From contig CAZRWD010000003.1 of the NCBI GenBank assembly GCA_964603785.1, positions 142,716 to 206,715 of the forward strand: a stretch of 64,000 bases of DNA, read 5' to 3'. This document shows positions 1-64,000 of the stretch, piece after piece. The stretch comes from an uncultured bacterium (GTDB taxonomy: Bacteria > Fermentibacterota > Fermentibacteria > Fermentibacterales > Fermentibacteraceae). The notes under the pieces are model-generated. The model had not been told where the DNA came from, did no database searches, and worked only from the letters and a program-made list of their open reading frames with translations. The first letter of the stretch is position 1. Each line of letters starts with the position of its first letter. The position numbers and the translations under genes were made by a program.

Positions 1-10
1 GGCGACCAGG

Positions 11-1144
11 CTACCTCCTCTCATATGCCCTCCTTATGTCCATCCAGGGGGTCTCCAGGTAGTAGATGCCGCTGCCGTAGCGGTCGACGAAGAGCACCGT
101 GATGGCCGGGGAGAAGTAGGTCCAGACCTGATAGGGAAGGGTCTCCGTCTCGAAGGGCATGTCCGTGATGATGTCAGGCTCCCCGAGGAGCGCGTAGACC
201 TGACCCATGTCCGTGGTTATGCCGGGGCTTCCCAGCGCGGAGAAGCGGGTCACGTGGTCGAGCCTCTCGAGGTAGACTTCGAGGTACTCGTTCCGGCGCG
301 TCATGGGATTCGGGTCCCTCGACTGCCAGAACTCGGACATGACGGCCCTCCTCGCGGCTTCGGACCCTGCATCCTCGATCGCATCCAGCTCCTGCGACGT
401 TGCGATGGGACGGACGAGCCTCGCCGTCGTACCGGCGTCATGCCCCCACACGTCCCAGTCCTCGCGTATGTCCAGAGAGAGAGCGGATGCGGCGACGACG
501 CCGGTACCGAGGATCGCCGCGGTCAGGAGGTCGTACTCCCCGGAGGGGAGAGACGAGATGTCGGCCAGCACGTGGAAGCGGTTCTCCCCCTCGGGTTCCA
601 TCCAGCCCTCCGCTGCAGCGTTGCCGCGGCTGTCCCGCAGTATGTAGCCCGCGCGCAGCGAGTCGGGGAACTGCTCCCCCGACGGCTGGAAGACCTGCCA
701 GGAGAAGCCGACCTCGCCCGCGACCCGGCTCGAGCCGCCGGACAGCTGCAGAGCCGAGGAGGACCAGCTGCCGGACATCCGTACGGGCATGTCCAGCCTG
801 GCGCTCCGCGTCACCGCGGCGCCGGACTCGAGGTCGCGGAACACGAGTGTGAGGTCGTGGCTTCCCGGTTCGACACCCTCGATCACTATCGATCTGGACG
901 ATGGGAGGTCCGAAGGGACCACCGTCCCGCCATCCCGGGCGAAACCACCGCCGGACAGGCTTGCCACGATCTCGAAGGACGCGGCCTCCCGCCCGCTCTC
1001 GTGAACGAACACGAGATCGCCCTCCTCGAGCGTTGCCGTCACCGCCACGGAGCCTGGCTCCGCGTCGGTGGCGGGCACGACGGTCCAGCCGAGCTGGAGG
1101 CCCGTCACGCTCAGGAGGACGGCGGCTGCAATCGGCATCTTCAC
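11..1144 (-). CDS. Secreted GWxTD-domain protein
   Basis: N-terminal signal peptide (MPIAAAVLLSVTG). The C-terminal region has a GWxTD-like motif (GSPGITTDMGQVYALLGEPD) followed by conserved Y/W-rich segments. The track start is GTG; an in-frame ATG lies two codons downstream (about 1138). Confidence 0.55.
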   Translation of the reverse strand: MKMPIAAAVLLSVTGLQLGWTVVPATDAEPGSVAVTATLEEGDLVFVHESGREAASFEIVASLSGGGFARDGGTVVPSDLPSSRSIVIEGVEPGSHDLTLVFRDLESGAAVTRSARLDMPVRMSGSWSSSALQLSGGSSRVAGEVGFSWQVFQPSGEQFPDSLRAGYILRDSRGNAAAEGWMEPEGENRFHVLADISSLPSGEYDLLTAAILGTGVVAASALSLDIREDWDVWGHDAGTTARLVRPIATSQELDAIEDAGSEAARRAVMSEFWQSRDPNPMTRRNEYLEVYLERLDHVTRFSALGSPGITTDMGQVYALLGEPDIITDMPFETETLPYQVWTYFSPAITVLFVDRYGSGIYYLETPWMDIRRAYERR

Positions 1145-1193
1145 CTTCCGGACGGGGGGGAGGGACTGAAGGCCCCTCCCGCCCCCGTCTGCG

Positions 1194-2174
1194 CTAGAAC
1201 GCGAAGCCCAGGCTGGCCCTGTGCACCATGTCCAGCCTGTTGAAGTCGGCGTATGCGTAATCCAGCATTATGGTCTTGTCGCCTACGGGTATGCGGAAAC
1301 CGGCACCAGCCGTGAGGCCTTCCTCGTCGGTGTTGATCCGGTAGCCGCCCCTCACGGCGACTATCCCGTTGAACCAGTACTCGCCGCCGATGTTCACCTG
1401 CTCGACGTTGTCGTTGGGGTGGACACCGTCCACGGCGATCGTCAGGAAGTGCGGACCCTCGTCGATGACGTCCATGGCCATGCCCAGCTTGAAGGTCATG
1501 GGCAGGGAGTAGGGCAGGTACGCCTTGAGGGAGTCGGAGCCGCTGTAGTAGTTGTCGAAGTCGCCGCCCGGGGTGAGCTCGCCGCCGAAGTGCTGTATGG
1601 CCATGCCGATCCTCAGGGTCCTGAAGCCGGTGTTGTAGAGGGTCCCGAGATCGACCGCGAGGCCGGAGGCGGCAACGTCGTCCCACTCTTCGCGGACGTA
1701 CTTGAACGTCACGCCGGTGCTGAAGCGGTCGGTGAGCATCCGCGAGAACGTCAGCCCCACGACCATGTCGCTGCAGGTGAACGTCTCGCCGGTGCCTCCC
1801 GGCTGCTCTACCGTTGTGACATCCATGTCGCCGGAGTTGAGGAGCCCGAACTGCAGGGCGAAGGTGCCGACTCCGGGGAACTCCCTGGAGACTACACCCG
1901 CCTCGTAGCGGATCTCCTCGAACCACTCGGTGTGCGTGAGCTGCACCTGGGTGCCCGGCACCCTGATGAGGCATGCCGGATTCCACCAGGCGGCGCTCGC
2001 GTCGTCAGCGGTGGCGACGAAGGCCCCGCCCATGGCGGCGCCCCGGGTTCCCAGCCCTATCTTGAGGAACTGGGCGCCCGCCGTGCCCACCTTGGCGAAG
2101 CTGGCGTCGGCGACTGCCGGGAAGAGCAGGAGGACGGCAGCCGCTGCGGTCAGGAATCTTCCTGTCAGTCTCAT
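1194..2174 (-). CDS. porV: PorV/LptO-family outer-membrane beta-barrel (type IX secretion shuttle protein)
   Basis: Signal peptide, then the hallmark PorV motif GAQFLKIGLGTRGAAMGGAFVATADDASAAWWNPAGL. Alternating beta-strand pattern with an aromatic C-terminus (LGFAF). Confidence 0.65.
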   Translation of the reverse strand: MRLTGRFLTAAAAVLLLFPAVADASFAKVGTAGAQFLKIGLGTRGAAMGGAFVATADDASAAWWNPACLIRVPGTQVQLTHTEWFEEIRYEAGVVSREFPGVGTFALQFGLLNSGDMDVTTVEQPGGTGETFTCSDMVVGLTFSRMLTDRFSTGVTFKYVREEWDDVAASGLAVDLGTLYNTGFRTLRIGMAIQHFGGELTPGGDFDNYYSGSDSLKAYLPYSLPMTFKLGMAMDVIDEGPHFLTIAVDGVHPNDNVEQVNIGGEYWFNGIVAVRGGYRINTDEEGLTAGAGFRIPVGDKTIMLDYAYADFNRLDMVHRASLGFAF

Positions 2175-2188
2175 TGGCTTCCTCCTCC

Positions 2189-4417
2189 CTACTTGATGAT
2201 CGCGAACTTGCCGAGAACGGAGTCGTCGGAGGTCTCCACGCGGTAGATGTAGAGACCGGAGACGATCTCCTGATCGTTACGGCTTATGAGGTCCCAGTAC
2301 TCGGTTCCCTCGTCGCCGCCCCAGCCGCGGTGCTCGAGGGTGATCACATGGTCCCCGCCCAGGGTGTAGATGTAGATGTCGCACATGGCGGGGAGGTTGA
2401 TGAAGGCGATCTGGTCGAAGTAGGTCTGCTCCCAGGATGCGGAACCGCGGTAGGGGTTGGGGACGACCGAGATCTGGCTCAGATCGGACTGGGCGCTCCA
2501 GGAGGGGACCACCGAGAGCGGGGTGCCCTCGAGGGTCTGCTTGTAGTTGGAGCGGGTGCTCTCCACGCCGGTCTCGCCGTCGTAGGCGCAGACGACGTAG
2601 AAGTAGGGGAACCCGTTGACCACGGTGTTGTCGTCGTACGAGTAGGTTCCCGTGCCGGGGATCTCGGCGATGAGCTGCCAGCCCGACGGCTGGAAGGTGG
2701 TCCTGTAGACCCTGTATCCGCCGAATGGGTTGTAGGTCTCGGCGTTGGCGCCCCACTCGAGGTGCACGCACTGGTCCTGCGCCTCGTAGAAGAGGATGGG
2801 CGAGGGCGGGAGCTTCGGCACGCCCCAGCCGCCGTCGCGGTAGTAGGCGTCCAGCATGTTGTCGGCTGCGGCACGCAGGCCGTCGAGGCCCAGCGAGACG
2901 ATCCAGCCGCCTACGAAGAACAGGGAGTCGCCGTCGGCCAGCGTGCAGGGCCCCGCACTGATGAGGAACCTGTAGTCGAACACGGGGTAGCCCTGTCCCA
3001 TGGGGATCTCGTCGACGATCGGCCACGGGCCGGGGTTCTCGGGCTCGAAGGCCTCGGGGGTGCTCGGGTTCCCGACCCAGTCGACGAGATAGGACGGGCC
3101 GCTGCGGCGCCCGCTCAGGTCCGGGTTCACGCCCCACATCATGTTGTACTTCTCGATGTCGCTGCCCGGATCGCTCTCCCAGTTCCACCAGGAGTGCGAG
3201 ATCGGGATCGGGACGCCGTAGATGTCGATGGGTCTCTCGATGTCGCCGTTCGCCTTCTTGATCCAGAAGTCGAGCAGGCGCCAGCCGATGAAGCCGTTGC
3301 AGATGGGGATGTTGTCGGGCTCGCCCGAGTCGTCGAGGGACGAGGCCGGGCTGTCGCTGTCCCAGATGTAGCTCATGTTGCGGGGTACGACGAGGTAGGT
3401 CGTGTCGCCGACCGTGTGCTCCCAGTACTCGGGGGGCATGCCCTCCGAGAACAGCAGCAGGCCGGTGTTGGGCTCGGTCGCGAAGATCGTGTCTGCGCCC
3501 GCCACCTTCGCGATCACTGTGAAGTGATCGCTGACGCCGTTGCCGTCCACGTCGGCATCGACTATGCCGTCCGAGCCGATATAGTTGTAGTAGTACCAGA
3601 TGTTGTCCTCGGGCTCGGCGTACGAGGCGTCGGGGTTCTGCTGGTAGGTGAAGAAGTCGGCCTCGCTCGCCGGGGTGCCGTCGTCGAACTGGTAGTCGAA
3701 GGAGTTGTCGGGGTCGTTGCACCAGATGGCATGGCCGTCGTAGTAGACCATGTCGTCGAGGTGGCACTCGGTGACGTCGCCCGTGGCGATGTCGCAGTCA
3801 CCCCTCACGGCGGTCACGAAGCCGTCGAGAGGCACGCCGGGGTTGCCGTAGGCGCTCTGGTGGGTGACCACGTGACTGGTGACTATGAACTCGTTGTAGC
3901 CGGGCGTGCCCCAGGAGTAGTTCTCCTCGTAGACGAGAAGCCCGTAGGGGTCCACGTTCTTGGCCGGGTTCCAGTCGTCGTAGCCGTAGTGGCTCTCCTC
4001 GAGAGCGGTGGGGCCGGGAACCAGCTTCTCGAGGGGGAAGCCCTCGCTGGGCCAGAGTTCCCAGTTGCCGTAGTCGCTGCAGCTCGCCCACTTGGCGGCC
4101 GAGTCGCCCCACACCGTAACGGGGCCGTAGCAGCAGCTCCAGAAGTCGCCGCCGAAGAGGTAGCTGTTCGCCTCCCCTCCGGGCCATTCCATCGAAGGAT
4201 AGACGGCCCAGGGGTCGCCGTAGTCTCCGACGTTGAGGAACGCGCTCCAGAGGCTGCCCAGGTTGTGCAGGACCCAGGCGGCTGGCGGGCGCGCATCGGT
4301 GTGATCCACGGGCTCTGCCGTCTCGCGGATGTCCCTGGCTACGGACGTGCCGGCTCCGAGAGCCAGCATGAGGACCGCGAGGAGCAGAAGCCCGGGTCTG
4401 CGGCTGGAGTTCCTCAT
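2189..4417 (-). CDS. Large secreted protein with FN3-like domain and C-terminal T9SS/FlgD-Ig-like sorting domain (T9SS cargo)
   Basis: Likely true start at MRNSSRRPGLLLLAVLMLALGAG (signal peptide); the track ORF extends further upstream. Central FN3-like segment (VHLEWGANAETYNPFGGYRVYRTT). C-terminal about 80 aa (VVPNPYRGS...DIYIYTLGGDHV...SGLYIYRVETSDDSVLGKFAIIK) resembles T9SS C-terminal sorting domains. Lies immediately upstream of porV. Confidence 0.65.
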   Translation of the reverse strand: MRNSSRRPGLLLLAVLMLALGAGTSVARDIRETAEPVDHTDARPPAAWVLHNLGSLWSAFLNVGDYGDPWAVYPSMEWPGGEANSYLFGGDFWSCCYGPVTVWGDSAAKWASCSDYGNWELWPSEGFPLEKLVPGPTALEESHYGYDDWNPAKNVDPYGLLVYEENYSWGTPGYNEFIVTSHVVTHQSAYGNPGVPLDGFVTAVRGDCDIATGDVTECHLDDMVYYDGHAIWCNDPDNSFDYQFDDGTPASEADFFTYQQNPDASYAEPEDNIWYYYNYIGSDGIVDADVDGNGVSDHFTVIAKVAGADTIFATEPNTGLLLFSEGMPPEYWEHTVGDTTYLVVPRNMSYIWDSDSPASSLDDSGEPDNIPICNGFIGWRLLDFWIKKANGDIERPIDIYGVPIPISHSWWNWESDPGSDIEKYNMMWGVNPDLSGRRSGPSYLVDWVGNPSTPEAFEPENPGPWPIVDEIPMGQGYPVFDYRFLISAGPCTLADGDSLFFVGGWIVSLGLDGLRAAADNMLDAYYRDGGWGVPKLPPSPILFYEAQDQCVHLEWGANAETYNPFGGYRVYRTTFQPSGWQLIAEIPGTGTYSYDDNTVVNGFPYFYVVCAYDGETGVESTRSNYKQTLEGTPLSVVPSWSAQSDLSQISVVPNPYRGSASWEQTYFDQIAFINLPAMCDIYIYTLGGDHVITLEHRGWGGDEGTEYWDLISRNDQEIVSGLYIYRVETSDDSVLGKFAIIK

Positions 4418-4518
4418 ACCCTCATTCACCTCCAATTCATCCGACTGCATTTCCATCGGCCGCCCGGGGGAGCCGGCCGTCCGGTGGATTCGAGTAACAG
4501 ACATCGCACTCCTTGACA

Positions 4519-5190
4519 TCAGCTGGTCAGCGTGAAGCGGTAGGTGAGGGTGGTCCAGACCGCGACGGGTATGCCGTTGTTCTGGGCCGGGACCCACCTT
4601 GTGCGCCACGCGGACTCCTGGGCCGCGCTGTCCAGCGACTCGACGCCGCTGGAGTTGTAGAGCTGGACTCCGCCCACGGTGCCGTCGGTCTTCACGAACA
4701 CCCAGAGGGTGACGTTGCCTTCGACACCAGCCATCCTGGCCATCTCGGGATAGGCCGGCGCGGGCTGGAAGGTGCAGCTCGGAAAGACCTCCGCAGGCAT
4801 GAACCTGGGCGGGCCCATCTCGCCGTCTCCCGCTCCCACGTCCTCTACCGTCTGTGCGACGGTCGAGACGCTGGACAGGCCCACCGTATCGGCGCTCAGG
4901 GAGATGGTCACGTCGGTCTGCAGCTGCTCGATCATCTCCTCGGCCGCCTGCTGCATCTCCTCCTGCTGCTGCTCGACCTCCTCCTCCTGCTCCTCCATCT
5001 CGTCCTCGTACGCCAGGTCGGCCTCGACCGCCTCCATCTCGTTGTCGGAGGTGCGCGTCGAGATCCTGCCCAGCTCGCTGGGAGGAACAAGCTCCAGAAG
5101 CACGATCAGCGCGGCGAGAGCGCCGGCGGTGCCCCAGTCGTACCAGAGTGCGGAGCGTTCCTTGAAAGCACTGTTAGCATGCGTGCTCAC
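4519..5190 (-). CDS. tonB: Energy transducer TonB
   Basis: N-terminal TM (AGALAALIVLLEL), acidic/Glu-rich linker, and a C-terminal TonB domain (FQPAPAYPEMARMAGVEGNVTLWVFVKTDGTV...). Last gene of the exbB-exbD-exbD operon. Start is GTG in the track. Confidence 0.7.
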   Translation of the reverse strand: MSTHANSAFKERSALWYDWGTAGALAALIVLLELVPPSELGRISTRTSDNEMEAVEADLAYEDEMEEQEEEVEQQQEEMQQAAEEMIEQLQTDVTISLSADTVGLSSVSTVAQTVEDVGAGDGEMGPPRFMPAEVFPSCTFQPAPAYPEMARMAGVEGNVTLWVFVKTDGTVGGVQLYNSSGVESLDSAAQESAWRTRWVPAQNNGIPVAVWTTLTYRFTLTS

Positions 5191-5205
5191 AGTCCATCAC
5201 GCCCC

Positions 5206-5664
5206 TCAGTAGGAGTACTCGTCAGCGTTGAACATCACGCTGTAGAGCTCCTCGTAACGCATGGCGTTGAACAGCTCGACCATCGCCCCCATCGGGACCC
5301 TCTGGTCCACGTTGAAGATGATCACGTCGACGGCCTTGTTCTGCTCGCGCCAGAGCCTCTCGCTGAGTGTGCGCAGCTGGCCGGGGACGTCCCTCACGGG
5401 CATGTCGAAGTCCCCTATGCGCGCGACTATGTCGCTGCGGGGATCCCCGGGCTCGAGCTGCTTGATCCACACCCTCAGCGATAGCGACTGCCTCCCGACC
5501 TCGGTCATCACCTCGGGATGGGCCTGGGGGAAGCGGATGCTGAGCCCCCCCTCCTCCTTGAAGAGGGTCGTGCTCATGAAGAAGATGATCAGTATGAAGA
5601 CGAGGTCCGCCATCGTGGATGTGAAGATCTTGGCGCCGGCCCTGATCCTGCGTTTTACATGCAT
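5206..5664 (-). CDS. exbD: Biopolymer transport protein ExbD/TolR
   Basis: ExbD N-terminus (MADLVFILIIFFMSTTLF) and a size of about 150 aa. The start ATG overlaps the upstream exbD stop by 1 nt (TGATG). Confidence 0.75.
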   Translation of the reverse strand: MHVKRRIRAGAKIFTSTMADLVFILIIFFMSTTLFKEEGGLSIRFPQAHPEVMTEVGRQSLSLRVWIKQLEPGDPRSDIVARIGDFDMPVRDVPGQLRTLSERLWREQNKAVDVIIFNVDQRVPMGAMVELFNAMRYEELYSVMFNADEYSY

Positions 5665-6413
5665 CAGGCGCCACCCCCCGTCCGTTCCTGGATGGTTATG
5701 CCGGTACGGCTCACACCGTTACGGCGCAGCATGTCCAGCGCACGGACCATTCCGTTGTAGTCGCAGTCGGGGAAGAACTTGAGTATGACCACAAGCTCGC
5801 TCTCCCTGACCACGGTCGCTATCTCTCCCTGGACCGCGTCCGCGAGGACCAGCGTGTCGCCGAACGCGACCTGTCCGAAGAGGGGGTCGTTGTCCGACGA
5901 GATCCCGGAACCTATCAGGGACCTCATTATCCCCGGCCTCACCTGTGCGACGAGGTTCTCGCCCTCGACCGCCCTCTCGAGGCTGGCATAGGTCCCGGAT
6001 GGGAGGTCCATGGCGATCAGGAGGTTCTGGAGCAGCCGGCCCTTCGTCGCCGAGAGGGCTTCGACCCTGTCGGAGGCGAGGACCCTGATCCCGGAGACCA
6101 GGGAGTCGCTCTCGAGGCTGACGTCCTCACCTGCACGGGCCCTCTGGAGGGGACCTCCGGGGGGGGCCTGGTCGATGAGGGCGACGTACTCGTCGAGACC
6201 CCACTGCTTGACGGTCATCATGAGACGGTTGGTCTCGTCGATGACCACCTCCTCCGTCTGCTCGTCCGGCTTCTTCGGAAGCCTGTAGGAAATGCCCTTC
6301 TGGACCTCGAACGTCGTGGTCACGAGGAAGAAGATCAGCAGCAGGAATGCGATGTCCGACATCGACGCTTCCGGAATGTCCGCGCCCGTGGTCGGTTTCT
6401 TCAGAATCCGCAT
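5664..6413 (-). CDS. exbD: ExbD/TolR-family protein with extended C-terminal domain
   Basis: ExbD-like N-terminus (SMSDIAFLLLIFFLVTTTF) followed by a periplasmic domain of about 130 aa. Second exbD paralog in the operon. Confidence 0.65.
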   Translation of the reverse strand: MRILKKPTTGADIPEASMSDIAFLLLIFFLVTTTFEVQKGISYRLPKKPDEQTEEVVIDETNRLMMTVKQWGLDEYVALIDQAPPGGPLQRARAGEDVSLESDSLVSGIRVLASDRVEALSATKGRLLQNLLIAMDLPSGTYASLERAVEGENLVAQVRPGIMRSLIGSGISSDNDPLFGQVAFGDTLVLADAVQGEIATVVRESELVVILKFFPDCDYNGMVRALDMLRRNGVSRTGITIQERTGGGA

Positions 6414-6423
6414 GCGATCTCCC

Positions 6424-7245
6424 CTAGAGCTTCTTCAGAAGCTCCATGTCCGAGAGCGTATCGACGAGGAAGCCGCTCGCCTCCTCCATGTCGACCACGA
6501 ACTTGCCGATCAGGGCGATGAACCAGTTGTAGCAGAGCTGAATCGGGATAGCTATCGCCAGACCGGTGGCGGTCGTTATCAGGGCCTCCTGGATACCGCT
6601 GGCGACCAGGCTGGCCTCGACGTTCTTCGCCGCGGCGATGGCGCCGAAGGCGTTGATCATGCCCGAGACCGTCCCGAGGAAGCCCAGCATGGGGGCGACG
6701 CTGACGACGGAGGCCATGATGATGAGCCCCTTCTCGAGGAACGCCATCTCGACCTGTGCCGAGGTCTCTATGCCCTTCTCGACGGCCTCGAGGCCCTTGT
6801 CGCGCCTCAGCAGGCCCGCGCGCAGCACGGAGGAGACGGGGCCCCTCGTGCGGTCGCAGAGGTCCTCTGCCCCCTTGTGGTCGCCCTTGCGGAGATACCC
6901 CGCGAGCTGGTCGAGGAAGGTGGCCTGGCTGATCCTGCACTTGCCGAGGGTGATGAACCTCTCGACGGCCACGGCGACGCCGATGATGGCGCAGATGAGC
7001 AGCGGCCACATGAAGATGCCGCCGGCGATGAACAGGTCCTTGAGGTCCATCGAGGCGTTCTGGGGCCTCTCTATGTCCTCCCCTTCGGGAACGGTCGGGG
7101 TCTCCCCGGCCACCGGTGGAGTCTCCGGCTGTACGGGCTCTTCCACCTGCGCGGTCGTGTCGACCGGGGCGGCGGAGGCAGAATCCGGCGCCTGAGCCCA
7201 GGATACGGCAGCCAGCAAAAGGGCCGCCATGAGGATGTTACGCAT
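6424..7245 (-). CDS. exbB: MotA/TolQ/ExbB proton-channel protein
   Basis: Signal/TM segment and three TM helices with the characteristic ExbB core (MASVVSVAPMLGFLGTVSGMINAFGAIA). Position is immediately upstream of exbD. Confidence 0.75.
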   Translation of the reverse strand: MRNILMAALLLAAVSWAQAPDSASAAPVDTTAQVEEPVQPETPPVAGETPTVPEGEDIERPQNASMDLKDLFIAGGIFMWPLLICAIIGVAVAVERFITLGKCRISQATFLDQLAGYLRKGDHKGAEDLCDRTRGPVSSVLRAGLLRRDKGLEAVEKGIETSAQVEMAFLEKGLIIMASVVSVAPMLGFLGTVSGMINAFGAIAAAKNVEASLVASGIQEALITTATGLAIAIPIQLCYNWFIALIGKFVVDMEEASGFLVDTLSDMELLKKL

Positions 7246-7324
7246 GTAGGACTACTCCTTTGTCGGCTCTTCAGGGGCGGCCCCGCCGATCGCGGAGCCG
7301 CCCCCGGGATCTTTCAGCCTTCTC

Positions 7325-10081
7325 CTACCACTCCAGCCCGATGCCGAATCGGATCATCCTCGGGCGGCCGTAGACGTACGGGTTGCTCAGGGAACCGCCC
7401 GGATCGTGGTCGGGTCTGCCGTCGCCGTCCTGGTCGGCGTCGTACCAGGCGATCTCGGAGATGGTGTTGATGTTGCGACGGTCGAACACGTTCATGACCC
7501 AGCAGTAGACATCGAACGTGACAGGGCCCGCCCAGATCTGGCGGTTGACCTTGATGTCTGTGTCCATCGTCCAGGGGTAGCGCCTGCCGTTGATCTCGGG
7601 AGACGCCGTGCCCTGGCTGTCCTGCGTGTAGGGGAAGCCGGAGCCGTAGCTGAACTGCAGGTTGACGCCGAACCCCTCGAGGAACGGATAGGTGCCGATC
7701 CTGGGACCCTCGCCGCGCGGGATGCGGAAGTCGACGTTGGCGTTGATGGAGTGCCTCTGATCCCAGTCGAGGTAGGACTCGCGCTTCGGGATGATCCAGC
7801 CGGCCCAGAGGTAGCTGTAGTTCTGGGTGGCGCCCGAGGACTTGCCCTTGGCGACCTGGTAGGTGTAGTTCGCGCTGGCCGAGAGGAAGCCGCTAGGGCG
7901 GCGCATTATCGTGAGCTCGGCACCGCGGACGTTGCCGTAGTCGCCGTTGATGTAGCGGTCATAGGCGTCGACGGCGCTGTAGAAGTTCTTCTCGGTGTCG
8001 ATCAGGCCGGTGATGTCCTTGTAGAAGCCGGTGATGTCCATGAGCGTGAAGTCGTCGAACTGGTGCTTCACGCCCACCTCGTAGGAGATGGTCTCCTCGG
8101 GCTCGAGATCGACGTTGCCGATCAGGGGGAAGGAGCCCGACAGGTCGTAGGAGGAGCCGTAGTACATCCTGTCGAACATGGGCATCTGGAAGTAGTGCCC
8201 GTAGGTGAAGTGCAGCACGTCGCGCTCGGTGATCGGGTGCGAGAAGCCCACGCGCGGGCTCAGATGGTACTTCATGGGAACTTCGATGGGGTTCACGATG
8301 TGGTCGGGGTCGCCCGGAGAGGTTCCCGGCGTGACGGGGTTCGAGGGGTCGGCCGGGTACTCGTCGAAGTTCGGGTCGAAGTAGTCGAACCTGAGACCTG
8401 CGTTAACGATCATGCCCCGGTACTCCATCTTGTCCTGGATGTACACGGCGCCCGAGTTGGGGAACGCATGGTAGCGGTTCAGGTAGATGTTGCCACCCGA
8501 GGCCGTGTCGACGCTGTAGTCGAAGACGTCGTAGTAGCGGGCCTCGAGGCCGGCCTTGATCTGGTGCTGCGTGGTGACCTGGCTGGTGATGTCGAACCTG
8601 GCCGTGGAGGTGGTGCTCTTGGTGTCGTTCCAGGCGTAGCGGCTCGCGCCCTGACGGTAGTAGCCGTCGGTGTCGACTATCCTGGTGGGCGTGTAGAGGA
8701 GCCAGTCGGCTATCGAATAGCCGTCACCCACCCAGCCGCCCTCCGGGTCGCGGATCTTGTAGGTGAACCGGGTGAAGTACTGGTTGACCTTGAGCTCCAT
8801 GAAGGTGGCGTCGCTGAGGGTCTGGGTGAGGCCGACGCCGTAGCTGGTGTTGAGCCAGAACCTCGTGGGGAGGCCGTACCTGATGTCCTGCCCCCAGGCG
8901 AGGGTGTCGCCGGTGGTCTCGTCGATGTAGGGGGTCTCGAACCTGTTCCAGTCCCACAGCGAGAAGCCCGCGATGCGGTCGAGGATGTAGCCCGTGAAGT
9001 TGAGCTTGGTGCGGGGGTTGGGCTTGACCGTGAGCTTCACGTTGGCGCTCCACTGGGTGCGCCAGTTGTTGAACTGGTACTCGTAGCGGCCCTCCTCGCC
9101 GCCGCCCGACTCCAGGAACTCGCCGGAGACGAAGAGGCGGACCTCGCCGGGGACCCTTATGCCCATGGCGGGGAGGAGGTAGCTGGTGAGGGGCTCGGGG
9201 CCGCCGACCGAACCCTCGAGGTTGAAGCGGGACTCGGAGAACGGGCCCGCGTCGCCGCGGTTGAACACCCAGGTGCGCCCGTCCTCGAAGCCGAGGGCCT
9301 GCCAGTCGTTGCCGTTGAAGCTGACCTCGCCGGTGTAGTTCGTCCCGCCCTCGCGGGTGACGATGTTGATGACGCCCGACTGGGCGTTGCCATACTCGGC
9401 CCCGAAGCCGCCGCTCATTATCGAGGTCTCGGACACGGCCGACATCGGGATGTCCGAGTTGAAGACGTTGGACGTCGGGTCGACCTGCGCCACGCCGTCG
9501 ACGAGGTAGGCCACCTCGCCCGAGCGGCCGCCGCGCATGTGGAGGCCGCCGCGCTCGGTGGCGCCGGCCTGGCGGTTGATGACGTCCGTGATGCCGGCGA
9601 CGGGCATGGTCCGGATCTCGTCGCGGCCGACGACCGTCATGGAGGCGGTGACGTCGCGGAGGATCATGCCCCTCTGGTCGGTGACCGTGATGACCGTGCT
9701 GCCGACCGTCTGCACGGACAGCTGGAAGTCGTAGCGCGTCGTGAGGTCGGCGCTGACCTGGATGCCGTTGGCGGTCAGGTCGCCCATGCCGACCATCCGG
9801 GCCACGAGGTTGTACTCGCCCGGTTCCAGGTTGATGATGAAGTACTCGCCGTTGGCGTCGGTCATCGCACCGTAGGGGGTACCCACGATCATGACCGTCG
9901 CGCCGACCAGCGGACTGCCGGAGGTGTCGGTGACCCTCCCGGCAATCTTGCCGGTGGTACCCGCGCCAGCAGCTAGCGCAAGGCACAGGACCAGAGCGGC
10001 AGTTATCGCCGAAGCCCTTCCAAGCACTGTTGACGCTCCTTTCCTTGACTGTGGAGTTGTTACCCTTTCCACACTTCTCAT
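7325..10081 (-). CDS. TonB-dependent receptor with N-terminal carboxypeptidase-regulatory-like domain
   Basis: Signal peptide. CarbopepD_reg-like beta-sandwich (GRVTDTSGSPLVGATVMIVGT...DANGEYFI). Plug domain (DEIRTMPVAGITDVIN...GGLHMRGGRSGEVAYLVDGV). Long beta-barrel ending in an aromatic residue (GIGLEW). Immediately upstream of exbB-exbD-exbD-tonB. Confidence 0.8.
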   Translation of the reverse strand: MRSVERVTTPQSRKGASTVLGRASAITAALVLCLALAAGAGTTGKIAGRVTDTSGSPLVGATVMIVGTPYGAMTDANGEYFIINLEPGEYNLVARMVGMGDLTANGIQVSADLTTRYDFQLSVQTVGSTVITVTDQRGMILRDVTASMTVVGRDEIRTMPVAGITDVINRQAGATERGGLHMRGGRSGEVAYLVDGVAQVDPTSNVFNSDIPMSAVSETSIMSGGFGAEYGNAQSGVINIVTREGGTNYTGEVSFNGNDWQALGFEDGRTWVFNRGDAGPFSESRFNLEGSVGGPEPLTSYLLPAMGIRVPGEVRLFVSGEFLESGGGEEGRYEYQFNNWRTQWSANVKLTVKPNPRTKLNFTGYILDRIAGFSLWDWNRFETPYIDETTGDTLAWGQDIRYGLPTRFWLNTSYGVGLTQTLSDATFMELKVNQYFTRFTYKIRDPEGGWVGDGYSIADWLLYTPTRIVDTDGYYRQGASRYAWNDTKSTTSTARFDITSQVTTQHQIKAGLEARYYDVFDYSVDTASGGNIYLNRYHAFPNSGAVYIQDKMEYRGMIVNAGLRFDYFDPNFDEYPADPSNPVTPGTSPGDPDHIVNPIEVPMKYHLSPRVGFSHPITERDVLHFTYGHYFQMPMFDRMYYGSSYDLSGSFPLIGNVDLEPEETISYEVGVKHQFDDFTLMDITGFYKDITGLIDTEKNFYSAVDAYDRYINGDYGNVRGAELTIMRRPSGFLSASANYTYQVAKGKSSGATQNYSYLWAGWIIPKRESYLDWDQRHSINANVDFRIPRGEGPRIGTYPFLEGFGVNLQFSYGSGFPYTQDSQGTASPEINGRRYPWTMDTDIKVNRQIWAGPVTFDVYCWVMNVFDRRNINTISEIAWYDADQDGDGRPDHDPGGSLSNPYVYGRPRMIRFGIGLEW

Positions 10082-10247
10082 CCCGGCGGCCAGATCACCC
10101 CCTGTCGCCCCGGGAACTACGTTCTTCGCCTTTCCGGCGCTATTCCACGCCTGCCCCTCCGAAGGGCAGACTCAGCCTGTATTCCCTCTCCGAAATCGAG
10201 GATACCAGCACCTCCGACCGCTGTCAAGCATTCATCCGGAGGCCTTC

Positions 10248-10904
10248 TCAGCCCAGCAGGCCCCCCAGTCCGGGGATCGTGGGAAGCCATTCGAACAGTA
10301 GGAACTGCGCCTGCCCGATCAGCAGGCTGATCCTCGCCATGACGGTGTATCCGAAGCTCGCTCCGAACGCGACCATCAGTATCGTTATCCCGACCTTCGC
10401 GGCACCGCCCGTGAAGCCGGTGTGCGCCTTCGAGAAGAAGAAGTAGACGAGGCCGCACACGACTCCCGTCACCAGTATCAGGTTGTCGAGGAAGTTGGCG
10501 GCCCCCATGCCCGTGAGGGCGACGATGGTTCCCTCGACCTGTCCCAGGCAGTTCGTCTGCAGGGTGCTCACCAGGCTCAGGCCGGCCCCCGTGCCGACTA
10601 TCATCGCCAGCGCGAGCCTCGACATGCCCGCGATCCTGGGCACGAGCCGCATCAGCATGAAGAGCCCGAAGGCGCCGGGGACCAGCATCCAGTAGTCGGG
10701 AGTGCCGTCGGCGGCGCCCGTCAGCTCGTCCCAGAAGTTCGGTATGAGCACGTTCTCGATGTTGTATATGACCCAGTACCCTGCGCTCATCCCCACGAAG
10801 AGGTGCTCCGCGAACTTGTAGAAGGGGTTGTCCCTGTATAGGAAGCTGTAGAGCATCAGGGTGAGGATCGCTCCGAGCCAGATCCCCGTTATCTCCCAGT
10901 TCAT
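10248..10904 (-). CDS. Uncharacterised 6-TM integral membrane protein
   Basis: Six predicted hydrophobic helices with high GC3 coding. Four-nt overlap with the upstream gene. No family recognised. Confidence 0.5.
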   Translation of the reverse strand: MNWEITGIWLGAILTLMLYSFLYRDNPFYKFAEHLFVGMSAGYWVIYNIENVLIPNFWDELTGAADGTPDYWMLVPGAFGLFMLMRLVPRIAGMSRLALAMIVGTGAGLSLVSTLQTNCLGQVEGTIVALTGMGAANFLDNLILVTGVVCGLVYFFFSKAHTGFTGGAAKVGITILMVAFGASFGYTVMARISLLIGQAQFLLFEWLPTIPGLGGLLG

Positions 10905-11761
10905 CTCGAGACCCCCTTCCTGCGGTTCCTGACTGTCAGGAAGGTGATGTTCCCCAGGACTATGAACCCCATGATCACGAGGTGGGCCACGGACTGCGCG
11001 GCCATCCCCGGCGTGGCGGTCCCGGGAGGAGGGTCGTCGATGCCGGCCCTTATCATGGTCTCGTAGTCGGCGGCGCCCTTGAGCCCGCCGAGGAGACCTA
11101 TCATCTGGCCCGTGCCGAGATATGTGTAGAACTCGGGAGCGCTCACCGCGGTGCAGCCGCCACCGACCGGGAGGCCGAACCGGTCCCCGGCCATCATCAC
11201 CCAGGCATGGATGCCGGGGTCGCCCGCCGACAGCGAGATGACCAGATCGATGTCCTTCAGGCTCTGGACGCGGCCCAGCAGGGGGATGGAGTCATAGGGC
11301 ATGCCGTCCTTGTCCTGCGGATAGACGGCCCGTATGGAGCTTCCCATCCTCACGATGGAGACGCCCGCCCCGACGGTGTAGCCGAGGTTGACCCAGTCCA
11401 CGTACTGCACCGCCCCGAGACTGTCCCCCACGCTCGACAGGGCGTCCTGGGACAGGCTCGCCCCCTGCGGCCAGAGGGCCGTCGCTATGATCCTGTGGCC
11501 CCGGGTGAAGACGTGCTGGGCCAGGGCGACGGCCATGGGCTGGAGCTCGGGCATCGTCGAGGGGTCGTAGTCGTAGCTTATCAGTATCGTGGATCCCCCG
11601 GGCAGGGCGTCGATGTATCCGTAGAGGTCGCTGCTCGGACCCTCGCCGACCGGGATCGGGAAGTTCATCCGGAGAGCGAGCGGAACGAAGACGGAGAGGG
11701 CCATGAGGATGTAGATCACCCTCCGGTCGACCCTGTCCAGCTTTTCCAGGAGTCGTCTCAT
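10901..11761 (-). CDS. Uncharacterised bitopic membrane protein (N- and C-terminal TM helices flanking a soluble domain of about 200 aa)
   Basis: Start trimmed to MRRLLEKLDRV, where an ATG overlaps the stop of the upstream gene (ATGA at 11759-11763). TM at IYILMALSVFVPLAL and again near the C-terminus. Confidence 0.5.
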   Translation of the reverse strand: MRRLLEKLDRVDRRVIYILMALSVFVPLALRMNFPIPVGEGPSSDLYGYIDALPGGSTILISYDYDPSTMPELQPMAVALAQHVFTRGHRIIATALWPQGASLSQDALSSVGDSLGAVQYVDWVNLGYTVGAGVSIVRMGSSIRAVYPQDKDGMPYDSIPLLGRVQSLKDIDLVISLSAGDPGIHAWVMMAGDRFGLPVGGGCTAVSAPEFYTYLGTGQMIGLLGGLKGAADYETMIRAGIDDPPPGTATPGMAAQSVAHLVIMGFIVLGNITFLTVRNRRKGVSR

Positions 11762-12420
11762 CAGTCGGCACCTCCCAGATAGCTGCGCTCGATACCGAAG
11801 ATCATCCTTAGGGAGGTCGCCACCACGCCCAGCGCGGCGCCGATCATGACGGCCCTCTGGCCCGCCATGTTGGGCACCTGCATTATCCACTCGGCCACCT
11901 CGCTGACGAGGTTGGGGTGCGCCCCGGCGGCCGCTCCCGGGAAGAGCCTCCAGATGAGGTCGCCTATGGGCACCCGGCCGAGCATGACGACGAACGCGGA
12001 GAGCAGCAGCAGGGTGGCCCGCCAGTTGGAGGAGCGGAAGGCCCGGAAGGCGGCGGAGGCCACGAAGAATGCCAGCAGGCTGAACATGGTCGCGCCCATG
12101 GGCACGATCATGTTCTGGAACAGGTAGTCGAAAGGCCTGCCCTCGACAACCCCGTACCTCAGCCCGGTGACCATCATCAGGGCGAATCCGGCCAGGACCA
12201 CCGGGCTGTACTTCCAGTTCCTGACCCTGTGCCGTATCCTGGAGAAGTGCACCTGGACGAGATTGACGGCCCCGAGGAAGATCGCCGCCGAGGCCACGAT
12301 CATGTACCAGTCGGTGAGCCCCTCGCCCATGGTGGAGACGGGCCTGTGGGGGATGAAGAAGTGCAGGATCATCAGGATGCCGCAGAAGAACGTCACCAGG
12401 AGCGGAAGAAGCATTCTCAC
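11761..12420 (-). CDS. Uncharacterised 6-TM integral membrane protein
   Basis: Six hydrophobic segments with Arg/Lys-rich loops. Translationally coupled to the downstream gene. Confidence 0.5.
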   Translation of the reverse strand: MRMLLPLLVTFFCGILMILHFFIPHRPVSTMGEGLTDWYMIVASAAIFLGAVNLVQVHFSRIRHRVRNWKYSPVVLAGFALMMVTGLRYGVVEGRPFDYLFQNMIVPMGATMFSLLAFFVASAAFRAFRSSNWRATLLLLSAFVVMLGRVPIGDLIWRLFPGAAAGAHPNLVSEVAEWIMQVPNMAGQRAVMIGAALGVVATSLRMIFGIERSYLGGAD

Positions 12421-12430
12421 GGTCCGCCTC

Positions 12431-13624
12431 CTACTCGACGTGGAGCAGGAACCGCAGGAAGTCGGCCAGTCTCGAGGCCGGCTCCCATGCGGTGCCCACC
12501 GACGCGGCGGCTACGCCTACCACTATGAGGAACATTATCACGAGTTTCGCCGCGTCCTGCCCCTTCAGGCTGCCCAGGAGCTTCGGCTCGCGGGACAGGT
12601 ATGCGCTGGCCGCGAACAGCTCCTCGCCTATGAGCGTGTAGTCGCAGGCCGCGATGAAGAAGGGCAGCTGGCTGACCATCGCGGTGCCGGCTATCTGGAT
12701 CGCGCCCACGCTGCGGCCCGTCTCGGCCAGGATGAGGCTCTCGGCGTAGAAGGTGCCCAGGAGGAAGATCGCAGCGGGCCTCTGCCTCACCATCATCCCG
12801 TCGACTCCGGCGGCGTAGCCGAACTGGTCGTCGGTCAGGTAGTTGATGTTGTCGCGGCGGAAGGCGTCGGGCCGGCCGGCCTGCAGGTAGGCCTCCTTCA
12901 CGACCTCCTGGGCCACGCTCATCACGACGCTCCTGGTGTTGGGCACCAGGAGGCTGGCCCCGTACTCGGCGGTCTTCGAGGCGACCCTCCCCAGGATCAC
13001 CATGCTGGCGATGGTCTGTATGTCGTCCATGTCCATGATGCCGGGGATGTAGAGTACGGGGCGTCCCATCTCGGTGGCCCTGCCGACCGCCTCGTCGACC
13101 GCGGCCAGACCGCCGATCTCCCTGATGAAGAGGCTGCGGCCGCGCTTGCCCCTCTCGATGTACAGGATGATCACGCTGGACAGGAGGACGGTGATGACGA
13201 ACATCCCCACCCTCCTGCTGTGGAACCACTGGGCGCTCGGGACGGCGGACATCATGAGGCTGCGGCCGACGGGGACGCCTCCGCTCCATGCCTCGAGGAC
13301 GTATCCGTACTCGACGCCGTCCTCGAGCCCGTCGTCGCTCCACGACATCGATGCGCCGGAGACCCATCCGACCTCTTCGGCCACGCCTCCGCCGGACAAC
13401 CTGAGGATCCTCACGGAATCGGGCAGGGCACCATCGGTCGAATAGGTCCACGAGAGGTCCAGCATGCCTCCGACGTCGTCCGGGGCGTCTGAGGCCTCGA
13501 ACGAGTCTATCCTGGCCAGCGGCGCCGGCGGGGTGACCGCAGCCCCGGTCGAGTCGACCGGGGCGGCCGCCGCCGTGCCGGACAGGATGGCCAGGAGAGG
13601 CAACATCAGCTCGCATCTCTTCAT
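12431..13624 (-). CDS. Uncharacterised membrane protein with N-terminal FN3-like ectodomain
   Basis: Start trimmed to MKRCELMLPLLAILSGTAAAA (signal peptide). FN3-like segment (LDLSWTYSTDG...YGYVLEAWSG). TM helix (VGMFVITVLLSSVIILYI), a cytoplasmic domain of about 200 aa, and a C-terminal TM helix. Confidence 0.5.
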   Translation of the reverse strand: MKRCELMLPLLAILSGTAAAAPVDSTGAAVTPPAPLARIDSFEASDAPDDVGGMLDLSWTYSTDGALPDSVRILRLSGGGVAEEVGWVSGASMSWSDDGLEDGVEYGYVLEAWSGGVPVGRSLMMSAVPSAQWFHSRRVGMFVITVLLSSVIILYIERGKRGRSLFIREIGGLAAVDEAVGRATEMGRPVLYIPGIMDMDDIQTIASMVILGRVASKTAEYGASLLVPNTRSVVMSVAQEVVKEAYLQAGRPDAFRRDNINYLTDDQFGYAAGVDGMMVRQRPAAIFLLGTFYAESLILAETGRSVGAIQIAGTAMVSQLPFFIAACDYTLIGEELFAASAYLSREPKLLGSLKGQDAAKLVIMFLIVVGVAAASVGTAWEPASRLADFLRFLLHVE

Positions 13625-13716
13625 CCGCCGCCTCCAAGCCCGTGTGTCAGGGCGCGAATGCGAGGAGGGGGCCGCAGCCCCCTCCCATCCCGTGTACAGG
13701 AGCGGGAAGACCTTCG

Positions 13717-14838
13717 TCATTCCTCTATGAGCTCCACGTTGGCGCGGGGCACGACGGCCCGCGAGCCGTCAGCGAACTCGACCTCGAGCACCCTCACCCT
13801 GGCCTCGGTCTCGAGCAGCTGGAGCTCGGCCGGGAGGGCGGAGACCTTCCCGAGCATGCCGAAGTACGGCGCCCTGATGACCCTGACGGGAGACCCGACG
13901 TCGAGCGCTCCGTGCTCGCGGTCCGTCTCCCTGCCCTTCACCTCCGGGCCGACCGGGATCACGACCTCCGGCCGTATCACGCCGGCCCTGATCTGGGTCG
14001 CACCGTTGATGCTCGCGACCATGCCCGCACGGCTGCACAACAGGTCGAATGTGTTGCCGGCCATGTTCATCCTGCCGAAGCCCTCGGTCAGGATGAGGGT
14101 TATGCCCTTGTTCTCGTGCCCGGTGATCGCCACCCCGAGGTCGTAGCCCAGGAAGTCCTTCAGGTCCCTGTCGTCGAACCCTCCCGAGACCACCCCGCGC
14201 ACGCCCGTCGAGACCGCCTTCCTGAGGGTCTCGTGGCTCACGAAGGAGCCTCCCACGAGGACCTTGCCCGCGCAGGCCGGGGTGACGAGATCGGGGGTGA
14301 GCTCCTGCTCGGGGGACTTCACGACCGGCATGATCTCGCCCCGGGTCTCGCCTCCTATCCCGAAGATGCCCTGGACGAAGGTGGCCCGCGTCTCCACGAC
14401 GACGCCCTCCTCCGGGATGACCTCGACTATCCTGCCCTTCACATAGGCCTCGATGGTGACGGGTATCGGGGGCTCGCGGAGGACGGCCTGGCCCGTCACC
14501 TTGTTGAAGCTCTCGAAGGTGCCCACTATGGGCGACCTGACGGTGTTCCTGAAGAGACCGAACAGCCCCTTCGACTGGGCGAAGGGCTCGTTCTCGGCCA
14601 GCGGCTCGCCCTCGGCCTTCAGGAGGAGGGTCGGGATGTCCTCGGGCGGGACGCCCATGATGTTGGCGAGGTTGATCATCTTGACGTTGCCGGGGAGTTC
14701 GGTGCTCGCGACGACCGTTCCGGCGTCGACCTCGTCGCCCGTCCCGACCGTCACCCGGCCCTTGAGCGGCAGGCGCCTCTCCTTGCGGACTATCGTCACA
14801 TCTGCGACCCGGAGCCCCGGGGTGTATGCGAAAGCCAT
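13717..14838 (-). CDS. Uncharacterised 373-aa protein, partner of the ASKHA-fold protein
   Basis: Protein-like composition. N-terminal region resembles a lipoyl/hybrid-barrel motif (GRVTVGTGDEVDAGTVVAS). No TM. The start lies 4 nt after the stop of the upstream ASKHA gene. No family assignment. Confidence 0.5.
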   Translation of the reverse strand: MAFAYTPGLRVADVTIVRKERRLPLKGRVTVGTGDEVDAGTVVASTELPGNVKMINLANIMGVPPEDIPTLLLKAEGEPLAENEPFAQSKGLFGLFRNTVRSPIVGTFESFNKVTGQAVLREPPIPVTIEAYVKGRIVEVIPEEGVVVETRATFVQGIFGIGGETRGEIMPVVKSPEQELTPDLVTPACAGKVLVGGSFVSHETLRKAVSTGVRGVVSGGFDDRDLKDFLGYDLGVAITGHENKGITLILTEGFGRMNMAGNTFDLLCSRAGMVASINGATQIRAGVIRPEVVIPVGPEVKGRETDREHGALDVGSPVRVIRAPYFGMLGKVSALPAELQLLETEARVRVLEVEFADGSRAVVPRANVELIEE

Positions 14839-14841
14839 ATC

Positions 14842-16704
14842 CTACCTCCCCAGGGAGAGGAACTTGTCAGGGTAGGCCGAGAGGGACGACGCCCACTCCT
14901 GGAGCTTCCTGACCCTCTCGGGGTTGTTCTGCGGCAGCACGAAGGGCCTGCCCCTGCCGTCCAGCACGACGCCCACGACACCGCCCTCGAGCTCGCACTC
15001 GTGGATCCTGCCGGGGCCGGACCCGACATCGACGCCCTTGACCGGCCTGATGACCGCCCGGGCCTTCTCGCCGACCCCCAGCTGGAGGACCTGCATCTTC
15101 CCGAACTCGATCGCCGTCTCGCGAGTCTTCCCGTCGGGCATGGTGAGGGACACGGCGGCGGCCGGCTGCCCGTCCCTGCCCTGGCCGACCGGCGCCACGC
15201 AGGAGCCCAGCCTGATGAGGCAGTCCTTGTCGAACACCTCGGTGGCCGCTCTCGGGAGCACCTCCGAGAGCACTCCGAGCTGCGGCATCATGAATATCGA
15301 GTCGACGGCCAGCATGGTGACGCCCTCCGGCAGGAAGGAGTCGATCAGCAGCATGGCGGCCTGGCAGCGCCTGGGAGCGTGCGACAGGACGCCTCCCGAC
15401 CCTATGAGGAGGTCCAGCGCCATCATGTCCACGAGGGTCGCGCCCGTCTGGGTCTGGTCGAAGGCGTCGCCTATCGTCCTCTCCTGGGCGACACCCTTCA
15501 GTCCGACGGCGAGGTCCCTGTGCTGCACCAGCGCCAGCCTGAGGGCCTCCCTGGCGATGGCCTGCTCCACGATCAGCTCCTCGAGGGTCTGCGGGATCGT
15601 CGTCGGCCTGATCATCTTGTTGCGAATGCGGTTGCGGAGGTCCGCCTCCTCCATCCTGAACGGGACCCAGCGCATCACGTTGTCGAGCCCGGCACTCGCC
15701 AGGACGTTGGACACGCTGTAGCTCATGCCCAGGTTGGCAGAGACCGTGCGGTTGAACACCGGCTGCCCCTCGCTGTCGAAGACGCTGAACACGTCGGTGG
15801 TCGCACCTCCGATGTCGACTCCCATGACGTGTATGCCCTCGGCCCGGGCGACCATCTCGATGAGCTTCCCCACGGCTCCCGGGGTGGGCATTATCGGGAC
15901 GTTGACCCATTCGCTGTCGACGTAGCGTCCCGTCCACTGCATCAGCTTGCCGTATCCGGGGGCCTGGGCCATGACATGCTCCATGAACAGCTCATGGATG
16001 GTGTCCCTCGCCGGACCGAGGTTCTCCCTCTCCAGGACGGGCCTGATGTTGGGGACGGTCTTCAGGGCGGCCATCTCTCCGAGCTCGCTCTCGACCTCGG
16101 GCGCGGCATCCCTGTTCCCCGCATAGATGACCGGAAGCTTGTAGCCCACGCCGAACCTGGGCTTGGGGTCCGCGGCCCTTATGACCTCGGCGAGCTCTAC
16201 GACGTGGTCGACCGTGCCCCCGTCGATGCCTCCGGAGAGGAGGATCATGTCGGGACGGAGCCTGCGGATGTCCGCCACCTTCTCGTGGAAGAGCCTGCCG
16301 TCGTTGGAGGCGACGACGTCCATGACTATGGCGCCGGCCCCCAGGGCGGCCCTCTGGGCGCTCTCGCCGGTCATCGACTTCACCACGCCGGCCACCGTCA
16401 TCTGGAGGCCGCCGCCGGCCGAGGAGGTTGACATGTAGATGTCCGCGCCCCTGGTCGGGTCGTCACCGACGAAGATCCCGTCGCTCTTCTCGTTGAGGAA
16501 CTTCCTGCCGAGAAGGTCCTCTATCTCGCCCACGGCGTTCAGGACGCCCTTGGTGACGTCCTCCGCAGGCGCCTCCACGGTGGTGGGAGCCTCTCCCCTG
16601 GTGATGAGGCGGTATTCACCATCCCTCTTCTCGATGAGGATCGCCTTCGTGGTGGTGCTGCCGCAGTCGGTCGCGATGATCCTCGTTATCTCCTTGCCGG
16701 CCAA
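14842..16704 (-). CDS. ASKHA-superfamily (actin/Hsp70/sugar-kinase fold) protein, GlmL/MutL- or EutA-like
   Basis: N-terminal phosphate-1 motif IATDCGSTTTKAILIE, typical of GlmL/MutL (glutamate mutase L), EutA and BadF/BcrA-type ASKHA ATPases. A second Gly-rich motif (MGVDIGGATTDVF) suggests a duplicated ASKHA domain. Size is 620 aa. Confidence 0.6.
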   Translation of the reverse strand: MAGKEITRIIATDCGSTTTKAILIEKRDGEYRLITRGEAPTTVEAPAEDVTKGVLNAVGEIEDLLGRKFLNEKSDGIFVGDDPTRGADIYMSTSSAGGGLQMTVAGVVKSMTGESAQRAALGAGAIVMDVVASNDGRLFHEKVADIRRLRPDMILLSGGIDGGTVDHVVELAEVIRAADPKPRFGVGYKLPVIYAGNRDAAPEVESELGEMAALKTVPNIRPVLERENLGPARDTIHELFMEHVMAQAPGYGKLMQWTGRYVDSEWVNVPIMPTPGAVGKLIEMVARAEGIHVMGVDIGGATTDVFSVFDSEGQPVFNRTVSANLGMSYSVSNVLASAGLDNVMRWVPFRMEEADLRNRIRNKMIRPTTIPQTLEELIVEQAIAREALRLALVQHRDLAVGLKGVAQERTIGDAFDQTQTGATLVDMMALDLLIGSGGVLSHAPRRCQAAMLLIDSFLPEGVTMLAVDSIFMMPQLGVLSEVLPRAATEVFDKDCLIRLGSCVAPVGQGRDGQPAAAVSLTMPDGKTRETAIEFGKMQVLQLGVGEKARAVIRPVKGVDVGSGPGRIHECELEGGVVGVVLDGRGRPFVLPQNNPERVRKLQEWASSLSAYPDKFLSLGR

Positions 16705-16726
16705 CGCACTCTCCCTTCAGGACCCT

Positions 16727-17116
16727 TCAGCGGCTCCTGCCGCGGAAGATCCTCTTGAGGATGCCGACGCGCCGCGGGCGGGAGAGCCTCTCGAGGCTCC
16801 TGCGCTCCGACTCGCGCGCATTCTCGTCCTCTATCGCCTTCAGGAGCTTCTCGACATTCTCCCTGTCCTCGAGCATCCTGACGAACCTGTAGTACTCGCC
16901 GGACTCCACGACGAGCGAGACCATGGGGTTGAGGAAGACCAGGAACTGGTTGCCGAGGAAGGAGAGGGGCTTGACCGACTCGAGGAAGACGATGGCCGGC
17001 ACGGTCAGCTCGCGCGCCACGATCGCCCTCGCTATCCTCCCGATCAGATCGTCGAAGCACTCGGCCGGCTGGTCAGCCGCTTCGTCCGCCCACAGACCTG
17101 TCCCTGACGAACGCAA
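16727..17116 (-). CDS. Hypothetical small protein
   Basis: Protein-like composition (ELTVPAIVFLESVKPLSFLGNQFLVFLNPMV...), unlike the overlapping Arg-rich frame. The 5' end overlaps the preceding small gene by about 44 nt, so the true start is probably internal. Confidence 0.3.
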   Translation of the reverse strand: MRSSGTGLWADEAADQPAECFDDLIGRIARAIVARELTVPAIVFLESVKPLSFLGNQFLVFLNPMVSLVVESGEYYRFVRMLEDRENVEKLLKAIEDENARESERRSLERLSRPRRVGILKRIFRGRSR

Positions 17117-17513
17117 TTACTTCCTCCCTGTTCTCCGGTGAGAACTGCACGGAGAGCCCCCTGAACCTGGCCAGCCTGGTCGGCCCGGGGAAGGGGCTGA
17201 GGAGCATGCCGCGCGGGTCGGTGTAGAAGCTCCTCACCTCGCTCCACCTCCGCCGCTCGGTCCCGAACACGGACCTCTTGGCCACCCCCTCCTCGTCCAT
17301 GCGGTAGGAGGTGGGCAGGATGAAGCTCCACAGCGAGAGGCACAGGAGCGAGAAGCCCACCAGGCCCCACCATGCGCTCCCTCCGTAGACAGATGCGAGG
17401 ACGGAGGCAGCGAGCATTATAACCGCGAGGGCCAGCGCTGCCAGTGGACGCTCCCGGGCCGGGTGGGACCGCCACTCGAGGGTCCCGGGCACCTGTGTCA
17501 GATCCTCTCCCAT
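17073..17513 (-). CDS. Small membrane protein with two TM helices and a PH-like (bPH/DUF304-type) C-terminal domain
   Basis: Hidden in the 3' part of a long spurious ORF (17073..18734). The ATG at 17511-17513 (MGEDLTQ...) follows the gcvPB stop. Two TM helices (LAALALAVIMLAASVLASVY and WWGLVGFSLLCLSLWSFIL), then a soluble domain of about 75 aa. Confidence 0.4.
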   Translation of the reverse strand: MGEDLTQVPGTLEWRSHPARERPLAALALAVIMLAASVLASVYGGSAWWGLVGFSLLCLSLWSFILPTSYRMDEEGVAKRSVFGTERRRWSEVRSFYTDPRGMLLSPFPGPTRLARFRGLSVQFSPENREEVIAFVRDRSVGGRSG

Positions 17514-18958
17514 CCCTCGGCCAGGTCCAGATCCTTCACCGCCTTCACCTCGTCCAGCCTCAGCACCGGCGTGTTGACCGGGGCGTCGGTGACGAGGTGC
17601 GGCTTCTCGAGGACCTCGGCGGCTATCCCCGTCATGGCGGCGGCGAAGGAGTCGAGCGACTCCAGGCTCTCGGTCTCCGTCGGCTCGATCATCATCGCCT
17701 CGTGGACTATGAGGGGGAAGTAGATCGTCGGGGCATGGAAACCGTAGTCGAGCAGCCTCTTGGCCATGTCCAGCGTCTTCACGCCCCTTGCGAGCTGCCT
17801 GTCCCCCGACAGCACGAACTCGTGCATGCAGGGGCCGTGGTCGAAGGGAAGGTCGAAGTGCTCCCTGAGTATGACCTTCAGGTAGTTCGCGTTGAGGAGC
17901 GCCGTCTCGGAGACCTCCCGCAGCCCCCCGGCCCCGAGTGTCCGGATGTACGCCCAGGCGCGGACGAGCACGCCGAACTGGCCGTGGAAGGCGAGGAGCC
18001 TGCCCAGCGAGGCCGGATCGTGATCGCGGAAGGCAGCCCGCCCGTCCCCGCCCCTGACGACGACCGGGTCGGGCAGGTACCTGCCGAGGAAGTCCCTGCA
18101 GGCCACGGGGCCCGAACCGGGACCGCCCCCGCCGTGGGGGGTCGAGAAGGTCTTGTGGAGGTTCAGGTGGCAGACGTCGAACCCCATGTCCCCGGGGCGG
18201 GCTATGCCGAGGAGGGCGTTCATGTTGGCCCCGTCCATGTAGCAGAGGCCCCCGGCATCGTGCACGATCCTGGTTATCTCCCCGATCCTCGACTCGAATA
18301 TCCCTAGCGTGTTGGGATTGGTTAGCATGAGGGCCGCGGTGCGGGGGCCGGCCTTGGCGGCCAGGTCCTCTAGGTCGACCTCGCCCCTCGAATCCGATTT
18401 CACGCTCACGATCCCGAAGCCCGCGAGGGTGCAGCTGGCCGGATTGGTCCCGTGGGCCGAGTCGGGCATGAGCACCTCGGTCCTGCCCTCGTCGCCCCTC
18501 TCGAGATGCCACCGCCTTATCAGCAGGAGGCCGGTCAGCTCGCCCTGGGCGCCCGCGGCCGGCTGGAGCGTGACCTGGTCGAAGCCCGTGATCTCCGCGA
18601 GGAATCCGCTGAGCTGGAGCATCAGCTCGAGGGCGCCGCGGCAGTGCGCGGCGGGCGTCAGCGGGTGGAGGCCGGAGAAGCCCTCGAGCCTGGCCAGGTC
18701 CTCGTTCAGCTTGGGATTGTACTTCATCGTGCACGAGCCGAGCGGGTAGAGCCCCTTGTCGACATGGTAGTTGCGGGTGCTGAGGTTGACGAAGTGCCTC
18801 ACGGCCTGTGACTCGCTCACCTGCGGCAGCCCGACGGGCCCCTCCCTGAGGGCTCCGGTGCCGAACAGGGCGGCGGGATCGACGGACGGTACGTCCAGGG
18901 GTGGGAGGTCGATGCCCTTCCTGCCGCAGCAGCTCTTCGCGAATATCGTCTCGTGCAT
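17498..18958 (-). CDS. gcvPB: Glycine dehydrogenase (decarboxylating) subunit 2
   Basis: Conserved GcvPB sequence (CTMKYNPK...HLNLHKTFSTPHGGGGPG...). Start trimmed to MHETIFAK, adjacent to the gcvPA stop. Confidence 0.9.
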   Translation of the reverse strand: MHETIFAKSCCGRKGIDLPPLDVPSVDPAALFGTGALREGPVGLPQVSESQAVRHFVNLSTRNYHVDKGLYPLGSCTMKYNPKLNEDLARLEGFSGLHPLTPAAHCRGALELMLQLSGFLAEITGFDQVTLQPAAGAQGELTGLLLIRRWHLERGDEGRTEVLMPDSAHGTNPASCTLAGFGIVSVKSDSRGEVDLEDLAAKAGPRTAALMLTNPNTLGIFESRIGEITRIVHDAGGLCYMDGANMNALLGIARPGDMGFDVCHLNLHKTFSTPHGGGGPGSGPVACRDFLGRYLPDPVVVRGGDGRAAFRDHDPASLGRLLAFHGQFGVLVRAWAYIRTLGAGGLREVSETALLNANYLKVILREHFDLPFDHGPCMHEFVLSGDRQLARGVKTLDMAKRLLDYGFHAPTIYFPLIVHEAMMIEPTETESLESLDSFAAAMTGIAAEVLEKPHLVTDAPVNTPVLRLDEVKAVKDLDLAEGWERI

Positions 18959-18959
18959 C

Positions 18960-20300
18960 TCAGCCCCTCCCTGCCGCGGAGGCCGCCGCATCGACCAGCC
19001 CGTCCATCTCGGCTCGGGTGCGCTTCTCGGTCACGGCGGTGAGGAGGGCTCCGGGACCCAGCGAGGGCACCGGCACCCCGGCGAGATAGCCGGCGGAGGC
19101 GGCGGCATCGAGAACCCGGCCGGCGCCGCAGGAGTAGTCGAGCACGAACTCCCTGAAGAAGGGGGCCTCGAACACCTTCCTGACGCCCGGCAGGGCGGCG
19201 AGCCTGTCGTGCAGGTATCGCGCCTTCGAGAGGCACTGGTGGGCGATGGCGCTGAAGCCCGCCTCTCCGGCGAGCGAGAGGTGTACCGTGGTCGCGAGGG
19301 CCATCAGGGCCTCGTTTGTGCAGATGTTGCTGGTGGCCTTCTCCCTGCGGATGTGCTGCTCCCTGGTCTGGAGGGTGAGCACGTAGCCCGTCTGGCCCGC
19401 CCTGTCCTCGGTCCTCCCTATGATCCTGCCCGGCATGTTGCGCACGAGCTCCTTCCTCGCGGCCATGAAGCCGGCGTAGGGCCCGCCGAACGACATGGGG
19501 ATGCCGAGGCTCTGCCCCTCGCCCACCGCGATGTCGGCTCCCGCGGCTCCGGGGCTCCTGAGGACGGCTGCGGCGACGGGATCGATGCACGCGACGAGGA
19601 GGGCGCCGTGCCCGTGGCACAGAGCGGCTGCCGCGGAGACGTCCTCGACCAGCCCGAAGTAGTTCGGCTGCTGGACGAGGAGCGCGGCGGCCCCGTCGAT
19701 GGCCGGGGAGACCGAGTCGAGGTCTAGCAGGCCGTCAGGGCGGACGGGGACCGGGACCGTCTCGAAGCCGCCCTGGGAGAGGTAGCTCCCGATGACCTCG
19801 AGATACCTGGGATTGAGCGATGCGGGCAGCAGCACCCTGTTCCTGCGGGTCACCCTCATGGCCATGAGGGCGGCCTCTGCCGCTGCGCTCGCCCCGTCGT
19901 ACATGGAGGCGTTCGCGCAGTCCAGCCCGCAGATGCGGGCGATCATCGTCTGATACTCGTATATGCACTGCAGGGTGCCCTGGCTGACCTCCGCCTGGTA
20001 CGGAGTGTACGCGGTGTAGAACTCGCTCCGGAGGAGGATGTGGTCCACCGCGGCCGGCACGAAGTGGTCGTAGGCCCCGGACCCGGCGAAGCAGACGAGC
20101 CTCGCGCCGGTGTTGGCTTCGGCCAGTGCGCGGGCTTCGCGGCCCAGTTCCAGCTCGGAGGCCGCTGCGGGGAGCGAGAGCGGACGGTCCAGCCTGACTT
20201 CGGGCGGGACCGGTTCTGCGAGGTCTGCGACCGAGCGCACCCCGATCCTGTCGAGCATGCGCTCCCTGTCCGCCCCGAGGATGGAGATGAACCTGCTCAT
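18960..20300 (-). CDS. gcvPA: Glycine dehydrogenase (decarboxylating) subunit 1
   Basis: GcvPA hallmarks (FLGAGAYDHFVPAAV...SEFYTAYTPYQAEVSQGTLQ). Confidence 0.9.
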   Translation of the reverse strand: MSRFISILGADRERMLDRIGVRSVADLAEPVPPEVRLDRPLSLPAAASELELGREARALAEANTGARLVCFAGSGAYDHFVPAAVDHILLRSEFYTAYTPYQAEVSQGTLQCIYEYQTMIARICGLDCANASMYDGASAAAEAALMAMRVTRRNRVLLPASLNPRYLEVIGSYLSQGGFETVPVPVRPDGLLDLDSVSPAIDGAAALLVQQPNYFGLVEDVSAAAALCHGHGALLVACIDPVAAAVLRSPGAAGADIAVGEGQSLGIPMSFGGPYAGFMAARKELVRNMPGRIIGRTEDRAGQTGYVLTLQTREQHIRREKATSNICTNEALMALATTVHLSLAGEAGFSAIAHQCLSKARYLHDRLAALPGVRKVFEAPFFREFVLDYSCGAGRVLDAAASAGYLAGVPVPSLGPGALLTAVTEKRTRAEMDGLVDAAASAAGRG

Positions 20301-20307
20301 GCCGCGG

Positions 20308-20694
20308 CTACTCCCCTGCCAGCTCTCCGTAGCGGGCCGCGGTCAGCAGATCCTCGAACTGCCCCGCGTCCGAGGGCTGTATCCTGACGAGCCAGCCCTC
20401 CCCGTAGCAGTCGCGGTTCACGAGGCCCGGGTCGGACTCCAGGGCGGGGTTGACCTCGACGATCCTGCCGTCGACGGGCGCATAGAAGTCCTCCGCCGTC
20501 TTGACGGCCTCGAGGACCCCCAGGCTGTCCTTCCTGCGGACCTCCCTGCCCGCCGCGGGGAGCTCCACCATCACTATCTCGCCCATCTGCTCCTGCGCAT
20601 GATCGGTGACGCCCATGGCCAGGCGGCCGTCGGCCTCCCTCCTGATCCACTCGTGGCTCTCGGTGTACCTGAGGTCAGCGGGAATGGCGCTCAT
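20308..20694 (-). CDS. gcvH: Glycine cleavage system H protein
   Basis: Lipoyl-lysine motif LEAVKTAED and the typical 128-aa H-protein fold signature (YTESHEWI). Confidence 0.9.
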   Translation of the reverse strand: MSAIPADLRYTESHEWIRREADGRLAMGVTDHAQEQMGEIVMVELPAAGREVRRKDSLGVLEAVKTAEDFYAPVDGRIVEVNPALESDPGLVNRDCYGEGWLVRIQPSDAGQFEDLLTAARYGELAGE

Positions 20695-20727
20695 TCCTCG
20701 ACTCCTTCCGTGGGGACCGGTCCCCTG

Positions 20728-21828
20728 CTACTGCCTGCGGCTGCCGGTCGTGTAGAACGGCAGCTTGACTATCGTGACGGGCACCCTCCTGCCCCTGATG
20801 TCGGCCTCGAGGGTCGTGCCCGATCTGGAGAGCTCCTTCTCCACATATGCGAGACCCACCGACGAGTTGAGAGCCGGGGCCAGCGTTCCGCTGGTGACCG
20901 TCCCGACCATCTTCTCGCCCTGGAATATCTCGGTGCCGTGGCGGATGATGCCCCTCCCCCCCACGGACAGCCCGACGAGGGTCCGGGAGACGCCCTCCTC
21001 CTTCTGCCTCTGGAGGACCTCCCTGCCTATGAACTCCTTCCCGGAGGCGAGCTTGACCACCCATCCCAGCCTGGCTTCGATGGGTGACGTCGAATGATCT
21101 ATATCATTGCCGTACAATACATACCCAACCTCGAGCCTGAGGGTGTCCCGGGCTCCGAGGCCTATCGGCCGGATGCCCGAACCGGCACCGGCCTCCATGA
21201 CGGCGTCCCAGACCGCTGCGGCATCCCCGCCGGCCACGTAGAACTCGAATCCGTCCTCACCCGTGTACCCGGTGCGCGCGATGAGAGCCTCCCTGCCGGC
21301 AACCCTGCCGGTCTCGTGGGCGTAGTAGGGGATCTCCTCCAGGTCGGTCTTCGTGAGGAGCGAGGCGATCTTCTGGGCATCGGGCCCCTGCACGGCCACG
21401 AGTGCGGTGTCGTCGCTCTCGTTGGTTATCTCCACGCCGCAGGACCGAGAGTGGCTGGTGACCCAGGCCCAGTCCTTCTCGATGTTGGACGCGTTGACGA
21501 CCATCAGGTACTCGTCGTCGGCCAGCCTGTACACGATCAGATCGTCGACGATGCCGCCGTCGGGGTAGCACATGGCGCTGTAGAAGGCCTTGCCGGGGGC
21601 GACGTCGGCGTTGTTGGTCAGCAGGCTCTCCAGGAACTCGAGCGATCCGGGCCCCTTGACCCTGAACTCGCCCATGTGGGAGAGATCGAACACCCCCGAT
21701 CCCCGCCTGACCGCCAGGTGCTCCTCGATGACGCTGCCGTAGTGGATCGGCATCAGGTAGCCGGCGAACGGCTCGATGTGGGCTCCGAGAGACACGTGCC
21801 TGTCATGGAGAGGCGTTCTCTTGTCCAT
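20728..21828 (-). CDS. gcvT: Aminomethyltransferase (glycine cleavage T protein)
   Basis: GcvT motifs (TPLHDRHVSLGA...FAGYLMPIHYGS...FDLSHMGEF). First gene of the gcvT-H-PA-PB operon. Confidence 0.9.
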   Translation of the reverse strand: MDKRTPLHDRHVSLGAHIEPFAGYLMPIHYGSVIEEHLAVRRGSGVFDLSHMGEFRVKGPGSLEFLESLLTNNADVAPGKAFYSAMCYPDGGIVDDLIVYRLADDEYLMVVNASNIEKDWAWVTSHSRSCGVEITNESDDTALVAVQGPDAQKIASLLTKTDLEEIPYYAHETGRVAGREALIARTGYTGEDGFEFYVAGGDAAAVWDAVMEAGAGSGIRPIGLGARDTLRLEVGYVLYGNDIDHSTSPIEARLGWVVKLASGKEFIGREVLQRQKEEGVSRTLVGLSVGGRGIIRHGTEIFQGEKMVGTVTSGTLAPALNSSVGLAYVEKELSRSGTTLEADIRGRRVPVTIVKLPFYTTGSRRQ

Positions 21829-21895
21829 CGCTTATCTTCTCCCTGGAATCGGAGTAAAACCCTGTCGAATCTACTTCCGCCCGGAGGGGTGTGCA

Positions 21896-22492
21896 ATGCG
21901 GGCCAGGGGCGTCGATCGAAGGCGTCTTCGTGTTGCCCCGGAGGAGCATCCGTTTCCACCAGGGGATACGCGCAGCCTGGAGTCGGCGGCCAGGGCCTGG
22001 CTCCTGCGGCGGGGGGTGCCGTGCTGGACCTGCCCCGCCGGACCGGGCACCCGGGGGAGGTACGGACTCCTCCTGCACGGCGGCAGGAGGGTCCTCGTCG
22101 GACCCTGGCCCATCCCCGGATTCTCTCTCGAGGAGATGATCCAGGCCAGGTGCGACTTCCTCCTGGCGGTCTCCGGGGAGGGAGGGGATGCGCGTCCGGC
22201 GGGCTTCGTCACCCTCGCCGACATCGCGGGCACTTCACAGCCCTGGACGAGGCCGGACCTGTCGGCATCCGGCTCCAGGCCCCCCGAGGACCTCCCGGCG
22301 ATGGTCGGCAGACCCTCCAGGCCTGGACCTGCCTTCCTCGCGGGTTCGCTCCGGCTTCTGCTCCTCGGGGAGCCTCCGCCCCCGCCCCCCGGCGACTGGA
22401 GCGGCCTGGAGCCCCTCCAGCCGGTTCCCGCAGCCACTCAGAGCCCGGGGCAGGATGCGGCTATCTCTTCCGATATACCCTTGTCGCCGTAG
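21896..22492 (+). CDS. Hypothetical Pro/Arg-rich protein (doubtful)
   Basis: ATG preceded by a GGAGGGG ribosome-binding site. GC3-rich, but low-complexity and disordered-looking. It is the only candidate in a 600-bp gap and may be spurious. Confidence 0.2.
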   Translation: MRARGVDRRRLRVAPEEHPFPPGDTRSLESAARAWLLRRGVPCWTCPAGPGTRGRYGLLLHGGRRVLVGPWPIPGFSLEEMIQARCDFLLAVSGEGGDARPAGFVTLADIAGTSQPWTRPDLSASGSRPPEDLPAMVGRPSRPGPAFLAGSLRLLLLGEPPPPPPGDWSGLEPLQPVPAATQSPGQDAAISSDIPLSP

Positions 22493-24090
22493 GCCTTCTT
22501 GAAGTGCGCGGCGAATTCGGCCGCGAGCTTCCGAGCCCTCTCCTCGTATGCCCCCCTGTCGGCCCAGGTGTTGGCGGGTTTCAGAACCGTGCAGTCCTCG
22601 AGCCCCGGGCACGATGTCGGGACGAGGACCTTGAACCACGGGTCGACCTCGCACTCGATCCCTTCCAGAGCCCCTGACAGGGCTGCCGAGACCATCCTCC
22701 TGGTGAGCGTGATGTCCATCCGCCTGCCCGTTCCGAACGGGCCGCCGCTCCAGCCGGTGTTCACCAGGTAGACCGTGGTGCCGTGCGAATCGAGCTTCCT
22801 TCCCAGCATGGAGGCGTAGATGTCCGGGTTCAGCGGCATGAACGGCTCGCCGAAGAACCGGGAGAAGGTGCTCCTGGGCTCCACTATGCCCGTCTCGGTG
22901 CCTGCCAGCTTGCTCGTGTAGCCCATCAGGAACCAGAGCATCGCCTGCGACCTGGTGAGCTTCGCCAGCGGGGGCAGGACGCCGTTCGCGTCGGCCGTCA
23001 GGAACAGGATGGTGCGGGGGTGGCCCGAGACGGGGGGCTCCTTCACGTTGCTCAGGAAGCTCAGCGGGAAGGAGCCTCTCGAGTTGGGCGTGTAGCGCTC
23101 GTCATCGAGGTCGAAGCTCCCGTCCGGGTAGACCATGGCGTTCTCGATTATCGCTCCGTGCTCCGCGACGGGCGCATCGTGGAAGCAGGCCCTGTGGATC
23201 TCCGGCTCCTTGGCGGGGTTCAGGTTGACCAGCTTGGCGTAGCATCCGAACTCGTAGTTGCTTATCCCGTGGTCGTTCCAGCCGTGCTCGTCGTCGCCCA
23301 GCAGCGCCCTCTCCGGATCCGCCGAGAGGGTCGTCTTCCCCGTGCCCGAGAGGCCGAGGAGGAGCGCGCTGTCCCCTCCGGCGCCCTCGTTGGCGCTGCA
23401 GTGCAGGGAGAGAATCCCCTCGAGGGGCAGGAGATAGTTCATCACGGTGAAGATCAGCTTCTTCACGCTGCCGCAGTAGGCCGAGCCGTAGACGACCCCG
23501 ATCATCCTGTCGAAGTCCATCCCTATGAACATGTCGGTCGTGCGGCCGCGCGCCGGGTCGACCCTGAGGCGCCCCTCGTACCTGGCGGGGTCGAGCTTGG
23601 AGTACGGCAGCACCACCAGGGTGAAGGGTCGGGTCGCGAAGATGCTCCGCGAGAGGAGACCGGCTTCGAAGGGCCTGAACATGTTGTAGGTGAAGAGAGT
23701 GCTGAGGGCCTTGTCGGACACCGTCCTCACGTGGAGGGTGTAGGACGGGTCGGCCCCCACCAGGCGGTCGGAGACGTAGAGCGATGCGGACCTCCCCAGG
23801 GCCCCGAGCGCATCCTCCAGGACCATGTCGAAGGTCGACTCGTCGACCGGTATGCAGTTCGGGCTGGTCCAGTCGATGTTGCCCTCGCTCGAGGGCCTCC
23901 TGACCATGACGGTGTCCTTCGGGCTGCGGCCGGTCGACTCGGGAGGCGTCCAGATGGCGAGGGCACCGCAGGCCATGGGCATGGCCTCCCTGTTCCCGAC
24001 CGCTTCACCAATGAGCTCGGCGCGGGGGATGTCGACCCTCACGCCCGGTCTCTTCTCGAGTAGCCCGGCTAGCCTTTCCTGGAAGCTCAT
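22438..24090 (-). CDS. pckA: Phosphoenolpyruvate carboxykinase (ATP)
   Basis: Trimmed to a 550-aa ATP-PEPCK from ATG at 24090 (MSFQERL). Kinase-1a motif GLSGTGKTT and conserved regions (GDDEHGW, YTSKLAGTE). Confidence 0.9.
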   Translation of the reverse strand: MSFQERLAGLLEKRPGVRVDIPRAELIGEAVGNREAMPMACGALAIWTPPESTGRSPKDTVMVRRPSSEGNIDWTSPNCIPVDESTFDMVLEDALGALGRSASLYVSDRLVGADPSYTLHVRTVSDKALSTLFTYNMFRPFEAGLLSRSIFATRPFTLVVLPYSKLDPARYEGRLRVDPARGRTTDMFIGMDFDRMIGVVYGSAYCGSVKKLIFTVMNYLLPLEGILSLHCSANEGAGGDSALLLGLSGTGKTTLSADPERALLGDDEHGWNDHGISNYEFGCYAKLVNLNPAKEPEIHRACFHDAPVAEHGAIIENAMVYPDGSFDLDDERYTPNSRGSFPLSFLSNVKEPPVSGHPRTILFLTADANGVLPPLAKLTRSQAMLWFLMGYTSKLAGTETGIVEPRSTFSRFFGEPFMPLNPDIYASMLGRKLDSHGTTVYLVNTGWSGGPFGTGRRMDITLTRRMVSAALSGALEGIECEVDPWFKVLVPTSCPGLEDCTVLKPANTWADRGAYEERARKLAAEFAAHFKKAYGDKGISEEIAASCPGL

Positions 24091-24108
24091 CTCTCCTCCC
24101 GGTGGTCT

Positions 24109-24939
24109 TTGCATTGCGCAGTACAAGGCCTCTTTGCGGCGTCCGGGAAGAATAAGGCAAAGGATGGCCCCCTGCCAGTAGGGCGCCGCGTGGCGCGCCC
24201 CTGCGCCCGCGGCTATCTTCCCGCTCGGCGGGACCGGAGAGGAGGCCATCTGAAGCTCATCCTGCTCGACGTCGACATGACCCTCCTGTCCACCAGGGGG
24301 GCGGGGGTGGCCTCGCTGGAGGCCGCCATGCAGGACGTCTTCGGTAGGAGCGGGGCCTTCTCCGGCGTGGAGTTCGCGGGGAGGACCGACAGGCTCATCT
24401 GCGAGGACGGGCTCTCCCGGGCGGGCCTCGACGACGGGCCCGCCAACATGGCCCGGCTGCGCGGGGCCTACGTGAGGAGGCTCGCCATGGTGCTCTCGGG
24501 AGGGTGGCCGGCGATGCCCCTCCCCGGCGTGAGATCCCTGCTCGACGAACTCAGCGCGAGGAGCGACGCCCTTTTCGGCCTGCTGACCGGTAACTGGACG
24601 GAGGGGGCCTGGCTGAAGCTCGCAGCATGCGGGCTGGACGGCTACTTCACCTTCGGCGCCTTCGCGGAGTGCGGGAGGACCAGGACCGAGCTGGTGCCCG
24701 AAGCCCTGAGGAGGGCCGAGGCGCTGTCGGGGCGGCGTTTCCACCCGGGGGACACCTGGGTCGTCGGAGACACGCCCCATGACATCTCCTGCGCTCTCGA
24801 CTGGGGACTGAGGTCCATAGCCGTCGCGACCGGGCCGTACGACCAGCCCGCGCTGTCGAGGTCCGGAGCCGAGGCCGTCCTGCCGACCCTCGAGGAGACG
24901 TCCGCCATCATGGGCATGATCTTCGGGTGTCCGTCGTGA
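24109..24939 (+). CDS. HAD-superfamily hydrolase
   Basis: HAD motif I DxDxT (LILLDVDMTLL) and motif IV (VVGDTPHD). The track start is a TTG only 19 nt from the divergent pckA start. The true start is probably near 24250, just after a GGAGAGGAGG ribosome-binding site. Confidence 0.6.
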   Translation: MHCAVQGLFAASGKNKAKDGPLPVGRRVARPCARGYLPARRDRRGGHLKLILLDVDMTLLSTRGAGVASLEAAMQDVFGRSGAFSGVEFAGRTDRLICEDGLSRAGLDDGPANMARLRGAYVRRLAMVLSGGWPAMPLPGVRSLLDELSARSDALFGLLTGNWTEGAWLKLAACGLDGYFTFGAFAECGRTRTELVPEALRRAEALSGRRFHPGDTWVVGDTPHDISCALDWGLRSIAVATGPYDQPALSRSGAEAVLPTLEETSAIMGMIFGCPS

Positions 24940-26216
24940 GGAGGGGACTCTCCCCGGCGCTCGCATGGCAGCTCTACGACTGCGCGGACTCGGCTTTCGT
25001 CACGACCGTCGTGGCCGCCGTGCTCCCGGTGTACTTCGCCTCGGTCGTCTGCACGGCCGGGGAGGTCGCCTTCTCGATCGGCCCCCTTTCGGTGGGCGGA
25101 AGCCCGACCTCTCTCTGGGGCTATGCCGTCGCCCTGGCCGCAGCGGTCGTCGCGGCGGTCTCGCCCGCGGCGGGAGCCCTGGCGGACGCCACCGGGAGGA
25201 AGAAGCTGCTCCTCGCCTGCTTCGCGTCCCTGGGGGTCGCATCGGCGGCGATGCTCTCCTTCTCCGGACCGGGGATGGTGCTCTACACACTCGCCTTCCT
25301 CGTCCTGGGGGACATCGGCTTCGCGGGAGGACAGGTCTTCTACAACGCCCTTCTGATGTCAGTGGCCCCGCCCTCGAAGCGCGATTCGGTGTCGGCGGGC
25401 GGCTTCGCCGCCGGATATCTGGGCGGGGGCCTCCTGCTCCTGGTCAACGTGATGATGATCTCGAAGCCCGGCATGTTCGGCCTGGCGGACGCGGCGGCCG
25501 CCTCCAGGGCGTCCTTCGCCACGGTCGCGGCCTGGTGGGCGCTCCTCTCGGTCCCCCTGCTCGTCTTCGTCCGGGAGGATAGGACCTCCGCGAGCGGCTT
25601 CGCCGAGGGCATGCGCAGGGCCCGGGGGATGCTGAGGTCGACCATGCGCGACATCCTCCGCAGGAGGAACCTGCTCACCTTCCTCGTCGCCTTCCTCCTC
25701 TACAACGACGGCATCCAGACCGTCATCCTCATGGCCACCGTATACGGGAGGGCCGATCTCGGGCTCGAGACCGGCGACCTGATCCTGGCGCTCCTCGTCA
25801 CACAGGCGGTGGGAGTTCCCGGCAGCTGGCTGTACGGGAGGGCGGCGACGAGGATCGGGGCCAGGAGGGCTATACTGGTAGGGATCGGGGCATATATTCT
25901 GATAGTCCTGTGGGCATTCCGAATGAACTCCGCGGCGGAGTTCACCGCGCTGGCGGCGCTGGTCGGCCTGGTGCAGGGCGGTCTGCAGGCGGTCAGCCGC
26001 AGCTTCTTCTCGCGGCTGGTCCCCGCGGGCATGGGAGCCGAGTACTTCGGGTTCTTCTCGGTCTCGACGAGGTTCGCGAGCATCTTCGGGCCCCTCCTGT
26101 TCGCGCTGGTGAGGGACCTGACCGGAAGCGGCAGGTCCGCCATACTCGCCGTGATCGTCCTCTTCTTGCTGGGAGGGGGTCTGATGCTCAGGGTCAGGGA
26201 GCCGGAGGAGGCATGA
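24927..26216 (+). CDS. MFS transporter (UMF1-like)
   Basis: Twelve or more hydrophobic helices and an MFS loop motif (ADATGRKK). GTG start overlaps the HAD gene stop. Confidence 0.7.
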   Translation: MSVVRRGLSPALAWQLYDCADSAFVTTVVAAVLPVYFASVVCTAGEVAFSIGPLSVGGSPTSLWGYAVALAAAVVAAVSPAAGALADATGRKKLLLACFASLGVASAAMLSFSGPGMVLYTLAFLVLGDIGFAGGQVFYNALLMSVAPPSKRDSVSAGGFAAGYLGGGLLLLVNVMMISKPGMFGLADAAAASRASFATVAAWWALLSVPLLVFVREDRTSASGFAEGMRRARGMLRSTMRDILRRRNLLTFLVAFLLYNDGIQTVILMATVYGRADLGLETGDLILALLVTQAVGVPGSWLYGRAATRIGARRAILVGIGAYILIVLWAFRMNSAAEFTALAALVGLVQGGLQAVSRSFFSRLVPAGMGAEYFGFFSVSTRFASIFGPLLFALVRDLTGSGRSAILAVIVLFLLGGGLMLRVREPEEA

Positions 26217-27058
26217 ACCCGCTGACGGCCTCGGCCATCCTGTCCGTCGTCTCGGTGGCCGCCGAGGAGGTCTTCCTCCGCAGGAGCGGCTTCAGGCTGG
26301 CCGACCTCGAGATCTCGCCCGCGGGGCTGCCGCGGGGCGTGAGCGGCAGGCAGCGGGTCTTCCACCTCCGCTACCGGATCATCCGCATCGTCCAGTTCGC
26401 GGTCTTCGGCAGCATGTGGATACTCGCGGCCGCCAGGACCGACAGGGCCATGGTGGCATCCCCCCTCGGCCAGCTCACGACCGCCCTGCTGATGCTGCAG
26501 GTCGTCAGGGTGCTGGGGCGGAGGATACTCAGGAGCTGGGCCCTCCTGACCGTGACGGGGCTCCAGCAGGCCCTGCAGGCCGCACTCGTCCCCGTGCTCG
26601 CGGGGCTGCACCGCGGCCCGTTCCTCGTGGACCACATCCCGGGACAGGTCTACGGGATGTTCCTGACCACCGCGACCGCGGCGTCTGGCCTGGCCTTCTC
26701 GGCCTCCGTGACCTACCTCCTCAAGCTCCGGCCGGGCCGCACCCCGCGCATCCTCGGCGAGGAGCCGCCGCCCCTGGCGGCATCGGAGGGCATAGCGAGG
26801 AGGTCGGTGGCCACGGCCCTGCCCCTCCTCTCGGGCGCCCTCGCCTCGGGGGCCGTCATCGTACTCACGGGAGGCGGTGCGGGAGCCCTGAGGCTTCCCG
26901 CCGTCGCCCTCGCGGCGCTGGCTGCCGCCATCCTCTCGTTCCGCTCGTTCAGGAACAGGAATCTCCTTCACCATCCCGCCGGGATGACGGCGGCCCTCCT
27001 GCCGTACGTCCTGCTGCTCGCGGGGATCGTGTCCGGCCTTGCCTCCGTCCGTCCCTGA
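26213..27058 (+). CDS. Uncharacterised polytopic membrane protein
   Basis: ATG overlaps the MFS stop (ATGA at 26213-26216). About eight hydrophobic helices. No family recognised. Confidence 0.5.
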   Translation: MNPLTASAILSVVSVAAEEVFLRRSGFRLADLEISPAGLPRGVSGRQRVFHLRYRIIRIVQFAVFGSMWILAAARTDRAMVASPLGQLTTALLMLQVVRVLGRRILRSWALLTVTGLQQALQAALVPVLAGLHRGPFLVDHIPGQVYGMFLTTATAASGLAFSASVTYLLKLRPGRTPRILGEEPPPLAASEGIARRSVATALPLLSGALASGAVIVLTGGGAGALRLPAVALAALAAAILSFRSFRNRNLLHHPAGMTAALLPYVLLLAGIVSGLASVRP

Positions 27059-28838
27059 ACACCGGGGCGCACTGCTCGTCCAGCTTCCCCTGAACGGCAT
27101 CGCAGCGCTGGAGCCGACCGGCAACATCCCATATGCGGGAGGCCTCCTGGCCGCCGCGGCAGGGCTGGGTCCAGGGTCCGTCCTGGGCATGGAGGCCTGC
27201 GACACCCTGGGCGACCGGGCCCTCCTGTCCGAGATCGTCTCGAGGGGGCCCGGAACCGTCGGATTCACCCTCTACTGCTGGAATGTCGAGAGGAGCGTCC
27301 GCATGGCCCGGGCCCTGCGCGAAGCCCTTCCGGGCGTGAGGCTGGTCGCGGGGGGTCCGGAGGTCCAGCCGGACAACGGATGGCTGTCCGCGCAGGGCTG
27401 CTTCGACGTACTGGTCTCGGGCGAGGGCGAGCCCGTCTCGGGGATACTCACGGGCGGGCTTCCCGCAGCAGGCATGGTGATCTCCGGCAGCCACTCCTTC
27501 CCTCCCGGGGAGTACCCGGATCCCTGGCTGTCGGGCATCCTCGACCCGGCCGCGATGCCTTCCGTGATGGCTGAGACTGTCAGGGGGTGTGCCTCCGGCT
27601 GCATCTACTGCAGCTACAGGAGGAGCCACCCCGCGCAGCGGATCATGCCCGCCGCCCGTGCCGCCGCCCTGGCGCGCTCCCTCGCGGCGGCCGGGGCTTC
27701 GGAGATAGTCTTCATAGACCCCACGTTCAACGCGAGGGGCGACTTCGTGGAGCTCCTCCGCGGGCTCGACGGGATCGGGATCGAGTGCTTCGGCGAGATG
27801 CGCGGCGAGGGCGTCGGGCGGGATACGGCCCGGATGCTTGCTGCCGCGGGCTTCCGGTCGGTCGAGATCGGGCTCCAGACCTGGAACGGAGGAGCCCTGG
27901 AGTCCTGCGGGAGGCCATCGGACCCGGCCGCCGCGGCCATGGCGGCAGCCGTGCTGCGGGATGCCGGGATCGAGCCCGTCGTGGACATCATCATCGGCCT
28001 GCCGGGGGACACTCCCGAGGGGCCTCTGCGGGCCGCCCGGGAGCTCGTCCGGATGGGAGCGGGCGACCGCGTGCAGGTCTTCCATCTCGCGGCCCTGCCC
28101 GGAACGTCCCTGAGGGAGAGGACTGGCGAGTTCGGCCTGGAGTTCATGGACCGCCCGCCGTACTACGTCACGAGGACCCCGTGGGGGGGACCGGGCGAGA
28201 TAGCCGCCCTGCGGGAGGAGATAGCGGACATCCTGGGCTACGACCTGGACCTGGGGCACAGGCCCCTCCTCTTCGAGGGATGGGGGGGCACCGAGTCCTT
28301 CGATCTCGACCGTGGCGCCCCGCCGGGGGACGCACCGCCCTCGTACAGGCACGGGGCCCTGAGGCTTGCCTGCATGGAGCCCTGGGCGGCCAGGGAGGAG
28401 ATCCGCAGGCATGTCACGAGGCGGCTGCAGGCCGACCCCTTCTGCGTTCTCGATGTGATACTCGAGCCATCCCGTCCCTTTCCGCTCGACCTGCTGGACA
28501 TGATCCAGGCGATTCCGTCGGAGGAGGACTACTCGACCCGCACCGCCGGGGTGCACGGCCGTGCCGGGCGGACCAGACCCGCCATACATCTCGGGGATGT
28601 GCGGGAGTTCGATCCACGGTGGCTCACGGCCGCATCCGCCTGCTGTCCGGTGGTGGTGGACGCGGCCGACCCCTCGGAGCTGCCGGCGGAGCTCCTTGCC
28701 GCCGGAGTCGGCGTGAGGCTCCCGGGGACCGCCTGGGATCTCCCCTCACTCGAGTCCCGCGTGGCGGACCCCTCCCTCGTGCACTTCGAGTCGATGCTCA
28801 TGGAGAAGCTCTGGTGTCACGCCGTCCTCGACCTCTGA
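27039..28838 (+). CDS. B12-binding-domain radical SAM protein
   Basis: N-terminal Rossmann-like B12-binding region (ALLVQLPLN...PYAGGLLAAAAG). Radical SAM cysteine motif CASGCIYC. TTG start overlaps the upstream gene by 20 nt. Confidence 0.75.
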   Translation: MPPSVPEHRGALLVQLPLNGIAALEPTGNIPYAGGLLAAAAGLGPGSVLGMEACDTLGDRALLSEIVSRGPGTVGFTLYCWNVERSVRMARALREALPGVRLVAGGPEVQPDNGWLSAQGCFDVLVSGEGEPVSGILTGGLPAAGMVISGSHSFPPGEYPDPWLSGILDPAAMPSVMAETVRGCASGCIYCSYRRSHPAQRIMPAARAAALARSLAAAGASEIVFIDPTFNARGDFVELLRGLDGIGIECFGEMRGEGVGRDTARMLAAAGFRSVEIGLQTWNGGALESCGRPSDPAAAAMAAAVLRDAGIEPVVDIIIGLPGDTPEGPLRAARELVRMGAGDRVQVFHLAALPGTSLRERTGEFGLEFMDRPPYYVTRTPWGGPGEIAALREEIADILGYDLDLGHRPLLFEGWGGTESFDLDRGAPPGDAPPSYRHGALRLACMEPWAAREEIRRHVTRRLQADPFCVLDVILEPSRPFPLDLLDMIQAIPSEEDYSTRTAGVHGRAGRTRPAIHLGDVREFDPRWLTAASACCPVVVDAADPSELPAELLAAGVGVRLPGTAWDLPSLESRVADPSLVHFESMLMEKLWCHAVLDL

Positions 28839-28840
28839 AC

Positions 28841-29025
28841 GGGGTCAGGCTACTCAAGCCGTAAATACTCTGCAGACAACATGTTGAGAAAAGCAGGGTC
28901 AGGCTACTCAAGCCGTTGGCAGCGATACCAGTTTCGATCAAGAGTCACCTGCGCTTGAGTAGCCTGACCCTGCTTTTTCAACTGAAAAGTCTGACAATAG
29001 TTTACGGCTTGAGTAGCCTGACCCC
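28841..29025. repeat. MITE-like composite inverted repeat of about 185 bp (perfect 22-bp terminal inverted repeats, two internal copies of the same 20-mer)
   Basis: GGGGTCAGGCTACTCAAGCCGT at 28841 and its exact reverse complement ACGGCTTGAGTAGCCTGACCCC ending at 29025. Additional copies at 28896 (direct) and 28952 (inverted). The left and right arms are imperfect mirror images. Locally about 50% GC in a genome of about 68% GC. Intergenic. Confidence 0.6.
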
Positions 29026-29053
29026 GATTGCCCCCGATTGCATTGACCGATCG

Positions 29054-29067
29054 TTAGGCTTACCTAA
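29054..29067. promoter_or_regulatory. Putative DtxR/IdeR-type operator (palindrome TTAGGCTTACCTAA)
   Basis: Palindromic TTAGG-N4-CCTAA resembling the DtxR/IdeR iron box (TTAGGTTAGCCTAACCTAA consensus). Centred about 17 nt upstream of the dtxR-family gene start at 29078. Confidence 0.45.
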
Positions 29068-29077
29068 TGATACCGGC

Positions 29078-29794
29078 ATGGCAATCTCCAAGAGCCAGGA
29101 GGACTACCTGCGCACCATACACGACCTCGCCAGGGGCGAGGGGAGGGCCCGGGTGGCCGACATAGCCAGGGTCCGCGGCGTCAGCATGGCAAGTGTATGC
29201 GAGGCACTGCACAAGCTGGACAGGGAGGGCCTCGTGAGCTACTCCGCGGGAGAGTCCATCTCCCTCACGGAGGAGGGCGTCAGACAGGCCGTCAGGCTCT
29301 CCTCCGTCCACGACTTCCTGCTCCGCTTCCTCCGGGAGGTGCTGGGCGTGAACAGGGAGGACGCGGAGAAGGACGCCTGCTCGATGGAGCACTCCCTGAG
29401 CGCCGACACCATCTCCCACCTGGTCGCGCTGTCCCAGTTCGCCGACTCCAGGCTCCACGGAGGCGAGAGCCTCCTCGAGGCCTTCCGCAGGAGCGAGGCG
29501 GACGGAAGCGCCGCCGCTCCCCTCCACAGGGGCAGACACGGCGGATGGAGGAGGGACGTCCAGGGTCCGACCATAGCCGACATCCCCGAAGGCGGAAGTG
29601 CGAGGGTCGTGCATCTCCACGCCTCCTGCCCGATAAGGCGGAGGCTCGCCGACATGGGCATCCTGCCGGGCGTGGAGATCGAGCTCGTCCGCAGGGCGCC
29701 CCTCGGTGGCCCCATCGAGATCGCCCTCGACGGATTCTCCCTGACCCTCAGGAGAGGCGAGGCCTCGAGGGTGGAGGTCGAGCCCCTCCCGTGA
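29078..29794 (+). CDS. DtxR/IdeR/MntR-family metal-dependent transcriptional regulator with C-terminal SH3-like (FeoA) domain
   Basis: N-terminal wHTH (SQEDYLRTIHDL...RVADIARVRGVSMASVCEALHKLDREGLV). Metal-binding/dimerisation region. C-terminal FeoA/SH3-like domain (VHLHASCPIRRRLADMGILPGVEIELVRRAPLGGPIEIALDGFSLTLRRGEA). Confidence 0.8.
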   Translation: MAISKSQEDYLRTIHDLARGEGRARVADIARVRGVSMASVCEALHKLDREGLVSYSAGESISLTEEGVRQAVRLSSVHDFLLRFLREVLGVNREDAEKDACSMEHSLSADTISHLVALSQFADSRLHGGESLLEAFRRSEADGSAAAPLHRGRHGGWRRDVQGPTIADIPEGGSARVVHLHASCPIRRRLADMGILPGVEIELVRRAPLGGPIEIALDGFSLTLRRGEASRVEVEPLP

Positions 29795-29799
29795 AGAGG

Positions 29800-31812
29800 A
29801 TGAGCATCGCACTCGTTGGAAACCCGAACACGGGCAAGTCGACGATCTTCAACAGGCTGACCGGATCGTCCGCATGCGAGGGCAACTACCCCGGGGTGAC
29901 CGTCGAACTGGCCTGCGGGCACAGGATGCAGGGGGACTCCAGGCTCGAGTTCATGGACCTCCCGGGGCAGTACAGCCTGTTCCCCGCCTCCCGCGACGAG
30001 TCGGTCGCCGTCAGGTACCTCCTCTCCACCCCGCCGGACGTGATCCTCAACGTGGTCGACGCCGGCAATCTCGAGAGGAACCTTCAACTGACGGTGCAGC
30101 TCGCAAGCCTGGGCATCCCGATGGTCCTGGCGCTGAACATGTACGACGAGGCGGCGGCTTCGGGGAGGGTTCCCGATCCCTCCATCCTCTCGGCCAGGCT
30201 CGGCATGCCGGTCATCAGGACCGTCGGACGCACCGGGACCGGGATCGAGGAGCTGGCGGCGGCCATCGTCTCCGCCGCGGCCTCATCCCCGCCCAGGTAC
30301 CAGGGGCTCGGGCAGGACGTCGACAGGGAGGTCGACACCCTGAGCGGCATGCTTCCCGCAACCGCCGTCAGGAGTGTCGGGCTGGCCACTCTTCTGCTTG
30401 AGGGCAGCGAGGAGGCGGGTGCGGTCCTCTCGGAGACGAGCCCGGATCGATCCGATGCAGCGATGACTGCCGCGGCCTCCGCGATCCGCCGCCTCGAGAG
30501 GCTCTACGGCGACCCGGTCCAGATCGTCACGACCGGCCTCAGGCGGGGGGTCGCGGCAGGCCTCGTGATGGAGGCGGCCGGCCCGCCCCGCAGGAGGTCG
30601 ACGGGTCCCAGCCTCACCAGGAGGATAGACTCCCTCCTCCTGAACCGCTTCCTGGGCGTGCCAATCTTCGCGGCCCTCATGTACGGGGCCTTCTGGATGA
30701 CCTTCCGGGCCTCGGCTCCGTTCGAGGGTCTCCTGGAGGGCCTCTTCGGTGCGCTTTCGGGCCTGGCCGCCTCGGTCGTCCCCGGGGGGGCGTTCCGGTC
30801 GCTCCTCGCGGACGGCATCGTGGGCGGCGTGGGCGGGGTCCTCATGTTCGTACCTGCCATAACCATCCTCTTCCTGCTCATCTCGGTCATGGAGGACACC
30901 GGCTACATGGCCAGGGCGGCCTTCCTCACCGACGGGCTCATGCACAGGGTGGGCCTCCACGGCCGCAGCTTCATCCCCATGCTCCTGGGCTTCGGCTGCA
31001 CGGTGCCCGCGGTGCTGGCCACGAGGACCCTCGACGACCGCCGTGACAGGCTTGCCACCATCTTCGTCCTGCCCCTGCTTTCCTGCGGCGCGAAGCTGCC
31101 GATATACCTGCTGGTCATCGGGGCCTTCTTCCCCGAGAACAGGGCGGCCATGCTGGTGACGGTGTATTCGGTGGGAATCCTCCTCGCACTGCTGGGCGCG
31201 AGGGTGCTCAGGAGAACCGTCCTGCGCGGCGAGGACTCCCCGTTCGTCATGGAGCTCCCGCCCTACCGCCTCCCGACCCTCACGGCTCTCGCAGGACATG
31301 TCTGGAGGCGTCTCAGGCACTACATAGCCAAGGCGGGCACCGTCATACTCGCCTTCTCGATAATCCTGTGGTTCCTCGGCTACTACCCGCGCCCCGCAGA
31401 GGGTGCCGACCCGGCGGAGGCCCTAGAGGCCTCCTTCGCCGGGAGGCTAGGCCAGTTCCTCGAGCCCGTGTTCTCGCCCCTGGGCTTCGACTGGAGGATC
31501 AGCACGGCCATGGTGGGCGCCGCCGGGGCCAAGGAGCTCTTCGTTTCGCAGATGGGAATACTCACCGCCCTCGAGGGCGGAGGCGAGGTCGACCTCCCGG
31601 AGCGGATGAGGAGCCTCTACGACCCCCGGACCGGGCTGGCGATGATGCTCTTCGCCCTCATCTCGACGCCCTGTCTGGCGACGGTCGCCATGGTCAGGCG
31701 CGAGACCGGCGGATGGAGGTGGGTGATCGCCCAGTACGCGGCGCTGACGGCTCTGGCCTGGGTGGTCGCCTTCGCGGGTCGATGGATCTCTGGGATATTC
31801 CGCCTGTTCTGA
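29800..31812 (+). CDS. feoB: Ferrous iron transport protein B
   Basis: N-terminal G-domain (IALVGNPNTGKSTIFNRLTG, DLPG) followed by the polytopic FeoB membrane domain. A GTG three codons upstream overlaps the dtxR stop and is an alternative start. Confidence 0.9.
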   Translation: MSIALVGNPNTGKSTIFNRLTGSSACEGNYPGVTVELACGHRMQGDSRLEFMDLPGQYSLFPASRDESVAVRYLLSTPPDVILNVVDAGNLERNLQLTVQLASLGIPMVLALNMYDEAAASGRVPDPSILSARLGMPVIRTVGRTGTGIEELAAAIVSAAASSPPRYQGLGQDVDREVDTLSGMLPATAVRSVGLATLLLEGSEEAGAVLSETSPDRSDAAMTAAASAIRRLERLYGDPVQIVTTGLRRGVAAGLVMEAAGPPRRRSTGPSLTRRIDSLLLNRFLGVPIFAALMYGAFWMTFRASAPFEGLLEGLFGALSGLAASVVPGGAFRSLLADGIVGGVGGVLMFVPAITILFLLISVMEDTGYMARAAFLTDGLMHRVGLHGRSFIPMLLGFGCTVPAVLATRTLDDRRDRLATIFVLPLLSCGAKLPIYLLVIGAFFPENRAAMLVTVYSVGILLALLGARVLRRTVLRGEDSPFVMELPPYRLPTLTALAGHVWRRLRHYIAKAGTVILAFSIILWFLGYYPRPAEGADPAEALEASFAGRLGQFLEPVFSPLGFDWRISTAMVGAAGAKELFVSQMGILTALEGGGEVDLPERMRSLYDPRTGLAMMLFALISTPCLATVAMVRRETGGWRWVIAQYAALTALAWVVAFAGRWISGIFRLF

Positions 31813-31952
31813 TGCTCCTCGCGGCGCTGGCCTTCCTCGCGGTGAGGACGGCCAGGCGCTCGAAGAGGCGCAGGGGCGGCTGCGAGGGCTGCCCCTGGTC
31901 CGACGGATGCGGCGGCGGATCCTGCCCTACTTCTGGCGCATCCTCTTCCTGA
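31812..31952 (+). CDS. FeoB-associated Cys-rich small membrane protein
   Basis: About 46-56 aa: one TM helix (LLAALAFLAV), a basic stretch (RRSKRRRGG), then a Cys-rich tail (CEGCPWSDGCGGGSCP). The ATG overlaps the feoB stop (TGATG). An alternative upstream ATG is at 31782. Confidence 0.45.
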   Translation: MLLAALAFLAVRTARRSKRRRGGCEGCPWSDGCGGGSCPTSGASSS

Positions 31953-32544
31953 TGCTCTCGGGGACCGGCTGCTTGCGGTCGAAGGCCACGGGCCTCCTCA
32001 CCGCCTGATCGCGCGAGAGCTCGAGCCCGGCGGTGCGGCCGAAGTCGAACGCCTTCAGGTTCGTCTCGCGGAACCTGCCGGGAGAGAGGGTCTCGACGGC
32101 CCTCCTCCATGTCTCGACCTTGAAGAGGCCGACCACGGCGGACATCACGCCGAGCGCGAGCATGTTGGCCACCAGCGCGCTGTCGAAGCTCCTTACCGCC
32201 TCCGACGTGAACGGGTACCTGTAGACCGTTCCGGCGGGCACCTGGTTGACGAAGGTGGAGTCGACTATCGAGACGCCGGTCTCCTTCACGCAGGGGCTGT
32301 AGAGGTAGCAGCTCTCCTGGTTCATCGCGAGCAGCACATCCAGCTCGCGGCAGTTCGGGAAGAGGATCTCGTCACGGGAGATGATCACGTCGGTCTTGCT
32401 GGATCCGCCCCTGGCCTCCGGCCCGTAGCTCTGCGTCTGGCATACGTTGAAGTCCTCGGCCATGGCCGCCTCGGCCAGGATCCTCCCCGCGAGGCCCAGC
32501 CCCTGGCCGCCGGACCCGCTCAGGCGTATCTCGGCGTATCTCAT
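31927..32544 (-). CDS. korC: 2-oxoacid:ferredoxin oxidoreductase gamma subunit
   Basis: POR/KOR gamma signature (IRLSGSGGQGLGLAGRILAEAA...SYGPEARGG). ATGA overlap with the korB stop. Confidence 0.8.
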   Translation of the reverse strand: MRYAEIRLSGSGGQGLGLAGRILAEAAMAEDFNVCQTQSYGPEARGGSSKTDVIISRDEILFPNCRELDVLLAMNQESCYLYSPCVKETGVSIVDSTFVNQVPAGTVYRYPFTSEAVRSFDSALVANMLALGVMSAVVGLFKVETWRRAVETLSPGRFRETNLKAFDFGRTAGLELSRDQAVRRPVAFDRKQPVPESIRKRMRQK

Positions 32545-33386
32545 CTCTGAACCTCCGGGGCCTTCTGCCGGACCCTCCCGCAGAGGGCGGCGTAGAGCTC
32601 GGTGTACTCCGGCGCCTCGCGGTCCGAGAGAACGCCCCTCACGATCTTCCCCGCGAGGTCCTCGGGGCTCATCTTGGAGGCCTTCATCACGTTGACGGAG
32701 TTGTCCCTGAGGTCCTCCATCATCCTGACCGCATCACCCAGCCTGTTGGCCCTGCCGTAGTTGGTCGGGCAGGGCGAGAGGGCCTCGACCACGCTGAAGC
32801 CCTTCTTCTCGAGGGCCTGGCGTATGAGGCTGTCCATCTCTATCACATGGTACACGGTTGCTCGGGCCACGAAGGCGGCGCCGGCGGCCGACAGGAGCGC
32901 GCAGGTGTCGAAGCCGGGCTCTATCATGCCGTGGGGGGAGGTGGCGGTGATGGCGTTCATCGGGGTGGTCGGCGAGTGCTGCCCGCCAGTCATACCGTAG
33001 TTGAAGTTGTTCACGATTATCGATGTGATGTCGATGTTCCTGCGTGCCGCGTGGATCGCGTGGTTCCCCCCGATCGCCAGCGCGTCGCCGTCGCCCATCA
33101 CCGCGATGATCCTGAGGTCAGGGTTGGCCAGCTTCACGCCCGTGGCGAACGCCAGCGCCCTCCCGTGCATCGTGTGCAGCGTGTTGAAGTCGACGTAGAC
33201 GGGCATCCTCGAGGTGCAGCCGATCCCGGAGACCAGGACGATGTCGTTCTTGTTCCAGCCCAGGCTGTCCACGGCCCGGATGATCGAGCCCATCACGATG
33301 CCTATCCCGCAGCCCGGGCACCAGACGTGTGGAAACTTCTTCTTGGCGCGCAGATACTTGTACTCGTACGGCAGGATGGCGGGCAT
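32541..33386 (-). CDS. korB: 2-oxoacid:ferredoxin oxidoreductase beta subunit (TPP-binding)
   Basis: Cys motif WCPGCG, TPP-binding GDGD motif (IAVMGDGDALAIGGNH). ATGA overlap with the korA stop. Confidence 0.85.
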   Translation of the reverse strand: MPAILPYEYKYLRAKKKFPHVWCPGCGIGIVMGSIIRAVDSLGWNKNDIVLVSGIGCTSRMPVYVDFNTLHTMHGRALAFATGVKLANPDLRIIAVMGDGDALAIGGNHAIHAARRNIDITSIIVNNFNYGMTGGQHSPTTPMNAITATSPHGMIEPGFDTCALLSAAGAAFVARATVYHVIEMDSLIRQALEKKGFSVVEALSPCPTNYGRANRLGDAVRMMEDLRDNSVNVMKASKMSPEDLAGKIVRGVLSDREAPEYTELYAALCGRVRQKAPEVQR

Positions 33387-34525
33387 CACATCACCTCCAG
33401 TACCGCATCGACGATCTCCTCGGGGGTGATCTCGTGGCCGTCGACCCTCTGCACCGGGACCACCCTCACGCAGTCGGAGGTCAGCCTCTCGACCTCGTGT
33501 ATCAGCTGCCCCTGGTTGAGCTCGGGGACGATCACGACGTCCTTGTCGTCCAGCAGCTCCTTGGCTTCGCGGTCGGGGAACGGCCAGAGGGTGACGGGAC
33601 GGAACACGCCGACGTGCTTGTGCCTCTTCTCGAGCATCACCTGGGCGGCGAGGGCCGAGCGGTACACGGAGCCGTAGGCGAAGACCACCACCCTGGACCT
33701 CTCGACTTCGTGGAGCCTCACGTCCTTCAGCTCGTCCAGCCTGCGGACTATCTTGTTCTTCAGCCTCGACATCTTCTCGTTGACCTCGTCGACACGGCGG
33801 GTCGGGAAGCCCTGCCTGTCATGGGTCAGGCCGGTCACATGGAAGCGGTAGCCCGAGCCGTAGCTGGCCATGGGGGAGACGTTGGAGGCGGTCGGGTGGT
33901 AGTGCTCGTACCACTCCTTCGGCACCTCGGGGACGGGTCTCTCGGCTATCCGGACGTCCTCCTCCCTCGGGAAGGTCATCCTCTCCCTCATGTGGCCTAT
34001 GACCTCGTCCGACAGGATGATCACCGGTGTCCTGAAGGACTCCGAGAGGTTGAAGGCCCGGATGGTCAGGTCGAAGCACTCGCGGACGCTAGCGGGGGCG
34101 AGCACTATCGCGGGATGGTCGCCGTGCGTGCCCCACCTGGCCTGCATGACGTCGCCCTGCGCCACCTGCGTTGGAAGCCCGGTGGATGGTCCGGCCCTCA
34201 TGACGTTCACCAGCACGAAGGGTATCTCGGCCATGCATCCGAAGCCGAGGCCCTCCTGCATCAGGCTGAAGCCCGGGCCGCTCGTGGCGGTCATGGCCCT
34301 GGCCCCGGCCAGGCTGGCGCCCATGACGGAGCTGATGCTGGCGATCTCGTCCTCCATCTGGATGAACACGCCGTCCCGGAGCGGCAGGTTCCTGGCAAGT
34401 ATCTCCGCAACCTCGGTGGAGGGGGTTATCGGGTATCCTCCGAAGAACCTCACACCCGACGCGAGGGCTCCGAGGGCCATGGCCTCGTTGCCCTGCACGA
34501 GCCTGGTCTCACCCCAGGGGATCAT
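33386..34525 (-). CDS. korA: 2-oxoacid:ferredoxin oxidoreductase alpha subunit
   Basis: Trimmed to MIPWGETRLVQGNEAMALGA. Conserved alpha-subunit regions (GYPITPSTEV, MTATSGPGFSLMQEGLG). The start overlaps the korD stop. Confidence 0.85.
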   Translation of the reverse strand: MIPWGETRLVQGNEAMALGALASGVRFFGGYPITPSTEVAEILARNLPLRDGVFIQMEDEIASISSVMGASLAGARAMTATSGPGFSLMQEGLGFGCMAEIPFVLVNVMRAGPSTGLPTQVAQGDVMQARWGTHGDHPAIVLAPASVRECFDLTIRAFNLSESFRTPVIILSDEVIGHMRERMTFPREEDVRIAERPVPEVPKEWYEHYHPTASNVSPMASYGSGYRFHVTGLTHDRQGFPTRRVDEVNEKMSRLKNKIVRRLDELKDVRLHEVERSRVVVFAYGSVYRSALAAQVMLEKRHKHVGVFRPVTLWPFPDREAKELLDDKDVVIVPELNQGQLIHEVERLTSDCVRVVPVQRVDGHEITPEEIVDAVLEVM

Positions 34526-34845
34526 GCCTCGTCCCCCTCCTGCCGGATCTTCTCCAGCTCTTCGGTGACCGTGACTGCGAAGTCGGGGCAGCGCCTGGCG
34601 CAGAGGTAGCATCTGATGCACTGCTCGGGCCGGGCCACGAAGGCCTTGCCGTCCGGGCCCATCTCGAGCACCTGCCTGGGGCAGAAGGCGACGCAGATGC
34701 CGCACCCCTTGCACCATTCGTGGAAGATGTGGACGTACGAGCGAACCTCCTCCGGCTCGACGGCCGGGGCGGCTGCGGCGGGAGCGTCGGCCGGAGCCTG
34801 CTCCGCGGGCTCCCCGGCGTCCCCGGGACGGGGCTTTCCTTTCAT
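34522..34845 (-). CDS. korD: 4Fe-4S ferredoxin (delta subunit of 2-oxoacid:ferredoxin oxidoreductase)
   Basis: Two CxxCxxCxxxCP motifs (CKGCGICVAFCP and CIRCYLCARRCP). The delta-alpha-beta-gamma gene order is typical of Kor/OorDABC-type enzymes. Confidence 0.8.
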   Translation of the reverse strand: MKGKPRPGDAGEPAEQAPADAPAAAAPAVEPEEVRSYVHIFHEWCKGCGICVAFCPRQVLEMGPDGKAFVARPEQCIRCYLCARRCPDFAVTVTEELEKIRQEGDEA

Positions 34846-34849
34846 GGGT

Positions 34850-36182
34850 TCACATCACTCCCGTGAACGGCGCGAGGACATCCTCGATGTCCGGCTTGCC
34901 TATCTCCTGCAGGTCGTAGGTCACCCTGACGGAGGGCTTGTCGATGGATATGACGCGGGCCAGGTCGATGGGCGTGGCTATCACGACCGTGTCGCAGTCC
35001 GACCTGCGTATCGTCTCCTCCAGGTCCCTCATCTGGTCGGCCCCGTAGCCCATGGCCGGGAGGACCTTCGCCTCCTCGCGGCCGGCGTAGTACTTCGCGT
35101 AGGTGTCGGCGATGGTCCCGACGGCGAAGGGCCTGGGGTCGACGAAGGACGCCGCCCCGAACCTCTCGGCGGCAACGAAGCCCGCGCCGTACTCCATGTC
35201 GCCGTGTGTGAGGGTGGGGCCGTCCTCCACCACCAGCACGCGCTGCCCCGTGATGAGGCAGGGATCGGGCACGGAGACGGGGCTGGCGGCCTCGATGATC
35301 ACCGCGAGGGGGTTGGTTGCGCGCACGTTGCCGCGCACCTCGTTGACGTCCTCGGGGTAGGCGGAGTCTATCTTGTTGATGACTATGACGTCGGCAAGCC
35401 TGAGGTTGGTCTGGCCGGGGTAGTAGCTGATCTCGTCGCCGGGCCTGTGCGGGTCGACCACGGTGATGGTGAGGTCCGGGCGGAAGAAGGCGGTGTCGTT
35501 GTTGCCGCCGTCCCAGAGGATGATGTCGGCCTCCTTCTCGGCCTCGCGCAGGATGGCCTCGTAGTCGACGCCGGCGTACACTACGACGCCCCTGGCGATG
35601 TGGGGCTCGTACTCCTCCATCTCCTCGATGGTGCACCTGTGCCTCTGTAGGTCCTCTATCTCGGCGAAGCGCTGGACGCGCTGGGCCACCAGGTCACCGT
35701 AGGGCATCGGGTGGCGGACGGCCACGACCTTCCTGCCCGCGGCCCTGAGCACCTCGGCCACGCGGCGGGTTGTCTGGCTCTTCCCGCAGCCCGTGCGGAC
35801 GGCGGTCACGGCTATCACCGGCTTCGAGCTCGCCAGCATCGTGCGCCCGACTCCGAGCATCGCGAAGTCGGCGCCGGCCGCGTTCACCCTGCTGGCGAGC
35901 GCCATGACCTGGTTGTCGGACACGTCGCTGTAGGCCATGACGCAGAGCTCGACGCCCCTGGAGGCTATGACGTCCTCGAGCCCGTCCTCGGCGACGATGG
36001 ATATGCCGTCGGGATAGCCCGCGCCCGCGAGGGCGGCCGGGTACTTCCTGTCGTCGATGTCGGGGATCTGCGTGGCGGTGAAGGCCACGACCTCGTGCGA
36101 GGGGTCGTTCCGGAACACGGTGTTGAAGTTGTGGAAGTCACGCCCGGCGGCTCCGAGTATCACAGTTCTCTTGCCTGGCATG
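34850..36182 (-). CDS. Cyclic 2,3-diphosphoglycerate synthetase-like P-loop protein
   Basis: Trimmed to MPGKRTVILGAAGRDFHNFN. Walker-A-like motif GCGKSQTT preceded by an N-terminal Rossmann-like segment. Overall resemblance to archaeal cDPG synthetase (e.g. ILGTGKRIGKT...VVAMGRGGPEEPE). Five-nt gap to korD suggests co-transcription. Confidence 0.45.
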
Positions 36183-36437
36183 GCGATGGTCCTTTCCGCA
36201 AGTGAGACCGCATCTTGCAGGAAAGCAACAGCGGGCCGAAGGAGACAGGCCCGGCCTCTCCCGACGTTGCCGGCCGGCCCCGGGGCCGGCCCTTCCGAGT
36301 AAAGCGAATCATGCAACATAGGATACGGGCGTCAACACACGGACCCCGCCCGGGCCTTGACAATCGCAGCCCTGAAGGAATACTTGTGTGTTGTGCCCTG
36401 TCCCGAGTAGTGGTCCTATCACCCGAAGGGAGATGGA

Positions 36438-37160
36438 ATGAAATCCATCCTTGTTCTCCTGGCTCTCGCGATGGGCGTCTCCTTCGCCCAGCCGCCCGAC
36501 GTCATCACCATCGAGTACGATGAGTACGGCGGCTTCGGCACAGGTCCCCTGACCGCCATCGCCAACCTCTGGCCGGCGTGCACCGTCGAGGCCTTCAACG
36601 GCAACCCCGCCGGCTGGGCCGACGCGGTCGACTCCAACACCGACATCGCCATCGGCGACATGCACAACTACGCCCTGCAGGACGCAGCCGCCTACTTCTA
36701 CCTCAAGGACTGGTACGAGGATCCCGCCCTCGGCCCCATGTGGTACGCGAGCTGGCAGATGTCCCAGGCCTATGACGACGCCCTGACCGCCGCGATGGGC
36801 ATCACCGCGGCCAGCGCCGTCGGAATGCCCCCGATCACCCACTACGTCTGGGAGGCCGCGCACCCCGTGTTCGACGGCATCACCGACCCCTCCTACGGCG
36901 ACCCCGGCTACGGCACGGGTGCCAACAGGATAACCGTCGGCGCCGCCACCCCGATCTCCGGGTGGACCAGCTCGCCCACGGCAGGCCAGGCCGCCATGTG
37001 CGTCGCCACTGACGGCGAGAGCATAATCAGCGGCTACTTCGCCTCCCTCAACCCCACCCAGGCCGTTCCCCTCTGGGAGAACATCCTCGAGTTCATGTGG
37101 GGCGACGTCGGTCTCACGCCGGCATCCTGGGGCTTCATCAAGGCCGAGTTCGGGCGCTAG
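36438..37160 (+). CDS. Hypothetical secreted protein
   Basis: Clear signal peptide (MKSILVLLALAMGVSFAQP) and protein-like composition. No family recognised. Confidence 0.5.
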   Translation: MKSILVLLALAMGVSFAQPPDVITIEYDEYGGFGTGPLTAIANLWPACTVEAFNGNPAGWADAVDSNTDIAIGDMHNYALQDAAAYFYLKDWYEDPALGPMWYASWQMSQAYDDALTAAMGITAASAVGMPPITHYVWEAAHPVFDGITDPSYGDPGYGTGANRITVGAATPISGWTSSPTAGQAAMCVATDGESIISGYFASLNPTQAVPLWENILEFMWGDVGLTPASWGFIKAEFGR

Positions 37161-37247
37161 TCCGACCCGACAGGATCTCATCGGGGGGAGGCTCCGGCCT
37201 CCCCCCTCTCCATCCCGGGAGGTCCGGGCACTCCGGGATCAACAAGC

Positions 37248-38027
37248 ATGGAGGGAGTCTTCGCCATGACAGCCGTCGCCCTGGTGCTTGCAGCCCTCTC
37301 CGCCGCCGAGCCCCCGCTGTACGACCCGGGGCTCAGGGCGGCCGGACGGACTGCCGACTCGGTAGTCGCGGAAGTTCCGGGCCGGTTCGGCTTCATGGGC
37401 CTCGACCTGGAGCACAGGCGCAACTTCGTGCTCAGCGAGGGCGGCTTCTTCGACTGCGGATCCATGCCCCTGCTCCCTGTCGCCTGCGCCGTCTGCCTCA
37501 GGGCGCTGCCGACGGGGGCGGCGTTCCCGGTGGCTCCCGACGAACTGATCCTGGACGCATGGAGAGGTGATCCGGCGGCGATCGAGGCCCTTGCCTCCCG
37601 GCTCGGCAGGGCGAACACGGAGAGGTGGCTGGACGCATGCCTCCTGCAGGCGACACACCTCCCGGAGGACGGCGTGGGAATCCTGCCCTGGACATCCACG
37701 GCCTGGGACTGCGCGGTCATGCTCGCCTGGATGGACAGGTTCCTCCCGGCCAGCGGCATCCCCCACCCGGGGGCGCCCACGGTGTCGCGGCAGATCCTGG
37801 AGGCGTTTCCCGCTGACCTGGAGCCGCTGGGCTGCGAGGTCAGATCGGATGACGGCTACCGCGGGGTGTTCGCGGTCCATCTGCCGTGGGACAGGGTGCT
37901 GGGGCTCTCAATGCTGGCCGACTCCCTGACCGGAGGCCCGGAGGCCGACCAGGCCCTGGCTCTGATGATCAGGAGGCTCTGTGCGGGGAACATGGATTAC
38001 ACGGAGGCGTACATCCCCGGGCAGTGA
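37248..38027 (+). CDS. Hypothetical secreted or exported protein
   Basis: Possible signal peptide (MTAVALVLAALSAA). Cys pairs. No family recognised. Confidence 0.35.
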   Translation: MEGVFAMTAVALVLAALSAAEPPLYDPGLRAAGRTADSVVAEVPGRFGFMGLDLEHRRNFVLSEGGFFDCGSMPLLPVACAVCLRALPTGAAFPVAPDELILDAWRGDPAAIEALASRLGRANTERWLDACLLQATHLPEDGVGILPWTSTAWDCAVMLAWMDRFLPASGIPHPGAPTVSRQILEAFPADLEPLGCEVRSDDGYRGVFAVHLPWDRVLGLSMLADSLTGGPEADQALALMIRRLCAGNMDYTEAYIPGQ

Positions 38028-38040
38028 TCCCCTGCGGAGC

Positions 38041-38502
38041 CTATCCACCGCGCCGACTGCAGCCCGCCGTCCCCTCCCCGGGACGGAGGATGGCGATCAT
38101 CGCCAGAGAGACCCCCGCCCCGGCCAGGAGGCCGGTTGCGGTCCTCATGAGGAAGCTGCTCTCGTAAAGGCCCAGATGCTGCATCAGCCCGTCCGCCGCC
38201 AGGGGCAGTATCAGGAGGGCCGCTGCCGGGGGACCGATCCTGCCCGACAGGCGGTCCGGGATCAGCGCCCCCAGGGCCATGCCGCTCCAGAATGCCGTGC
38301 ACCTTGCGCACAGACCCGACATGCCCCACGGGAGATCGATGCACCTCGCGGGAAACCTGTGGCAGGTCGCCGACAGGAAGCGGTCCAGCAACGCGGCGGA
38401 CCGTTCCGGCACCAGGCCGTGCAGCCAGGAGGCTAGCGCCATGACCAGGGCCGGACCGGCGACGAGGATGCGGACCGGGCGGTTCCTCAGCCGTCCGCCC
38501 AC
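38041..38502 (-). CDS. DUF2085-family membrane protein
   Basis: Matches the DUF2085 signature CHRFPARC...LPWGMSGLCARCTAFWSG (CHQxPxRSF...CARCTG), with four TM helices. Confidence 0.5.
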   Translation of the reverse strand: MGGRLRNRPVRILVAGPALVMALASWLHGLVPERSAALLDRFLSATCHRFPARCIDLPWGMSGLCARCTAFWSGMALGALIPDRLSGRIGPPAAALLILPLAADGLMQHLGLYESSFLMRTATGLLAGAGVSLAMIAILRPGEGTAGCSRRGG

Positions 38503-39896
38503 GTCGATCTGGTCCAGTTGAAGCGCTCGCGCACCGAACCCTCCCCCAGGAGCTCGCGGGCGGCGTAGTCCCCCATCTCGAGAGAATGATCCATGTTGTT
38601 GTAGCGGAAGAGGCCCTGGCGACCGCAGGTGACGATCCCGGGGATCCTCTCGACGGCGTCGAGGACGGCGGCGGACCGCCTGTCGTAGCCGAGGGCGTAG
38701 ACGGGATAGGCGTGGGCCTGCCTCGCGACCGTGGACCCCATCACCTCGTCCCTCTCGAAGAGGCCGAGCCTCGCGCCCCCCTCGACGCAGGCGGCCTCGA
38801 GCCCGGTGCCTCCGTGCCAGAGAGCGTCGTTCTCGTCGCAGGTGAATTCGAACACGACCTGGCCGCCCTCGTCGGAGGCCGTCGGATCGAAGTTCTCGGG
38901 GATGGAGAGCCTGTTGAACCCGTAGCGGGGCTCGGGGGTGTAGATCCAGTGGTCCCGGGCCGCCGGCCTCCCGACGAGCTTCAGGGTCACGAACACGACG
39001 GCCCTGAATCGCAGTCCCGCGGCGGCCTCGCGTATCCCGTCCGGCAGGGCCGGGCCGAGGAGCCCGGCGAACTCCGGGAGGGGGATCGTGTTGATCACGC
39101 CGGCGGCCTCGAGGGTGCCGGAGGAGGTCCGCACCGTGAAGCCCCCCCGGGGGGAGGCCTCGACGGATTCAGGCGGACTGTCGGTGATGACGGTCCCCCC
39201 GCCGCCCGTGATCCTCCCGGCGAGGGCATCTGCTATCCTGCCGATCCCGCCCCTGGGATAGTGGAAGAGGCTGACGAGGCTCCGTATCTCCCTCCCGCCA
39301 GGCGCGAGCGTCGCCCTGACCAGGCCGGCGAGGCTGGGGACGGAGATCCTCTGGCTCGCCCAGTCGGAGGACATCGAGGAGGGCGGCATGCCCCAGAGCT
39401 TCTCCGTGTACGGTCCGAAGTAGATGTCGTAGAGCCTGCGCCCGAACCTGTCTACCACCCAGGTCTCGAAGCTGGCGTCGTCGGGTCCCCGCAGCGCGGA
39501 GCGGATCCTCGCCAGCGCGTAGCTGCCCAGCATGGCCGCGCCGCTCGCCGGGGGCATGCGCCTCAGCACGTCGGGAAGGCTGAGGGGATAGACGAAGTAG
39601 CGGTCCAGGAGCCTGATCCTGCTCATCCTCTCGAGCCTCAGGAGGTCGCCTCCCAGCAGCCCGGTCACCCTCTGCAGGATCCCGTCGTTCGAGGTGTGGA
39701 ACCTGTGCGGCCCGTAGTCGAACCTGAACCCCCCGCAGCGGCGTGTGGCGGCCAGGCCGCCTATCTGCCCCTGCTTCTCCAGGACGACGCACCTGACACC
39801 CCTCCGGCAGAGCACGTCCGCCGCCGACAGGCCGGCGAGGCCCGCCCCGAGGACCACGACGGTGTCGCCGGCCTTCAGCGGGGCTCGTCTATCCAT
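38487..39896 (-). CDS. FAD-dependent oxidoreductase (amine-oxidase/protoporphyrinogen-oxidase-like)
   Basis: Trimmed to MDRRAPLKAG. Dinucleotide-binding motif VVVLGAGLAGLSAADVLCRRGVRCVVLEKQGQIGG. About 469 aa. The N-terminal 390 aa of the track ORF are Arg-rich and spurious. Confidence 0.7.
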   Translation of the reverse strand: MDRRAPLKAGDTVVVLGAGLAGLSAADVLCRRGVRCVVLEKQGQIGGLAATRRCGGFRFDYGPHRFHTSNDGILQRVTGLLGGDLLRLERMSRIRLLDRYFVYPLSLPDVLRRMPPASGAAMLGSYALARIRSALRGPDDASFETWVVDRFGRRLYDIYFGPYTEKLWGMPPSSMSSDWASQRISVPSLAGLVRATLAPGGREIRSLVSLFHYPRGGIGRIADALAGRITGGGGTVITDSPPESVEASPRGGFTVRTSSGTLEAAGVINTIPLPEFAGLLGPALPDGIREAAAGLRFRAVVFVTLKLVGRPAARDHWIYTPEPRYGFNRLSIPENFDPTASDEGGQVVFEFTCDENDALWHGGTGLEAACVEGGARLGLFERDEVMGSTVARQAHAYPVYALGYDRRSAAVLDAVERIPGIVTCGRQGLFRYNNMDHSLEMGDYAARELLGEGSVRERFNWTRSTWADG

Positions 39897-41473
39897 CGCA
39901 CCCTCTGCCTCTCGTCCGGCTCGACGAGAGGCCTGGCACGCACGTATCCGACCACGGCATCGTACAGGGTTATCCCCGCAGGGACCGCCTCGAACTCCGA
40001 GAGGATCCCGTAGCCGACGTTGCCCTGCGCGAGGTAGCCGGTCGTGACGAGGACGTATCCGGCCCCCGGGTCGACCGGGAAGCCTCCTATGAGCAGCTGC
40101 TCGATCTTGGCCATGTCCGGCAGCGCCTGGTTCCTCACGGCGGTGAACCCGGCGGGCTCCATGTCCCGCCGACGCCCCTGCATCCCCGTCTCCAGGACCC
40201 GCAGGAGCTGCTCGCCGGTCAGTGTCACGAGGTAGAGGTCCTCCTCGAAGGGGATGGCCTCGTATATGATGCGCGGGGTGATCGGGCCCCTGGGAACTGC
40301 GGCCCGGATCCCGCCCCTGTTCATCAGCGCGACGTCGGCCCCCGAGGCCTCGAGCATGGCGTCCGCGACGAGCCTGCCAAGCGGGTGCTCGGCCGTCCCG
40401 CGGGGGATCTCCCGGGCAGCCTCGCCGATGACGTCGTCCATCCCGGCTTCGGCGACCGCGCGGAAACCCTCGATGAGGGCCCATGCGGCCGGGTCGGGGA
40501 GGAACTCGTCGTGCAGGAGGTTCACCAGGAGCTCGCCCCCGGGACACTCCCAGCCCACGAGGGATCGGGTCTCCGTGTCGATCCAGAGCCTCAGGTGGCA
40601 GAGTCCCGTGCCGTTGGCGTACCCCTGGACGACTATCGTGTGGGTGTAGGGGTTCACCCACGGCATGCGGAGCCCGAAGTGGGTATGCCCGGAGATGATG
40701 AGGTCGATCCCCGGCACCAGCGTGGAGAGCTCGGCGTTGTTGAGCGCGAAGTCCTTCTCGAACCCGGTGCCGGCCTGCGCCGCCGCGACGACTCTGGAGA
40801 CGTATCCGTCGGGATCGGAGGGCTGCCCCAGGTGCGAGAGGATGAAGACCAGGTCGGCGCCCTCGTTGCGCACCCTCTCGATCTCGGCGCGCACCGCCTC
40901 CTCCTCCGGGAGGAAGATGTAGCCCTCGAGAAGCCCGGGATCCACCAGCCCCCAGGTATCGGTCGTGCAGAGCCCGATGAGCGCTATCCTCACGCCTTCG
41001 TACTCGAGCATCACGTGCGGGAGGACCGGCTCGGGAACGAGGCCGGTCTCCACCGAGACCAGGTTGCACCCCAGGACCGGGAAGCGCGCCTCGCGGGCGA
41101 GGGCGAGCGCGTTAGCGACCCCGTCGTCGAAGTCGTGGTTGCCCAGCGTCCAGGCCTCGTAGCCCGCGAAGTTCATCCACTCGACGACGGACATGCCCGT
41201 GTCGGAGTTGCCCACGGGCGTTCCCTGGTAGATGTCGCCCGCGTCCACGAAGAGGCAGTACATGCCTTCCGCCGCCCGTTCCCTGCGCACGGCGTCCACG
41301 TAGCCCAGGAGCCACGCGCCGCCGCCGATCCCGGGCGGGAAGTCGGGGTTGAGGAATGTCGCATTCCTGGGGGTTATCCCCCCGTGCACGTCGTTGGTGT
41401 GGATGACGTCGAGGCTGAACACCCCCCCCGAGACGGGGACGGCGGCCGCCAGGGCGAGGAGGAGCAGCCTCAT
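39875..41473 (-). CDS. Secreted bifunctional metallophosphatase/5'-nucleotidase
   Basis: Signal peptide. Calcineurin-like phosphoesterase motifs (IHTNDVHG, GDIYQGT, GNHDFD, GHTH). 5'-nucleotidase C-terminal domain. Confidence 0.75.
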   Translation of the reverse strand: MRLLLLALAAAVPVSGGVFSLDVIHTNDVHGGITPRNATFLNPDFPPGIGGGAWLLGYVDAVRRERAAEGMYCLFVDAGDIYQGTPVGNSDTGMSVVEWMNFAGYEAWTLGNHDFDDGVANALALAREARFPVLGCNLVSVETGLVPEPVLPHVMLEYEGVRIALIGLCTTDTWGLVDPGLLEGYIFLPEEEAVRAEIERVRNEGADLVFILSHLGQPSDPDGYVSRVVAAAQAGTGFEKDFALNNAELSTLVPGIDLIISGHTHFGLRMPWVNPYTHTIVVQGYANGTGLCHLRLWIDTETRSLVGWECPGGELLVNLLHDEFLPDPAAWALIEGFRAVAEAGMDDVIGEAAREIPRGTAEHPLGRLVADAMLEASGADVALMNRGGIRAAVPRGPITPRIIYEAIPFEEDLYLVTLTGEQLLRVLETGMQGRRRDMEPAGFTAVRNQALPDMAKIEQLLIGGFPVDPGAGYVLVTTGYLAQGNVGYGILSEFEAVPAGITLYDAVVGYVRARPLVEPDERQRVRWIDEPR

Positions 41474-41483
41474 CCCGCCCACC

Positions 41484-42680
41484 TCACAGCGAGAAGGCCC
41501 GCGAGGCCGAGATGACGATCGTCGTGCGGGTCTCCTCGATCATCAGGCTGTCGCCCGCATCGAGCGAGAGCATCGCCGGGAGGTCCTGCTGGTCCCACGA
41601 GCGCGGGGTGAACGAGCCGCCTGCATCCAGGGTCCATCCGTCCGGGAGGGTGAAGCCCATGCCCGCCGTGAAGGATGCCGCGTTCAGCGCACGGTCGACC
41701 GGCGAGCGGTCGTACCTGAAGCCGAACCTGCAGACCGGGCCGCCGGGGATGTGGTTCTCGATGCCGGCCGAGGCGTGCCATGCGTCGTCCATGCCCATGT
41801 CCACGCCGTCGAGCTCCGCCCCCGACATGGCGCGGTAGGCGACCTCGGCGGTGAACCTGCTGCGCAGGGCGTTGCCCGGAAGCCAGGATGCGCCCAGGCT
41901 CACCTCGGGCGGGAGATCGTAGTCGCCCTCGAAGCCGCCCGACCAGCCCAGGGAGAGGATCTGCTCCGCCCCGGCGCACACCGTGAGCCTGGGGGACGGC
42001 TCGAGGAGGATGGAGAGCCTGCCGGCGAACCCCGACAGTTCCGCGGACTCCGAGACCTCCTCGTCGGTGATCCCGGGATCGATCCAGTCCCTCGACCAGG
42101 TGAAGTCCCTGGAACCCGAGAGCAGGCCTCCGCCCACGCCGACCCCCAGGAGGCCGGACACCCTGAACGCCGCCGCGAGTCCGATCTCCCCGAGCATGCC
42201 GCTGGAGGTCAGCTCCTCGAACCCGACCGGCACGTAGTAGTCGTTGTTGATGGTCCTGTCGTAGTCGTAGTCGAAGGAGCCCCTCGCCCGGAAGCCCAGC
42301 CCCAGGGCCAGGCCGGGCGGCAGCCAGGACACCTCCGAGAGCGAGGCGGCGATGCCCGCCGGCAGGAGCCGGACCGTCCTGTTGAACGCGTGCTCGGCCT
42401 CTCCGATGGAGCTGCCGAACTCGTCGTACACGGTCCTGGTCCTCTTCTCAGTCTCCAGCTCGAGCGCTCCCGACAGCCCGGTCGAGAGGCCCGGACCGAC
42501 CAGGAGCAGCGCGGCGGGGTTGGACAGGGCGCCCAGGGCGGTCGGGTCCATGAACCCGGCACGGCCCGTCGAGAGCGCGGCTCCCCCCCCCGAGGGGGCC
42601 CAGCCGCCGGTCGAGAGAAAGGTCTCCGGAAGGCCGGCGGCCATGACCGCCGATGTCGCAAGCACGCATAGAAGAGTCAT
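41484..42680 (-). CDS. Outer-membrane beta-barrel protein (PorV/PorP-like)
   Basis: Signal peptide. Weak PorV-like N-terminal motif (GRAGFMDPTALGALSNPAAL). Amphipathic beta-strand periodicity. C-terminal FSL. Confidence 0.5.
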   Translation of the reverse strand: MTLLCVLATSAVMAAGLPETFLSTGGWAPSGGGAALSTGRAGFMDPTALGALSNPAALLLVGPGLSTGLSGALELETEKRTRTVYDEFGSSIGEAEHAFNRTVRLLPAGIAASLSEVSWLPPGLALGLGFRARGSFDYDYDRTINNDYYVPVGFEELTSSGMLGEIGLAAAFRVSGLLGVGVGGGLLSGSRDFTWSRDWIDPGITDEEVSESAELSGFAGRLSILLEPSPRLTVCAGAEQILSLGWSGGFEGDYDLPPEVSLGASWLPGNALRSRFTAEVAYRAMSGAELDGVDMGMDDAWHASAGIENHIPGGPVCRFGFRYDRSPVDRALNAASFTAGMGFTLPDGWTLDAGGSFTPRSWDQQDLPAMLSLDAGDSLMIEETRTTIVISASRAFSL

Positions 42681-42693
42681 CGAAACCCCCGGC

Positions 42694-45132
42694 CTACCAG
42701 CGGAAGTCCAGCTGGCAGCTGAAACCGTAACCGGTCGATCTGTCGCCGAAGTCGGTGACAGTCCCCGCGGGATCGCCCTCGTAGTGGTACTGGTCCTCGG
42801 GGTCGGGCCTGTAGAGCCCGTTCCTCGGGAAGACCGTGTCCTTCCTGAGCACCCTCAGGCGGAGCTGGAGCATGTCCGACACGGTCTGCTTGAGGGTTAT
42901 GTAGAACTTGGTGCCGCGTCCGTCGAGGAAGTCTATCCCGGTGTCCTCGAACTCCCACTGGCTCATCCCGTCCGTCGTCCAGAGCGTTGTCCCGCCAAGG
43001 ACCGAGAAGTCGTCGGTGAAGCGGTGCTCCCACCTCGCGCTTATGTAGCCGCCGGTCATCAGGCGGTCGTCGTCGTACCGAGGGTTGGGCGTGAGCTCGA
43101 CGGCGCCGGCGCGCAGCGAGATCTCGAAGAAGTCGTCGCCCGGAGGCAGGATGAAGGTGCGGAGGGTGACCTCGTGGGTGACGGAGCTCGTCGGGACGAC
43201 ATCCTGCATCTTGGTCTTGTCCTGCAGCTTGTACTTGAGGCGGAACCTCACCGGGAAGACCGGCCTGTACTCGACCTCCCCCTGGAACCGGTAGTTCTCG
43301 AACCCCCATGGCACGGACCGCCAGAGGTCGAGGTACACCCTGGGGAACACGACCTGCCGGCTGACCTGGAAGCGTGACTCGAGGTACAGCCCCTCCTCGG
43401 GCTTGGGCACCGGCCAGCCGGCCAGCTCGCCCATGAGCGGGTCGTTCAGGTAGTAGGGCTTCTCGAAGATGGTGTCGTCGAAGCGCGCCTGCTCGGCGAA
43501 GCCCCTGTTGTAGGGGTTCGTGTAGCCCAGCCCGTACCGGCGCCATGCGCCCAGGATGTAGAACCAGTCGTTCTGCCAGCGGACGCTGGAGATCATCGCC
43601 GTGGCGTCGTTGTCCTGGACTGCGGCCTCGGCCTCGAACGAGAGCGGGCCCAGCACGGTCTGCCCGCTCACCGACCAGACCCCGAGACCGTCTCCGTCGG
43701 GCATGCCCTCGTACTCCGGGCAGATCCAGTTCTCGGCGTCGCCGGGTATGTCGATCTCCTGGGGATCGGGGTCGAGGGAGTCGCTCCACGAGACGGCCAT
43801 GACCCCGGCCCCGAGGGCCGTGCCGTACGGCAGCAGGCCTCCCAGGTCCACGATCCCGTAGCCGCCGGCGGTGGTCTCCCTGACGGCCCCGGCCTGCCAG
43901 GTGGTCCTGAACGGGGTCAGGACGAGGGCGTTCGGGGTGCCGTCCGAGTTGACGATCGCATCCCTGGGGGCGCTCGAGAAGAACCCGAACCCGACGAGCC
44001 TGCCCGCCCTGGCCTCCATCGCCGCCCCGGTGAAGGCGAACTGCCTGGTGGAAGTCAGGTCCGGATGCAGGCCCCACGGCCTGTAGAGGGTGCGGCTCAT
44101 GAACTCGTCGGTGTTGTCCAGCATGAGGCCCTGGCCCAGGGAGAGCCTGTAGTTGCCGAGTATGACCTGTCTGACAGGGCCGAGATGGGACAGCGAAGCG
44201 AAGGCCTTGGCCACGTCATAGGTGTCTCCCAGACCGCCCAGGTCGAAGTCCGACACCAGGCCGTACCCGGAGGTGGAGGAGGCCCCCCGCGACACCCTGA
44301 GACCGGCGCGGAAGCGGTCGCCCACACCGAGGCGCAGGTTCTGCTCGGTGCCGGTCACCCCCCTTGCCTCGAGGAGCTGCCCGTACTCGTCGGATATCCT
44401 GTCGTGGAGGGCGGCGCTGTCGACCGGGGAGCCGGCGTAGCTCCTGCCCCCGCTGCCGAAGTCGGACAGGGCGCTGGCGAGGCCGTCGAGCCTGGAGTCC
44501 AGCCCCTCCTCGCCCGCCCACCTGCCGGAGGCCGCATCCACCGAGACGCGGAGGGAGCCGAAGACCTCCATGCTGCTCAGGTCGAGCTCCCTGACGGCGA
44601 TGAAGTCCCTCATGTTCCGGTAGCCGTAGTAGGAGAGGTTCTCCGTGCCCCTGAAGGAGGTCACCCCCGAGACGGGACCCATCTCGGCGAGCCTCCTCTC
44701 CACCGCCGCGGCGTCCACAAGGCTGACCCTGTCGAGCATCCTGAGATCCCAGTGGGTCAGGTCGTTGGCCGGGAGCGGCCTCACCAGGAGGTCCTCCCAC
44801 AGGTCGACGGCCGCGTCGCCGGGGCCGTCCTCGGTGGCCAGCCTCTCCATGACGTCCAGCACCGCCGGGCTTATCCGGCCGGGCGGCGGCGGCAGGACCG
44901 AGCAGTTGCTCCTCAGCCACCCGAGCTCGACCGCCGTGAAGCCCGGTATCTCCATCACCTCGTAGATGTCGCCGATGCCGCCGGTTTCCAGGATGTAGGC
45001 ATGCAGGGCCGACGCCTGGGCGTCCGTCAGGCCCTCGAGGGCCTCGAGCTCCTCCAGCCCGGCCGAGTTGAGGTCGATGCCGGGGATCGAGGGCTGCAGC
45101 AGGAGCGCGGCCGCGAGGAGGCTAGAAAGCAT
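42694..45132 (-). CDS. Large outer-membrane beta-barrel protein with N-terminal tandem ComEA-like helix-hairpin-helix (HhH) domains
   Basis: Signal peptide. ComEA-type HhH motifs (IDLNSAGLEELEALEGLTDAQASALHAYILETGGIGDIYEVMEIPGFTAVEL). A second HhH-like stretch near residue 130. An extended strand-rich domain of about 650 aa ending in an aromatic residue (LDFRW). Confidence 0.6.
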   Translation of the reverse strand: MLSSLLAAALLLQPSIPGIDLNSAGLEELEALEGLTDAQASALHAYILETGGIGDIYEVMEIPGFTAVELGWLRSNCSVLPPPPGRISPAVLDVMERLATEDGPGDAAVDLWEDLLVRPLPANDLTHWDLRMLDRVSLVDAAAVERRLAEMGPVSGVTSFRGTENLSYYGYRNMRDFIAVRELDLSSMEVFGSLRVSVDAASGRWAGEEGLDSRLDGLASALSDFGSGGRSYAGSPVDSAALHDRISDEYGQLLEARGVTGTEQNLRLGVGDRFRAGLRVSRGASSTSGYGLVSDFDLGGLGDTYDVAKAFASLSHLGPVRQVILGNYRLSLGQGLMLDNTDEFMSRTLYRPWGLHPDLTSTRQFAFTGAAMEARAGRLVGFGFFSSAPRDAIVNSDGTPNALVLTPFRTTWQAGAVRETTAGGYGIVDLGGLLPYGTALGAGVMAVSWSDSLDPDPQEIDIPGDAENWICPEYEGMPDGDGLGVWSVSGQTVLGPLSFEAEAAVQDNDATAMISSVRWQNDWFYILGAWRRYGLGYTNPYNRGFAEQARFDDTIFEKPYYLNDPLMGELAGWPVPKPEEGLYLESRFQVSRQVVFPRVYLDLWRSVPWGFENYRFQGEVEYRPVFPVRFRLKYKLQDKTKMQDVVPTSSVTHEVTLRTFILPPGDDFFEISLRAGAVELTPNPRYDDDRLMTGGYISARWEHRFTDDFSVLGGTTLWTTDGMSQWEFEDTGIDFLDGRGTKFYITLKQTVSDMLQLRLRVLRKDTVFPRNGLYRPDPEDQYHYEGDPAGTVTDFGDRSTGYGFSCQLDFRW

Positions 45133-45949
45133 ATCCCACCCCGGCCTGGTGCGTGAGTTCGAGGTCGGGATGCGTCTCTACCGCGTAGCTGAGCCGGATC
45201 CCCTCGACCTCGACCGCGATGCCGCCGGTGAACGAGGCCGGGGAGGACTTCACCCCCGCCATGAGGGAGACCGGGCCGACGGGGACGGACTGCCCGAACC
45301 TGATCCTGGTGCCCCTGTAGTCCCTGCTCAGCGCCACCCTCGACTCGAGACCCGCGGAAGGCCGGTAGGCCAGGCCGATGTCCAGCCGGGACTCGAATCT
45401 CTCGCCGCTCTCGCCGATGCGCGCATCGAAGACGTTCCTGGCCGAGGCGGAGAGCATCCAGCGCGAGTAGACCTCGGCCTGCAGACCGGCGTTGACGGCC
45501 CATGCCGCGGCGCTGCCGTAGCTGCTCTGCCCGTCGGCTATGTCCACGACCGCCACCACCGGCTGGATGCCGAAGGACATCCCCCGCCCGAGCCTCCCGG
45601 CCACGGTTACGGCCGCGAGCTTCTCCGAATAGTCCTCGAACCCGAACATCCTCAGGCTGAGGGAGCCCGTCAGGCCGCTCGCGAGGGCCAGCGAGCCGTC
45701 CAGCCCGTGCGTCGCGAAGTCGAACAGCGAGAAGGGGAGCCTGCTCGCGGCGCAGACCGCGGGCCCCTCCTCCCGTGCGAGGGCGGCAGGGTTCGACATC
45801 ACCGAGGAGAGCCCGGTCCCGCAGACGCCCGTGCCTCCCATGGCCTGGTCCGCCACGCCCAGCTCGAGGTCCTCGAAGGCCGCGTGGCCGTGCGCGGCCA
45901 GGACCAGGAGCAGGCAGAAGGGCAGCAGTCTTCCGAAGCGTCCTTTCAT
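45122..45949 (-). CDS. Small outer-membrane beta-barrel protein (PorP/SprF- or PorQ-like)
   Basis: Signal peptide. Glycine/aromatic beta-strand pattern and a C-terminal aromatic residue (GVGYAF). Lies directly downstream of a T9SS-CTD cargo gene, as is common for porP/sprF. Confidence 0.5.
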   Translation of the reverse strand: MKGRFGRLLPFCLLLVLAAHGHAAFEDLELGVADQAMGGTGVCGTGLSSVMSNPAALAREEGPAVCAASRLPFSLFDFATHGLDGSLALASGLTGSLSLRMFGFEDYSEKLAAVTVAGRLGRGMSFGIQPVVAVVDIADGQSSYGSAAAWAVNAGLQAEVYSRWMLSASARNVFDARIGESGERFESRLDIGLAYRPSAGLESRVALSRDYRGTRIRFGQSVPVGPVSLMAGVKSSPASFTGGIAVEVEGIRLSYAVETHPDLELTHQAGVGYAF

Positions 45950-45953
45950 CTCG

Positions 45954-46958
45954 CTACTCCAGACCGGCCGCGACCGTGACCGTCTCGGTGGTCACGTAGC
46001 GCCCTCCGTCGGGGGCGATGCCCTCGAGATGGATGATGTAGGGACCCATGGGGAGGTCCTCCCCCCTGTCGTCGTCCCCGTCCCACATCAGGGCGTCGCC
46101 GGCGGGACGGGAGTCGGCCAGCCGGGCGACCTCCCTGCCCGAACGGTCGAACACCTTCACCGTGAACCTCCAGCCGGACGGGCCGCCGTACTCGAGGGCG
46201 AGCACCTCCCCCCGCGACGGGGCGAACGGGGTGCCCGAGACGTCGAGGTGAAAGACGGAGGGTATCGACGGCGTGTAGACCGCCAGGTCCGACTGGTATC
46301 TGGGCAGGATCTGGTATCCCGAGTCGTAGGGCGGCTCCGAGTCGTACTGCCCGCCGATCCCGGTCAGGAAGAGCCTGACTCCGGCGGATATCCCCGAGAG
46401 GCTGATGCCGGTCGACTCGTTCACCCTCACCTGGAGAGAGGTCTGCCCGTTCCACACGCTGAAGTTCCACCCGCCGCCCGACTGGGCGGGGTCGTTGGCG
46501 ACCGTCACCCATCTCTCCTCGGAGGGGTTCCCCGCACGCAGCAGCAGGCCTTCGAGCGGTTCCGCCACCCCCTGGTGCATCGCGAGGGGGAGCGGCTCGG
46601 GGGAGGGGCCCGATCCCACCAGCACGTAGTCCGAGACGGCTCCCGGGGAGATCTCGGTCAGGCCGTTGTAGAACTCGATCTCGCCCGTGATCTGCAGCGT
46701 GTCCCCGGGGCCGGCCGGGAATGCGGGCAGCTCCCAGGAGAAGACGTTGATTCCCGCGGTGGAGTCCTGGACGTAGAAGCCGGCCCCCGAGCCGGCGGAG
46801 AAGAGTGCGGGCTCGCAGGTGGCCACCGCAACGACCGTGACGACCTGGCCCAGCAGGTCGGGGATGCCGTCGGCGTCGAGGTCCGCCCTCGCCTCCTCCA
46901 CGGTGATGGAGGCCGCGGGAAGGGCGGCGAGCGTCATCAGGAGAAGCGTTCTGTGCAT
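45954..46958 (-). CDS. Secreted protein with YhcR-type OB-fold nucleic-acid-binding domain and C-terminal FlgD-Ig/T9SS-like sorting domain
   Basis: Trimmed to MHRTLLLMTLAALPAASI (signal peptide). OB-fold signature (VVTVVAVATCEP...GFYVQDSTAGINVF...GDTLQITGEIEFYNGLTEI), as seen in YhcR/ExeM-type extracellular nucleases. C-terminal 90 aa resemble a FlgD-Ig/T9SS CTD (GEVLALEYGGPSGWRFTVKVFDRSGREVARL...). Confidence 0.55.
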   Translation of the reverse strand: MHRTLLLMTLAALPAASITVEEARADLDADGIPDLLGQVVTVVAVATCEPALFSAGSGAGFYVQDSTAGINVFSWELPAFPAGPGDTLQITGEIEFYNGLTEISPGAVSDYVLVGSGPSPEPLPLAMHQGVAEPLEGLLLRAGNPSEERWVTVANDPAQSGGGWNFSVWNGQTSLQVRVNESTGISLSGISAGVRLFLTGIGGQYDSEPPYDSGYQILPRYQSDLAVYTPSIPSVFHLDVSGTPFAPSRGEVLALEYGGPSGWRFTVKVFDRSGREVARLADSRPAGDALMWDGDDDRGEDLPMGPYIIHLEGIAPDGGRYVTTETVTVAAGLE

Positions 46959-46983
46959 CTGTCGTCCCCCCGCAGCGGCCGGC

Positions 46984-48270
46984 TCAGCGTCCGGCCGAGA
47001 TCTCGGCATCGGTCAGCTCCGCGGCCCTCGAGAGGGCCTCGGAGGCGGTCATCCTTCCGTAGAGGGCTATCTCGATAGCCTCGGACAGGAACTCCCTGCC
47101 CTCGTACCATGCTGAAGTCTGTGGCTCGAACGAGGCGTAGTCCAGTTGGGCGATGACCCCGTCCAGCCCGGGATTGCTCCCGATCCTGCCGAGGGCCTCG
47201 GGCTCGAGGAGCGCGCTGCGCACCGCCGGCAGGTATCCGCTGCCCTCGAACCACCTCGCCTGCTGGCGGGGCTCGAGGAACCACTTGGCGAACTCCCAGG
47301 AGGCGGCGACCTCGCGGGGGTCCTCCGAGCGGAAGATCACGACGTTCGTCCCGGCGATGAACACCGCCCTCCTGACGTTCCCGGGAAGGGGGGCGACACC
47401 CACCGTGAAGGTGGGCAGCCCGCTCTCGGCCTTCCTCCTCATGTCGGCCTCCAGGAAGGCCAGCGAGGTGACCGAGGCCTCTATCAGCCCGACCCTCCCG
47501 GCAGAGAACTGCCGCTGGTGGTCGAACCCGGTGGCGACGTAGGCGGTCCGGTCCTCGAACACGAGGGTCTGGAGGTACTCCAGCGCACCCACGCCCTCGG
47601 GGGAGTCGAAGGCCACGGAGCCGCCGCCCGGAGCGAGAAGGGAGCCCCCGTTCTGGGCGAGCAGGCACTCGAAGGTCCATACGCTGCTGGTGAAGGCGGT
47701 GCCCCACCTGTCGCCCTCGTCCTGCAGGTCTCCGTCAGCGTTGGAGTCGAAGGCCAGGTCGCGGAGGAGCTGCCGGTGCCCGTCCCAGGTGGTGGCGGGT
47801 TCGAGGCCCAGGCTGTCGAAGAGCTCGGTGTTGTAGTAGATGAGCGGGACGCTCTTGTTGAAGGGCAGGCTGTATATGCGGTCTCCGAAGGTGTTGTCCT
47901 CCCTGAAGACCTCGTAGACGTCCGGCCACAGCCTTTCGGTGAAGTCGGGGTCGAGCGCCATCAGGGAGTCCATCGGCACTATGGCTCCGCCCCGGACGAG
48001 CTGCGCGGTCCAGGTCTCGTAGGCCTGGGCCATCGACGGCGGCTCGCCGGCCATGACGCTCGCCATGATCTTCTGGCTGAGGGCCCTGTAGTTGCCCATG
48101 GTCACGGGGACGACCTCGATGCCTGGGTGGGTCTCGTTGAACTCCGCGATCAGCGTGTCCTCGAGGACGTCGCCCAGGGGGCCGCCCATGGCGTGCCAGA
48201 ACACCACCCGGACATCGCCGGGGGCCGATCCCGGCGCGCCGCAGGATGATGTGCAGGCTGCGACGGCCAT
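46984..48270 (-). CDS. ABC transporter substrate-binding protein (family 1, sugar-type)
   Basis: Lipoprotein-like N-terminus (AVAAC) and extracellular solute-binding family-1 features (RVVFWHAMGGP, LPFNKSVPLIYYN). No cognate permease or ATPase genes adjacent. Confidence 0.7.
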   Translation of the reverse strand: MAVAACTSSCGAPGSAPGDVRVVFWHAMGGPLGDVLEDTLIAEFNETHPGIEVVPVTMGNYRALSQKIMASVMAGEPPSMAQAYETWTAQLVRGGAIVPMDSLMALDPDFTERLWPDVYEVFREDNTFGDRIYSLPFNKSVPLIYYNTELFDSLGLEPATTWDGHRQLLRDLAFDSNADGDLQDEGDRWGTAFTSSVWTFECLLAQNGGSLLAPGGGSVAFDSPEGVGALEYLQTLVFEDRTAYVATGFDHQRQFSAGRVGLIEASVTSLAFLEADMRRKAESGLPTFTVGVAPLPGNVRRAVFIAGTNVVIFRSEDPREVAASWEFAKWFLEPRQQARWFEGSGYLPAVRSALLEPEALGRIGSNPGLDGVIAQLDYASFEPQTSAWYEGREFLSEAIEIALYGRMTASEALSRAAELTDAEISAGR

Positions 48271-48397
48271 GGCTGTCAGGACGGCGGGAAGGTTCCTCAG
48301 CTGTCATCCCCCCTGCGAGTGTCGAACGGGGAATATAGACGAGGGGAGGGGCGGCGGGCAGCGCCCGTAGCCGGGTCCGGGAAGGCCCGGCCGGGGA

Positions 48398-48676
48398 TTA
48401 CCTGCAGCAGCAGCCGCCCGGGCAGGAACCGGCGCCCGGTTCGTCGGAGGACGGCTTGGAGGCCTCGCAGGAGCCACCCTCCGCCGGGCAGGAGCCCTTG
48501 CGGTAGTCGGTCGAATAGAAGCCCGCGCCCTTGAAGATGAAGCCGGCGCCGACCCCTATGAGCCTGCGAACCCCTCCCCCGCACTTCGGGCAGGTCCTGG
48601 CGGGCTCGTCCGTCATGCTCTGGAAGAGCTCGAATCTATGGCCGCAGCTGTCGCACTCGTAATCGTAGGTGGGCAT
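48398..48676 (-). CDS. FmdB-family zinc-ribbon protein with Cys-rich C-terminal tail
   Basis: Trimmed to the canonical MPTYDYECDSCGHRFE...CPKCGG zinc ribbon. Unusual Cys-rich extension (GSCPAEGGSCEAS...GSCPGGCCCR). Confidence 0.6.
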   Translation of the reverse strand: MPTYDYECDSCGHRFELFQSMTDEPARTCPKCGGGVRRLIGVGAGFIFKGAGFYSTDYRKGSCPAEGGSCEASKPSSDEPGAGSCPGGCCCR

Positions 48677-48864
48677 CTCAGCCTCCGTCATGCCGGGGGT
48701 GCGCTCACCCTCCGGTCGTTTGCCGAACTGAGTCTCCGCAGGTTACAAGTGCATATTTCTTGCCACTTTGCGCCCGTCCGTCAAGCCTTGTGCGGCAACG
48801 GGCTGTACCGTCGGGCACTCCGGCGGGGGGCCGCAGGGTGCCCCGGTGGCGCGTTCCGCCGCCT

Positions 48865-49851
48865 CTACCCGACCACGTCCCTCGGCCGCAGCCCCTCGTG
48901 GATGGCCGCGGCCAGCCCGGCCAGGATGATCGGCAGGAACTGCGACGCGTGGAACACCAGGGCGAGGGCTCCGGCCTCGGCCGGCGACAGGGAGGAGACC
49001 GCCGGAAGGACCACCGCCAGGGCGGCATGCACCGTGCCGGTTCCCGCCGGGGTGGGGATAAGCATCCCGAAGGCCGCCAGGATCAGGACGAGAGCCGGGT
49101 AGAACCACTCGAAGCCCAGGGACAGGGCCATGAAGGCCGGGGCCACGGAAAGCGCCAGGCAGAACCAGACGAGCAGCGACATGAGGGCCACCGAGAGGAG
49201 CTCGCGGACGCTCCTGAGGATCTCCAGCCCGTCGGCGAAAGAGAGCAGGGCCCTCTCCAGGAGGGCTGCAGGTCTCGCCAGGCCCGCGAGCCTGAACGGC
49301 ATCGAGGCGAGCGCGCATGCCCGGGCGCGCCATATGCGCAGGGCGACGAGGAAAAGGAGGACCAGGACATAGCCTGCGCCTGCCAGGATCAGACCGGTTC
49401 TGACCGGGACCGCCAGCCTGTCCCACAGGCCGAACACGGCCACGAGGCTCATCGCCGTGAGCGTGAGTCCGTCGAACAGGCGGGCGAGGACGACCGTGGC
49501 GAGCGAGGAGGCCCTCGGGACGCCCGTGCGCCTCGACAGGAGCAGTGCCCTCACGAACTCCCCCACCCTGGCCGGGAGTATCGAGTTCACCATGAAGCCC
49601 GCCAGCAGGGGCGGTGCGGCGGCCGCGAAGGGTACTGGCCGGAGCGGTGCGAGCAGGAGCCTCCACCTGACTATCCTGAAGACGTAGCTCAGCGCGAGCG
49701 GGGGCAGCACCAGGAGGAGCAGGGCCCAGCGGGCGCCCGAGAGAGTGCTGCGGAGTCCGTCCAGATCGAGGCTCCTGTAGGTGAGCCACATGGCCGCGAC
49801 CGCGATGGCCACGCCGAGGGCCAGCTGGAGCACGAGCCGGGATCTGCTCAC
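48865..49851 (-). CDS. Flippase-like membrane protein (lysylphosphatidylglycerol-synthase TM-region/UPF0104 family)
   Basis: GTG start overlaps the gmhA stop (GTGA). Eight hydrophobic helices with the family-typical PARVGEFVRALLLSRR motif. The upstream about 180 aa of the track ORF are Arg-rich and spurious. Confidence 0.6.
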   Translation of the reverse strand: MSRSRLVLQLALGVAIAVAAMWLTYRSLDLDGLRSTLSGARWALLLLVLPPLALSYVFRIVRWRLLLAPLRPVPFAAAAPPLLAGFMVNSILPARVGEFVRALLLSRRTGVPRASSLATVVLARLFDGLTLTAMSLVAVFGLWDRLAVPVRTGLILAGAGYVLVLLFLVALRIWRARACALASMPFRLAGLARPAALLERALLSFADGLEILRSVRELLSVALMSLLVWFCLALSVAPAFMALSLGFEWFYPALVLILAAFGMLIPTPAGTGTVHAALAVVLPAVSSLSPAEAGALALVFHASQFLPIILAGLAAAIHEGLRPRDVVG

Positions 49852-50420
49852 CGGGCCTCCGCCCCCGCCATGGCGGCTTCCACGGCCGCACAGACCGCAT
49901 GACCCGCGGACATCAGCACCTCCTGCACATGACCGGAAACGCCGGACGGCGCCACGACGGCTGCATCGGCCGCCGACGCCAGACCTGCGCCGCCCGCGCC
50001 GGTCATGGCGACGACCCTCATCCCCAGCCCACGGGCGGCCCTGACCGCCTCGAGGACGTTGGGCGAGGCCCCGCTCGTGCTGATGGCGAAGAGGACGTCT
50101 CCCGGCCTGCCCAGGGCGCGGAGCTGTCGCGAGAAGACCTGGTCGAAGGACCAGTCGTTCGAGATGGCGGTCAGGGCGGCGGGGTTGTCCGACAGGGAGA
50201 CAGCCCGGAGGGGTTCCCTGTCGCGGAGGAACCTGCCGGTGAACTCGGCGGCGAAGTGCTGGGAGTCGGCGGCGCTGCCCCCGTTTCCGCAGAAGAACAG
50301 GGTCCCGCCCGACCTGAGGCTGGAGACGCAGATATCCGTCACGGGGTCGAGGCAGGCGGGGTCGAACGCCCGCAGGGCCTCGAGGGTCGATCGAACCCAC
50401 CTCTCCGCGGCATCACTCAT
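49848..50420 (-). CDS. gmhA: D-sedoheptulose-7-phosphate isomerase (SIS domain)
   Basis: Trimmed to MSDAAERW. SIS motifs (LFFCGNGGSAADSQHFAAEF, VLFAISTSGASPNVLEA). Confidence 0.8.
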   Translation of the reverse strand: MSDAAERWVRSTLEALRAFDPACLDPVTDICVSSLRSGGTLFFCGNGGSAADSQHFAAEFTGRFLRDREPLRAVSLSDNPAALTAISNDWSFDQVFSRQLRALGRPGDVLFAISTSGASPNVLEAVRAARGLGMRVVAMTGAGGAGLASAADAAVVAPSGVSGHVQEVLMSAGHAVCAAVEAAMAGAEAR

Positions 50421-51213
50421 TGGAAGCCCTCCAGCGGCCCAGCGCATCGCAGAGCGCGGGCGGAACGTAGCCACCGACGGTGGACAGGGCGGAGTAGACC
50501 GGTCTCGGGGCGGGCAGCCCGAGCCCGGCCCAGGTCACCGGCTCCGCCTCGCCCCCGAGGTCGCCCGCCATTTCGACGGCCAGCGAATATGGCGTCACGA
50601 CCCCCGGATTGACGACATGGAACAGCCCGGACGCCCCGTCGTCCAGCATCCTGAGCACCATCCCGACGAGGTCGGGAGCGTAGGTGGCGCAGGCCTCCTG
50701 GTCGGTGACCGCCCTGACGGAGCCCTTGCGGAGGCTCCTCGCGATCCAGGGCACGATGCCCCTTTCCCCGTGGAAGAGCCAGGATGTCCTGACGACCAGT
50801 GACGAGGGTCTTGCCAGGACGGCCTCCTCCCCGGCGAGCTTGCTCCGTGCATAGGCGTTCGCAGGCGAGACGGGGTCGGTCTCGACCCAGGGGCGGGAGG
50901 ACGGACCGGTGAATACATGGTCGGTGCTGAAGGTGACCAGGACCCGGGCGGCGTCGGCCAGCTCGGCGGGGACCTCGGCATGAAGCCTGCGGGCCCGGCC
51001 GGGGTGGGTCTCGCAGAAGTCCACGTCGGTCAGGGCCGCGCAGTTCAGGACGATCTCCGCCCCGCTCGAGGCCACCAGGCGTGCAGCCGTTCCGGGCACC
51101 GCGAGATCGACCTCGGGCAGGTCGGCTCCCACGGCGCGGTCGCCCAGCCTGTTCATGAAGAGCCCGCCAAGGAGCCCCCTGCATCCGGTCACCAGGATCC
51201 CGGGGAGCTTCAT
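50413..51213 (-). CDS. rfbD: dTDP-4-dehydrorhamnose reductase-like NAD(P)-dependent sugar reductase
   Basis: Trimmed to MKLPGILVTGCRGLLGG (Rossmann). RmlD-like motifs (FSTDHVF, ETDPVSPANAYARSKLAGE, RTSW). Start overlaps gmhA by 8 nt. Confidence 0.7.
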   Translation of the reverse strand: MKLPGILVTGCRGLLGGLFMNRLGDRAVGADLPEVDLAVPGTAARLVASSGAEIVLNCAALTDVDFCETHPGRARRLHAEVPAELADAARVLVTFSTDHVFTGPSSRPWVETDPVSPANAYARSKLAGEEAVLARPSSLVVRTSWLFHGERGIVPWIARSLRKGSVRAVTDQEACATYAPDLVGMVLRMLDDGASGLFHVVNPGVVTPYSLAVEMAGDLGGEAEPVTWAGLGLPAPRPVYSALSTVGGYVPPALCDALGRWRASNE

Positions 51214-51956
51214 CCCCGCCCCTCCGCCGTCTTCGGGTCGGCGTTCCCGAGGACCAGCGCGGGGTTGATCGAGACCATCCTCGCCCAGCTCTCGTCTCCG
51301 CACGCCCCGGCGACCTCGTCGCGCAGGGAGGAGAGGGAGGGATCTCCCCTGTGATGGCAGTCGCTCGCGAGGATCCTGCACAGACCTCTCCGGATGATCT
51401 CGATGGCGGCGTCGCGGGTGTCGCGCGACCCACGCACGAGGCTGCGCCCGCTCACCTGTCCCCACACGCCGAGTCCGGCCAGCGCCTCCAGCCTTCCCGG
51501 CTTCTCCCGGCACCATCCGTACCTCTCCGGGTGCGCCAGGACTACGCCCCTCACCCTGCCGGCGAGGGATGCGAGCCGCATCCGCGCGAGCAGCCAGGGC
51601 GTGGTCGGGGGGAGTTCGGCAAGCACCCAGTCGGTTCCCGGATAACGCTGTATCCCGGCCGCCGCCGAGGCCGACGGCATCCTGTCCAGCATCACCTCCG
51701 CCCCGCAGAGCAGCCTGAAGCCGTCGGGGAGGATCCTGCCGGCGAGGCTCACGAACTCCGCGATGCGCCTCTCCCGCCCGACCGGTGCGCGCCCGTGCCC
51801 CGTGAGCGATGCGTGGGGCGTGGCGGCGACCACGGCAGGGGGTTCGGTGGTGCGCACGAAGTCGGCCAGCAGGTCGGAGGTCTCCTCCCAGCCCGAAGGC
51901 CCGTCGTCCACCCCGGGCACAAGGTGGGCATGCAGATCCGTCAGCCGCATCGTCAT
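51210..51956 (-). CDS. CpsB/CapC-family (PHP-domain) tyrosine-protein phosphatase
   Basis: Trimmed to MTMRLTDLHAHLVPGVDDGP (PHP motif I) and downstream His motifs (VLAHPERY, ASDCHH). Confidence 0.7.
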   Translation of the reverse strand: MTMRLTDLHAHLVPGVDDGPSGWEETSDLLADFVRTTEPPAVVAATPHASLTGHGRAPVGRERRIAEFVSLAGRILPDGFRLLCGAEVMLDRMPSASAAAGIQRYPGTDWVLAELPPTTPWLLARMRLASLAGRVRGVVLAHPERYGWCREKPGRLEALAGLGVWGQVSGRSLVRGSRDTRDAAIEIIRRGLCRILASDCHHRGDPSLSSLRDEVAGACGDESWARMVSINPALVLGNADPKTAEGRG

Positions 51957-52014
51957 CAGGTCCTCCGGAGGATGATGCGTGCCGATGATAACCCTCCCGG
52001 GGCCGGGGGGGCCA

Positions 52015-52632
52015 TCAGTCGTCTCCGTCACGGGGCGGACACCCGGGAAAGGGCTTCTGGGGCAGGAGGACGAGGTCGGCGGCGGATCCGGGGCGGGCCC
52101 GCACCCTGACGGTGACCGATGGAGCCCCGGGGCTCCCGAACGGCTGTATCTCGAACGGAGACAGGCCGTATGCAGCGCATCCGGCCAGGAGGGCTCCGAG
52201 CGCCGCAGGCCTCTGCACGATCCGGAGCTCGCCCCGCTCCGAGAGGAGATGCGCTGCGGCCCTCAGGAAGAAGGCGGAGGTGAATCCGGCGGAGGCCCTT
52301 GCACGGTCCCGTCCCGGATCCGGCGACCTCCGGCATGAGCTGCCGCACATGAACGGAGGATTAGCCAGGACGATGTCCGCCACGCCGCGCGCCAGCGCGA
52401 ATGGGACCCTCGCCACGTCGCACGCCACCGGGATAGCGTTCCCGGGGCGCGGGCGGACGGACAGCGCCTCGCAGTCCAGGTCCAGGCAGATCCAGGAGCA
52501 GTCCGGGGCGCAGCCGGGCGCCATCCTCATCGCCGAGTAGGGTCCGGACCCCAGATCGGCTATCATGCCGCCGGGGCGGCACTGCATACCCTCGACCAGG
52601 GCGGCTGTGTCCGATGTGGGGGGTTGGACCAT
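52015..52632 (-). CDS. Class I SAM-dependent methyltransferase (NPPF motif, N6-adenine/MTS-type)
   Basis: Motif I (ADLGSGPYS) and the catalytic DIVLANPPF motif. Confidence 0.55.
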   Translation of the reverse strand: MVQPPTSDTAALVEGMQCRPGGMIADLGSGPYSAMRMAPGCAPDCSWICLDLDCEALSVRPRPGNAIPVACDVARVPFALARGVADIVLANPPFMCGSSCRRSPDPGRDRARASAGFTSAFFLRAAAHLLSERGELRIVQRPAALGALLAGCAAYGLSPFEIQPFGSPGAPSVTVRVRARPGSAADLVLLPQKPFPGCPPRDGDD

Positions 52633-52633
52633 C

Positions 52634-53254
52634 TCAGCGGTAGGAGGCCTTGACCACTCCCCAGGTGTACATGCCCTCGGTGTAGTCGTCGGGCCGGAAA
52701 TCCTCCCAGAGGCTTATCTTCCAGTAGTTGAAGTCGTCCTCCACCAGTGTGATCTTCGCCTGCCCCAGCGCGGGGTCGCCCCACTCGGCATAGCCGCTTC
52801 CGGCCACGACCATGCTGTAGTTCCGCCAGATCACCGCGCTGTCGGTGGGGGCCGGAGGATCGGGATGCTCGGGATCCAGGGAGAAGGCGACCGAGAGGAG
52901 GCTCTCCGCGGGCAGCCCGGAGCCCTGGACCGAGGCGAAGATGTTGCCGACAGTGTTCTGCTCGGAGGTCCAGTCCCAGTCGTCGAAGGAGAAGGTTCCG
53001 CCGTACTCCGCGGTGTCCGCCGGATCCGCCAGGAAGACGAACGAGGTGTCCATGCACTCCATGTAGAGGCCTATGCTGCGGGCCTCGAGCGCGCCGTCCA
53101 TGTTCAGCATGACCCTGGAGGGTGTCGTGGGGGGCTGCCAGTAGGTCTGGCCCCCACCAGGCTGCTCCGGCTCCCTGGGCTCGAAGAGCGAGCACCCCGT
53201 GGCCAGGATCCCCAGGAAGGCGGCGGTCGCGAGGCTCCTGATCTCAGAACACAT
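52634..53254 (-). CDS. Hypothetical lipoprotein
   Basis: Lipobox (AAFLGILATGC) and protein-like composition. No family recognised. Confidence 0.5.
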   Translation of the reverse strand: MCSEIRSLATAAFLGILATGCSLFEPREPEQPGGGQTYWQPPTTPSRVMLNMDGALEARSIGLYMECMDTSFVFLADPADTAEYGGTFSFDDWDWTSEQNTVGNIFASVQGSGLPAESLLSVAFSLDPEHPDPPAPTDSAVIWRNYSMVVAGSGYAEWGDPALGQAKITLVEDDFNYWKISLWEDFRPDDYTEGMYTWGVVKASYR

Positions 53255-55064
53255 AGTTGAACCCCACCGAGGCGTTCCAGTATCCGGGACGGTCGTTCGA
53301 GAACATTGTCCTGGTGATGTTCACCGTGAGGGTGCCCTCCCCGATGCCCATCCTGCTCCGAAGACCCAGGTGGTGGAGGTGCTCCTCGAGCGGGGGGGCC
53401 GAGGAGGCGAGGAAGCTGCGCTTCGAATACTCGTAGGAGTAGCTGGGGGTGACCCCCACGCTCCTGCCGATGTGGAATCCGGTGTTGAGCGTGACCGTGT
53501 TGTTGATGCTCTCCTCGGAGCGGCTGAAGAGGCCTCCGTCGAAGCTGCCCTGGTCCTGCACCCGCAGCCTGTGGCCGATGCCCAGCGTGGTGGAGTCCGG
53601 GGACATCCGCTGGAGGCTGATGCTGGAGTCCACCCTCCGGAACAGGAGGTCGCTGCCCGTCCCGGTCGATGCGGGGAACCTGAAGGTCGTGTAGTCGGCG
53701 CTCAGCTTCACCGAATGCTCGATGTCCCAGCCTCCGCCGAGGTCGTACTCGTACCCCGGGGTGAAGCTGTAGGTCGACGAGCTCTTGCTGTTCCCCGAGA
53801 GCTCGGACTTGAGGTAGACCGTCTCGAGGTTCTGTCCCTGGATGCTGGAGAGGAGCGTGAGCCGCGGTCCCACCGGGACCTCGACGTCGAGGGAGAGGAC
53901 CTCCCTCAGCTCGTCCCTGTCGCTGTTGTCCTCGTAGAGGCTGTCGCCGGGGCCGGGCCAGGAGCCCATCGTGTCGTATGTGTAGAGCTCGATGCTCCTC
54001 TGGAACACGAGCCGGGAGGCTCCCGGCATGTATGTGACGGTCGAGCTGAAGTACCGGTCGTCGGTGAGGTCGTACACGTCGAAGAGGTCCGAAGTGCCGT
54101 AGGCCGTCCTCTTCCTGTCGTTCCTGTCGATGCTCCTCGACAGCTGGAACTCGGACACGAGATTCCCGGTCATCTGCCACCGCAGGTGCCCGCCCATGGT
54201 CCTCATCCTGCCCAGCCTGTCCCTCGGGTCTCCCTGGCCGAGCGTGTCGGCCTCGTTCTCCCAGTACCTCTTGTCCCAGTTCCAGCCGGTGGAGAGCTGC
54301 ATGGACACGTCATCGAACAGGGGAGGGAGGGTCAGGACGACGTTGTGGCTCCAGTTCTGTTCGCGGTGGCTGTAGTTCGAGTCGCTGAAGGTCGTGAACA
54401 TCCTCGCGGCCGAGGCCTGGACGCCCAGCGAACCGCCCTCGAAGAGCCCGGGGAAGGAATAGTTGACCCTGGCCGTCAGGTTGTCCCTGCCGTTGTCCGT
54501 CTGCCTGCCGAGGGTCCTGTCCTCGCCGAAGGTCAGGCTGGTGCTCAGGCGCTGGAACAGGGGCTTCTGGAAGGTCACTCCCACGGTGCGGACACCCCCC
54601 TCGTCGTGGCCCCTGATGGTGGAGTCGCCCGACACGTTCTCGTAGTCGAGGTAGTGCGAGCCCAGGCTCATGGAGACCGATGCCCAGTCGAGGGGGGTGT
54701 AGCGTATCTCCCCGGCCGTGGTGTTGTTGAGCTGGTCCTGGATCAGCTCCCCGAACCTGTCCTCCCTCATGATGCTGCGCGAGATGCTCGTCGCCAGCTC
54801 GATCCTCCCGGTCGGGCGCCAGCTCACCCATGCCCGGCCCGTCCTGTTCTCCAGGAACCTGTCGAGGTCGATGCTGCGGTCGGCCCTGAACGAGGCGTCG
54901 AGGTTGATGCTCACGGTCCGGGACAGGTTCTCGACGAAGGAGAAGGTGTTGGTGAGAGCGCTCGTCTCCTTGTACTGGTCCAGCGACATGCCGTAGCCCA
55001 GGTCGTACGCCGAGGCGGGCAGGACCATCGCCAGCAGGGGGAGGGCGAGCCGCAGGTGTCTCAT
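53244..55064 (-). CDS. Outer-membrane beta-barrel protein (uncharacterised)
   Basis: Signal peptide (MRHLRLALPLLAMVLPASA). Long alternating-strand region. C-terminal aromatic residues (GFNYVF). ATGA overlap with the rsmA stop. Confidence 0.55.
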   Translation of the reverse strand: MRHLRLALPLLAMVLPASAYDLGYGMSLDQYKETSALTNTFSFVENLSRTVSINLDASFRADRSIDLDRFLENRTGRAWVSWRPTGRIELATSISRSIMREDRFGELIQDQLNNTTAGEIRYTPLDWASVSMSLGSHYLDYENVSGDSTIRGHDEGGVRTVGVTFQKPLFQRLSTSLTFGEDRTLGRQTDNGRDNLTARVNYSFPGLFEGGSLGVQASAARMFTTFSDSNYSHREQNWSHNVVLTLPPLFDDVSMQLSTGWNWDKRYWENEADTLGQGDPRDRLGRMRTMGGHLRWQMTGNLVSEFQLSRSIDRNDRKRTAYGTSDLFDVYDLTDDRYFSSTVTYMPGASRLVFQRSIELYTYDTMGSWPGPGDSLYEDNSDRDELREVLSLDVEVPVGPRLTLLSSIQGQNLETVYLKSELSGNSKSSSTYSFTPGYEYDLGGGWDIEHSVKLSADYTTFRFPASTGTGSDLLFRRVDSSISLQRMSPDSTTLGIGHRLRVQDQGSFDGGLFSRSEESINNTVTLNTGFHIGRSVGVTPSYSYEYSKRSFLASSAPPLEEHLHHLGLRSRMGIGEGTLTVNITRTMFSNDRPGYWNASVGFNYVF

Positions 55065-55873
55065 CGCACGGTCAACTCCGCAATCCGGACGAAGCCCTCG
55101 GGGGGGATCCTCTCCGCCCTCTCGGTGCTATCTATACCCGCGTCCCGCAGCACGGCGCCAGCCCCCGGACGCCCGACCAGGTCGGAGAGGTTGTTCAGTA
55201 TCGTCTTCCTCCTCTTCGAGAAGCCGGCGGCGACAACCCTCCTGAACTGGGGCAGCAGCTCCGCGGGGACGAGCGGGGCATCCCTCCTGTCGAGAACGAG
55301 TACCCTCGAGCGGACGGCCGGTTCCGGATGGAAGTCCCCGGGCTCCGCTTCCAGGAGGGGTCTGGGCGTGAAGTGGGGCCAGAGCCCCAGGGTGAGGCGC
55401 CCGTATGCCTTCCCGCCGGGGGAGGCCGCTATCCGTTCCGCGACCTCGGCCTGGAGCATGACGACGGCCCTGCGCACCTGGGAGAATGCCGGCTCGACCA
55501 GCCGCATGACCGATGGTGAGGAGATGCTGTAGGGAAGGTTCGAGGCCACGCAGGTGAACGGGCTTCCGGGCAGCAGCCGGGGATCGGTCCTCAGGAAGTC
55601 TCCCCTCACCACGACCAGCCCCCTCGCGGAGAGCGTCCTCCCCAGATGCCCGGCGAGCCGCTCGGAGATCTCCACGGCGGTCACCGACTCGCAGGTCTCG
55701 AGCAGGCGGACCGTCAGCGCGCCCAGCCCGGGCCCGATCTCGAGGGTCGGGCCGCTGCATTCGCCCGCCATCCTAGCGGCGAGCCGGTCGTTGACGAGGA
55801 AGCTCTGCCCCAGCCTCCTGTCGGGAGTTACTCCCAGCTCCGAGAGAAGCCTGGAGACCTCGGACGCCCTCAC
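55061..55873 (-). CDS. rsmA: 16S rRNA (adenine1518/1519-N6)-dimethyltransferase
   Basis: GTG start overlapping the upstream stop (GTGA at 55870-55873). KsgA motifs (LGQSFLVN, LEIGPGLGALT, ASNLPYSISSP). Confidence 0.85.
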   Translation of the reverse strand: MRASEVSRLLSELGVTPDRRLGQSFLVNDRLAARMAGECSGPTLEIGPGLGALTVRLLETCESVTAVEISERLAGHLGRTLSARGLVVVRGDFLRTDPRLLPGSPFTCVASNLPYSISSPSVMRLVEPAFSQVRRAVVMLQAEVAERIAASPGGKAYGRLTLGLWPHFTPRPLLEAEPGDFHPEPAVRSRVLVLDRRDAPLVPAELLPQFRRVVAAGFSKRRKTILNNLSDLVGRPGAGAVLRDAGIDSTERAERIPPEGFVRIAELTVR

Positions 55874-57231
55874 CCGGAACCCCTCACGGACAGCGGGAGG
55901 CCCAGACCCGCGGCAAGCGAGGCAACCGCGGGGATGTCCACGCCCTCCCAGCGCACGGCCGTCAGGCGCACCTCCCTGTCCGAAGCCTTCGCGAGCGCGA
56001 CGAACGACAGCAGGTGACCCCACGCCCCGGGGCGGGAGGGTCTGCAGGTGTTCCCGTAGGAGACCTCGTCGTGCGCATTCAGGCTGATGCTGACGGAGTC
56101 GAAGAGGGAGAGGAGCCTCGAGGCCTCCCCGGTCGACATGATGCCGGTCGCGAGCCCGTTGGTGTTGAGCCGGAGCCTCCTCCAGCCCGCCTTCCTCGCG
56201 GCCCTCGCGGCGTCCTCGAGGAGGTCCGCCCTGTCGGTGGGCTCGCCGTAGCCGCAGAAGACCAGTTCCTCGAACCCGGACGGATCGAGTCGCGAGACCG
56301 AGCCCAGGACCCTCCGGGGGGAGGGGTCTCCCGACGCGTGCCTCAGGATGTACCCTCCGAGGCCCGGTGTGCGCTCGCGGATGCAGAACTCGCAGGAGTT
56401 CGAGCATCTGCCGGTCAGGTTCACGTATGCCCGTCGGCCCAGGACGTACACGACGGCCGGCCTGAGGCCCTCCTCGAGCATGAAGGCCCTGCGGGCGTTG
56501 CTCGACAGCCGCCGCGCGGCGGAGGAGGCGTCCTCCCCGGCGATCCGGGCGGCGCATCCGATCGTGTGCACGATGAGGGCCGGCTCGCAGGTGCGCCCCC
56601 TGACGGGCTCCGGGGCCATGTAGGGGCTGTCCGTCTCCGTCAGGACGCTTCCGCGGGGCAGGCCTGCCAGGATGTCCCGCAGGTCCCGCCTCCCGGCGAA
56701 GGTGAGCGCACCGGAGAAGCTCACGAACCACCCCCTGCGGACGGCCTCCCCGGCGGGTCCGGCGGGCCCCGTGTAGCAGTGCATTATCACGGGCGAGGGG
56801 TGGTCTTCGGGCAGGACCTCCATGATCCGCCGCTCCGCGCTCCTGCTGTGCAGGACCAGGGGAAGATCGAGGTCGCGCGCCAGGCCGGCGTGCATGAGGA
56901 GCAGATCGATCTGGGCGCCTTCGGGGGGGTGCGGCTCCTTCAGGTCGAGCCCGGACTCCCCGACCGCGCAGATCCCCGGCTCGAAGCAGAGCCTCTGGAT
57001 GTCCGCGAACCGCTCCGCACCCGTGCCGGCCTCGGACGGGTGGAGACCGGCGCAGGCCAGGACGGACTCCGAGGAGCGCGCGATCCGCAGCGCCTCCCGG
57101 GAGGTCGCCTCGTCGACTCCGGGGCAGATCATCAGGGTCACGCCCGCATTCCGGGCGTTCTCCAGGACTTCTCGAAGCCTTCCGGCCAGGCCCGGCATGT
57201 AGAGGTGGCAGTGGGTGTCCACGGCTTCCAT
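55870..57231 (-). CDS. Fusion protein: TatD-family metal-dependent hydrolase plus TatD-associated radical SAM domain
   Basis: Trimmed to MEAVDTHCHL (TatD motif). TatD region of about 250 aa (VGESGLD, VLHSRSA, TDSPYMAP). C-terminal region of about 200 aa with a radical-SAM cysteine cluster (CSNSCEFC) and a glycine-rich SAM motif (FCGYGEP). Confidence 0.75.
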   Translation of the reverse strand: MEAVDTHCHLYMPGLAGRLREVLENARNAGVTLMICPGVDEATSREALRIARSSESVLACAGLHPSEAGTGAERFADIQRLCFEPGICAVGESGLDLKEPHPPEGAQIDLLLMHAGLARDLDLPLVLHSRSAERRIMEVLPEDHPSPVIMHCYTGPAGPAGEAVRRGWFVSFSGALTFAGRRDLRDILAGLPRGSVLTETDSPYMAPEPVRGRTCEPALIVHTIGCAARIAGEDASSAARRLSSNARRAFMLEEGLRPAVVYVLGRRAYVNLTGRCSNSCEFCIRERTPGLGGYILRHASGDPSPRRVLGSVSRLDPSGFEELVFCGYGEPTDRADLLEDAARAARKAGWRRLRLNTNGLATGIMSTGEASRLLSLFDSVSISLNAHDEVSYGNTCRPSRPGAWGHLLSFVALAKASDREVRLTAVRWEGVDIPAVASLAAGLGLPLSVRGSG

Positions 57232-57251
57232 GCCAGGGGGGGGCGTCGCTG

Positions 57252-58511
57252 TCAGGCGGTCCGCCAGATCACGTCCTCCCTGGAGGGTCCGGTCGAGATC
57301 AGGCGCACGGGCGCCCCGCAGGCCGTCTCGACGAACTCGACGAACCTGCGGGCCTCTGCGGGGAGGGACTCCCAGGCCCTCTCCCCCCTGATGTCGCCGC
57401 TCCATCCGGGAAGGGTCTCGTAGACCGGCCTGACCCTGTCGAGGCCGATGACGCATGAGAGGGGGTCCGTACCCCCTGCGCCCTCCCAGGAGGTCGCGAC
57501 CCTGATCACCGGCAGCCCTCCGAGCACGTCGAGCAGGGTCAGGGCGATCCAGCTCACGCCGTTGAGGAGGACGGAGTACCTCATGAGGACGAGGTCCAGC
57601 CAGCCGCAGCGCCTGGGTCTGCCGGTCGTCGCCCCGTACTCGTTGCCCCTCGTCCTGAGGTGCTCCCCCGTGGCGTCGGCGAGCTCCGAGGGGAACGGGC
57701 CGGACCCCACCCTGGTGGAGTAGGCCTTCATTATCCCGACGACCTCGGTTGCGCGCGGAGCTATCCCGAGGCCCGTGAAGGCGGCGGAGGCCGTGCAGGA
57801 GCCGGAGGTGACGAAGGGATAGGTTCCGTGGTCGGGGTCCAGGAGCGTGCCCTGGGCGCCCTCGGCGATGACCGTTCCGTCGCGGCCCAGGACGTCGCGG
57901 ATGATCCCGGGGACGTCGCCGCAGAGACCGGACAGCCTCATGGACGCCTCGAGGAACCGCCCGGACTGCGACTCGAGGTCGGCGGCGGCATCTCCGTCGA
58001 GGCCCGGGACCTCGCGGATCACCGCTTCCGACAGCGCCTCGAGCCTCCCCGGGTCGAAGGTGTCCGCGAGCCTCATGCCGGTCCTGGCGAACTTCCGGGT
58101 GTAGGCGGGGCCTATGCCGCGGCCGGTCGTGCCGATCGCCGCAGCACCCCTTGCTCGCTCCTCGGCGGCCTCCAGCAGGCGGTAGGCCGGATGGACCAGA
58201 TGCACCCCGGGGGAGACGGAGAGCCTTCCCTCGAGGGGCACGCCCATACGCGAGAGCGCATCGATCTCATCCAGCATGGCTGCGGGGTCCGCGACGCACC
58301 CCGGACCCACGAGACCCTTCACGCCGTCGTGGAGGAGGCCTGTCGGCACCTGGTGGAGGACCACTGGGCGGCCCTGGAACCTGACCGTGTGTCCGGCGTT
58401 CGCGCCGCCGGAGAACCTGGCGACCGCGGAAGCCCCTCCGGCGAGGAGGTCCACGACCTTGCCCTTGCCTTCGTCGCCCCAGCCGAGCCCGACAACCGTC
58501 ACGAGGGGCAT
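57252..58511 (-). CDS. purA: Adenylosuccinate synthetase
   Basis: P-loop GWGDEGKGK and conserved PurA regions (GPAY, TTGRPRRCGW). Confidence 0.9.
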   Translation of the reverse strand: MPLVTVVGLGWGDEGKGKVVDLLAGGASAVARFSGGANAGHTVRFQGRPVVLHQVPTGLLHDGVKGLVGPGCVADPAAMLDEIDALSRMGVPLEGRLSVSPGVHLVHPAYRLLEAAEERARGAAAIGTTGRGIGPAYTRKFARTGMRLADTFDPGRLEALSEAVIREVPGLDGDAAADLESQSGRFLEASMRLSGLCGDVPGIIRDVLGRDGTVIAEGAQGTLLDPDHGTYPFVTSGSCTASAAFTGLGIAPRATEVVGIMKAYSTRVGSGPFPSELADATGEHLRTRGNEYGATTGRPRRCGWLDLVLMRYSVLLNGVSWIALTLLDVLGGLPVIRVATSWEGAGGTDPLSCVIGLDRVRPVYETLPGWSGDIRGERAWESLPAEARRFVEFVETACGAPVRLISTGPSREDVIWRTA

Positions 58512-58539
58512 GCGAACCTCCGGGAGGCGGACTGCGGCC

Positions 58540-59796
58540 TCAGCCGGCCCGCCTTGTGCGCCTGCGCCTCCTCACCCTCTCGGGCTCGGATCCGTCACGC
58601 ACGCACTCCTCCGTCACCACGAGCCTCTTCACGGACTCCCTCTCGGAGGGGAGCATGAACATGGGCTCGAGGAGGATCCTCTCCATGATGGCCCTCAGCC
58701 CGCGGGCGCCGCTCTCCGTCTTCCTGGCCTGCCTGGCGATCTCGAGCAGGGCTCCGCGCTGGAACTCGAGCTCCACGTCCTCGAGACCGAAGAAGTACTC
58801 GTACTGACGCACGAGGGCGTTCCTCGGCTCGGTCAGCACCCTCACCAGAGCCTCCTCGTCCAGGTCGTCCAGGGCGACGAGCACGGGGAGCCGCCCGACG
58901 AGCTCCGGGATGAGACCGTAGCGCACGAGATCGTGCGACTCGGCCTGCTCCAGGATGTTCGCGGCGCCGGACGCCCGTTCCCTCCCCCGGGCTTCGGGGG
59001 CGAACCCGATGCTCGAGCGGGAGAGCCTGCGCCTGAGTATCTCCTCGAGGCCGTGGAAGGACCCGCCGCAGATGAAGAGGATGTTGGAGGTGTCGATCGG
59101 GATGTTCTCCTGGTAGGGGTGCTTCCGGCCGCCCTGGGGAGGCACGTTGGCGACCGTGCCCTCCAGTATCTTCAGGAGGGCCTGCTGCACCCCCTCGCCG
59201 GAGACGTCGCGCGTGATCGACGGGTTCTCGGACTTCCGCGAGATCTTGTCGATCTCGTCGATGTAGATGATCCCCTGCTGGGCCCTCTGGACGTCCATTC
59301 CGGTCACGTGGAGCAGGCGGAGCAGGATGTTCTCGACGTCCTCCCCGACGTAGCCGGCCTCGGTGAGCGTTGTCGCGTCGGCTATCGCGAACGGCACGTC
59401 GAGTATCCTGGCCAGGGTCCGGGCCAGGAGGGTCTTGCCCACGCCCGTGGGGCCGAGCAGGAGGACGTTGCTCTTCTCTATCTCCACGCCGACCTCGGGG
59501 TCCTCGGCCGCCCTGAGCCTCTTGTAGTGGTTGTAGACGGCAACGGAGAGCACCCGCTTAGCCCTCTCCTGGCCTATGACGTACTCGTCCAGACGCTTCT
59601 TGATCTCCTCGGGGAGGGGGAGGGGTGTGTCGGGCCGGACATCCCTGGCCGCCCCGCCCTCCGATGGCTTCTCCTCGAGCAGGTCGAAGCAGTAGCGGAC
59701 ACACTCGTCGCAGATGCTGACCCCGGGGCCCTGGATGATCCTCGCGACCTCGCCGGCGGCCCTGTTGCAGAACGAGCACTTCCCCGTGCGTGCCAC
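58540..59796 (-). CDS. clpX: ATP-dependent Clp protease ATP-binding subunit ClpX
   Basis: Zinc-finger ([11 protein letters not shown]...CDEC), Walker A GPTGVGKT, and the ClpX IGF-loop region. Confidence 0.9.
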
Positions 59797-59802
59797 GGCC
59801 CG

Positions 59803-60424
59803 CTACTTCCCGGCCTTGAGGACGTTGTCCACCAGACCGTAGGCGATCGCCTCGGGGGCGTCCATCCAGAAGTTGCGGTCGGTGTCCTCCTCGATCTTCC
59901 CGATGGGCTGGCCCGTGTGATGGGAGAGGAGCTCGTTGAGCTCCCTGCGGAGCTTGATGATCTCCCTGGCCTCGATCTCGATGTCGCTGGCCTGGCCCTG
60001 CACGCCCCCCATGGGCTGGTGGAGCATCACCCGGGCGTGGGGCAGGATGTTCCTCTTGCCCTTCGTCCCGGCGGAGAGCAGCAGCGCGGCCATGCTCGCG
60101 GCGGAGCCGAGGCAGAAGGTGGCGACGTCGGGCCTTATGAACCTCATGGTGTCGTAGATGGCGAGACCGGCGGAGACTATGCCGCCCGGGCTGTTGATGT
60201 ACATGCTGATGTCCCTCTCGGGGTCCTCGCCCGCCAGGAACAGGAGCTGTGCGACCACGACGCTCGCGCTCGTGTTCGTTATCGCGTCGCCGAGGAAGAC
60301 TATCCTCTCCTTGAGGAGCCGGGAGTAGATGTCGTAGGACCTCTCGGTGTTGCCGACCCTCTCAACCACGAACGGAATTATCGACAAGGGGGCTCTCCCT
60401 TCGGTCGGACCCTCATGCACCATC
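59803..60424 (-). CDS. clpP: ATP-dependent Clp protease proteolytic subunit
   Basis: ClpP signature ([18 protein letters not shown]...YINSPGG...[11 protein letters not shown]...MLHQP). Confidence 0.9.
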
Positions 60425-61647
60425 GGCCGCGGCCCACTTCCAGTTCGCGTCCGAGTCCTCATGGACGGAAACCGGCCCGGCGGGGGCCGACTCCACAACC
60501 TTCGCCTTCGAGAGGACGTATTCCAGCGCCCTCCGGTTCCTGACCCTGTCCAGGGCCGACGAGGAGGAGGCGCCGGACGACTTCTCGGCCTCCAGCTCCC
60601 CGGGGGTCGGCACGATGCCCTCCCTGATCCCGACGGCGCGGAGCGCTATGAACTCGCGGACCTTCCGGAGGGCTATCTCGCTGATGGCCCTGTCGGTTCC
60701 CTCGTCCCGCCCGCCCTCCAGATTCCTCGCGAAGTCGCCGGCCAGGTTCTCTACCATGTAGCCGGGTGGATCGAAGGGGTTCCTCTCGAGGATGGCGTCG
60801 AGGGCCTGGCGTTCGAGCTCGTCCGCCCTGTCGCGCTCCCACCTGGCCTCCAGCCGCTTGCGCAGCAGGGCCTTGAATTCCCCGAGATCCGGGCAGTCGC
60901 CCGCCTTCCTGGCGAACTCGTCGTCGACCTCGGGCAGCAGGGGCTCTCGCACCTCCATGAGCCTGAAGGTTGTGGGCCTGCCCTTCTCCTCGGTCTCGCC
61001 GGAGCGGAACTCTATCCTGGCCGTGACGGATGCCCCTGCGGAGAGACCGGTGAGCAGGTCGTCCAGCCCGGGGCCGAGATCGGACCCGCCCAGCCTCAGG
61101 GCCATGCGCTCGGGCTCGGAGCCGGGATCGGCGTCGGGGCGCACGACCTCGAGGAGCACGAGATCGCGGTCCGCGGAGGGCCTGTCGGTCCTCCTGTAGT
61201 CGACCATCTTCCAGCGGATGCTCTCGATCATCCTTTCGACGGCCTCGTCGGGATCGAAGCGGGGGATCGACAGCTCGAGGCCCTCGTACCCCTCGGGGTT
61301 CGGGATCTCGAAGAGGTCGAAGGTGATCTCGAAGACGTAGTCCTCCCCCTCGACGGGAAGCTCGTCGCCCGGGGCGGGCCTGCTGCCGGACAGGACCCAG
61401 TCCTGCTCGTCGAGCATCCTCACGGTAAGCTGCTCGCGGATGTCCTCCGCGACCTCGGAGCGTATCAGGTTCCCGTAGCGCTGGTCGAGCACCGAGCGGG
61501 GGACCCGCCCGGGCCTGAATCCGGGCAGCCTGAGGTCCCTGTTTATCCTGCTCCTCACCCTGTCGTAGATGCCGCGCACCTCGGCGGCTCCCGCGTGGAA
61601 GCGCACCGTCCTGCTGGTTCCGGATCCGTCGAGTATCTCGTATTCCA
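60413..61647 (-). CDS. tig: Trigger factor
   Basis: Trimmed to [17 protein letters not shown]. The upstream part of the track ORF reads through the tRNA gene. The tig-clpP-clpX synteny supports the call. Confidence 0.8.
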
Positions 61648-61666
61648 TCTGCGTCCGTTTCGTGAG

Positions 61667-61751
<85 letters not shown>

Positions 61752-61813
61752 CAGGCCTGCCCGAGGGTGGACAAGGCCTGATTATCGGTGACCGGGGGGC
61801 CCCGGTCAAAGAG

Positions 61814-62497
61814 TCACTCCCCGAGTGCCGTCCGGGCCAGCCTCGCCTCCTCGGTGCCGGGATACCGCTCGACTATCAGTGCGAGGAGCCTCGCCCTGTC
61901 GGAGGCGGCCCCGTGGGCCCCGTATATGGCCGCGGCACGGGAGAGGGCGGACGGCGCCCTCTCGGAGTCGGGGAACATCATGGCCAGGGTGGCCAGCTCC
62001 TCGATGGCCAGGTGGGGCTGGGACAGGCCCTCGTGGCAGAGGGCGGCGTAGTAGAGGGCGTCGTCCGCCAGAGGTCCCGTGGGATTGCCCTGCAGCACCG
62101 CCAGGAAGCCGGCCGAGGCGGTGGAGTAGTTGCGCTGCTGGAACTGGAGGTAGGCCTCGTCGTAGGCCGTCTGCTCCTCCACCCCCGATGTGCCCGCGGA
62201 CACGGTCGACGAGTACTGCGAGCCCGGCCCCATCCTCCTGATGATGGTCTCCATCTCCTCGGTCAGAGCCGTGAGCTGGCTGACCAGCTCTCCCACCCTG
62301 GAGCCGGACTGGGCCTGGATTCCCCGGAGAAGGATCTCGTTGGCGGCCGCGGAGGCCCTCAGGGAGTCGAGGTCGGCCTCCACCCTCGCCTGACCCGCCT
62401 CCAGATCCTCCACCCTGCCCGGCATGTCTATGAACTTGCCGCCCCAGCACCCGCACAGGAGGACGAGGACGGCGGATACGGCGATTCTCCCTTTCAT
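61814..62497 (-). CDS. ybgF: Tol-Pal system protein YbgF/CpoB-like (TPR lipoprotein)
   Basis: Lipobox (VLVLLCGC), coiled-coil, and C-terminal TPR repeats (AYLQFQQRNYSTASAGF...ALYYAALCH). Directly downstream of pal. Confidence 0.6.
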   Translation of the reverse strand: MKGRIAVSAVLVLLCGCWGGKFIDMPGRVEDLEAGQARVEADLDSLRASAAANEILLRGIQAQSGSRVGELVSQLTALTEEMETIIRRMGPGSQYSSTVSAGTSGVEEQTAYDEAYLQFQQRNYSTASAGFLAVLQGNPTGPLADDALYYAALCHEGLSQPHLAIEELATLAMMFPDSERAPSALSRAAAIYGAHGAASDRARLLALIVERYPGTEEARLARTALGE

Positions 62498-62498
62498 G

Positions 62499-63026
62499 CT
62501 ACTCGGGTATCACTCTCATGTGGGCGCGTCTGTTCTGGGCGTAGGAGGCTTCGTCGACGCCCGTCACGAACGGCCTCTCCTTCCCGTAGCTGACATACTG
62601 GAGGCGGGATGCGGACACGCCGTAGTTGAGCAGGAAATCCCTGGCGGCCAGCGCTCTGCGCTCACCGAGGGCCAGGTTGTAGTCTATGGTGCCGCGTTCG
62701 TCGCAGTGCCCTTCGATGAGCAGCTTGAAGCCCGTGTTGGCCATCAGATAGGCGGCATTCTGCATCAGGGCCTCGGTGGCCGCCGGGGAGAGGTCGCTCG
62801 AGTCGTAGTCGAAGAAGATGTCGCGCATGCTTGCCTGGTGGGTGTCGAGCCAGTCCAGTCCCGTGCGGAGGGTATCGGTGTCCCAGATGCCGTACTCGAG
62901 GGTGTCGGGCGTGAAGACGATCGTGGTGTCGCCGTTGTCGGTGTCTCTGCGGCACCCTGCGGTGCCCGGCACGAGCGTGGCCGCCATGATCACCATGGTG
63001 GCGAGGACCGTGAGCCTGCTTCTCAT
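62499..63026 (-). CDS. pal: Peptidoglycan-associated lipoprotein (OmpA family)
   Basis: Lipobox (LVPGTAGC) and OmpA-like domain (IFFDYDSSDL...LIEGHCDERGT.DYNLALGERRA). Confidence 0.8.
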   Translation of the reverse strand: MRSRLTVLATMVIMAATLVPGTAGCRRDTDNGDTTIVFTPDTLEYGIWDTDTLRTGLDWLDTHQASMRDIFFDYDSSDLSPAATEALMQNAAYLMANTGFKLLIEGHCDERGTIDYNLALGERRALAARDFLLNYGVSASRLQYVSYGKERPFVTGVDEASYAQNRRAHMRVIPE

Positions 63027-63039
63027 CTCAGCTCCCCTT

Positions 63040-64000
63040 TCAGCGAGCGCCCGAGTCGCCGGGCAGGGGCGACCACGTAGGGCAGTAGCTCTCTCCGGAA
63101 TCGGAGATCTTCCTGACGGCGAGGCTGTTGAGCTCCACGACGTAGATGGCCCTCGACCCGCCCCTGTTGCTGGAGAAGGCGATGTGCCTCCCGGTGGGCC
63201 CCCAGGAGGGGTCCTCGTTCAGGCTGCCGTCGAAGGTCAGCTGGCGCACGTCGCTCCCGTCGACGTTCGAGACGAAGATGTGTATCCCCCCGCCCGCCCT
63301 CGCCGCATAGGCGACCTGGTCGCCCCTGGGGGACCAGGCGGGGCTGTCGCAGTAGCCGTGGGAGTAGTTGAACCTCTGGACCCCGGCTCCGGTGATGTCC
63401 ATCACGTAGAGCTGGGGAGCGCCCGACCGGTCGCTCGTGAACACGATCTGCAGACCCGTGGGGGAGACGGATGGCGAAGTCTCGATCGAGCTCCGGGAGG
63501 TGAGCCGGGTGAGCGTTCCGGAGGAGATGTCCATGTGGAAGATCTCGGCGTTCCCTTCCGCGCTGGCGGACAGGACCAGCGACGCGCCGTCGGGCGTCCA
63601 GCAGGGGGTCGTGTTGAGACCCTGCCTGGAGAGCATCCTGCGGGCCCTGGCCTCGGTCGTGCTGTAGAAGAAGAGGTCGCCGTTGTCCGACCGGAAGGAG
63701 GTGAATGCTATGGTCCCGCCGTCGGGGCTCCAGGCGGGGGTGGTGATGACGGAGGTGTCCCTGAGGAGGACGGCCGCCCCGCGGGGGTCGAATCCCTTCG
63801 CGACCAGCGAGTAGGTGTCGCTCGCACGGGTGACGAAGGCTATCCGGGTGGAGGCGATCCCGTGCTCCCCCGTGAGGGAGAACACCGCGTCGTCGGCCAG
63901 CGCGTGCACCATCGTGTACAGGTCGGTTGCCTGCGCGATGTACTCCCTCGCCAGCACGATCTCGCCCCCGGCGGTGATCTCCGCCTCCAGCCGGATCCTG
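63040..64000 (-). CDS. tolB: Tol-Pal system beta-propeller protein TolB (5'-partial; continues beyond window edge)
   Basis: Repeated TolB beta-propeller blades (PAWSPDG..IAF, SPSVSPTG..IVF, SPAWSPRGD..AY). The reading frame has no stop before coordinate 64000, so the N-terminus lies outside the window. Confidence 0.85.
   Translation of the reverse strand, partial: RIRLEAEITAGGEIVLAREYIAQATDLYTMVHALADDAVFSLTGEHGIASTRIAFVTRASDTYSLVAKGFDPRGAAVLLRDTSVITTPAWSPDGGTIAFTSFRSDNGDLFFYSTTEARARRMLSRQGLNTTPCWTPDGASLVLSASAEGNAEIFHMDISSGTLTRLTSRSSIETSPSVSPTGLQIVFTSDRSGAPQLYVMDITGAGVQRFNYSHGYCDSPAWSPRGDQVAYAARAGGGIHIFVSNVDGSDVRQLTFDGSLNEDPSWGPTGRHIAFSSNRGGSRAIYVVELNSLAVRKISDSGESYCPTWSPLPGDSGAR

Follow-up and report, generated by a model that had tools for sequence, protein, structure and literature searches.

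What might be done by a run of same-strand genes that pairs an actin-fold (ASKHA) ATPase with several membrane proteins, directly beside a TonB-dependent uptake operon? This question is raised by positions 10248–16704 of a 64-kb stretch of DNA (hereafter the window) from an uncultured member of the Fermentibacteraceae. We found no literature on the cluster, which is real, very highly conserved and uncharacterised, and is present in many, mostly uncultured, bacterial phyla; it probably forms a cell-envelope machine. The six co-directional minus-strand genes (here A to F) reported by the first-pass annotation are borne out, with small coordinate corrections, by ORF calls and homologues, by GC3 values of 0.89–0.93, typical of coding frames (window GC 65–70%), and by a public gene catalogue that holds the exact products of A (620 aa), B (373 aa), C (397 aa), E (286 aa) and F (218 aa). 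The start of C is most likely at 13624 (MKRCELM..., with a signal peptide, 397 aa) rather than at 13720, which leaves a gap of 92 nt after B; D probably starts at 12414 and has 217 aa, a 219-aa form having no record in the public catalogue. A and B are separated by 3 nt and C and D by 10 nt. The D/E junction is TGATG, with a 1-nt overlap at 11761, for which an ATGA at 11759–11763 had been given imprecisely, and the 4-nt overlap between E and F (ATGA, 10901–10904) had been placed correctly. The unit exceeds the six genes first proposed: two small membrane-protein genes directly upstream, u2 and u1, also belong to it, and the glycine cleavage genes gcvTHP are contiguous upstream of these.

The gene A (14842..16704, minus strand) codes for a 620-aa ASKHA-fold ATPase that matches the Pfam MutL/GlmL family over residues 9–495 (PF13941, E=5e-122) and ends in a subfamily-specific β-rich domain of ~125 aa. 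Its nucleotide-binding motifs, TDCGSTTTK, VDIGGATTD and GSGGVLSHAP, are intact and invariant in a cross-phylum comparison, as are all ASKHA phosphate and adenosine motifs among its homologues, with identities of 59–88% across phyla; a PDB sequence search with A returned no relatives. Judged by sequence, A forms a subfamily of its own within PF13941, and an extremely conserved one. Its soluble 373-aa partner B (13717..14838, minus strand; 55–70% identity among homologues) is modelled as an N-terminal barrel-sandwich hybrid of the lipoyl/biotinyl-like fold, followed by a β region, a swivelling β/β/α domain (~180–300) and a C-terminal KOW/SH3-like domain (~310–373). A and B are adjacent in 46 of the 65 loci with enough upstream sequence and are naturally fused in P0151 and P0202. 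Taken together, the adjacency and the fusions argue that the two proteins work together, and the fusions back the pairing proposed at first pass. DdrA-type reactivases join an ASKHA ATPase with a swivelling β/β/α domain; here, B brings the swivelling domain in trans or by fusion.

The A–B pair is always accompanied by small membrane proteins. The gene u1 (16727..17116, minus strand), which is almost always directly upstream of A and is found with it in 48 loci, codes for a 129-aa protein of no Pfam family, in which two helices of weak hydrophobicity are joined to a charged tail at the C-terminus. The u2 product (17073..17513, minus strand; 146 aa, and called as 146 aa in L001) displays a two-TM hairpin, and its basic C-terminal domain weakly resembles the bacterial PH domain (a weak bPH_6 match); 30 of the 80 B-centred loci have a u2 homologue upstream of u1-A. 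In other lineages the alternative is g, a TM-periplasmic-TM protein; u1 and g never co-occur, u1/u2 and g being mutually exclusive companions of A–B.

The remaining four genes code for membrane proteins. C (12431..13624, minus strand) is a 397-aa protein of the DUF6754 family (PF20539, E=1e-121), with a predicted layout of signal peptide, periplasmic FN3 domain, TM segment, conserved DUF6754 region and C-terminal TM segment. The DUF6754 region combines an α/β part with hydrophobic segments and features many invariant Glu/Asp residues; a PDB profile search with C recovered FN3 matches, and the AF2 model is confident for the FN3 domain only, DUF6754 having no confident model. D (11761..12414, minus strand; ~217 aa) is polytopic with six predicted TM segments, its best-conserved stretch being the helix ATMFSLLAFF.ASAAFRAFR. 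E (10901..11761, minus strand; 286 aa) was first described as bitopic; instead, two predicted TM segments, behind a basic N-terminus and ahead of a basic C-terminus, flank a periplasmic α/β-type domain of ~230 aa. F (10248..10904, minus strand; 218 aa) is polytopic with six or seven hydrophobic segments and the invariant motifs YKDNPFYKFAEH and FFFSKEHKG. Pfam and PDB searches gave no significant match for D and none for E or F, no likeness of D or F to any transporter family was found, and B, D, E and F belong to no Pfam, NCBIfam, PHROG or PADLOC family. Thus, the initial statement that the proteins have no known family beyond the ASKHA fold holds in substance, save that A and C fall into families that are named (MutL/GlmL and the uncharacterised DUF6754); the HMM searches led to no characterised family, with no GldF/GldG or ABC-2 match and no mutase nearby. 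The order C-D-E-F is invariant across 160 related loci, and in P0292 the periplasmic domain of E is fused to the N-terminus of C (56% identity, E=4e-84), which together indicate that these four genes form one unit.

The neighborhood is conserved across many phyla, and the 160 loci resolve it into two separable modules, u1-A-B and C-D-E-F, where the first-pass annotation had seen a single cluster. C is present in 27 of the 39 A–B loci with at least 2 kb downstream. In type I loci A–B and CDEF are co-directional, and in type II loci they are divergent, with CDEF head-to-head with A-g-B; the adjacency thus survives rearrangement, which argues that the modules are coupled and upholds the original association of an ATPase pair with membrane subunits. 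Against a joint machine, however, there are loci with only one of the modules: CDEF lacks A–B within 4–10 kb in 9 of 13 well-flanked loci, and Hydrothermota, Poribacteria and some WOR-3 have A or B without CDEF, the two genes even being found separately, so that A–B must have a role needing no neighboring CDEF. One could hence regard the two as independent and merely neighbors, with A–B a soluble housekeeping ATP-dependent enzyme or chaperone and CDEF a self-sufficient, e.g. ion-coupled, transporter or enzyme. This would account for the frequency with which each module stands alone, for the unrelated housekeeping genes that flank stand-alone CDEF, and for the higher conservation and wider spread of A and B relative to CDEF. 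Nevertheless, we consider it unlikely, given that the adjacency is held in two architectures, that the A–B fusion locus L010 keeps C, D and E directly downstream, and that constant small membrane companions would be odd for a purely soluble enzyme.

We tentatively prefer to see in the locus an undescribed cell-envelope machine of two modules, in which a shared cytoplasmic, ATP-driven A–B unit would serve CDEF membrane modules. CDEF frequently occurs as two or three tandem copies, and a single A–B stands beside two or three such sets in L022, L047, L049, L097, L153, L169 and L174; among CDEF paralogues, the periplasmic FN3 part of C is the most divergent (13–44% identity) and DUF6754 the least (55–87%). 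These observations, along with the stand-alone CDEF loci, fit a shared-energiser pattern of the kind seen in ECF transporters (EcfAA'T with many S components) and ATPase-sharing ABC importers. As in those modular systems, one cytoplasmic ATPase unit is found beside one to three paralogous membrane modules, with further modules elsewhere, and it is the periplasmic side that differs between paralogues, the cytoplasmic side being conserved. In contrast to them, A is an actin-fold rather than a P-loop/ABC protein, no subunit matches the ABC, ECF or ABC-2 families of Pfam, and the coupling of ATPase to membrane module is putative here; no GlmL-family protein is known as the energiser of a transporter. 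The subunit make-up also recalls Na+-NQR and Rnf (NqrA-F, RnfA-G), with a ~400-aa membrane protein, a TM plus periplasmic-domain protein and two six-TM proteins of ~200–220 aa. However, the likeness to these complexes is limited to the barrel-sandwich hybrid domain and the gene order differs. D, E and F gave no Nqr/Rnf match in Pfam or in PDB profile searches (Nqr and Rnf structures being in the PDB), D and F have no detectable relatedness to each other, and neither Fe-S/flavin motifs nor an invariant Cys/His pattern are present in the cluster.

Across the loci, the cluster is found repeatedly next to glycine cleavage genes, a lipoate ligase gene, the TonB/ExbBD genes together with a TonB-dependent receptor, or an entire Tol-Pal operon. 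In the window, gcvT (20728-21828), gcvH (20308-20694), gcvPA (18960-20300) and gcvPB (17498-18991), all on the minus strand and named after the precomputed Pfam hits of their L009 orthologues, run directly into u2. The outcome is an uninterrupted same-strand array, gcvT-gcvH-gcvPA-gcvPB-u2-u1-A-B-C-D-E-F, whose largest gap is 92 nt and which has further overlapping junctions at gcvPB/u2 (16 nt) and u2/u1. This arrangement recurs in 24 of the 80 B-centred loci and in L174, the order being seen in Fermentibacteria, Eisenbacteria, WOR-3 and further lineages, and ~12 loci carry a true LplA/LipB-type ligase either after the last F or ahead of u2, which places the cluster between gcvP and lplA. Such tight, multi-phylum linkage is left unexplained by the two-module machine and speaks for a role in the glycine cleavage system or protein lipoylation: the cluster might import glycine, lipoate/octanoate or folate, or might deal with the H-protein or with its cofactor, A–B then serving as an ATP-dependent enzyme or chaperone, to which the lipoyl/biotinyl-like fold in B would be suited. 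We find this doubtful, as the cluster occurs without gcv or lplA in Zixibacteria, in all type II loci and in CDEF-only loci, and the window has neither lplA nor a glycine riboswitch. Furthermore, B has no invariant lysine fit to carry lipoate, and one small cofactor would hardly account for two or three paralogous CDEF sets. The linkage may also in part be inherited synteny, since PEPCK and HAD genes are likewise syntenic between WOR-3 and the lineage of the window.

On the other flank, Pfam confirms the genes that had been read downstream as a receptor and exbB-exbD-exbD-tonB: a TonB-dependent receptor (7325-10081), 166 nt from F with a promoter-like site in between, an ExbB/TolQ-family protein (6424-7245), two ExbD genes (5664-6413 and 5206-5664) and TonB (4519-5190). 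Beyond these are an 806-aa ORF without a family (2189-4609) and a PorV-like outer-membrane protein identified by Pfam (1194-2174), all on the minus strand. The TonB link, though present here, is lineage-specific, a full Tol-Pal operon taking its place in other lineages: the order A-g-B is seen in 14 loci, in at least five of which tolQ-(tolR)-tolA-tolB-pal-cpoB follows directly, and ExbB/TolQ-family genes come after B or F in many others. In WOR-3, uppS-cdsA-dxr-rseP lies upstream of the cluster. These envelope-gene surroundings support the machine reading. They could alternatively point to an accessory function within the Tol-Pal/TonB apparatus, structural or regulatory, instead of transport; A would then serve at the inner membrane as a switch or an actin-like scaffold in, for example, outer-membrane tethering, constriction or envelope biogenesis. 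In keeping with this, FtsEX is near B in the WOR-3 locus L019, and the ~65% identity of A between phyla is comparable to that of actin homologues that form polymers. This strikes us as improbable: GlmL/hydantoinase-type ASKHA proteins have no known ability to polymerise, the Tol-Pal genes of the window (61.8–64 kb) are ~45 kb from the cluster, the local ExbB is only distantly paralogous to TolQ, and the tandem CDEF paralogues better match a substrate-specific module. Like Tol-Pal and TonB-ExbBD with their receptors, which are its recurrent same-strand direct neighbors here and in many phyla, the cluster would be envelope-spanning and energy-transducing. However, those systems are driven by the proton-motive force via MotA/ExbB-family stators, u2, u1 and A–F are outside their families, and the link is one of gene neighborhood only.

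GlmL/MutL (PF13941, TIGR01319) is an accessory protein of glutamate mutase, to which Or-4 is related, EutA/DdrA-type proteins are reactivases of B12 enzymes, and B12 is classically taken up through TonB-dependent receptors. That A, which shares their fold and whose orthologues are labelled “glutamate mutase L” or “methylaspartate mutase” in public records, reactivates or chaperones a coenzyme-B12-dependent mutase as an ordinary GlmL-type protein, in a cluster handling corrinoids via the receptor, is nonetheless barely credible: despite the strong PF13941 match, A scores far under the NCBIfam cut-offs for GlmL (221 vs 475 bits), Or-4 (209 vs 600) and the GlmL family (159 vs 204), no glutamate mutase or aminomutase gene was found in ~170 loci or in the gene sample taken from the window, which also has no cobalamin riboswitch, and canonical GlmL is far less conserved and has neither the extra conserved C-terminal domain nor the dedicated partner B, with its barrel-sandwich hybrid and KOW domains, nor the constant membrane-protein company.

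For the two-module envelope machine, we infer a physical association of the products, possibly in a single complex, and likewise transport as such, with its energy coupling and the direction and nature of its substrate. The first module would be a cytoplasmic, membrane-tethered ATPase unit of A and its obligate partner B, plus u1/u2 or g. The second would be a four-subunit inner-membrane assembly, in which D and F are polytopic, C contributes the periplasmic FN3 domain and the conserved cytoplasmic/membrane DUF6754 region, and E the periplasmic α/β domain. Binding and hydrolysis of ATP by A may drive a domain movement in B, which CDEF would receive at its cytoplasmic face, with the DUF6754 region of C as the most plausible site; CDEF would then carry a substrate through the inner membrane or into it. 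It is conceivable that this transfer is in step with the outer-membrane systems that run on the proton-motive force (Tol-Pal, or TonB and its receptor), and that a single A–B unit serves several paralogous CDEF modules.

The first-pass annotation had reported six minus-strand genes at 10248–16704, here designated A to F, and these are confirmed by ORF calls, by their GC3 (0.89–0.93, as in genuine genes of the host genome) and by a public gene catalogue that holds the exact products of A, B, C (in a 397-aa form), E and F. Gene A (14842–16704; 620 aa) codes for an ASKHA ATPase and B (13717–14838; 373 aa) for its partner, while C (12431–13624; 397 aa), D (11761–12414; about 217 aa), E (10901–11761; 286 aa) and F (10248–10904; 218 aa) constitute a membrane module, hereinafter CDEF. 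The genes are tightly packed: 3 nt separate A from B and 10 nt separate C from D, D and E share a 1-nt overlap (TGATG), and E and F meet at an ATGA junction. A longer version of C starting at 13720 is probably wrong, as the catalogued form begins with the signal peptide MKRCELM, leaving a gap of 92 nt after B. The unit is also larger than the six genes originally recognized. Directly upstream of A lie two small membrane-protein genes, u1 (16727–17116; 129 aa), with two weakly hydrophobic helices and a charged tail, and u2 (17073–17513; 146 aa), with a two-TM hairpin and a basic domain bearing a faint likeness to the bacterial PH domain. Since the 5' end of u2 overlaps the 3' end of gcvPB, the whole forms an array of 12 same-strand genes, gcvT-gcvH-gcvPA-gcvPB-u2-u1-A-B-C-D-E-F, in which the largest gap is 92 nt. 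Downstream, after a 166-nt gap that holds a weakly evidenced promoter-like site, the same strand carries the previously noted TonB-dependent receptor and genes for ExbB, two ExbD proteins and TonB, all borne out by Pfam. The window has a GC content of 65–70%, and long plus-strand ORFs run antisense across A–F, such as that at 13642–16431; these reach 929 aa and overlap A–C. Their high GC1, lower GC3 and lack of homologues behaving as genes mark them as high-GC artefacts, which also gave spurious “conserved” antisense clusters in locus comparisons.

A scan with a profile of B, one genome per species, recovered 80 loci from Fermentibacteria, Zixibacteria, Eisenbacteria, WOR-3, Latescibacterota, Calditrichota, Ignavibacteriaceae, Cloacimonadota, Poribacteria, Lentisphaeria, Planctomycetota and others; a metagenome scan with a profile of C added 80 further loci, and both sets were mapped with HMMs built for this analysis. 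The order C-D-E-F is fixed in all loci, and A and B are adjacent in 46 of the 65 loci with enough upstream sequence. These genes occur in two mutually exclusive architectures. The first type, seen in 48 loci including the window, has the configuration u2-u1-A-B-(CDEF)n. In the second type, seen in 14 loci, the configuration is A-g-B, where g encodes an alternative small membrane protein of about 260 aa (a TM, a periplasmic domain and a second TM), and (CDEF)n is divergent, lying head-to-head with A. In 21 loci (e.g., L022, L047, L049, L097, L153, L169 and L174) two or three tandem copies of CDEF accompany a single A-B pair; the copies of C within one locus are most diverged in their FN3 part (13–44% identity) and least in the DUF6754 region (55–87%). 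Moreover, A and B are fused into a single protein of about 1000 aa in P0151 and P0202, and the locus of the former (L010) has C, D and E downstream. The safest statement is that this is an ancient and strongly constrained two-module system whose components are undescribed.

Protein A matches the Pfam MutL/GlmL family (PF13941) over its first 495 residues (E=5e-122), scoring 408 bits against a gathering threshold of 27 and covering profile positions 1–450 of 450. The phosphate-1, phosphate-2 and adenosine motifs of the ASKHA fold (DCGSTTTK, DIGGATTD and GSGG..SHAP) are invariant in 24 sequences; with this full-length match and intact motifs, A belongs to the Pfam MutL/ASKHA superfamily. Its orthologues are 59–88% identical between phyla, and searches of the PDB with sequence and profile recovered none of its relatives among solved structures.

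Protein B begins with a barrel-sandwich hybrid domain of the kind found in biotinyl/lipoyl domains and at the N-termini of NqrA and RnfC, and ends in a KOW/SH3-like domain; PDB sequence and profile searches returned KOW fragments and no solved protein matching its whole length. Across 42 homologues B has 25 invariant residues, none of them Lys, His or Cys. In these homologues no modifiable Lys is invariant at the tip of the barrel-sandwich hairpin (the most frequent, K90, is also R, H, S, T or I), and B does not display the catalytic His (GG.TSH motif) of the phosphohistidine swivelling domain of PEP-utilizing enzymes. The absence of invariant Lys, His and Cys speaks against lipoylation, biotinylation or phosphohistidine chemistry on B.

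Protein C belongs to the DUF6754 family (PF20539; 405 bits against a gathering threshold of 27), which has no assigned function. It consists of a signal peptide, a periplasmic FN3 domain, a TM, a very conserved region with the motifs GRATEMG, AESLILAETG, IQIAGTA and CDYTLIGEELFAASAYL, and a C-terminal TM. A PDB profile search with C found FN3 domains alone, and its AF2 model (pLDDT 61) is reliable for this domain alone. The remaining membrane proteins, namely D with six TMs, E with a periplasmic domain of about 230 aa between two TMs and with basic ends, and F with six or seven hydrophobic segments, have no relatives in Pfam, NCBIfam or the PDB; a weak match of D to DUF7549 was not reproduced across D homologues. 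We also considered an internal duplication (D with F, C with E) yielding a pseudo-symmetric transporter, which was rejected on hhalign probabilities of 0.4% and 2.4%, respectively. In P0292, found on three contigs, the periplasmic domain of E (56% identity) is fused ahead of the FN3 domain of C, in agreement with the predicted topology and pointing to a joint action of E and C. In L171 (4214–6100) and L172 (1771–3657), a 628-aa form of C carries a copy of the E periplasmic domain at its N-terminus, with the separate E retained, and is a domain duplication and fusion within the module. In all, searches against Pfam, NCBIfam, PHROGs and PADLOC matched the A–F proteins to MutL (A) and DUF6754 (C) only; no phage or defense families were detected among the eight proteins run against PADLOC and the six against PHROGs.

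We compared the system with established membrane machines. In C–F there is no match to GldF/GldG or ABC-2 permeases, and no ABC ATPase is encoded in the cluster; among 29 homologues of D, ABC2_membrane and ABC_transp_aux are absent even at E<=1. The system resembles ECF and ABC transporters in having one ATPase for many membrane modules, and differs in that no subunit is homologous. The B–F inventory is likewise loosely parallel to NqrA-E/Rnf, but the likeness is confined to the barrel-sandwich hybrid domain of B: the Rnf-Nqr six-TM, FMN-subunit and Fe-S/flavin features are absent, and D, E and F have no Pfam or PDB-profile match. The hallmarks of TonB-dependent uptake (a Plug-plus-barrel receptor, ExbB, ExbD and TonB) belong to the neighbors at 4519–10081 and not to A–F. 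Literature searches combining GlmL, ASKHA, Tol-Pal and glycine cleavage gave nothing relevant. Given that no paper in the library searched mentions DUF6754, PF13941 or TIGR01319, we rate the system as outside any known kind, though better structural models of C–F could still show a distant relationship.

The first-pass reading of the cluster as an undescribed, possibly energized membrane complex is partly supported; the cluster is genuine and extends further than first described. Based on the two fusions, the adjacency of A-B and CDEF preserved in both architectures, their one-to-many arrangement, the obligatory small membrane partners of A-B and the envelope gene context, we tentatively favor, with somewhat less than even confidence, a model in which A-B, tethered by u1/u2 or g, would be a cytoplasmic ATP-driven module acting on CDEF inner-membrane modules. 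ATP-driven movement of the swivelling domain of B might be relayed to the DUF6754 domain, with a substrate being translocated through D and F, and E and C perhaps receiving or delivering it in the periplasm. One A-B could serve several paralogous CDEF sets, and the system would work amid outer-membrane systems driven by TonB or Tol. The pairing of an ATPase with a swivelling domain recalls the DdrA-type reactivases. It is conceivable, if rather doubtful, that we are dealing with a new class of envelope machine, widespread in FCB- and PVC-related phyla, in which a GlmL-type actin-fold ATPase and its swivel-domain partner are the shared cytoplasmic motor for CDEF, together with TonB or Tol. Transport or assembly would then be powered by ATP through a system with no kinship to the ABC, ECF, P-type and secretion ATPases.

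The main point that the favored model leaves unexplained is the embedding of the cluster between gcvTHP and lplA across phyla. The gcvT-H-PA-PB genes lie upstream in 24 of the 80 loci, in several phyla, and in about 12 loci a true ligase of the LplA/LipB type is encoded either after the final F or ahead of u2. In the metagenome loci, lplA seemed to follow each F only because the HMM had picked up alternative-frame ORFs; a clean query left these 12 or so. The system might therefore serve glycine cleavage or lipoylation, for example by importing a substrate or cofactor, which we deem unlikely. Neither glycine nor cobalamin riboswitches occur in the 64-kb window, including upstream of gcvT, and its sole Rfam match is a tRNA (61671–61752, minus strand). 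Upstream of gcvT is a PEP carboxykinase gene (22438–24966, minus strand), whose domain covers residues 322–801 of an 853-aa stop-to-stop ORF, such that the real start is probably far downstream; PEP carboxykinase and a HAD hydrolase are also found near B in WOR-3 loci (L004) and in L009, suggesting an old syntenic block. Farther away, a B12-binding radical-SAM protein (26988–28835, plus strand), FeoB (29071–31809, plus strand) and a pyruvate:ferredoxin oxidoreductase subunit (33389–34849, minus strand) together point to an anaerobic lifestyle.

Alternatively, A-B and CDEF could be independent neighbors. In 9 of 13 well-flanked loci, CDEF has no A-B within 4–10 kb, and the genes upstream of such stand-alone modules are unrelated housekeeping ones (PurF, TldD, aminotransferases, Wza-like, GT2 and PGI). 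B occurs alone in Poribacteria next to ABC-2 permeases, where two such genes in tandem, also carrying a DUF3526 region, precede it (L026, L039, L043, L044, L055, L058, L063 and L067), and in some WOR-3 and Hydrothermota, where at about 7150–9995 (L004–L008 and L019) it directly follows a 940-aa TMEM260_N/TPR, polytopic GT-C-like membrane protein; the next gene in L004–L007 is a class I/II or DegT-type aminotransferase, while L019 has a transketolase and FtsEX. A, too, is found alone in Hydrothermota. The A-B/CDEF adjacency kept through rearrangement is, however, good genomic evidence of functional coupling, and independence appears improbable to us.

It is less probable still that the system assists Tol-Pal or TonB in some role other than transport. 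In many loci the cluster is followed by a TonB-dependent receptor and/or ExbB, and in the second architecture a full tolQ-(tolR)-tolA-tolB-pal-cpoB set comes directly after B (Pfam-verified in L061; by phmmer in L069, L097, L122 and L169); in WOR-3, the envelope-biogenesis genes uppS-cdsA-dxr-rseP are upstream. Unlike in those other phyla, where Tol-Pal directly follows A-g-B, it is separate in the window: TolB-, Pal- and CpoB-like ORFs lie at 61817–63999 on the minus strand, about 45 kb from the cluster, and the ExbB beside the receptor is no more than a remote paralogue of TolQ (E=2e-17). Between TonB and a PorV-like outer-membrane gene is an 806-aa ORF without a Pfam family (2189–4609, minus strand), which overlaps the TonB ORF by 91 nt, its true start probably being further downstream; a counterpart (778+ aa) follows TonB in L171 and L172. 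A GWxTD-domain protein (14–1267, minus strand) ends this same-strand array after the PorV-like gene.

Finally, public records name the A orthologues “glutamate mutase L” or “methylaspartate mutase”. A falls within the Pfam MutL/ASKHA family, but it reaches none of the NCBIfam cut-offs (NF040745, TIGR01319): GlmL (221/475 bits), Or-4 (209/600) and the GlmL family (159/204). No glmS, glmE or other B12-dependent aminomutase gene adjoins A in the window or recurs in about 170 related loci. The sole B12-binding domain seen near the cluster is that of the radical-SAM protein, 10 kb off. With no mutase nearby, sub-cut-off scores, no cobalamin riboswitch in the window, a conserved additional domain of about 125 aa at the C-terminus and a dedicated partner in B, it is very unlikely that A is a B12-mutase reactivase as the databases imply, and its mutase label is almost certainly wrong in the present context.

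At a minimum, these results correct a widespread annotation and define the families u1, u2, g, B, D, E and F along with two conserved operon architectures. A and B rank with the best-conserved functionally uncharacterized proteins: they are 55–88% identical between phyla, and their thousands of members come from Fermentibacteria, Zixibacteria, Eisenbacteria, WOR-3, Latescibacterota, Calditrichota, Ignavibacteria, Poribacteria, Lentisphaeria and others. The gcv-lplA embedding offers a concrete, testable lead toward a metabolic role. If A-B indeed energizes CDEF, it would represent a new route for coupling ATP to a membrane process, and would supply a missing piece of envelope biology for a large share of uncultured bacteria.

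Follow-up and report, generated by a model that had tools for sequence, protein, structure and literature searches.

Several families of small palindromic repeats have been described between bacterial genes. The Correia elements of Neisseria (CREE), which are the prototype bacterial MITEs, are non-coding intergenic sequences of about 100-190 bp with 26-nt terminal inverted repeats; a genome contains about 100-250 of them, a TA (or CA) target is duplicated on insertion, an IHF site can be present, and new promoters arise at their ends. When they are transcribed they form long hairpins that are substrates of RNase III, and the processing of these hairpins alters the expression of neighbouring genes (PMC2649163; PMC10969869). 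The criteria by which MITEs are recognised include terminal inverted repeats of about 4-30 bp, and their target-site duplications are known to decay in old elements (PMC10969869). The pneumococcal BOX, RUP and SPRITE repeats and the ERIC sequences are likewise small, palindromic, intergenic and multi-copy, and they are able to nest by insertion and to modulate the stability of mRNA (PMC10969869). REPINs have a different construction, an inverted doublet in which conserved units are joined by a less conserved spacer that still pairs, and they are extragenic, lie near the ends of genes and have no target-site duplication (PMC3116915). The REP units of which they consist are each palindromic, reach high copy numbers (tens to hundreds per genome) and are associated with the gene for a RAYT (Y1 transposase), and the REPIN clusters that have been described are tandem arrays.

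Here we describe a non-coding nested palindrome of 187 bp, imperfect overall, at positions 28840-29026 of a 64-kb window (the whole stretch of DNA that was analysed, 64,000 nucleotides) from an uncultured bacterium. The element shares with CREE its size range, its intergenic and non-coding character, the length of its terminal inverted repeats and the long hairpin predicted for its transcript. It differs from them in having a single known copy and no target-site duplication; neither an IHF site (by eye) nor a promoter at its ends (by promoter scan) was found, and the terminal repeat is reiterated internally on each arm. Its likeness to REPINs lies in the conserved units and the less conserved, pairing spacer, in its extragenic position near a gene end, and again in the lack of a target-site duplication. 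In contrast to REPs, however, its motif is confined to one locus in 64 kb, no RAYT gene is present among the window ORFs scanned against Pfam, the repeated unit is not itself palindromic beyond 4 bp, and its ++-- arrangement corresponds to a REPIN inside a REPIN rather than to a tandem array. With BOX, RUP, SPRITE and ERIC it has a general likeness as a small palindromic intergenic repeat, but no sequence in common. The element therefore looks like the Correia/ERIC-type MITEs and like REPINs, and because it has no target duplication, a single known copy and no partner enzyme among the ORFs scanned, we file it as a member of neither. Our main reading, to which we give a probability of about one half, is of an orphan foldback insertion of the MITE/REPIN type, non-coding and specific to its lineage.

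Results

The element is composed of four copies of a repeated unit, R, and two spacers around a central loop of 39 nt, in the order R1-S1-R2-loop-R3'-S1'-R4' (R-S-R-loop-R'-S'-R'), with arms that read ++--. The core of R, GGGTCAGGCTACTCAAGC(CGT), is present in four copies, two per strand, and GGGTCAGGCTACTCAAGC is contained in both of the inverted repeats from which the palindrome is built. The outer inverted repeat, identified with a repeat finder, joins positions 28840-28865 to 29001-29026 over 26 nt with 100% complementarity; its left arm (plus strand), CGGGGTCAGGCTACTCAAGCCGTAAA, holds R1 (28842-28862), and its right arm (minus strand) holds R4 (29004-29024, minus strand). Nested inside it is a perfect inner inverted repeat of 25 nt, with a left arm at 28889-28913 (plus strand), AAAAGCAGGGTCAGGCTACTCAAGC, that holds R2 (28896-28916), and a right arm at 28953-28977 (minus strand) that holds R3 (18 nt, 28953-28970, minus strand). 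Between the outer and inner arms lie the left spacer S1 (28866-28888, plus strand), which contains a 10-bp palindrome, CAACATGTTG, and the right spacer S1' (28978-29000, minus strand), which is its diverged mirror. The loop, at 28914-28952, is non-palindromic.

Statistically the structure is overwhelming. The 19-mer GGGTCAGGCTACTCAAGCC is found four times, at 28842 (+), 28896 (+), 28952 (-, with one mismatch) and 29006 (-), against an expectation of 0.01 in shuffled sequences, and four copies were reached in 0 of 100 shuffles. The direct copies of R are 54 nt apart, start to start, in each arm, and the overall spacing of the four copies is 54/57/54 nt. The two 74-nt arms are identical at 67 of 74 positions, all of the differences being located within the 23-nt spacers: from arm to arm, the R blocks agree at 51/51 positions and the spacer at 16 of 26 aligned columns (Fisher p = 5e-6). 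The boundaries of R identity are sharp, and the sequences that flank R1 and R2 are unrelated to each other. R has an internal palindrome of just 4 bp and contains the tetranucleotide GTAG, which is a feature of the REP/RAYT system. The longest incidental reading frames in the element have 39-54 codons.

The RNA of the element folds with an energy of -120.8 kcal/mol, compared to -56.0 +/- 4.5 for shuffled sequences (z = -14.6), and comparable results were obtained for the DNA (z = -15.4) and for the RNA of the minus strand (-124.6 kcal/mol). Searches against Rfam 15, at gathering and at permissive thresholds, gave as their best matches generic miRNA-precursor hairpins, at 33 bits against a threshold of 90. 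The GC content of the element is 0.49-0.51 (0.51 over the full 187 bp), compared to 0.677 for the window (median 0.68) and 0.59-0.76 for the other gaps between ORFs, and no other 187-nt stretch of the 64-kb window has a lower GC content. These results bear out every descriptive point of a preliminary description of the same DNA, which had reported an element of about 185 bp between the radical SAM gene and dtxR-feoB, two additional copies of a 20-mer, one direct and one inverted, halves that are imperfect mirror images, a potential to fold into a long hairpin, for which RNA folding was the proposed check, and a local GC content of about 50% against about 68%. The perfect terminal inverted repeats of 22 bp that it also reported were understated, as they extend over 26 nt.

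The flanking genes were typed with Pfam. Upstream is a gene for a B12-binding radical SAM protein (PF02310, PF04055; 27039-28838, plus strand), and the element begins two bases past its TGA stop codon. Downstream is a gene for a DtxR/IdeR-type repressor (29078-29794, plus strand) with three domains, an N-terminal DNA-binding domain, a metal-binding/dimerisation domain and a C-terminal FeoA/SH3-like domain, which is followed by the gene for FeoB (29791-31812, plus strand). A promoter scan of 28500-29400 found one sigma-70-like site in the region, the dtxR-feoB promoter TTGACC-17 nt-AATGAT at 29043-29071 (plus strand), and the right end of the element lies 17 bases upstream of its -35. DtxR/IdeR operators were modelled on the palindrome TTAGRC-NN-RCCTAA that is conserved upstream of orthologous dtxR genes, using a weight matrix of six distinct orthologous boxes. 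The top site in the window, at 26.9 bits, is the box TTAGGCTTACCTAA at 29054-29067 (plus strand), which overlaps the promoter, and the -35, the DtxR box and the -10 are kept in all of the relatives examined. The dtxR-feoB promoter and operator thus lie beyond the element and are left intact. We take this adjacent box to be a genuine conserved operator overlapping the promoter, and the dtxR-feoB promoter is predicted to be autoregulated.

In two public gene calls, P0001 and P0034 (window 28916-29794), one of the incidental frames in the right arm of the element adds 41-54 codons to dtxR, and the proteins have 279 and 292 aa. We place the conserved start of dtxR at the ATG at 29078 (238 aa) because the promoters of the relatives align there, and the extra codons are spurious. 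For annotation, such spurious extensions of dtxR by gene callers are the main consequence of the element. The nearest named homologues of the repressor are those of Candidatus Fermentibacter daniensis and of 'Hyd24-12' MAGs (67% identity), and the host is classified here as an uncultured member of the Fermentibacterota, a Fermentibacter-like species.

The gene order MFS - hypothetical - radical SAM - dtxR - feoB is kept in seven other lineages. The lineages compared were L004 (a 2.5-Mb contig), L015 together with related F. daniensis loci, L028, L032, L041, L042 and L043, of which L042 was obtained together with L041 and was not read separately. In these relatives the spacer between the radical SAM gene and dtxR measures 45-93 bp and holds just the -35, the DtxR box and the -10; the element is absent, and the 16-mer core of R was found in none of the syntenic loci. 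Since the syntenic relatives have only this short spacer, the element is a lineage-specific insertion. Its reading as an AT-rich, non-coding element bounded by inverted repeats is supported, and it is an insertion with respect to every syntenic relative examined. The radical SAM protein ends in ..VLDL* in the window, as it does in L041 (..VLDL*), and in ..ILQL* in L028, a codon-for-codon match which indicates that the stop codon is ancestral and, therefore, that the element was added directly 3' of an intact gene. After the L028 stop codon, the sequence CCCCGAT matches the junction at the right end of the element.

Two types of C-terminus were seen among the radical SAM proteins, ..HLGSE* (L004, L015, L032 and L043) and ..L(D/Q)L* (the window, L028 and L041). 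Pairwise identities conflict on the tree, the window being nearer to L004 by radical SAM and nearer to L028 by FeoB. The longer order HAD hydrolase - Atg22-like MFS - hypothetical protein of about 280 aa (no Pfam hit) - B12 radical SAM - dtxR - feoB is conserved in the window (24109-31812, plus strand) and in L004, L015, L023 and L028, and this conserved order suggests a functional link of the radical SAM cluster with iron uptake.

Assemblies of at least eight runs, which fall under three accession prefixes (ERR45xxxxx, SRR301048xx and ERR149647xx), gave the element with the same sequence, and in the Logan assemblies a 301-nt stretch that includes it is identical in ERR4519281, ERR4519283, ERR4510095, SRR30104880-82 and ERR14964774. 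This agreement across the three prefixes shows that the element is no artefact of assembly, and the repeats, being shorter than the k-mer scale of assembly, argue the same way. All assemblies of the species that were recovered carry the element, and no empty-site allele was seen among them. One strain variant, L003 (SRR30104879), has three SNPs in the element and none in the R core; one of the three turns an A-U pair of the stem into G-U, and one falls in the loop. Of the 15 differences that distinguish L003 over 1.6 kb, nine cluster in 29031-29061, compared to a divergence of about 0.2% in coding DNA. This cluster spans the -35 flank, the centre of the DtxR box and the stretch of a perfect tandem 10-mer, CCCCGATTGC x2 (29022-29041, plus strand), whose first copy overlaps the right end of the element. 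The interval 29022-29061 is thus a local hotspot of mutation or recombination that adjoins the palindrome.

Further copies of the element were sought in the 64 kb of the source genome and in public collections that do not include that genome. The window contains no further 19-mer at up to three mismatches and no further 13-mer at up to two, and the 9-mer core is present outside the element at chance level (3 observed, 1.7 expected). The absence of further R copies from 64 kb argues against more than about 100 copies per genome, and is compatible with fewer. The exact 18-mer was found in two singletons in GTDB representatives, ten in JGI metagenomes and two in IMG/VR, which belong to unrelated organisms and phyla and whose flanks share nothing with the element or with each other. 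The BLAST extensions of 20-25 nt at these singletons, suspicious at first, were attributed to chance, as the four repeat variants offer four different flanks. In the GTDB representatives, the exact 18-mer was absent from the ends of IS elements. A blastn search of the element against plasmids and phages gave nothing meaningful, its six-frame peptides matched, among 5.8 billion protein clusters, just the over-extended dtxR call of the locus itself, and phmmer, run with the open frame in the right arm on 1.84 billion representatives, returned just P0050, an unrelated tandem-repeat translation. The 46 ORFs compared with Pfam, which cover most of the window, contain no transposase, RAYT or recombinase domain.

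No target-site duplication was found at the ends of the element, where the flanks read TGAAC and GATTG, and the R cores are bordered just by the self-complementary dinucleotide CG, which is uninformative. The terminus GGGGTC was suggestive of the Tn3 family, whose ends have the form GGGG...TAAG over 38 bp and which makes a 5-bp duplication, but we rejected this assignment on finding no TAAG at positions 35-38 and no 5-bp duplication. The claim that the element is a MITE stands in part. It agrees with the perfect 26-nt terminal repeats, with the size (187 bp, the usual limit being about 500 bp), the non-coding character, the AT-richness and the stable fold, and with presence or absence between lineages, which was not seen within the species; a target-site duplication and a second copy were not found. 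A mobile origin is weakened by the searches of the 64 kb and of the public collections, and is still compatible with them.

Discussion

We infer that the element has a mobile origin. In this scenario, an ancestor of this Fermentibacter-related species would have acquired it in the short spacer that separates the radical SAM gene from dtxR-feoB and bears the promoter, and one small element may be nested centrally in another whose ends are the same. The ++-- reiteration appears unusual for bacterial MITEs, and nested insertion, as reported for the pneumococcal repeats, could be one reading of it. We favour an insertion of the MITE/REPIN type because of the sharp boundaries of R, the unrelated flanks of R1 and R2, the anomalous composition, and a spacer that has drifted while still pairing, as in REPINs. 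Conserved ends with a less conserved spacer are the pattern described for REPINs (PMC3116915) and for the ends of MITEs (PMC10969869), and the identity of the R blocks, set against the divergence of the spacer, is not what a plain segmental duplication would give. Another possible history, which we regard as rather unlikely, is that the palindrome grew in place and was never mobile, with inverted and direct copies arising locally when replication switched template at a short palindrome already present, and with the arms kept perfect by quasipalindrome correction. Growth in place would agree with the single copy in everything searched and with the lack of a target-site duplication, and the 10-bp tandem duplication at the right end, together with the hypervariable 30 nt that adjoin it, suggests slippage-prone DNA. 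It would also agree with a sequence in L004, which has no element: at the stop codon of its radical SAM gene (L004:5941-5968) it reads GGGGTCGGAATAGCCTGACGCCGATTG, which resembles both termini of the element and is collinear with the right end at 16/17 positions. An unrelated k-mer matches the element as well as L004 does in 1-3% of cases, a figure for which collinearity was not yet required. However, the left half of GGGGTCGGAATAGCCTGACGCCGATTG is the conserved coding end G-S-E-stop, and the CCTGAC motif is missing in L015, L032, L043, L028 and L041 and is thus not ancestral. Since the motif is not shared by other members of either clade, the resemblance is probably a coincidence, though a statistically unusual one. 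Growth in place is further opposed by the sharp boundaries and unrelated flanks of R1 and R2, which are unlike those of a segmental duplication, by a composition that is atypical even among the gaps between ORFs of this genome, and by the relatives, which have no significant hairpin there that could have served as a seed. Expansion of an ancestral small hairpin was rejected in the same way, as the 3' ends of the relatives' radical SAM genes show no significant hairpin. An insertion of the MITE/REPIN type is therefore preferred over growth in place, without certainty.

The element might alternatively be explained by a function at the locus, and four such explanations were weighed. The preliminary description had suggested an array of degenerate metalloregulator sites, and the R copies would then act as auxiliary or decoy operators for the adjacent DtxR-type repressor. 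The element does adjoin a real DtxR box, and half of R (GTCAGGCT) is one position away from the left half-site of that box (GTTAGGCT). The mismatch nevertheless hits a T that is invariant in six of six boxes, R lacks a second half-site, and the weight matrix gives it -8.2 bits, compared to 26.9 for the true box, so that R ranks about 239th in the window and some 240 random window positions are as good. By this matrix the repeats of the element are not DtxR operators, and we consider a decoy role scarcely credible. Binding by some other trans-acting protein (a regulator, a domesticated transposase or a nucleoid protein) that assembles a nucleoprotein complex on the four 21-mers upstream of the iron-regulated promoter is improbable. 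The four R sites are perfectly conserved between diverged spacers, their spacing of 54/57/54 nt is close to five helical turns and would place them roughly on one face of the helix, and the three SNPs of L003 all avoid the R cores, which is not significant (p ~0.23). Against this, the motif is found nowhere else in 64 kb, with its 9-mer core at chance level outside the element, the relatives have no such site and hence no conserved regulon, R is not palindromic, unlike most operators, and the ORFs scanned nearby include no candidate binding protein. A role as intrinsic (Rho-independent) terminator for the radical SAM operon is very doubtful, even though a very stable hairpin starts 2 nt past the stop codon and no terminator is predicted at that position in the relatives. 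A T-run is missing after the hairpin on both strands (the 3' tail is GAUUGCCCCCGAUUG), and the earlier terminator proposal lacks the U-tract that it needs; a scan of 28500-29400 gave no terminator-like site, and a stem-loop of 187 nt far exceeds the size of a canonical terminator. Perfect inverted repeats of 25-26 nt that flank short segments beside a promoter could also point to a phase-variable DNA switch that a recombinase inverts by acting at the R copies. This is a most improbable reading, given that the orientation is the same in every assembly, that inversion of a near-palindromic segment would change little, that the sole promoter-like site lies outside the element and none is internal, and that the 46 Pfam-scanned ORFs have no recombinase domain.

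The element might be the founder, or the one member so far visible, of a foldback family of the Fermentibacterota that has not been described. The paired, identical 21-nt sites of each arm would then be bound by a trans-acting protein, and this protein would mobilise the element with no duplication of the target or would have been recruited to shield the iron-regulated dtxR-feoB promoter from upstream read-through. We regard this as a long shot. The ends of Tn7 and Mu, with their multiple transposase-binding sites, would be comparable to the two putative 21-nt sites per arm. If it is mobile, no repeat element would have been described before it from the Fermentibacterota, an uncultured phylum, and it would exemplify MITE-like elements whose end-repeats are reiterated and whose target is not duplicated.

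As the element encodes nothing, a long hairpin in read-through RNA would be its only predictable activity. Read-through from the upstream operon is plausible in this family because the relatives have no predicted terminator before dtxR, and a transcript that continues from the radical SAM gene would carry a hairpin of about -120 kcal/mol that has two perfect 25-26-bp duplexes and lacks a U-tract. Structures of this kind in Correia-containing mRNAs are bound and cut by RNase III (PMC2649163; PMC10969869). The analogy of the Correia and ERIC elements makes a processing site of the RNase III type, a 3'-end stabiliser or an insulator of the two transcription units from each other a likelier role for the hairpin than that of an intrinsic terminator. 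From this analogy we infer that processing, stabilisation or insulation would be the most likely activity of the element, if it has any; the element may equally be selectively neutral, which is just as compatible with the data. If the hairpin is processed in RNA, it would represent a selfish hairpin that uncouples a housekeeping operon from an adjacent metal-regulated operon. As far as the evidence now goes, the insertion is single and apparently inert, does not alter the DtxR-controlled promoter, and is of small practical importance.

Additional observations in the window

The other ORFs of the window that were scanned with Pfam have housekeeping functions, and include a TonB-dependent receptor, ExbBD, the glycine cleavage system, PEPCK, pyruvate:ferredoxin oxidoreductase, ClpX and trigger factor. 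The PEPCK ORF (22438-24966, minus strand) has an N-terminal extension of 310 aa without a Pfam match, and its listed start is probably too far upstream. An ORF at 55870-57456 (minus strand) combines TatD-type DNase and radical SAM domains, and is either a fusion or two adjacent genes. A further palindrome is present at 13507-13599, within or at the end of the DUF6754 gene region; it is imperfect, with 46-nt arms that are 74% complementary around a 1-nt centre, GC-rich, and unrelated to the element. The sole structured RNA in the window that passes the Rfam threshold is a tRNA-Leu (anticodon TAG) at 61668-61752 (minus strand).

What the first reader, a model, noticed from the sequence alone, without database searches (positions are those of the whole stretch)
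39875..46958. Candidate extracellular-DNA binding and utilisation module of outer-membrane and secreted proteins
Five consecutive same-strand genes are involved. (1) A secreted metallophosphatase/5'-nucleotidase. (2) A PorV/PorP-like beta-barrel. (3) An outer-membrane barrel of about 810 aa whose N-terminus carries tandem ComEA-type helix-hairpin-helix DNA-binding motifs. (4) A small PorP/PorQ-like barrel. (5) A secreted protein pairing a YhcR/ExeM-type OB-fold nucleic-acid-binding domain with a T9SS/FlgD-Ig C-terminal sorting domain. An outer-membrane barrel fused to ComEA-like HhH repeats is an unusual architecture. Together with a surface OB-fold protein and a 5'-nucleotidase, it suggests capture and degradation of extracellular DNA for nucleotide or phosphate acquisition, or DNA uptake.
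Basis: inference. Interest (0 to 1): 0.6.

Follow-up and report, generated by a model that had tools for sequence, protein, structure and literature searches.

The report
Outer-membrane nucleic-acid scavenging gene cluster
A tightly packed five-gene operon in an uncultured Fermentibacterota genome, conserved across several candidate phyla, encodes three outer-membrane barrels, a surface OB-fold protein and a periplasmic 5'-nucleotidase. It most likely forms an undescribed, TonB-independent machine for capturing and importing extracellular nucleic acid as food.

Summary
Five co-directional, nearly abutting minus-strand genes lie at exactly 39875-46958. They encode:
- a UshA-type 5'-nucleotidase;
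- a FadL/BamG-like barrel;
- an 812-aa barrel of about 24-26 strands, with no Pfam family and two N-terminal ComEA-like HhH domains;
- a small PorV/FadL-like barrel;
- a protein of tandem OB-folds plus a T9SS-type C-terminal domain.

The gene order is kept in about 80 loci from Fermentibacterota, WOR-3, Edwardsbacteria, Cloacimonadota, Latescibacterota and unnamed lineages, down to 33% identity.

Larger homologues of the OB protein score above threshold for Pfam DUF5689. This is the family of DdbD/RA0C_RS04920, the proposed surface DNA receptor of Bacteroidales DNA-utilisation loci and of Riemerella natural transformation.

Related loci add secreted PLD (Nuc-like) nucleases, an EEP nuclease, a class-B acid phosphatase, PHP phosphoesterases, lamin-tail-domain proteins, an ABC importer, or pst-phoU.

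Best reading: an outer-membrane utilisation system for extracellular nucleic acid, built on an HhH-barrel instead of a TonB-dependent transporter.

Caveats:
- The window cluster encodes no nuclease.
- The HhH and OB domains are acidic and lack the canonical GIG/Lys DNA-contact residues.
- The topology and the complex are inferred, not shown.

Novelty: new variant of a known kind.

The parts
45954..46958 (-). g5: secreted 334-aa protein. It has a signal peptide, a conserved DxDGDGIPD loop, tandem OB-fold (DUF5689/ExeM-N-like) domains and an Ig-like T9SS-type C-terminal domain. Proposed surface receptor.
45122..45949 (-). g4: 275-aa small outer-membrane barrel of the FadL/PorV superfamily. It has an N-terminal NPA 'hatch' motif and ends in F. 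Proposed docking barrel for the C-terminal domain of g5.
   Evidence: PorV_fam 19 bits, below cut-off. Profile A3 vs PorV 6h3i_F E=0.002 and vs the TodX/CymD N-terminal regions. Found directly upstream of g3 in 71 of 75 assessable loci.
42694..45132 (-). g3: 812-aa HhH-barrel. It comprises a signal peptide, two ComEA-like (HhH)2 domains, a helical hairpin and a beta-barrel of about 24-26 strands ending in FRW. Proposed translocation channel.
44887..45084 (-). g3 HhH domain 1 (residues 17-82).
44587..44823 (-). g3 HhH domain 2 (residues 104-182), degenerate.
   Evidence: The equivalent region is a second HHH_3 above cut-off in distant members P0088, P0104, P0119 and P0120. Helical in the AF2 model.
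41484..42680 (-). g2: 398-aa 14-strand-type FadL/BamG-like outer-membrane barrel. Proposed lateral partner of g3.
   Evidence: Profile A4 vs BamG 9n2d_B 1.6e-9, 9hjm_F 1e-7 and FadL homologue 3dwo 8e-5. Toluene_X is annotated on the equivalent gene in L081 and L082. Present in 77 of 82 assessable loci.
39875..41482 (-). g1: periplasmic UshA-family metallophosphatase / 5'-nucleotidase (probable ATG start at 41473). It has a signal peptide and no C-terminal sorting domain.
   Evidence: Metallophos and 5_nucleotid_C above cut-off. Best NCBIfam match is UshA at 146 bits, below the equivalog cut-off. Present in 70 of 75 assessable loci. Replaced by Acid_phosphat_B in L085.
   Evidence: SBP_bac_8 4.5e-34; UgpB 114 bits, below cut-off. 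Adjacent in all Fermentibacterota loci. In Edwardsbacteria it has two ABC permeases beside it. SBP_bac_1 is also upstream in L082. The lipobox is intact in relatives.

Best explanation
The cluster encodes an outer-membrane utilisation system for extracellular nucleic acid (DNA, possibly RNA or oligonucleotides). It would feed phosphate and nucleoside salvage.

Proposed mechanism:
(i) g5, an OB-fold protein of the DUF5689/DdbD kind, is exported and held at the cell surface through its T9SS-type Ig-like C-terminal domain. That domain docks on a small PorV/FadL-family barrel, g4 (possibly g2). This mirrors how PorV and PorQ hold CTD proteins and how BamG holds BamH.
(ii) The 812-aa g3 barrel (about 24-26 strands), flanked by g4 and g2, is the conduit across the outer membrane.
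(iii) Its two N-terminal ComEA-like HhH domains lie on the periplasmic side. They either retain or ratchet the incoming polymer or gate the pore.
(iv) The periplasmic UshA-like 5'-nucleotidase g1 strips phosphate from the resulting 5'-nucleotides.
(v) Products enter through inner-membrane transporters, of which the adjacent UgpB-like lipoprotein g6 may be one.

Nucleases are supplied in cis in other lineages and presumably in trans in Fermentibacterota.

Shown here: the gene content, the folds, the multi-phylum synteny and the co-located nuclease and phosphatase genes.

Inferred: the ligand, the complex, the topology and every mechanistic step.
For: - Synteny: the g5-g4-g3-g2-g1 order is kept in 80 genome loci from at least five phyla, at 33-80% identity of g3. 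It is also kept in still more distant loci L081, L082, L084, L085 and L086.
- g5 fold: OB-folds that resemble HIN-dsDNA complexes, including 4jbm, the entry used for DdbD in PMC12478041.
- g5 family: its larger homologues score above the cut-off for DUF5689. [quoted passage not shown]
- Nucleic-acid enzymes recur in the cluster:
  - secreted single-domain PLDc_2 (Nuc/NucT-like) proteins between g2 and g1 in L061, L062 and L069;
  - Exo_endo_phos plus Acid_phosphat_B in L085;
  - PHP metallohydrolase with a T9SS CTD in five loci;
  - LTD proteins in L082, L084 and L085.
- Uptake and regulation context: PhoU-PstB-PstA/C next to the cluster in L061; ABC permeases plus SBP directly upstream in L057 and L067.
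- HhH fold confirmed.
- Precedent for FadL-family barrels acting as adaptors that dock on a large barrel and hold a surface protein: BamG (PMC12611786).
- Periplasmic UshA is needed for growth on eDNA as a phosphate source in V. cholerae (abstract of PMC4714964).
Against: - There is no nuclease in the window cluster or anywhere in the 64-kb window.
- g3 HhH1 is net -5 to -12 in Fermentibacterota. Its hairpins read GLT/GFT (LPVDS in relatives) instead of GIG, and the ComEA lysines are replaced by E, Q or A.
- The OB/DUF5689-like domains have pI 4.0-4.5 in every lineage examined. This is unusual for non-specific DNA binders, although exported proteins of this genome are acidic in general.
- DNA binding by DUF5689 itself rests on structural similarity and genetics, not on a binding assay (PMC12478041).
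- A WOR-3 subclade lacks g5 and has a C25 peptidase with a CTD upstream instead.
- The UgpB-like SBP is not a known nucleoside binder.
- The model coordinates could not be inspected, so the side on which the HhH domains sit is not established.
Confidence: 0.55

Rival explanations
1. The module is the outer-membrane step of natural transformation, importing long DNA for recombination. g3 would act as a pilus-independent DNA channel, with its fused ComEA-like domains working as the periplasmic ratchet that hands DNA to ComEC.
For: - The DUF5689 partner protein is essential for transformation in Riemerella (PMC8459023).
- ComEA-type HhH domains are the periplasmic DNA ratchet in V. cholerae (PMC3879209).
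- A ComM/YifB-like ATPase lies two genes downstream of g2 in WOR-3 loci L054 and L055.
- RecJ-like genes are adjacent in seven loci.
Against: - The most constant partner is a 5'-nucleotidase or acid phosphatase, which destroys rather than preserves the substrate.
- Nucleases, an ABC importer and pst-phoU point to nutrition.
- No comEC or dprA lies in the window or in the loci examined.
- The RecJ-like proteins lack signal peptides and look like housekeeping genes.
- The two uses are not mutually exclusive, as noted for Ddb.
Confidence: 0.12
2. The three barrels are a T9SS-related surface-attachment or secretion module for proteins with FlgD_ig/Por_Secre_tail C-terminal domains, analogous to PorU-PorV-PorQ-PorZ. 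The HhH domains would play a structural, non-DNA role, and g5 and g1 would simply be cargo or neighbours.
For: - g4 and g2 belong to the FadL/PorV superfamily.
- g5 carries a T9SS-type CTD that structurally matches those of PorU and PorZ.
- CTD proteins are frequent around the loci, including C25 (PorU-like, weak) peptidases upstream of g4 in L063, L076, L078 and L081.
- A second pair, PorV-like barrel plus large acidic protein, lies at window 1194-4609.
- HhH-like folds occur in non-DNA proteins (PsbU and GspK weak hits), and the HhH domains here are acidic.
Against: - It does not explain the constant 5'-nucleotidase or phosphatase, the nucleases, or the DUF5689, LTD and OB partners.
- g1 has no CTD.
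- PorV_fam, PorU and PorZ models are all far below cut-off.
- g3 has no similarity to SprA.
Confidence: 0.13
3. The module imports a different phosphorylated substrate for phosphate scavenging. Candidates are free nucleotides, nucleotide-sugars, or glycerophosphodiester polymers such as teichoic-acid fragments. The OB protein would then bind a non-nucleic-acid ligand.
For: - UshA-family enzymes also hydrolyse UDP-sugars and other nucleotides (NCBIfam names).
- The adjacent SBP is most like UgpB, a binder of glycerol-3-phosphate and glycerophosphodiesters.
- RmlD, SIS and CpsB polysaccharide genes lie upstream in Fermentibacterota.
- The acidic OB and HhH surfaces disfavour a polyanion ligand.
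Against: - The polysaccharide genes are not conserved outside Fermentibacterota.
- PLD Nuc-like and EEP nucleases, ExeM/NucH-type N-terminal domains (90 bits in L061) and LTD domains all point specifically to nucleic acids.
- A barrel of about 24-26 strands is oversized for mononucleotides.
Confidence: 0.15

Closest known systems
Bacteroidales DNA-utilisation locus ddbABCDEF, with its DdbC-DdbD outer-membrane transporter (PMC12478041)
   Same: Both are PUL-like loci that combine a surface OB-fold/DUF5689 protein, an outer-membrane channel, and periplasmic or secreted nucleic-acid phosphoesterases. g5 shows the same structural resemblance to HIN-dsDNA (4jbm). Both occur in the FCB superphylum.
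   Different: The channel here is not a TonB-dependent transporter: it has no Plug, TonB_dep_Rec or CarboxypepD_reg domain. It is an unclassified barrel with N-terminal HhH domains, accompanied by two FadL-family barrels. The receptor is held by a T9SS-type CTD rather than a lipid anchor. The window locus has a 5'-nucleotidase but no nuclease.
Riemerella anatipestifer natural-transformation proteins RA0C_RS04915/04920 plus the periplasmic HhH protein RA0C_RS02645 (PMC8459023)
   Same: The same three ingredients appear: a DUF5689 surface protein, an outer-membrane barrel and a periplasmic HhH protein.
   Different: In Riemerella the HhH protein is a separate, unlinked gene and the barrel is of the TonB-dependent type. 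Here HhH and barrel are fused in one polypeptide, and the context is catabolic.
ComEA (PF12836 HHH_3; PDB 8dfk, 8dss, 2duy)
   Different: g3 is not a ComEA orthologue (TIGR01259 17.5 bits vs cut-off 152). It is fused to a barrel, the GIG hairpins and lysines are not conserved, and the domain is acidic in Fermentibacterota.
FadL-family adaptor barrels of the FCB group: PorV/PorQ of the T9SS and BamG of the Bacteroidota BAM complex (PMC12611786)
   Same: g2 and g4 are FadL-superfamily barrels encoded next to a large barrel and a surface protein. This matches the PorV-SprA-CTD cargo, PorQ-PorZ and BamG-BamA-BamH arrangements.
   Different: All equivalog models score far below cut-off. g4 is much smaller (275 aa). 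The partner barrel is neither SprA nor BamA.
eDNA phosphate scavenging in Vibrio and Shewanella (Xds/Dns or ExeM nucleases plus periplasmic UshA/CpdB; PMC4714964)
   Same: A periplasmic UshA-type 5'-nucleotidase performs the last step. ExeM/NucH-type N-terminal OB-like domains occur in g5 homologues.
   Different: In those organisms no dedicated outer-membrane channel or surface receptor is encoded with the enzymes.

Membership tests
HHH_3 / ComEA-type (HhH)2 domain | Sequence match to PF12836 at or above the gathering score | tested here: inconclusive
   The window protein scores 23.7 bits against a cut-off of 27. Relatives P0065, P0088, P0096, P0119 and P0120 score 42-73 bits. The family profile hits ComEA chains at 2e-7 and EEPD1 HhH at 4e-16.
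HHH_3 / ComEA-type (HhH)2 domain | (HhH)2 fold | tested here: met
HHH_3 / ComEA-type (HhH)2 domain | G-h-G hairpins and basic DNA-contact residues | tested here: not met
   The hairpins read EGLT and PGFT (LPVDS and PGMT in relatives). The ComEA positions PSK and GEK are replaced by acidic or neutral residues. Net charge is -10.
ComEA protein (TIGR01259) | Equivalog-level score | tested here: not met
   17.5 bits against a cut-off of 152.
Ddb / Riemerella outer-membrane DNA transporter (DdbCD type) | DUF5689 (PF18942) surface protein encoded next to the channel | tested here: inconclusive
Ddb / Riemerella outer-membrane DNA transporter (DdbCD type) | TonB-dependent transporter barrel (Plug plus TonB_dep_Rec, CarboxypepD_reg) | tested here: not met
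Ddb / Riemerella outer-membrane DNA transporter (DdbCD type) | Secreted or periplasmic nucleases in the locus | tested here: not met
   None in the window locus. They are present in related loci L061, L062, L069 and L085.
Ddb / Riemerella outer-membrane DNA transporter (DdbCD type) | Requirement for DNA depletion or uptake | not testable with these tools
   This needs genetics or biochemistry.
T9SS PorV/PorQ | NCBIfam PorV_fam (NF033709) or Pfam PorV at cut-off | tested here: not met
   g4 scores 19.3 bits against a cut-off of 90. Its profile vs PorV 6h3i_F gives only E=0.002. This is a superfamily-level relationship only.
FadL / BamG family | Toluene_X or BamG model at cut-off | tested here: not met
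   g2 scores 11.8 bits on Toluene_X (cut-off 29.7) and 15.6 bits on BamG (cut-off 250). It is not a BamG orthologue.
FadL / BamG family | Homology to FadL-superfamily barrels, with the N-terminal NPA hatch motif | tested here: met
   Profile A4 vs BamG 9n2d_B gives 1.6e-9, vs 9hjm_F 1e-7 and vs 3dwo 8e-5. An NPA motif is present in both g2 and g4. Orthologous genes in L081 and L082 carry Toluene_X.
UshA-type 5'-nucleotidase | Metallophos plus 5_nucleotid_C domains with intact metal and catalytic motifs, and a signal peptide | tested here: met
   34.7 and 100.7 bits, both above cut-off. Motifs were read from the translation. The UshA equivalog score is 146 against 600, so it is a family member and not the UshA orthologue.
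T9SS type A C-terminal sorting domain | TIGR04183/PF18962 or FlgD_ig match at the extreme C-terminus, with an Ig-like fold | tested here: inconclusive
   g5 scores 24.2 bits on FlgD_ig (cut-off 27) and 14 bits on CHU_C. The fold matches the PorU, PorZ and mirolase CTDs. Homologues hit Por_Secre_tail. Whether the genome has a T9SS could not be checked.

The most novel reading that the evidence does not exclude
The g3 family is a new class of TonB-independent outer-membrane nucleic-acid translocon. A large barrel carries its own fused ComEA-like periplasmic ratchet or gate. It is assembled with two FadL-family adaptor barrels and a CTD-anchored OB-fold receptor. On this reading it is the main route by which uncultured FCB-superphylum and neighbouring lineages (Fermentibacterota, WOR-3, Edwardsbacteria, Cloacimonadota, Latescibacterota, some Gemmatimonadota) take polymeric DNA or RNA across the outer membrane, for food and possibly for transformation, without type IV pili or TonB.
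Probability: 0.3. Interest if true: 0.85.

Novelty: new variant of a known kind. Interest (0 to 1): 0.66.

Why it matters
How DNA crosses the outer membrane is established for only two routes: type IV pilus/secretin machines and, since 2021-2025, the TonB-dependent DdbCD/Riemerella system. This cluster would be a third architecture.

It appears to share the DUF5689-type receptor with the Bacteroidota system, but it uses an unrelated channel that has the ComEA-like module built in.

It occurs in abundant but uncultured anaerobes of digesters and sediments, where extracellular DNA is a major phosphorus, nitrogen and carbon pool. It could therefore explain who consumes that pool and how.

It also extends a recent theme in FCB outer-membrane biology, in which FadL-family barrels serve as adaptors bolted onto large barrels (PorV-SprA, BamG-BamA).

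The family is compact: about 100 clusters at 50% identity with E<1e-30. It also has clear signature loops, which makes it easy to track in metagenomes.

Tried and rejected
- Housekeeping barrel. I considered that g3 is an LptD, BamA, usher, TonB-dependent transporter, Wzi or porin. Rejected: no family-level sequence hit and only generic fold similarity.
- RecJ-like DHH genes next to g1 in seven loci looked like a periplasmic exonuclease lead. They lack signal peptides and match recJ (313 bits), so they are probably cytoplasmic housekeeping neighbours.
- The long ORFs 38487-41069 and 38586-40013 that overlap g1 are high-GC artefacts. Only the 3' part, 38487-39896, is a real FAD-oxidoreductase gene.
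- The promoter and terminator scan of 37800-49200 found nothing. This is uninformative for this phylum.
- Model coordinates are not exposed, so the placement of the HhH domains relative to the barrel could not be read.
- A search of the window for PLD, PHP or RecJ homologues found none.
- Literature searches found no description of an HhH-barrel family.

Full report
WHAT IS THERE

The window is 65-71% G+C. By its closest protein relatives it comes from an uncultured member of the Fermentibacterota (Hyd24-12).

Codon-position GC picks out an unbroken run of minus-strand genes (GC3 0.91-0.94):
- g6, 46984-48270;
- g5, 45954-46958;
- g4, 45122-45949;
- g3, 42694-45132;
- g2, 41484-42680;
- g1, 39875-41482.

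Gaps between them are 25, 4, -11, 13 and 1 nt, which is operon-like packing. A FAD oxidoreductase (38487-39896) overlaps the end of g1 by 22 nt, and a DUF2085 gene follows. The big ORFs that overlap g1 on both strands are high-GC artefacts.

THE FIVE PROTEINS

g1 is a solid UshA-family metallophosphatase / 5'-nucleotidase.
- Metallophos and 5_nucleotid_C are both above Pfam cut-offs.
- It is not the UshA equivalog: 146 bits against a cut-off of 600.
- It has a signal peptide and intact catalytic motifs (read).
- It has no sorting domain, so it is probably periplasmic.

g2 (398 aa) gave only whispers on its own. A profile of 23 orthologues hits the FadL-family barrel BamG of the Flavobacterium BAM complex (9n2d_B, 1.6e-9). 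It also hits the equivalent P. gingivalis subunit (9hjm_F, 1e-7) and a FadL homologue (3dwo, 8e-5).

g4 (275 aa) is a smaller member of the same superfamily.
- Its profile matches PorV 6h3i_F at E=0.002 and the N-terminal hatch regions of TodX and CymD.
- NCBIfam PorV_fam gives 19 bits.
- Both g2 and g4 carry the NPA hatch motif.
- 'PorP' is not supported for either.

g3 (812 aa).
- On its own it scores HHH_3 just under threshold: 23.7 bits against 27.
- The family profile hits the HhH repeats of EEPD1 (4e-16) and ComEA structures (2e-7).
- More distant family members carry one or two HHH_3 domains well above threshold, at positions equivalent to residues 17-82 and 104-182.
- So 'tandem ComEA-type HhH' is right.
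- The rest is a barrel of about 24-26 strands ending in ...FRW. It has no Pfam or NCBIfam family.

g5 gives a high-confidence model (pLDDT 90.4).

CONSERVATION

A degenerate-pattern scan of one genome per species found 139 relatives of g3, of which the best 80 loci were kept. In these the order g5-g4-g3-g2-g1 is maintained:
- throughout the Fermentibacterota (55-80% identity of g3);
- at 33-38% identity in WOR-3, Edwardsbacteria, Cloacimonadota, Latescibacterota and unnamed MAGs.

An HMM census over 84 loci counts how often each gene occupies its expected position:
- g4 in 71 of 75 assessable loci;
- g2 in 77 of 82;
- g1 in 70 of 75;
- g5 in 64 of 69 (this count is inflated by CTD-only hits).

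An exhaustive profile search of 1.84 billion cluster representatives found 107 clusters with E<1e-30, mostly full-length proteins of 790-890 aa. The other roughly 11,000 hits are HhH-only. [quoted passage not shown]

Still more divergent members keep the core:
- L081: barrel, Toluene_X barrel, 5'-nucleotidase.
- L082: SBP, CTD protein, 1367-aa OB protein, small ORF, HhH-barrel, Toluene_X barrel, 5'-nucleotidase, with an LTD protein nearby.
- L084: TPR-HhH-barrel, 466-aa ORF, 5'-nucleotidase, LTD, LTD.
- L086: OB+CTD protein, small ORF, HhH-barrel, 436-aa ORF.
- One Gemmatimonadota locus lacks the nucleotidase.

WHAT POINTS TO NUCLEIC ACID

First, g5's larger homologues (663-1165 aa) in WOR-3, Edwardsbacteria and Cloacimonadota-like loci contain two or three copies of the g5 module. 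They score above threshold for Pfam DUF5689, and also hit tRNA_anti-codon OB. L061 hits the N-terminal domain of ExeM/NucH nucleases three times, for 90 bits. P0291 (35% identical over 87% of g5) has the architecture DUF5689 + OB + FlgD_ig.

DUF5689 is the family of DdbD and RA0C_RS04920.
- DdbD is the proposed DNA-binding partner of the outer-membrane transporter DdbC, within the ddbABCDEF locus that B. thetaiotaomicron needs to deplete exogenous DNA. It was compared by its authors with the same HIN-dsDNA entry, 4JBM (PMC12478041).
- RA0C_RS04920 is essential for natural transformation in Riemerella (PMC8459023).

Second, enzymes that act on nucleic acids or nucleotides keep turning up inside or beside the cluster in different lineages:
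- Secreted single-domain PLDc_2 proteins of 188-195 aa (the Nuc/NucT type) sit between g2 and the g1 homologue in L061 and L062, and twice in L069.
- In L085 a class-B acid phosphatase and a 628-aa Exo_endo_phos protein sit in place of g1, together with LTD and LTD+DUF5689 proteins upstream.
- A PHP-type (CehA/McbA) metallohydrolase with a T9SS CTD follows g1 in five loci.

Third, the uptake and regulation context fits nutrition:
- PhoU-PstB-PstA/C abut the cluster in L061.
- Two ABC permeases plus the UgpB-like SBP lie directly upstream of g5 in Edwardsbacteria.
- The same SBP is g6 here and in all Fermentibacterota loci.

MECHANISM PROPOSED (INFERENCE)

1. g5 is the surface receptor. Its CTD is not removed but is held by a PorV/PorQ-like barrel (g4, perhaps g2), as PorQ holds PorZ.
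2. g2 and g4 dock laterally on g3, as PorV does on SprA and BamG does on BamA. BamG is a FadL-family barrel that binds BamA and anchors the surface lipoprotein BamH (PMC12611786).
3. g3 is the channel.
4. Its N-terminal 260 residues should be periplasmic by the usual topology of outer-membrane barrels. They either ratchet or retain the incoming polymer as ComEA does (PMC3879209), or plug the pore.
5. g1 dephosphorylates the resulting 5'-nucleotides.
6. Inner-membrane transporters take up the phosphate and the nucleosides or sugars.

Two stretches are the most conserved parts of g3 across phyla and are candidates for the constriction or gate. Both lie outside strands and have low model confidence:
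- residues ~536-581 (NPYNRGFAEQxRFDDTxFEKPYxLNDPL...);
- residues ~718-744 (WTTxGMSQWEFEDTGIDFLDGxGTKFY).

CAVEATS THAT KEEP CONFIDENCE MODERATE

(a) The window cluster has no nuclease, and none was found in the 64 kb.

(b) HhH1 of g3 has net charge -5 to -12 (pI ~4.1) in Fermentibacterota and about neutral charge in distant members. The hairpins read GLT/GFT or LPVDS/PGMT instead of G-h-G. The lysines that follow the hairpins in ComEA are E, Q or A here.

(c) The OB/DUF5689-like domains are acidic (pI 4.0-4.5) in every lineage checked. Exported proteins of this genome are acidic overall: g1 pI 4.6, g6 4.4, and a TonB-dependent receptor 4.9. g5 also has a conserved DxDGDGIPD calcium-type loop, so metal-bridged binding is conceivable. 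That is speculation.

(d) Direct DNA binding by any DUF5689 protein has not been shown biochemically in the papers read.

(e) A WOR-3 subclade lacks g5 and has C25-peptidase-CTD proteins upstream. This keeps a T9SS-attachment reading alive.

(f) I could not inspect the model coordinates or predict complexes.

COMPARISON AND NOVELTY

The system works like a Ddb or PUL-type 'utilisome' and shares its receptor family. It fails the defining test for DdbC-type transport, because the channel is not a TonB-dependent transporter. It also fails the equivalog tests for ComEA, PorV, BamG and UshA.

It is best described as a new variant of the recently recognised outer-membrane DNA-utilisation and uptake systems, built on an uncharacterised HhH-barrel family with two FadL-family companions. 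No paper in the searchable library describes it.

Confidence:
- about 0.55 for the nucleic-acid scavenging reading as a whole;
- lower for each mechanistic detail;
- about 0.3 that g3 is truly a polymer-conducting, TonB-independent DNA/RNA translocon.

Noticed in passing
window 1194-4609 (minus strand): There is a second 'large secreted protein plus small PorV-like barrel' pair. ORF 1194-2174 (326 aa) is a paralogue of g4 (g4-family HMM E=6e-17; Pfam PorV 25 bits, Toluene_X 25 bits). It directly follows an 806-aa, very acidic (pI 4.25) protein with no Pfam hit (2189-4609). A GWxTD-domain protein (11-1144) comes next. This suggests that dedicated PorV-like barrels paired with a surface protein are a recurring design in this genome.
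   Followed up: partly
window 4519-10081 (minus strand): A complete TonB system lies in one operon: a TonB-dependent receptor with CarboxypepD_reg+Plug+barrel (7325-10081), ExbB (6424-7245), two ExbD genes (5664-6413 and 5206-5664) and TonB (4519-5190). The genome therefore has TonB-dependent transport, yet the cluster under study does not use that architecture.
   Followed up: partly
window 46984-48270 and upstream to about 48330: In relatives the UgpB-like binding protein g6 is a lipoprotein (for example ...LLAAAC|GG in L001). In the window an in-frame stop sits about 16 codons upstream of the lipobox cysteine. Only 'MAVAAC' remains after the first ATG/GTG/TTG. Possible causes are a non-canonical start, a sequencing error or a damaged signal peptide.
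   Followed up: partly
window 48398-48691 and 48743-49900: A Zn_ribbon_8 protein (97 aa) and an unannotatable 385-aa ORF are conserved upstream of g6 across Fermentibacterota (46-74% and 26-42% identity). Their link to the cluster is unknown.
   Followed up: no
window 38487-39896: A FAD/NAD-binding amine-oxidase-type oxidoreductase overlaps the stop of g1 by 22 nt. It is conserved there in part of the Fermentibacterota but absent from the Aegiribacteria-type loci. It is probably co-transcribed, with no evident role.
   Followed up: partly
L054 10253-11788 and L055 11988-13103: In two WOR-3 loci a ComM/YifB-type Mg-chelatase-like AAA ATPase lies two genes downstream of g2. YifB was also a hit in the Riemerella transformation screen. 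This may be coincidence.
   Followed up: no
L063, L070, L073, L078, L057, L059, L067 (gene after g1 or after the PHP gene): A RecJ-like DHH/DHHA1 protein (238-313 bits in the three scanned, below the recJ equivalog cut-off, no signal peptide in the N-termini read) neighbours the cluster in seven loci from two phyla. In the WOR-3 loci an RlmI-like methyltransferase follows it.
   Followed up: partly
window 39875-48270, g5 and its homologues: Exported proteins of this organism are uniformly acidic and nearly lysine-free. For example, g5 has 1 K and 15 R, and g1 has 2 K and 34 R. Mature g5 begins with a conserved DxDGDGIPD motif that resembles calcium-binding loops.
   Followed up: no
window 14842-20300: Housekeeping context was noted only in passing: a MutL-family protein (PF13941) at 14842-16704 and the two glycine-cleavage P-protein subunits at 17498-20300.
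   Followed up: no
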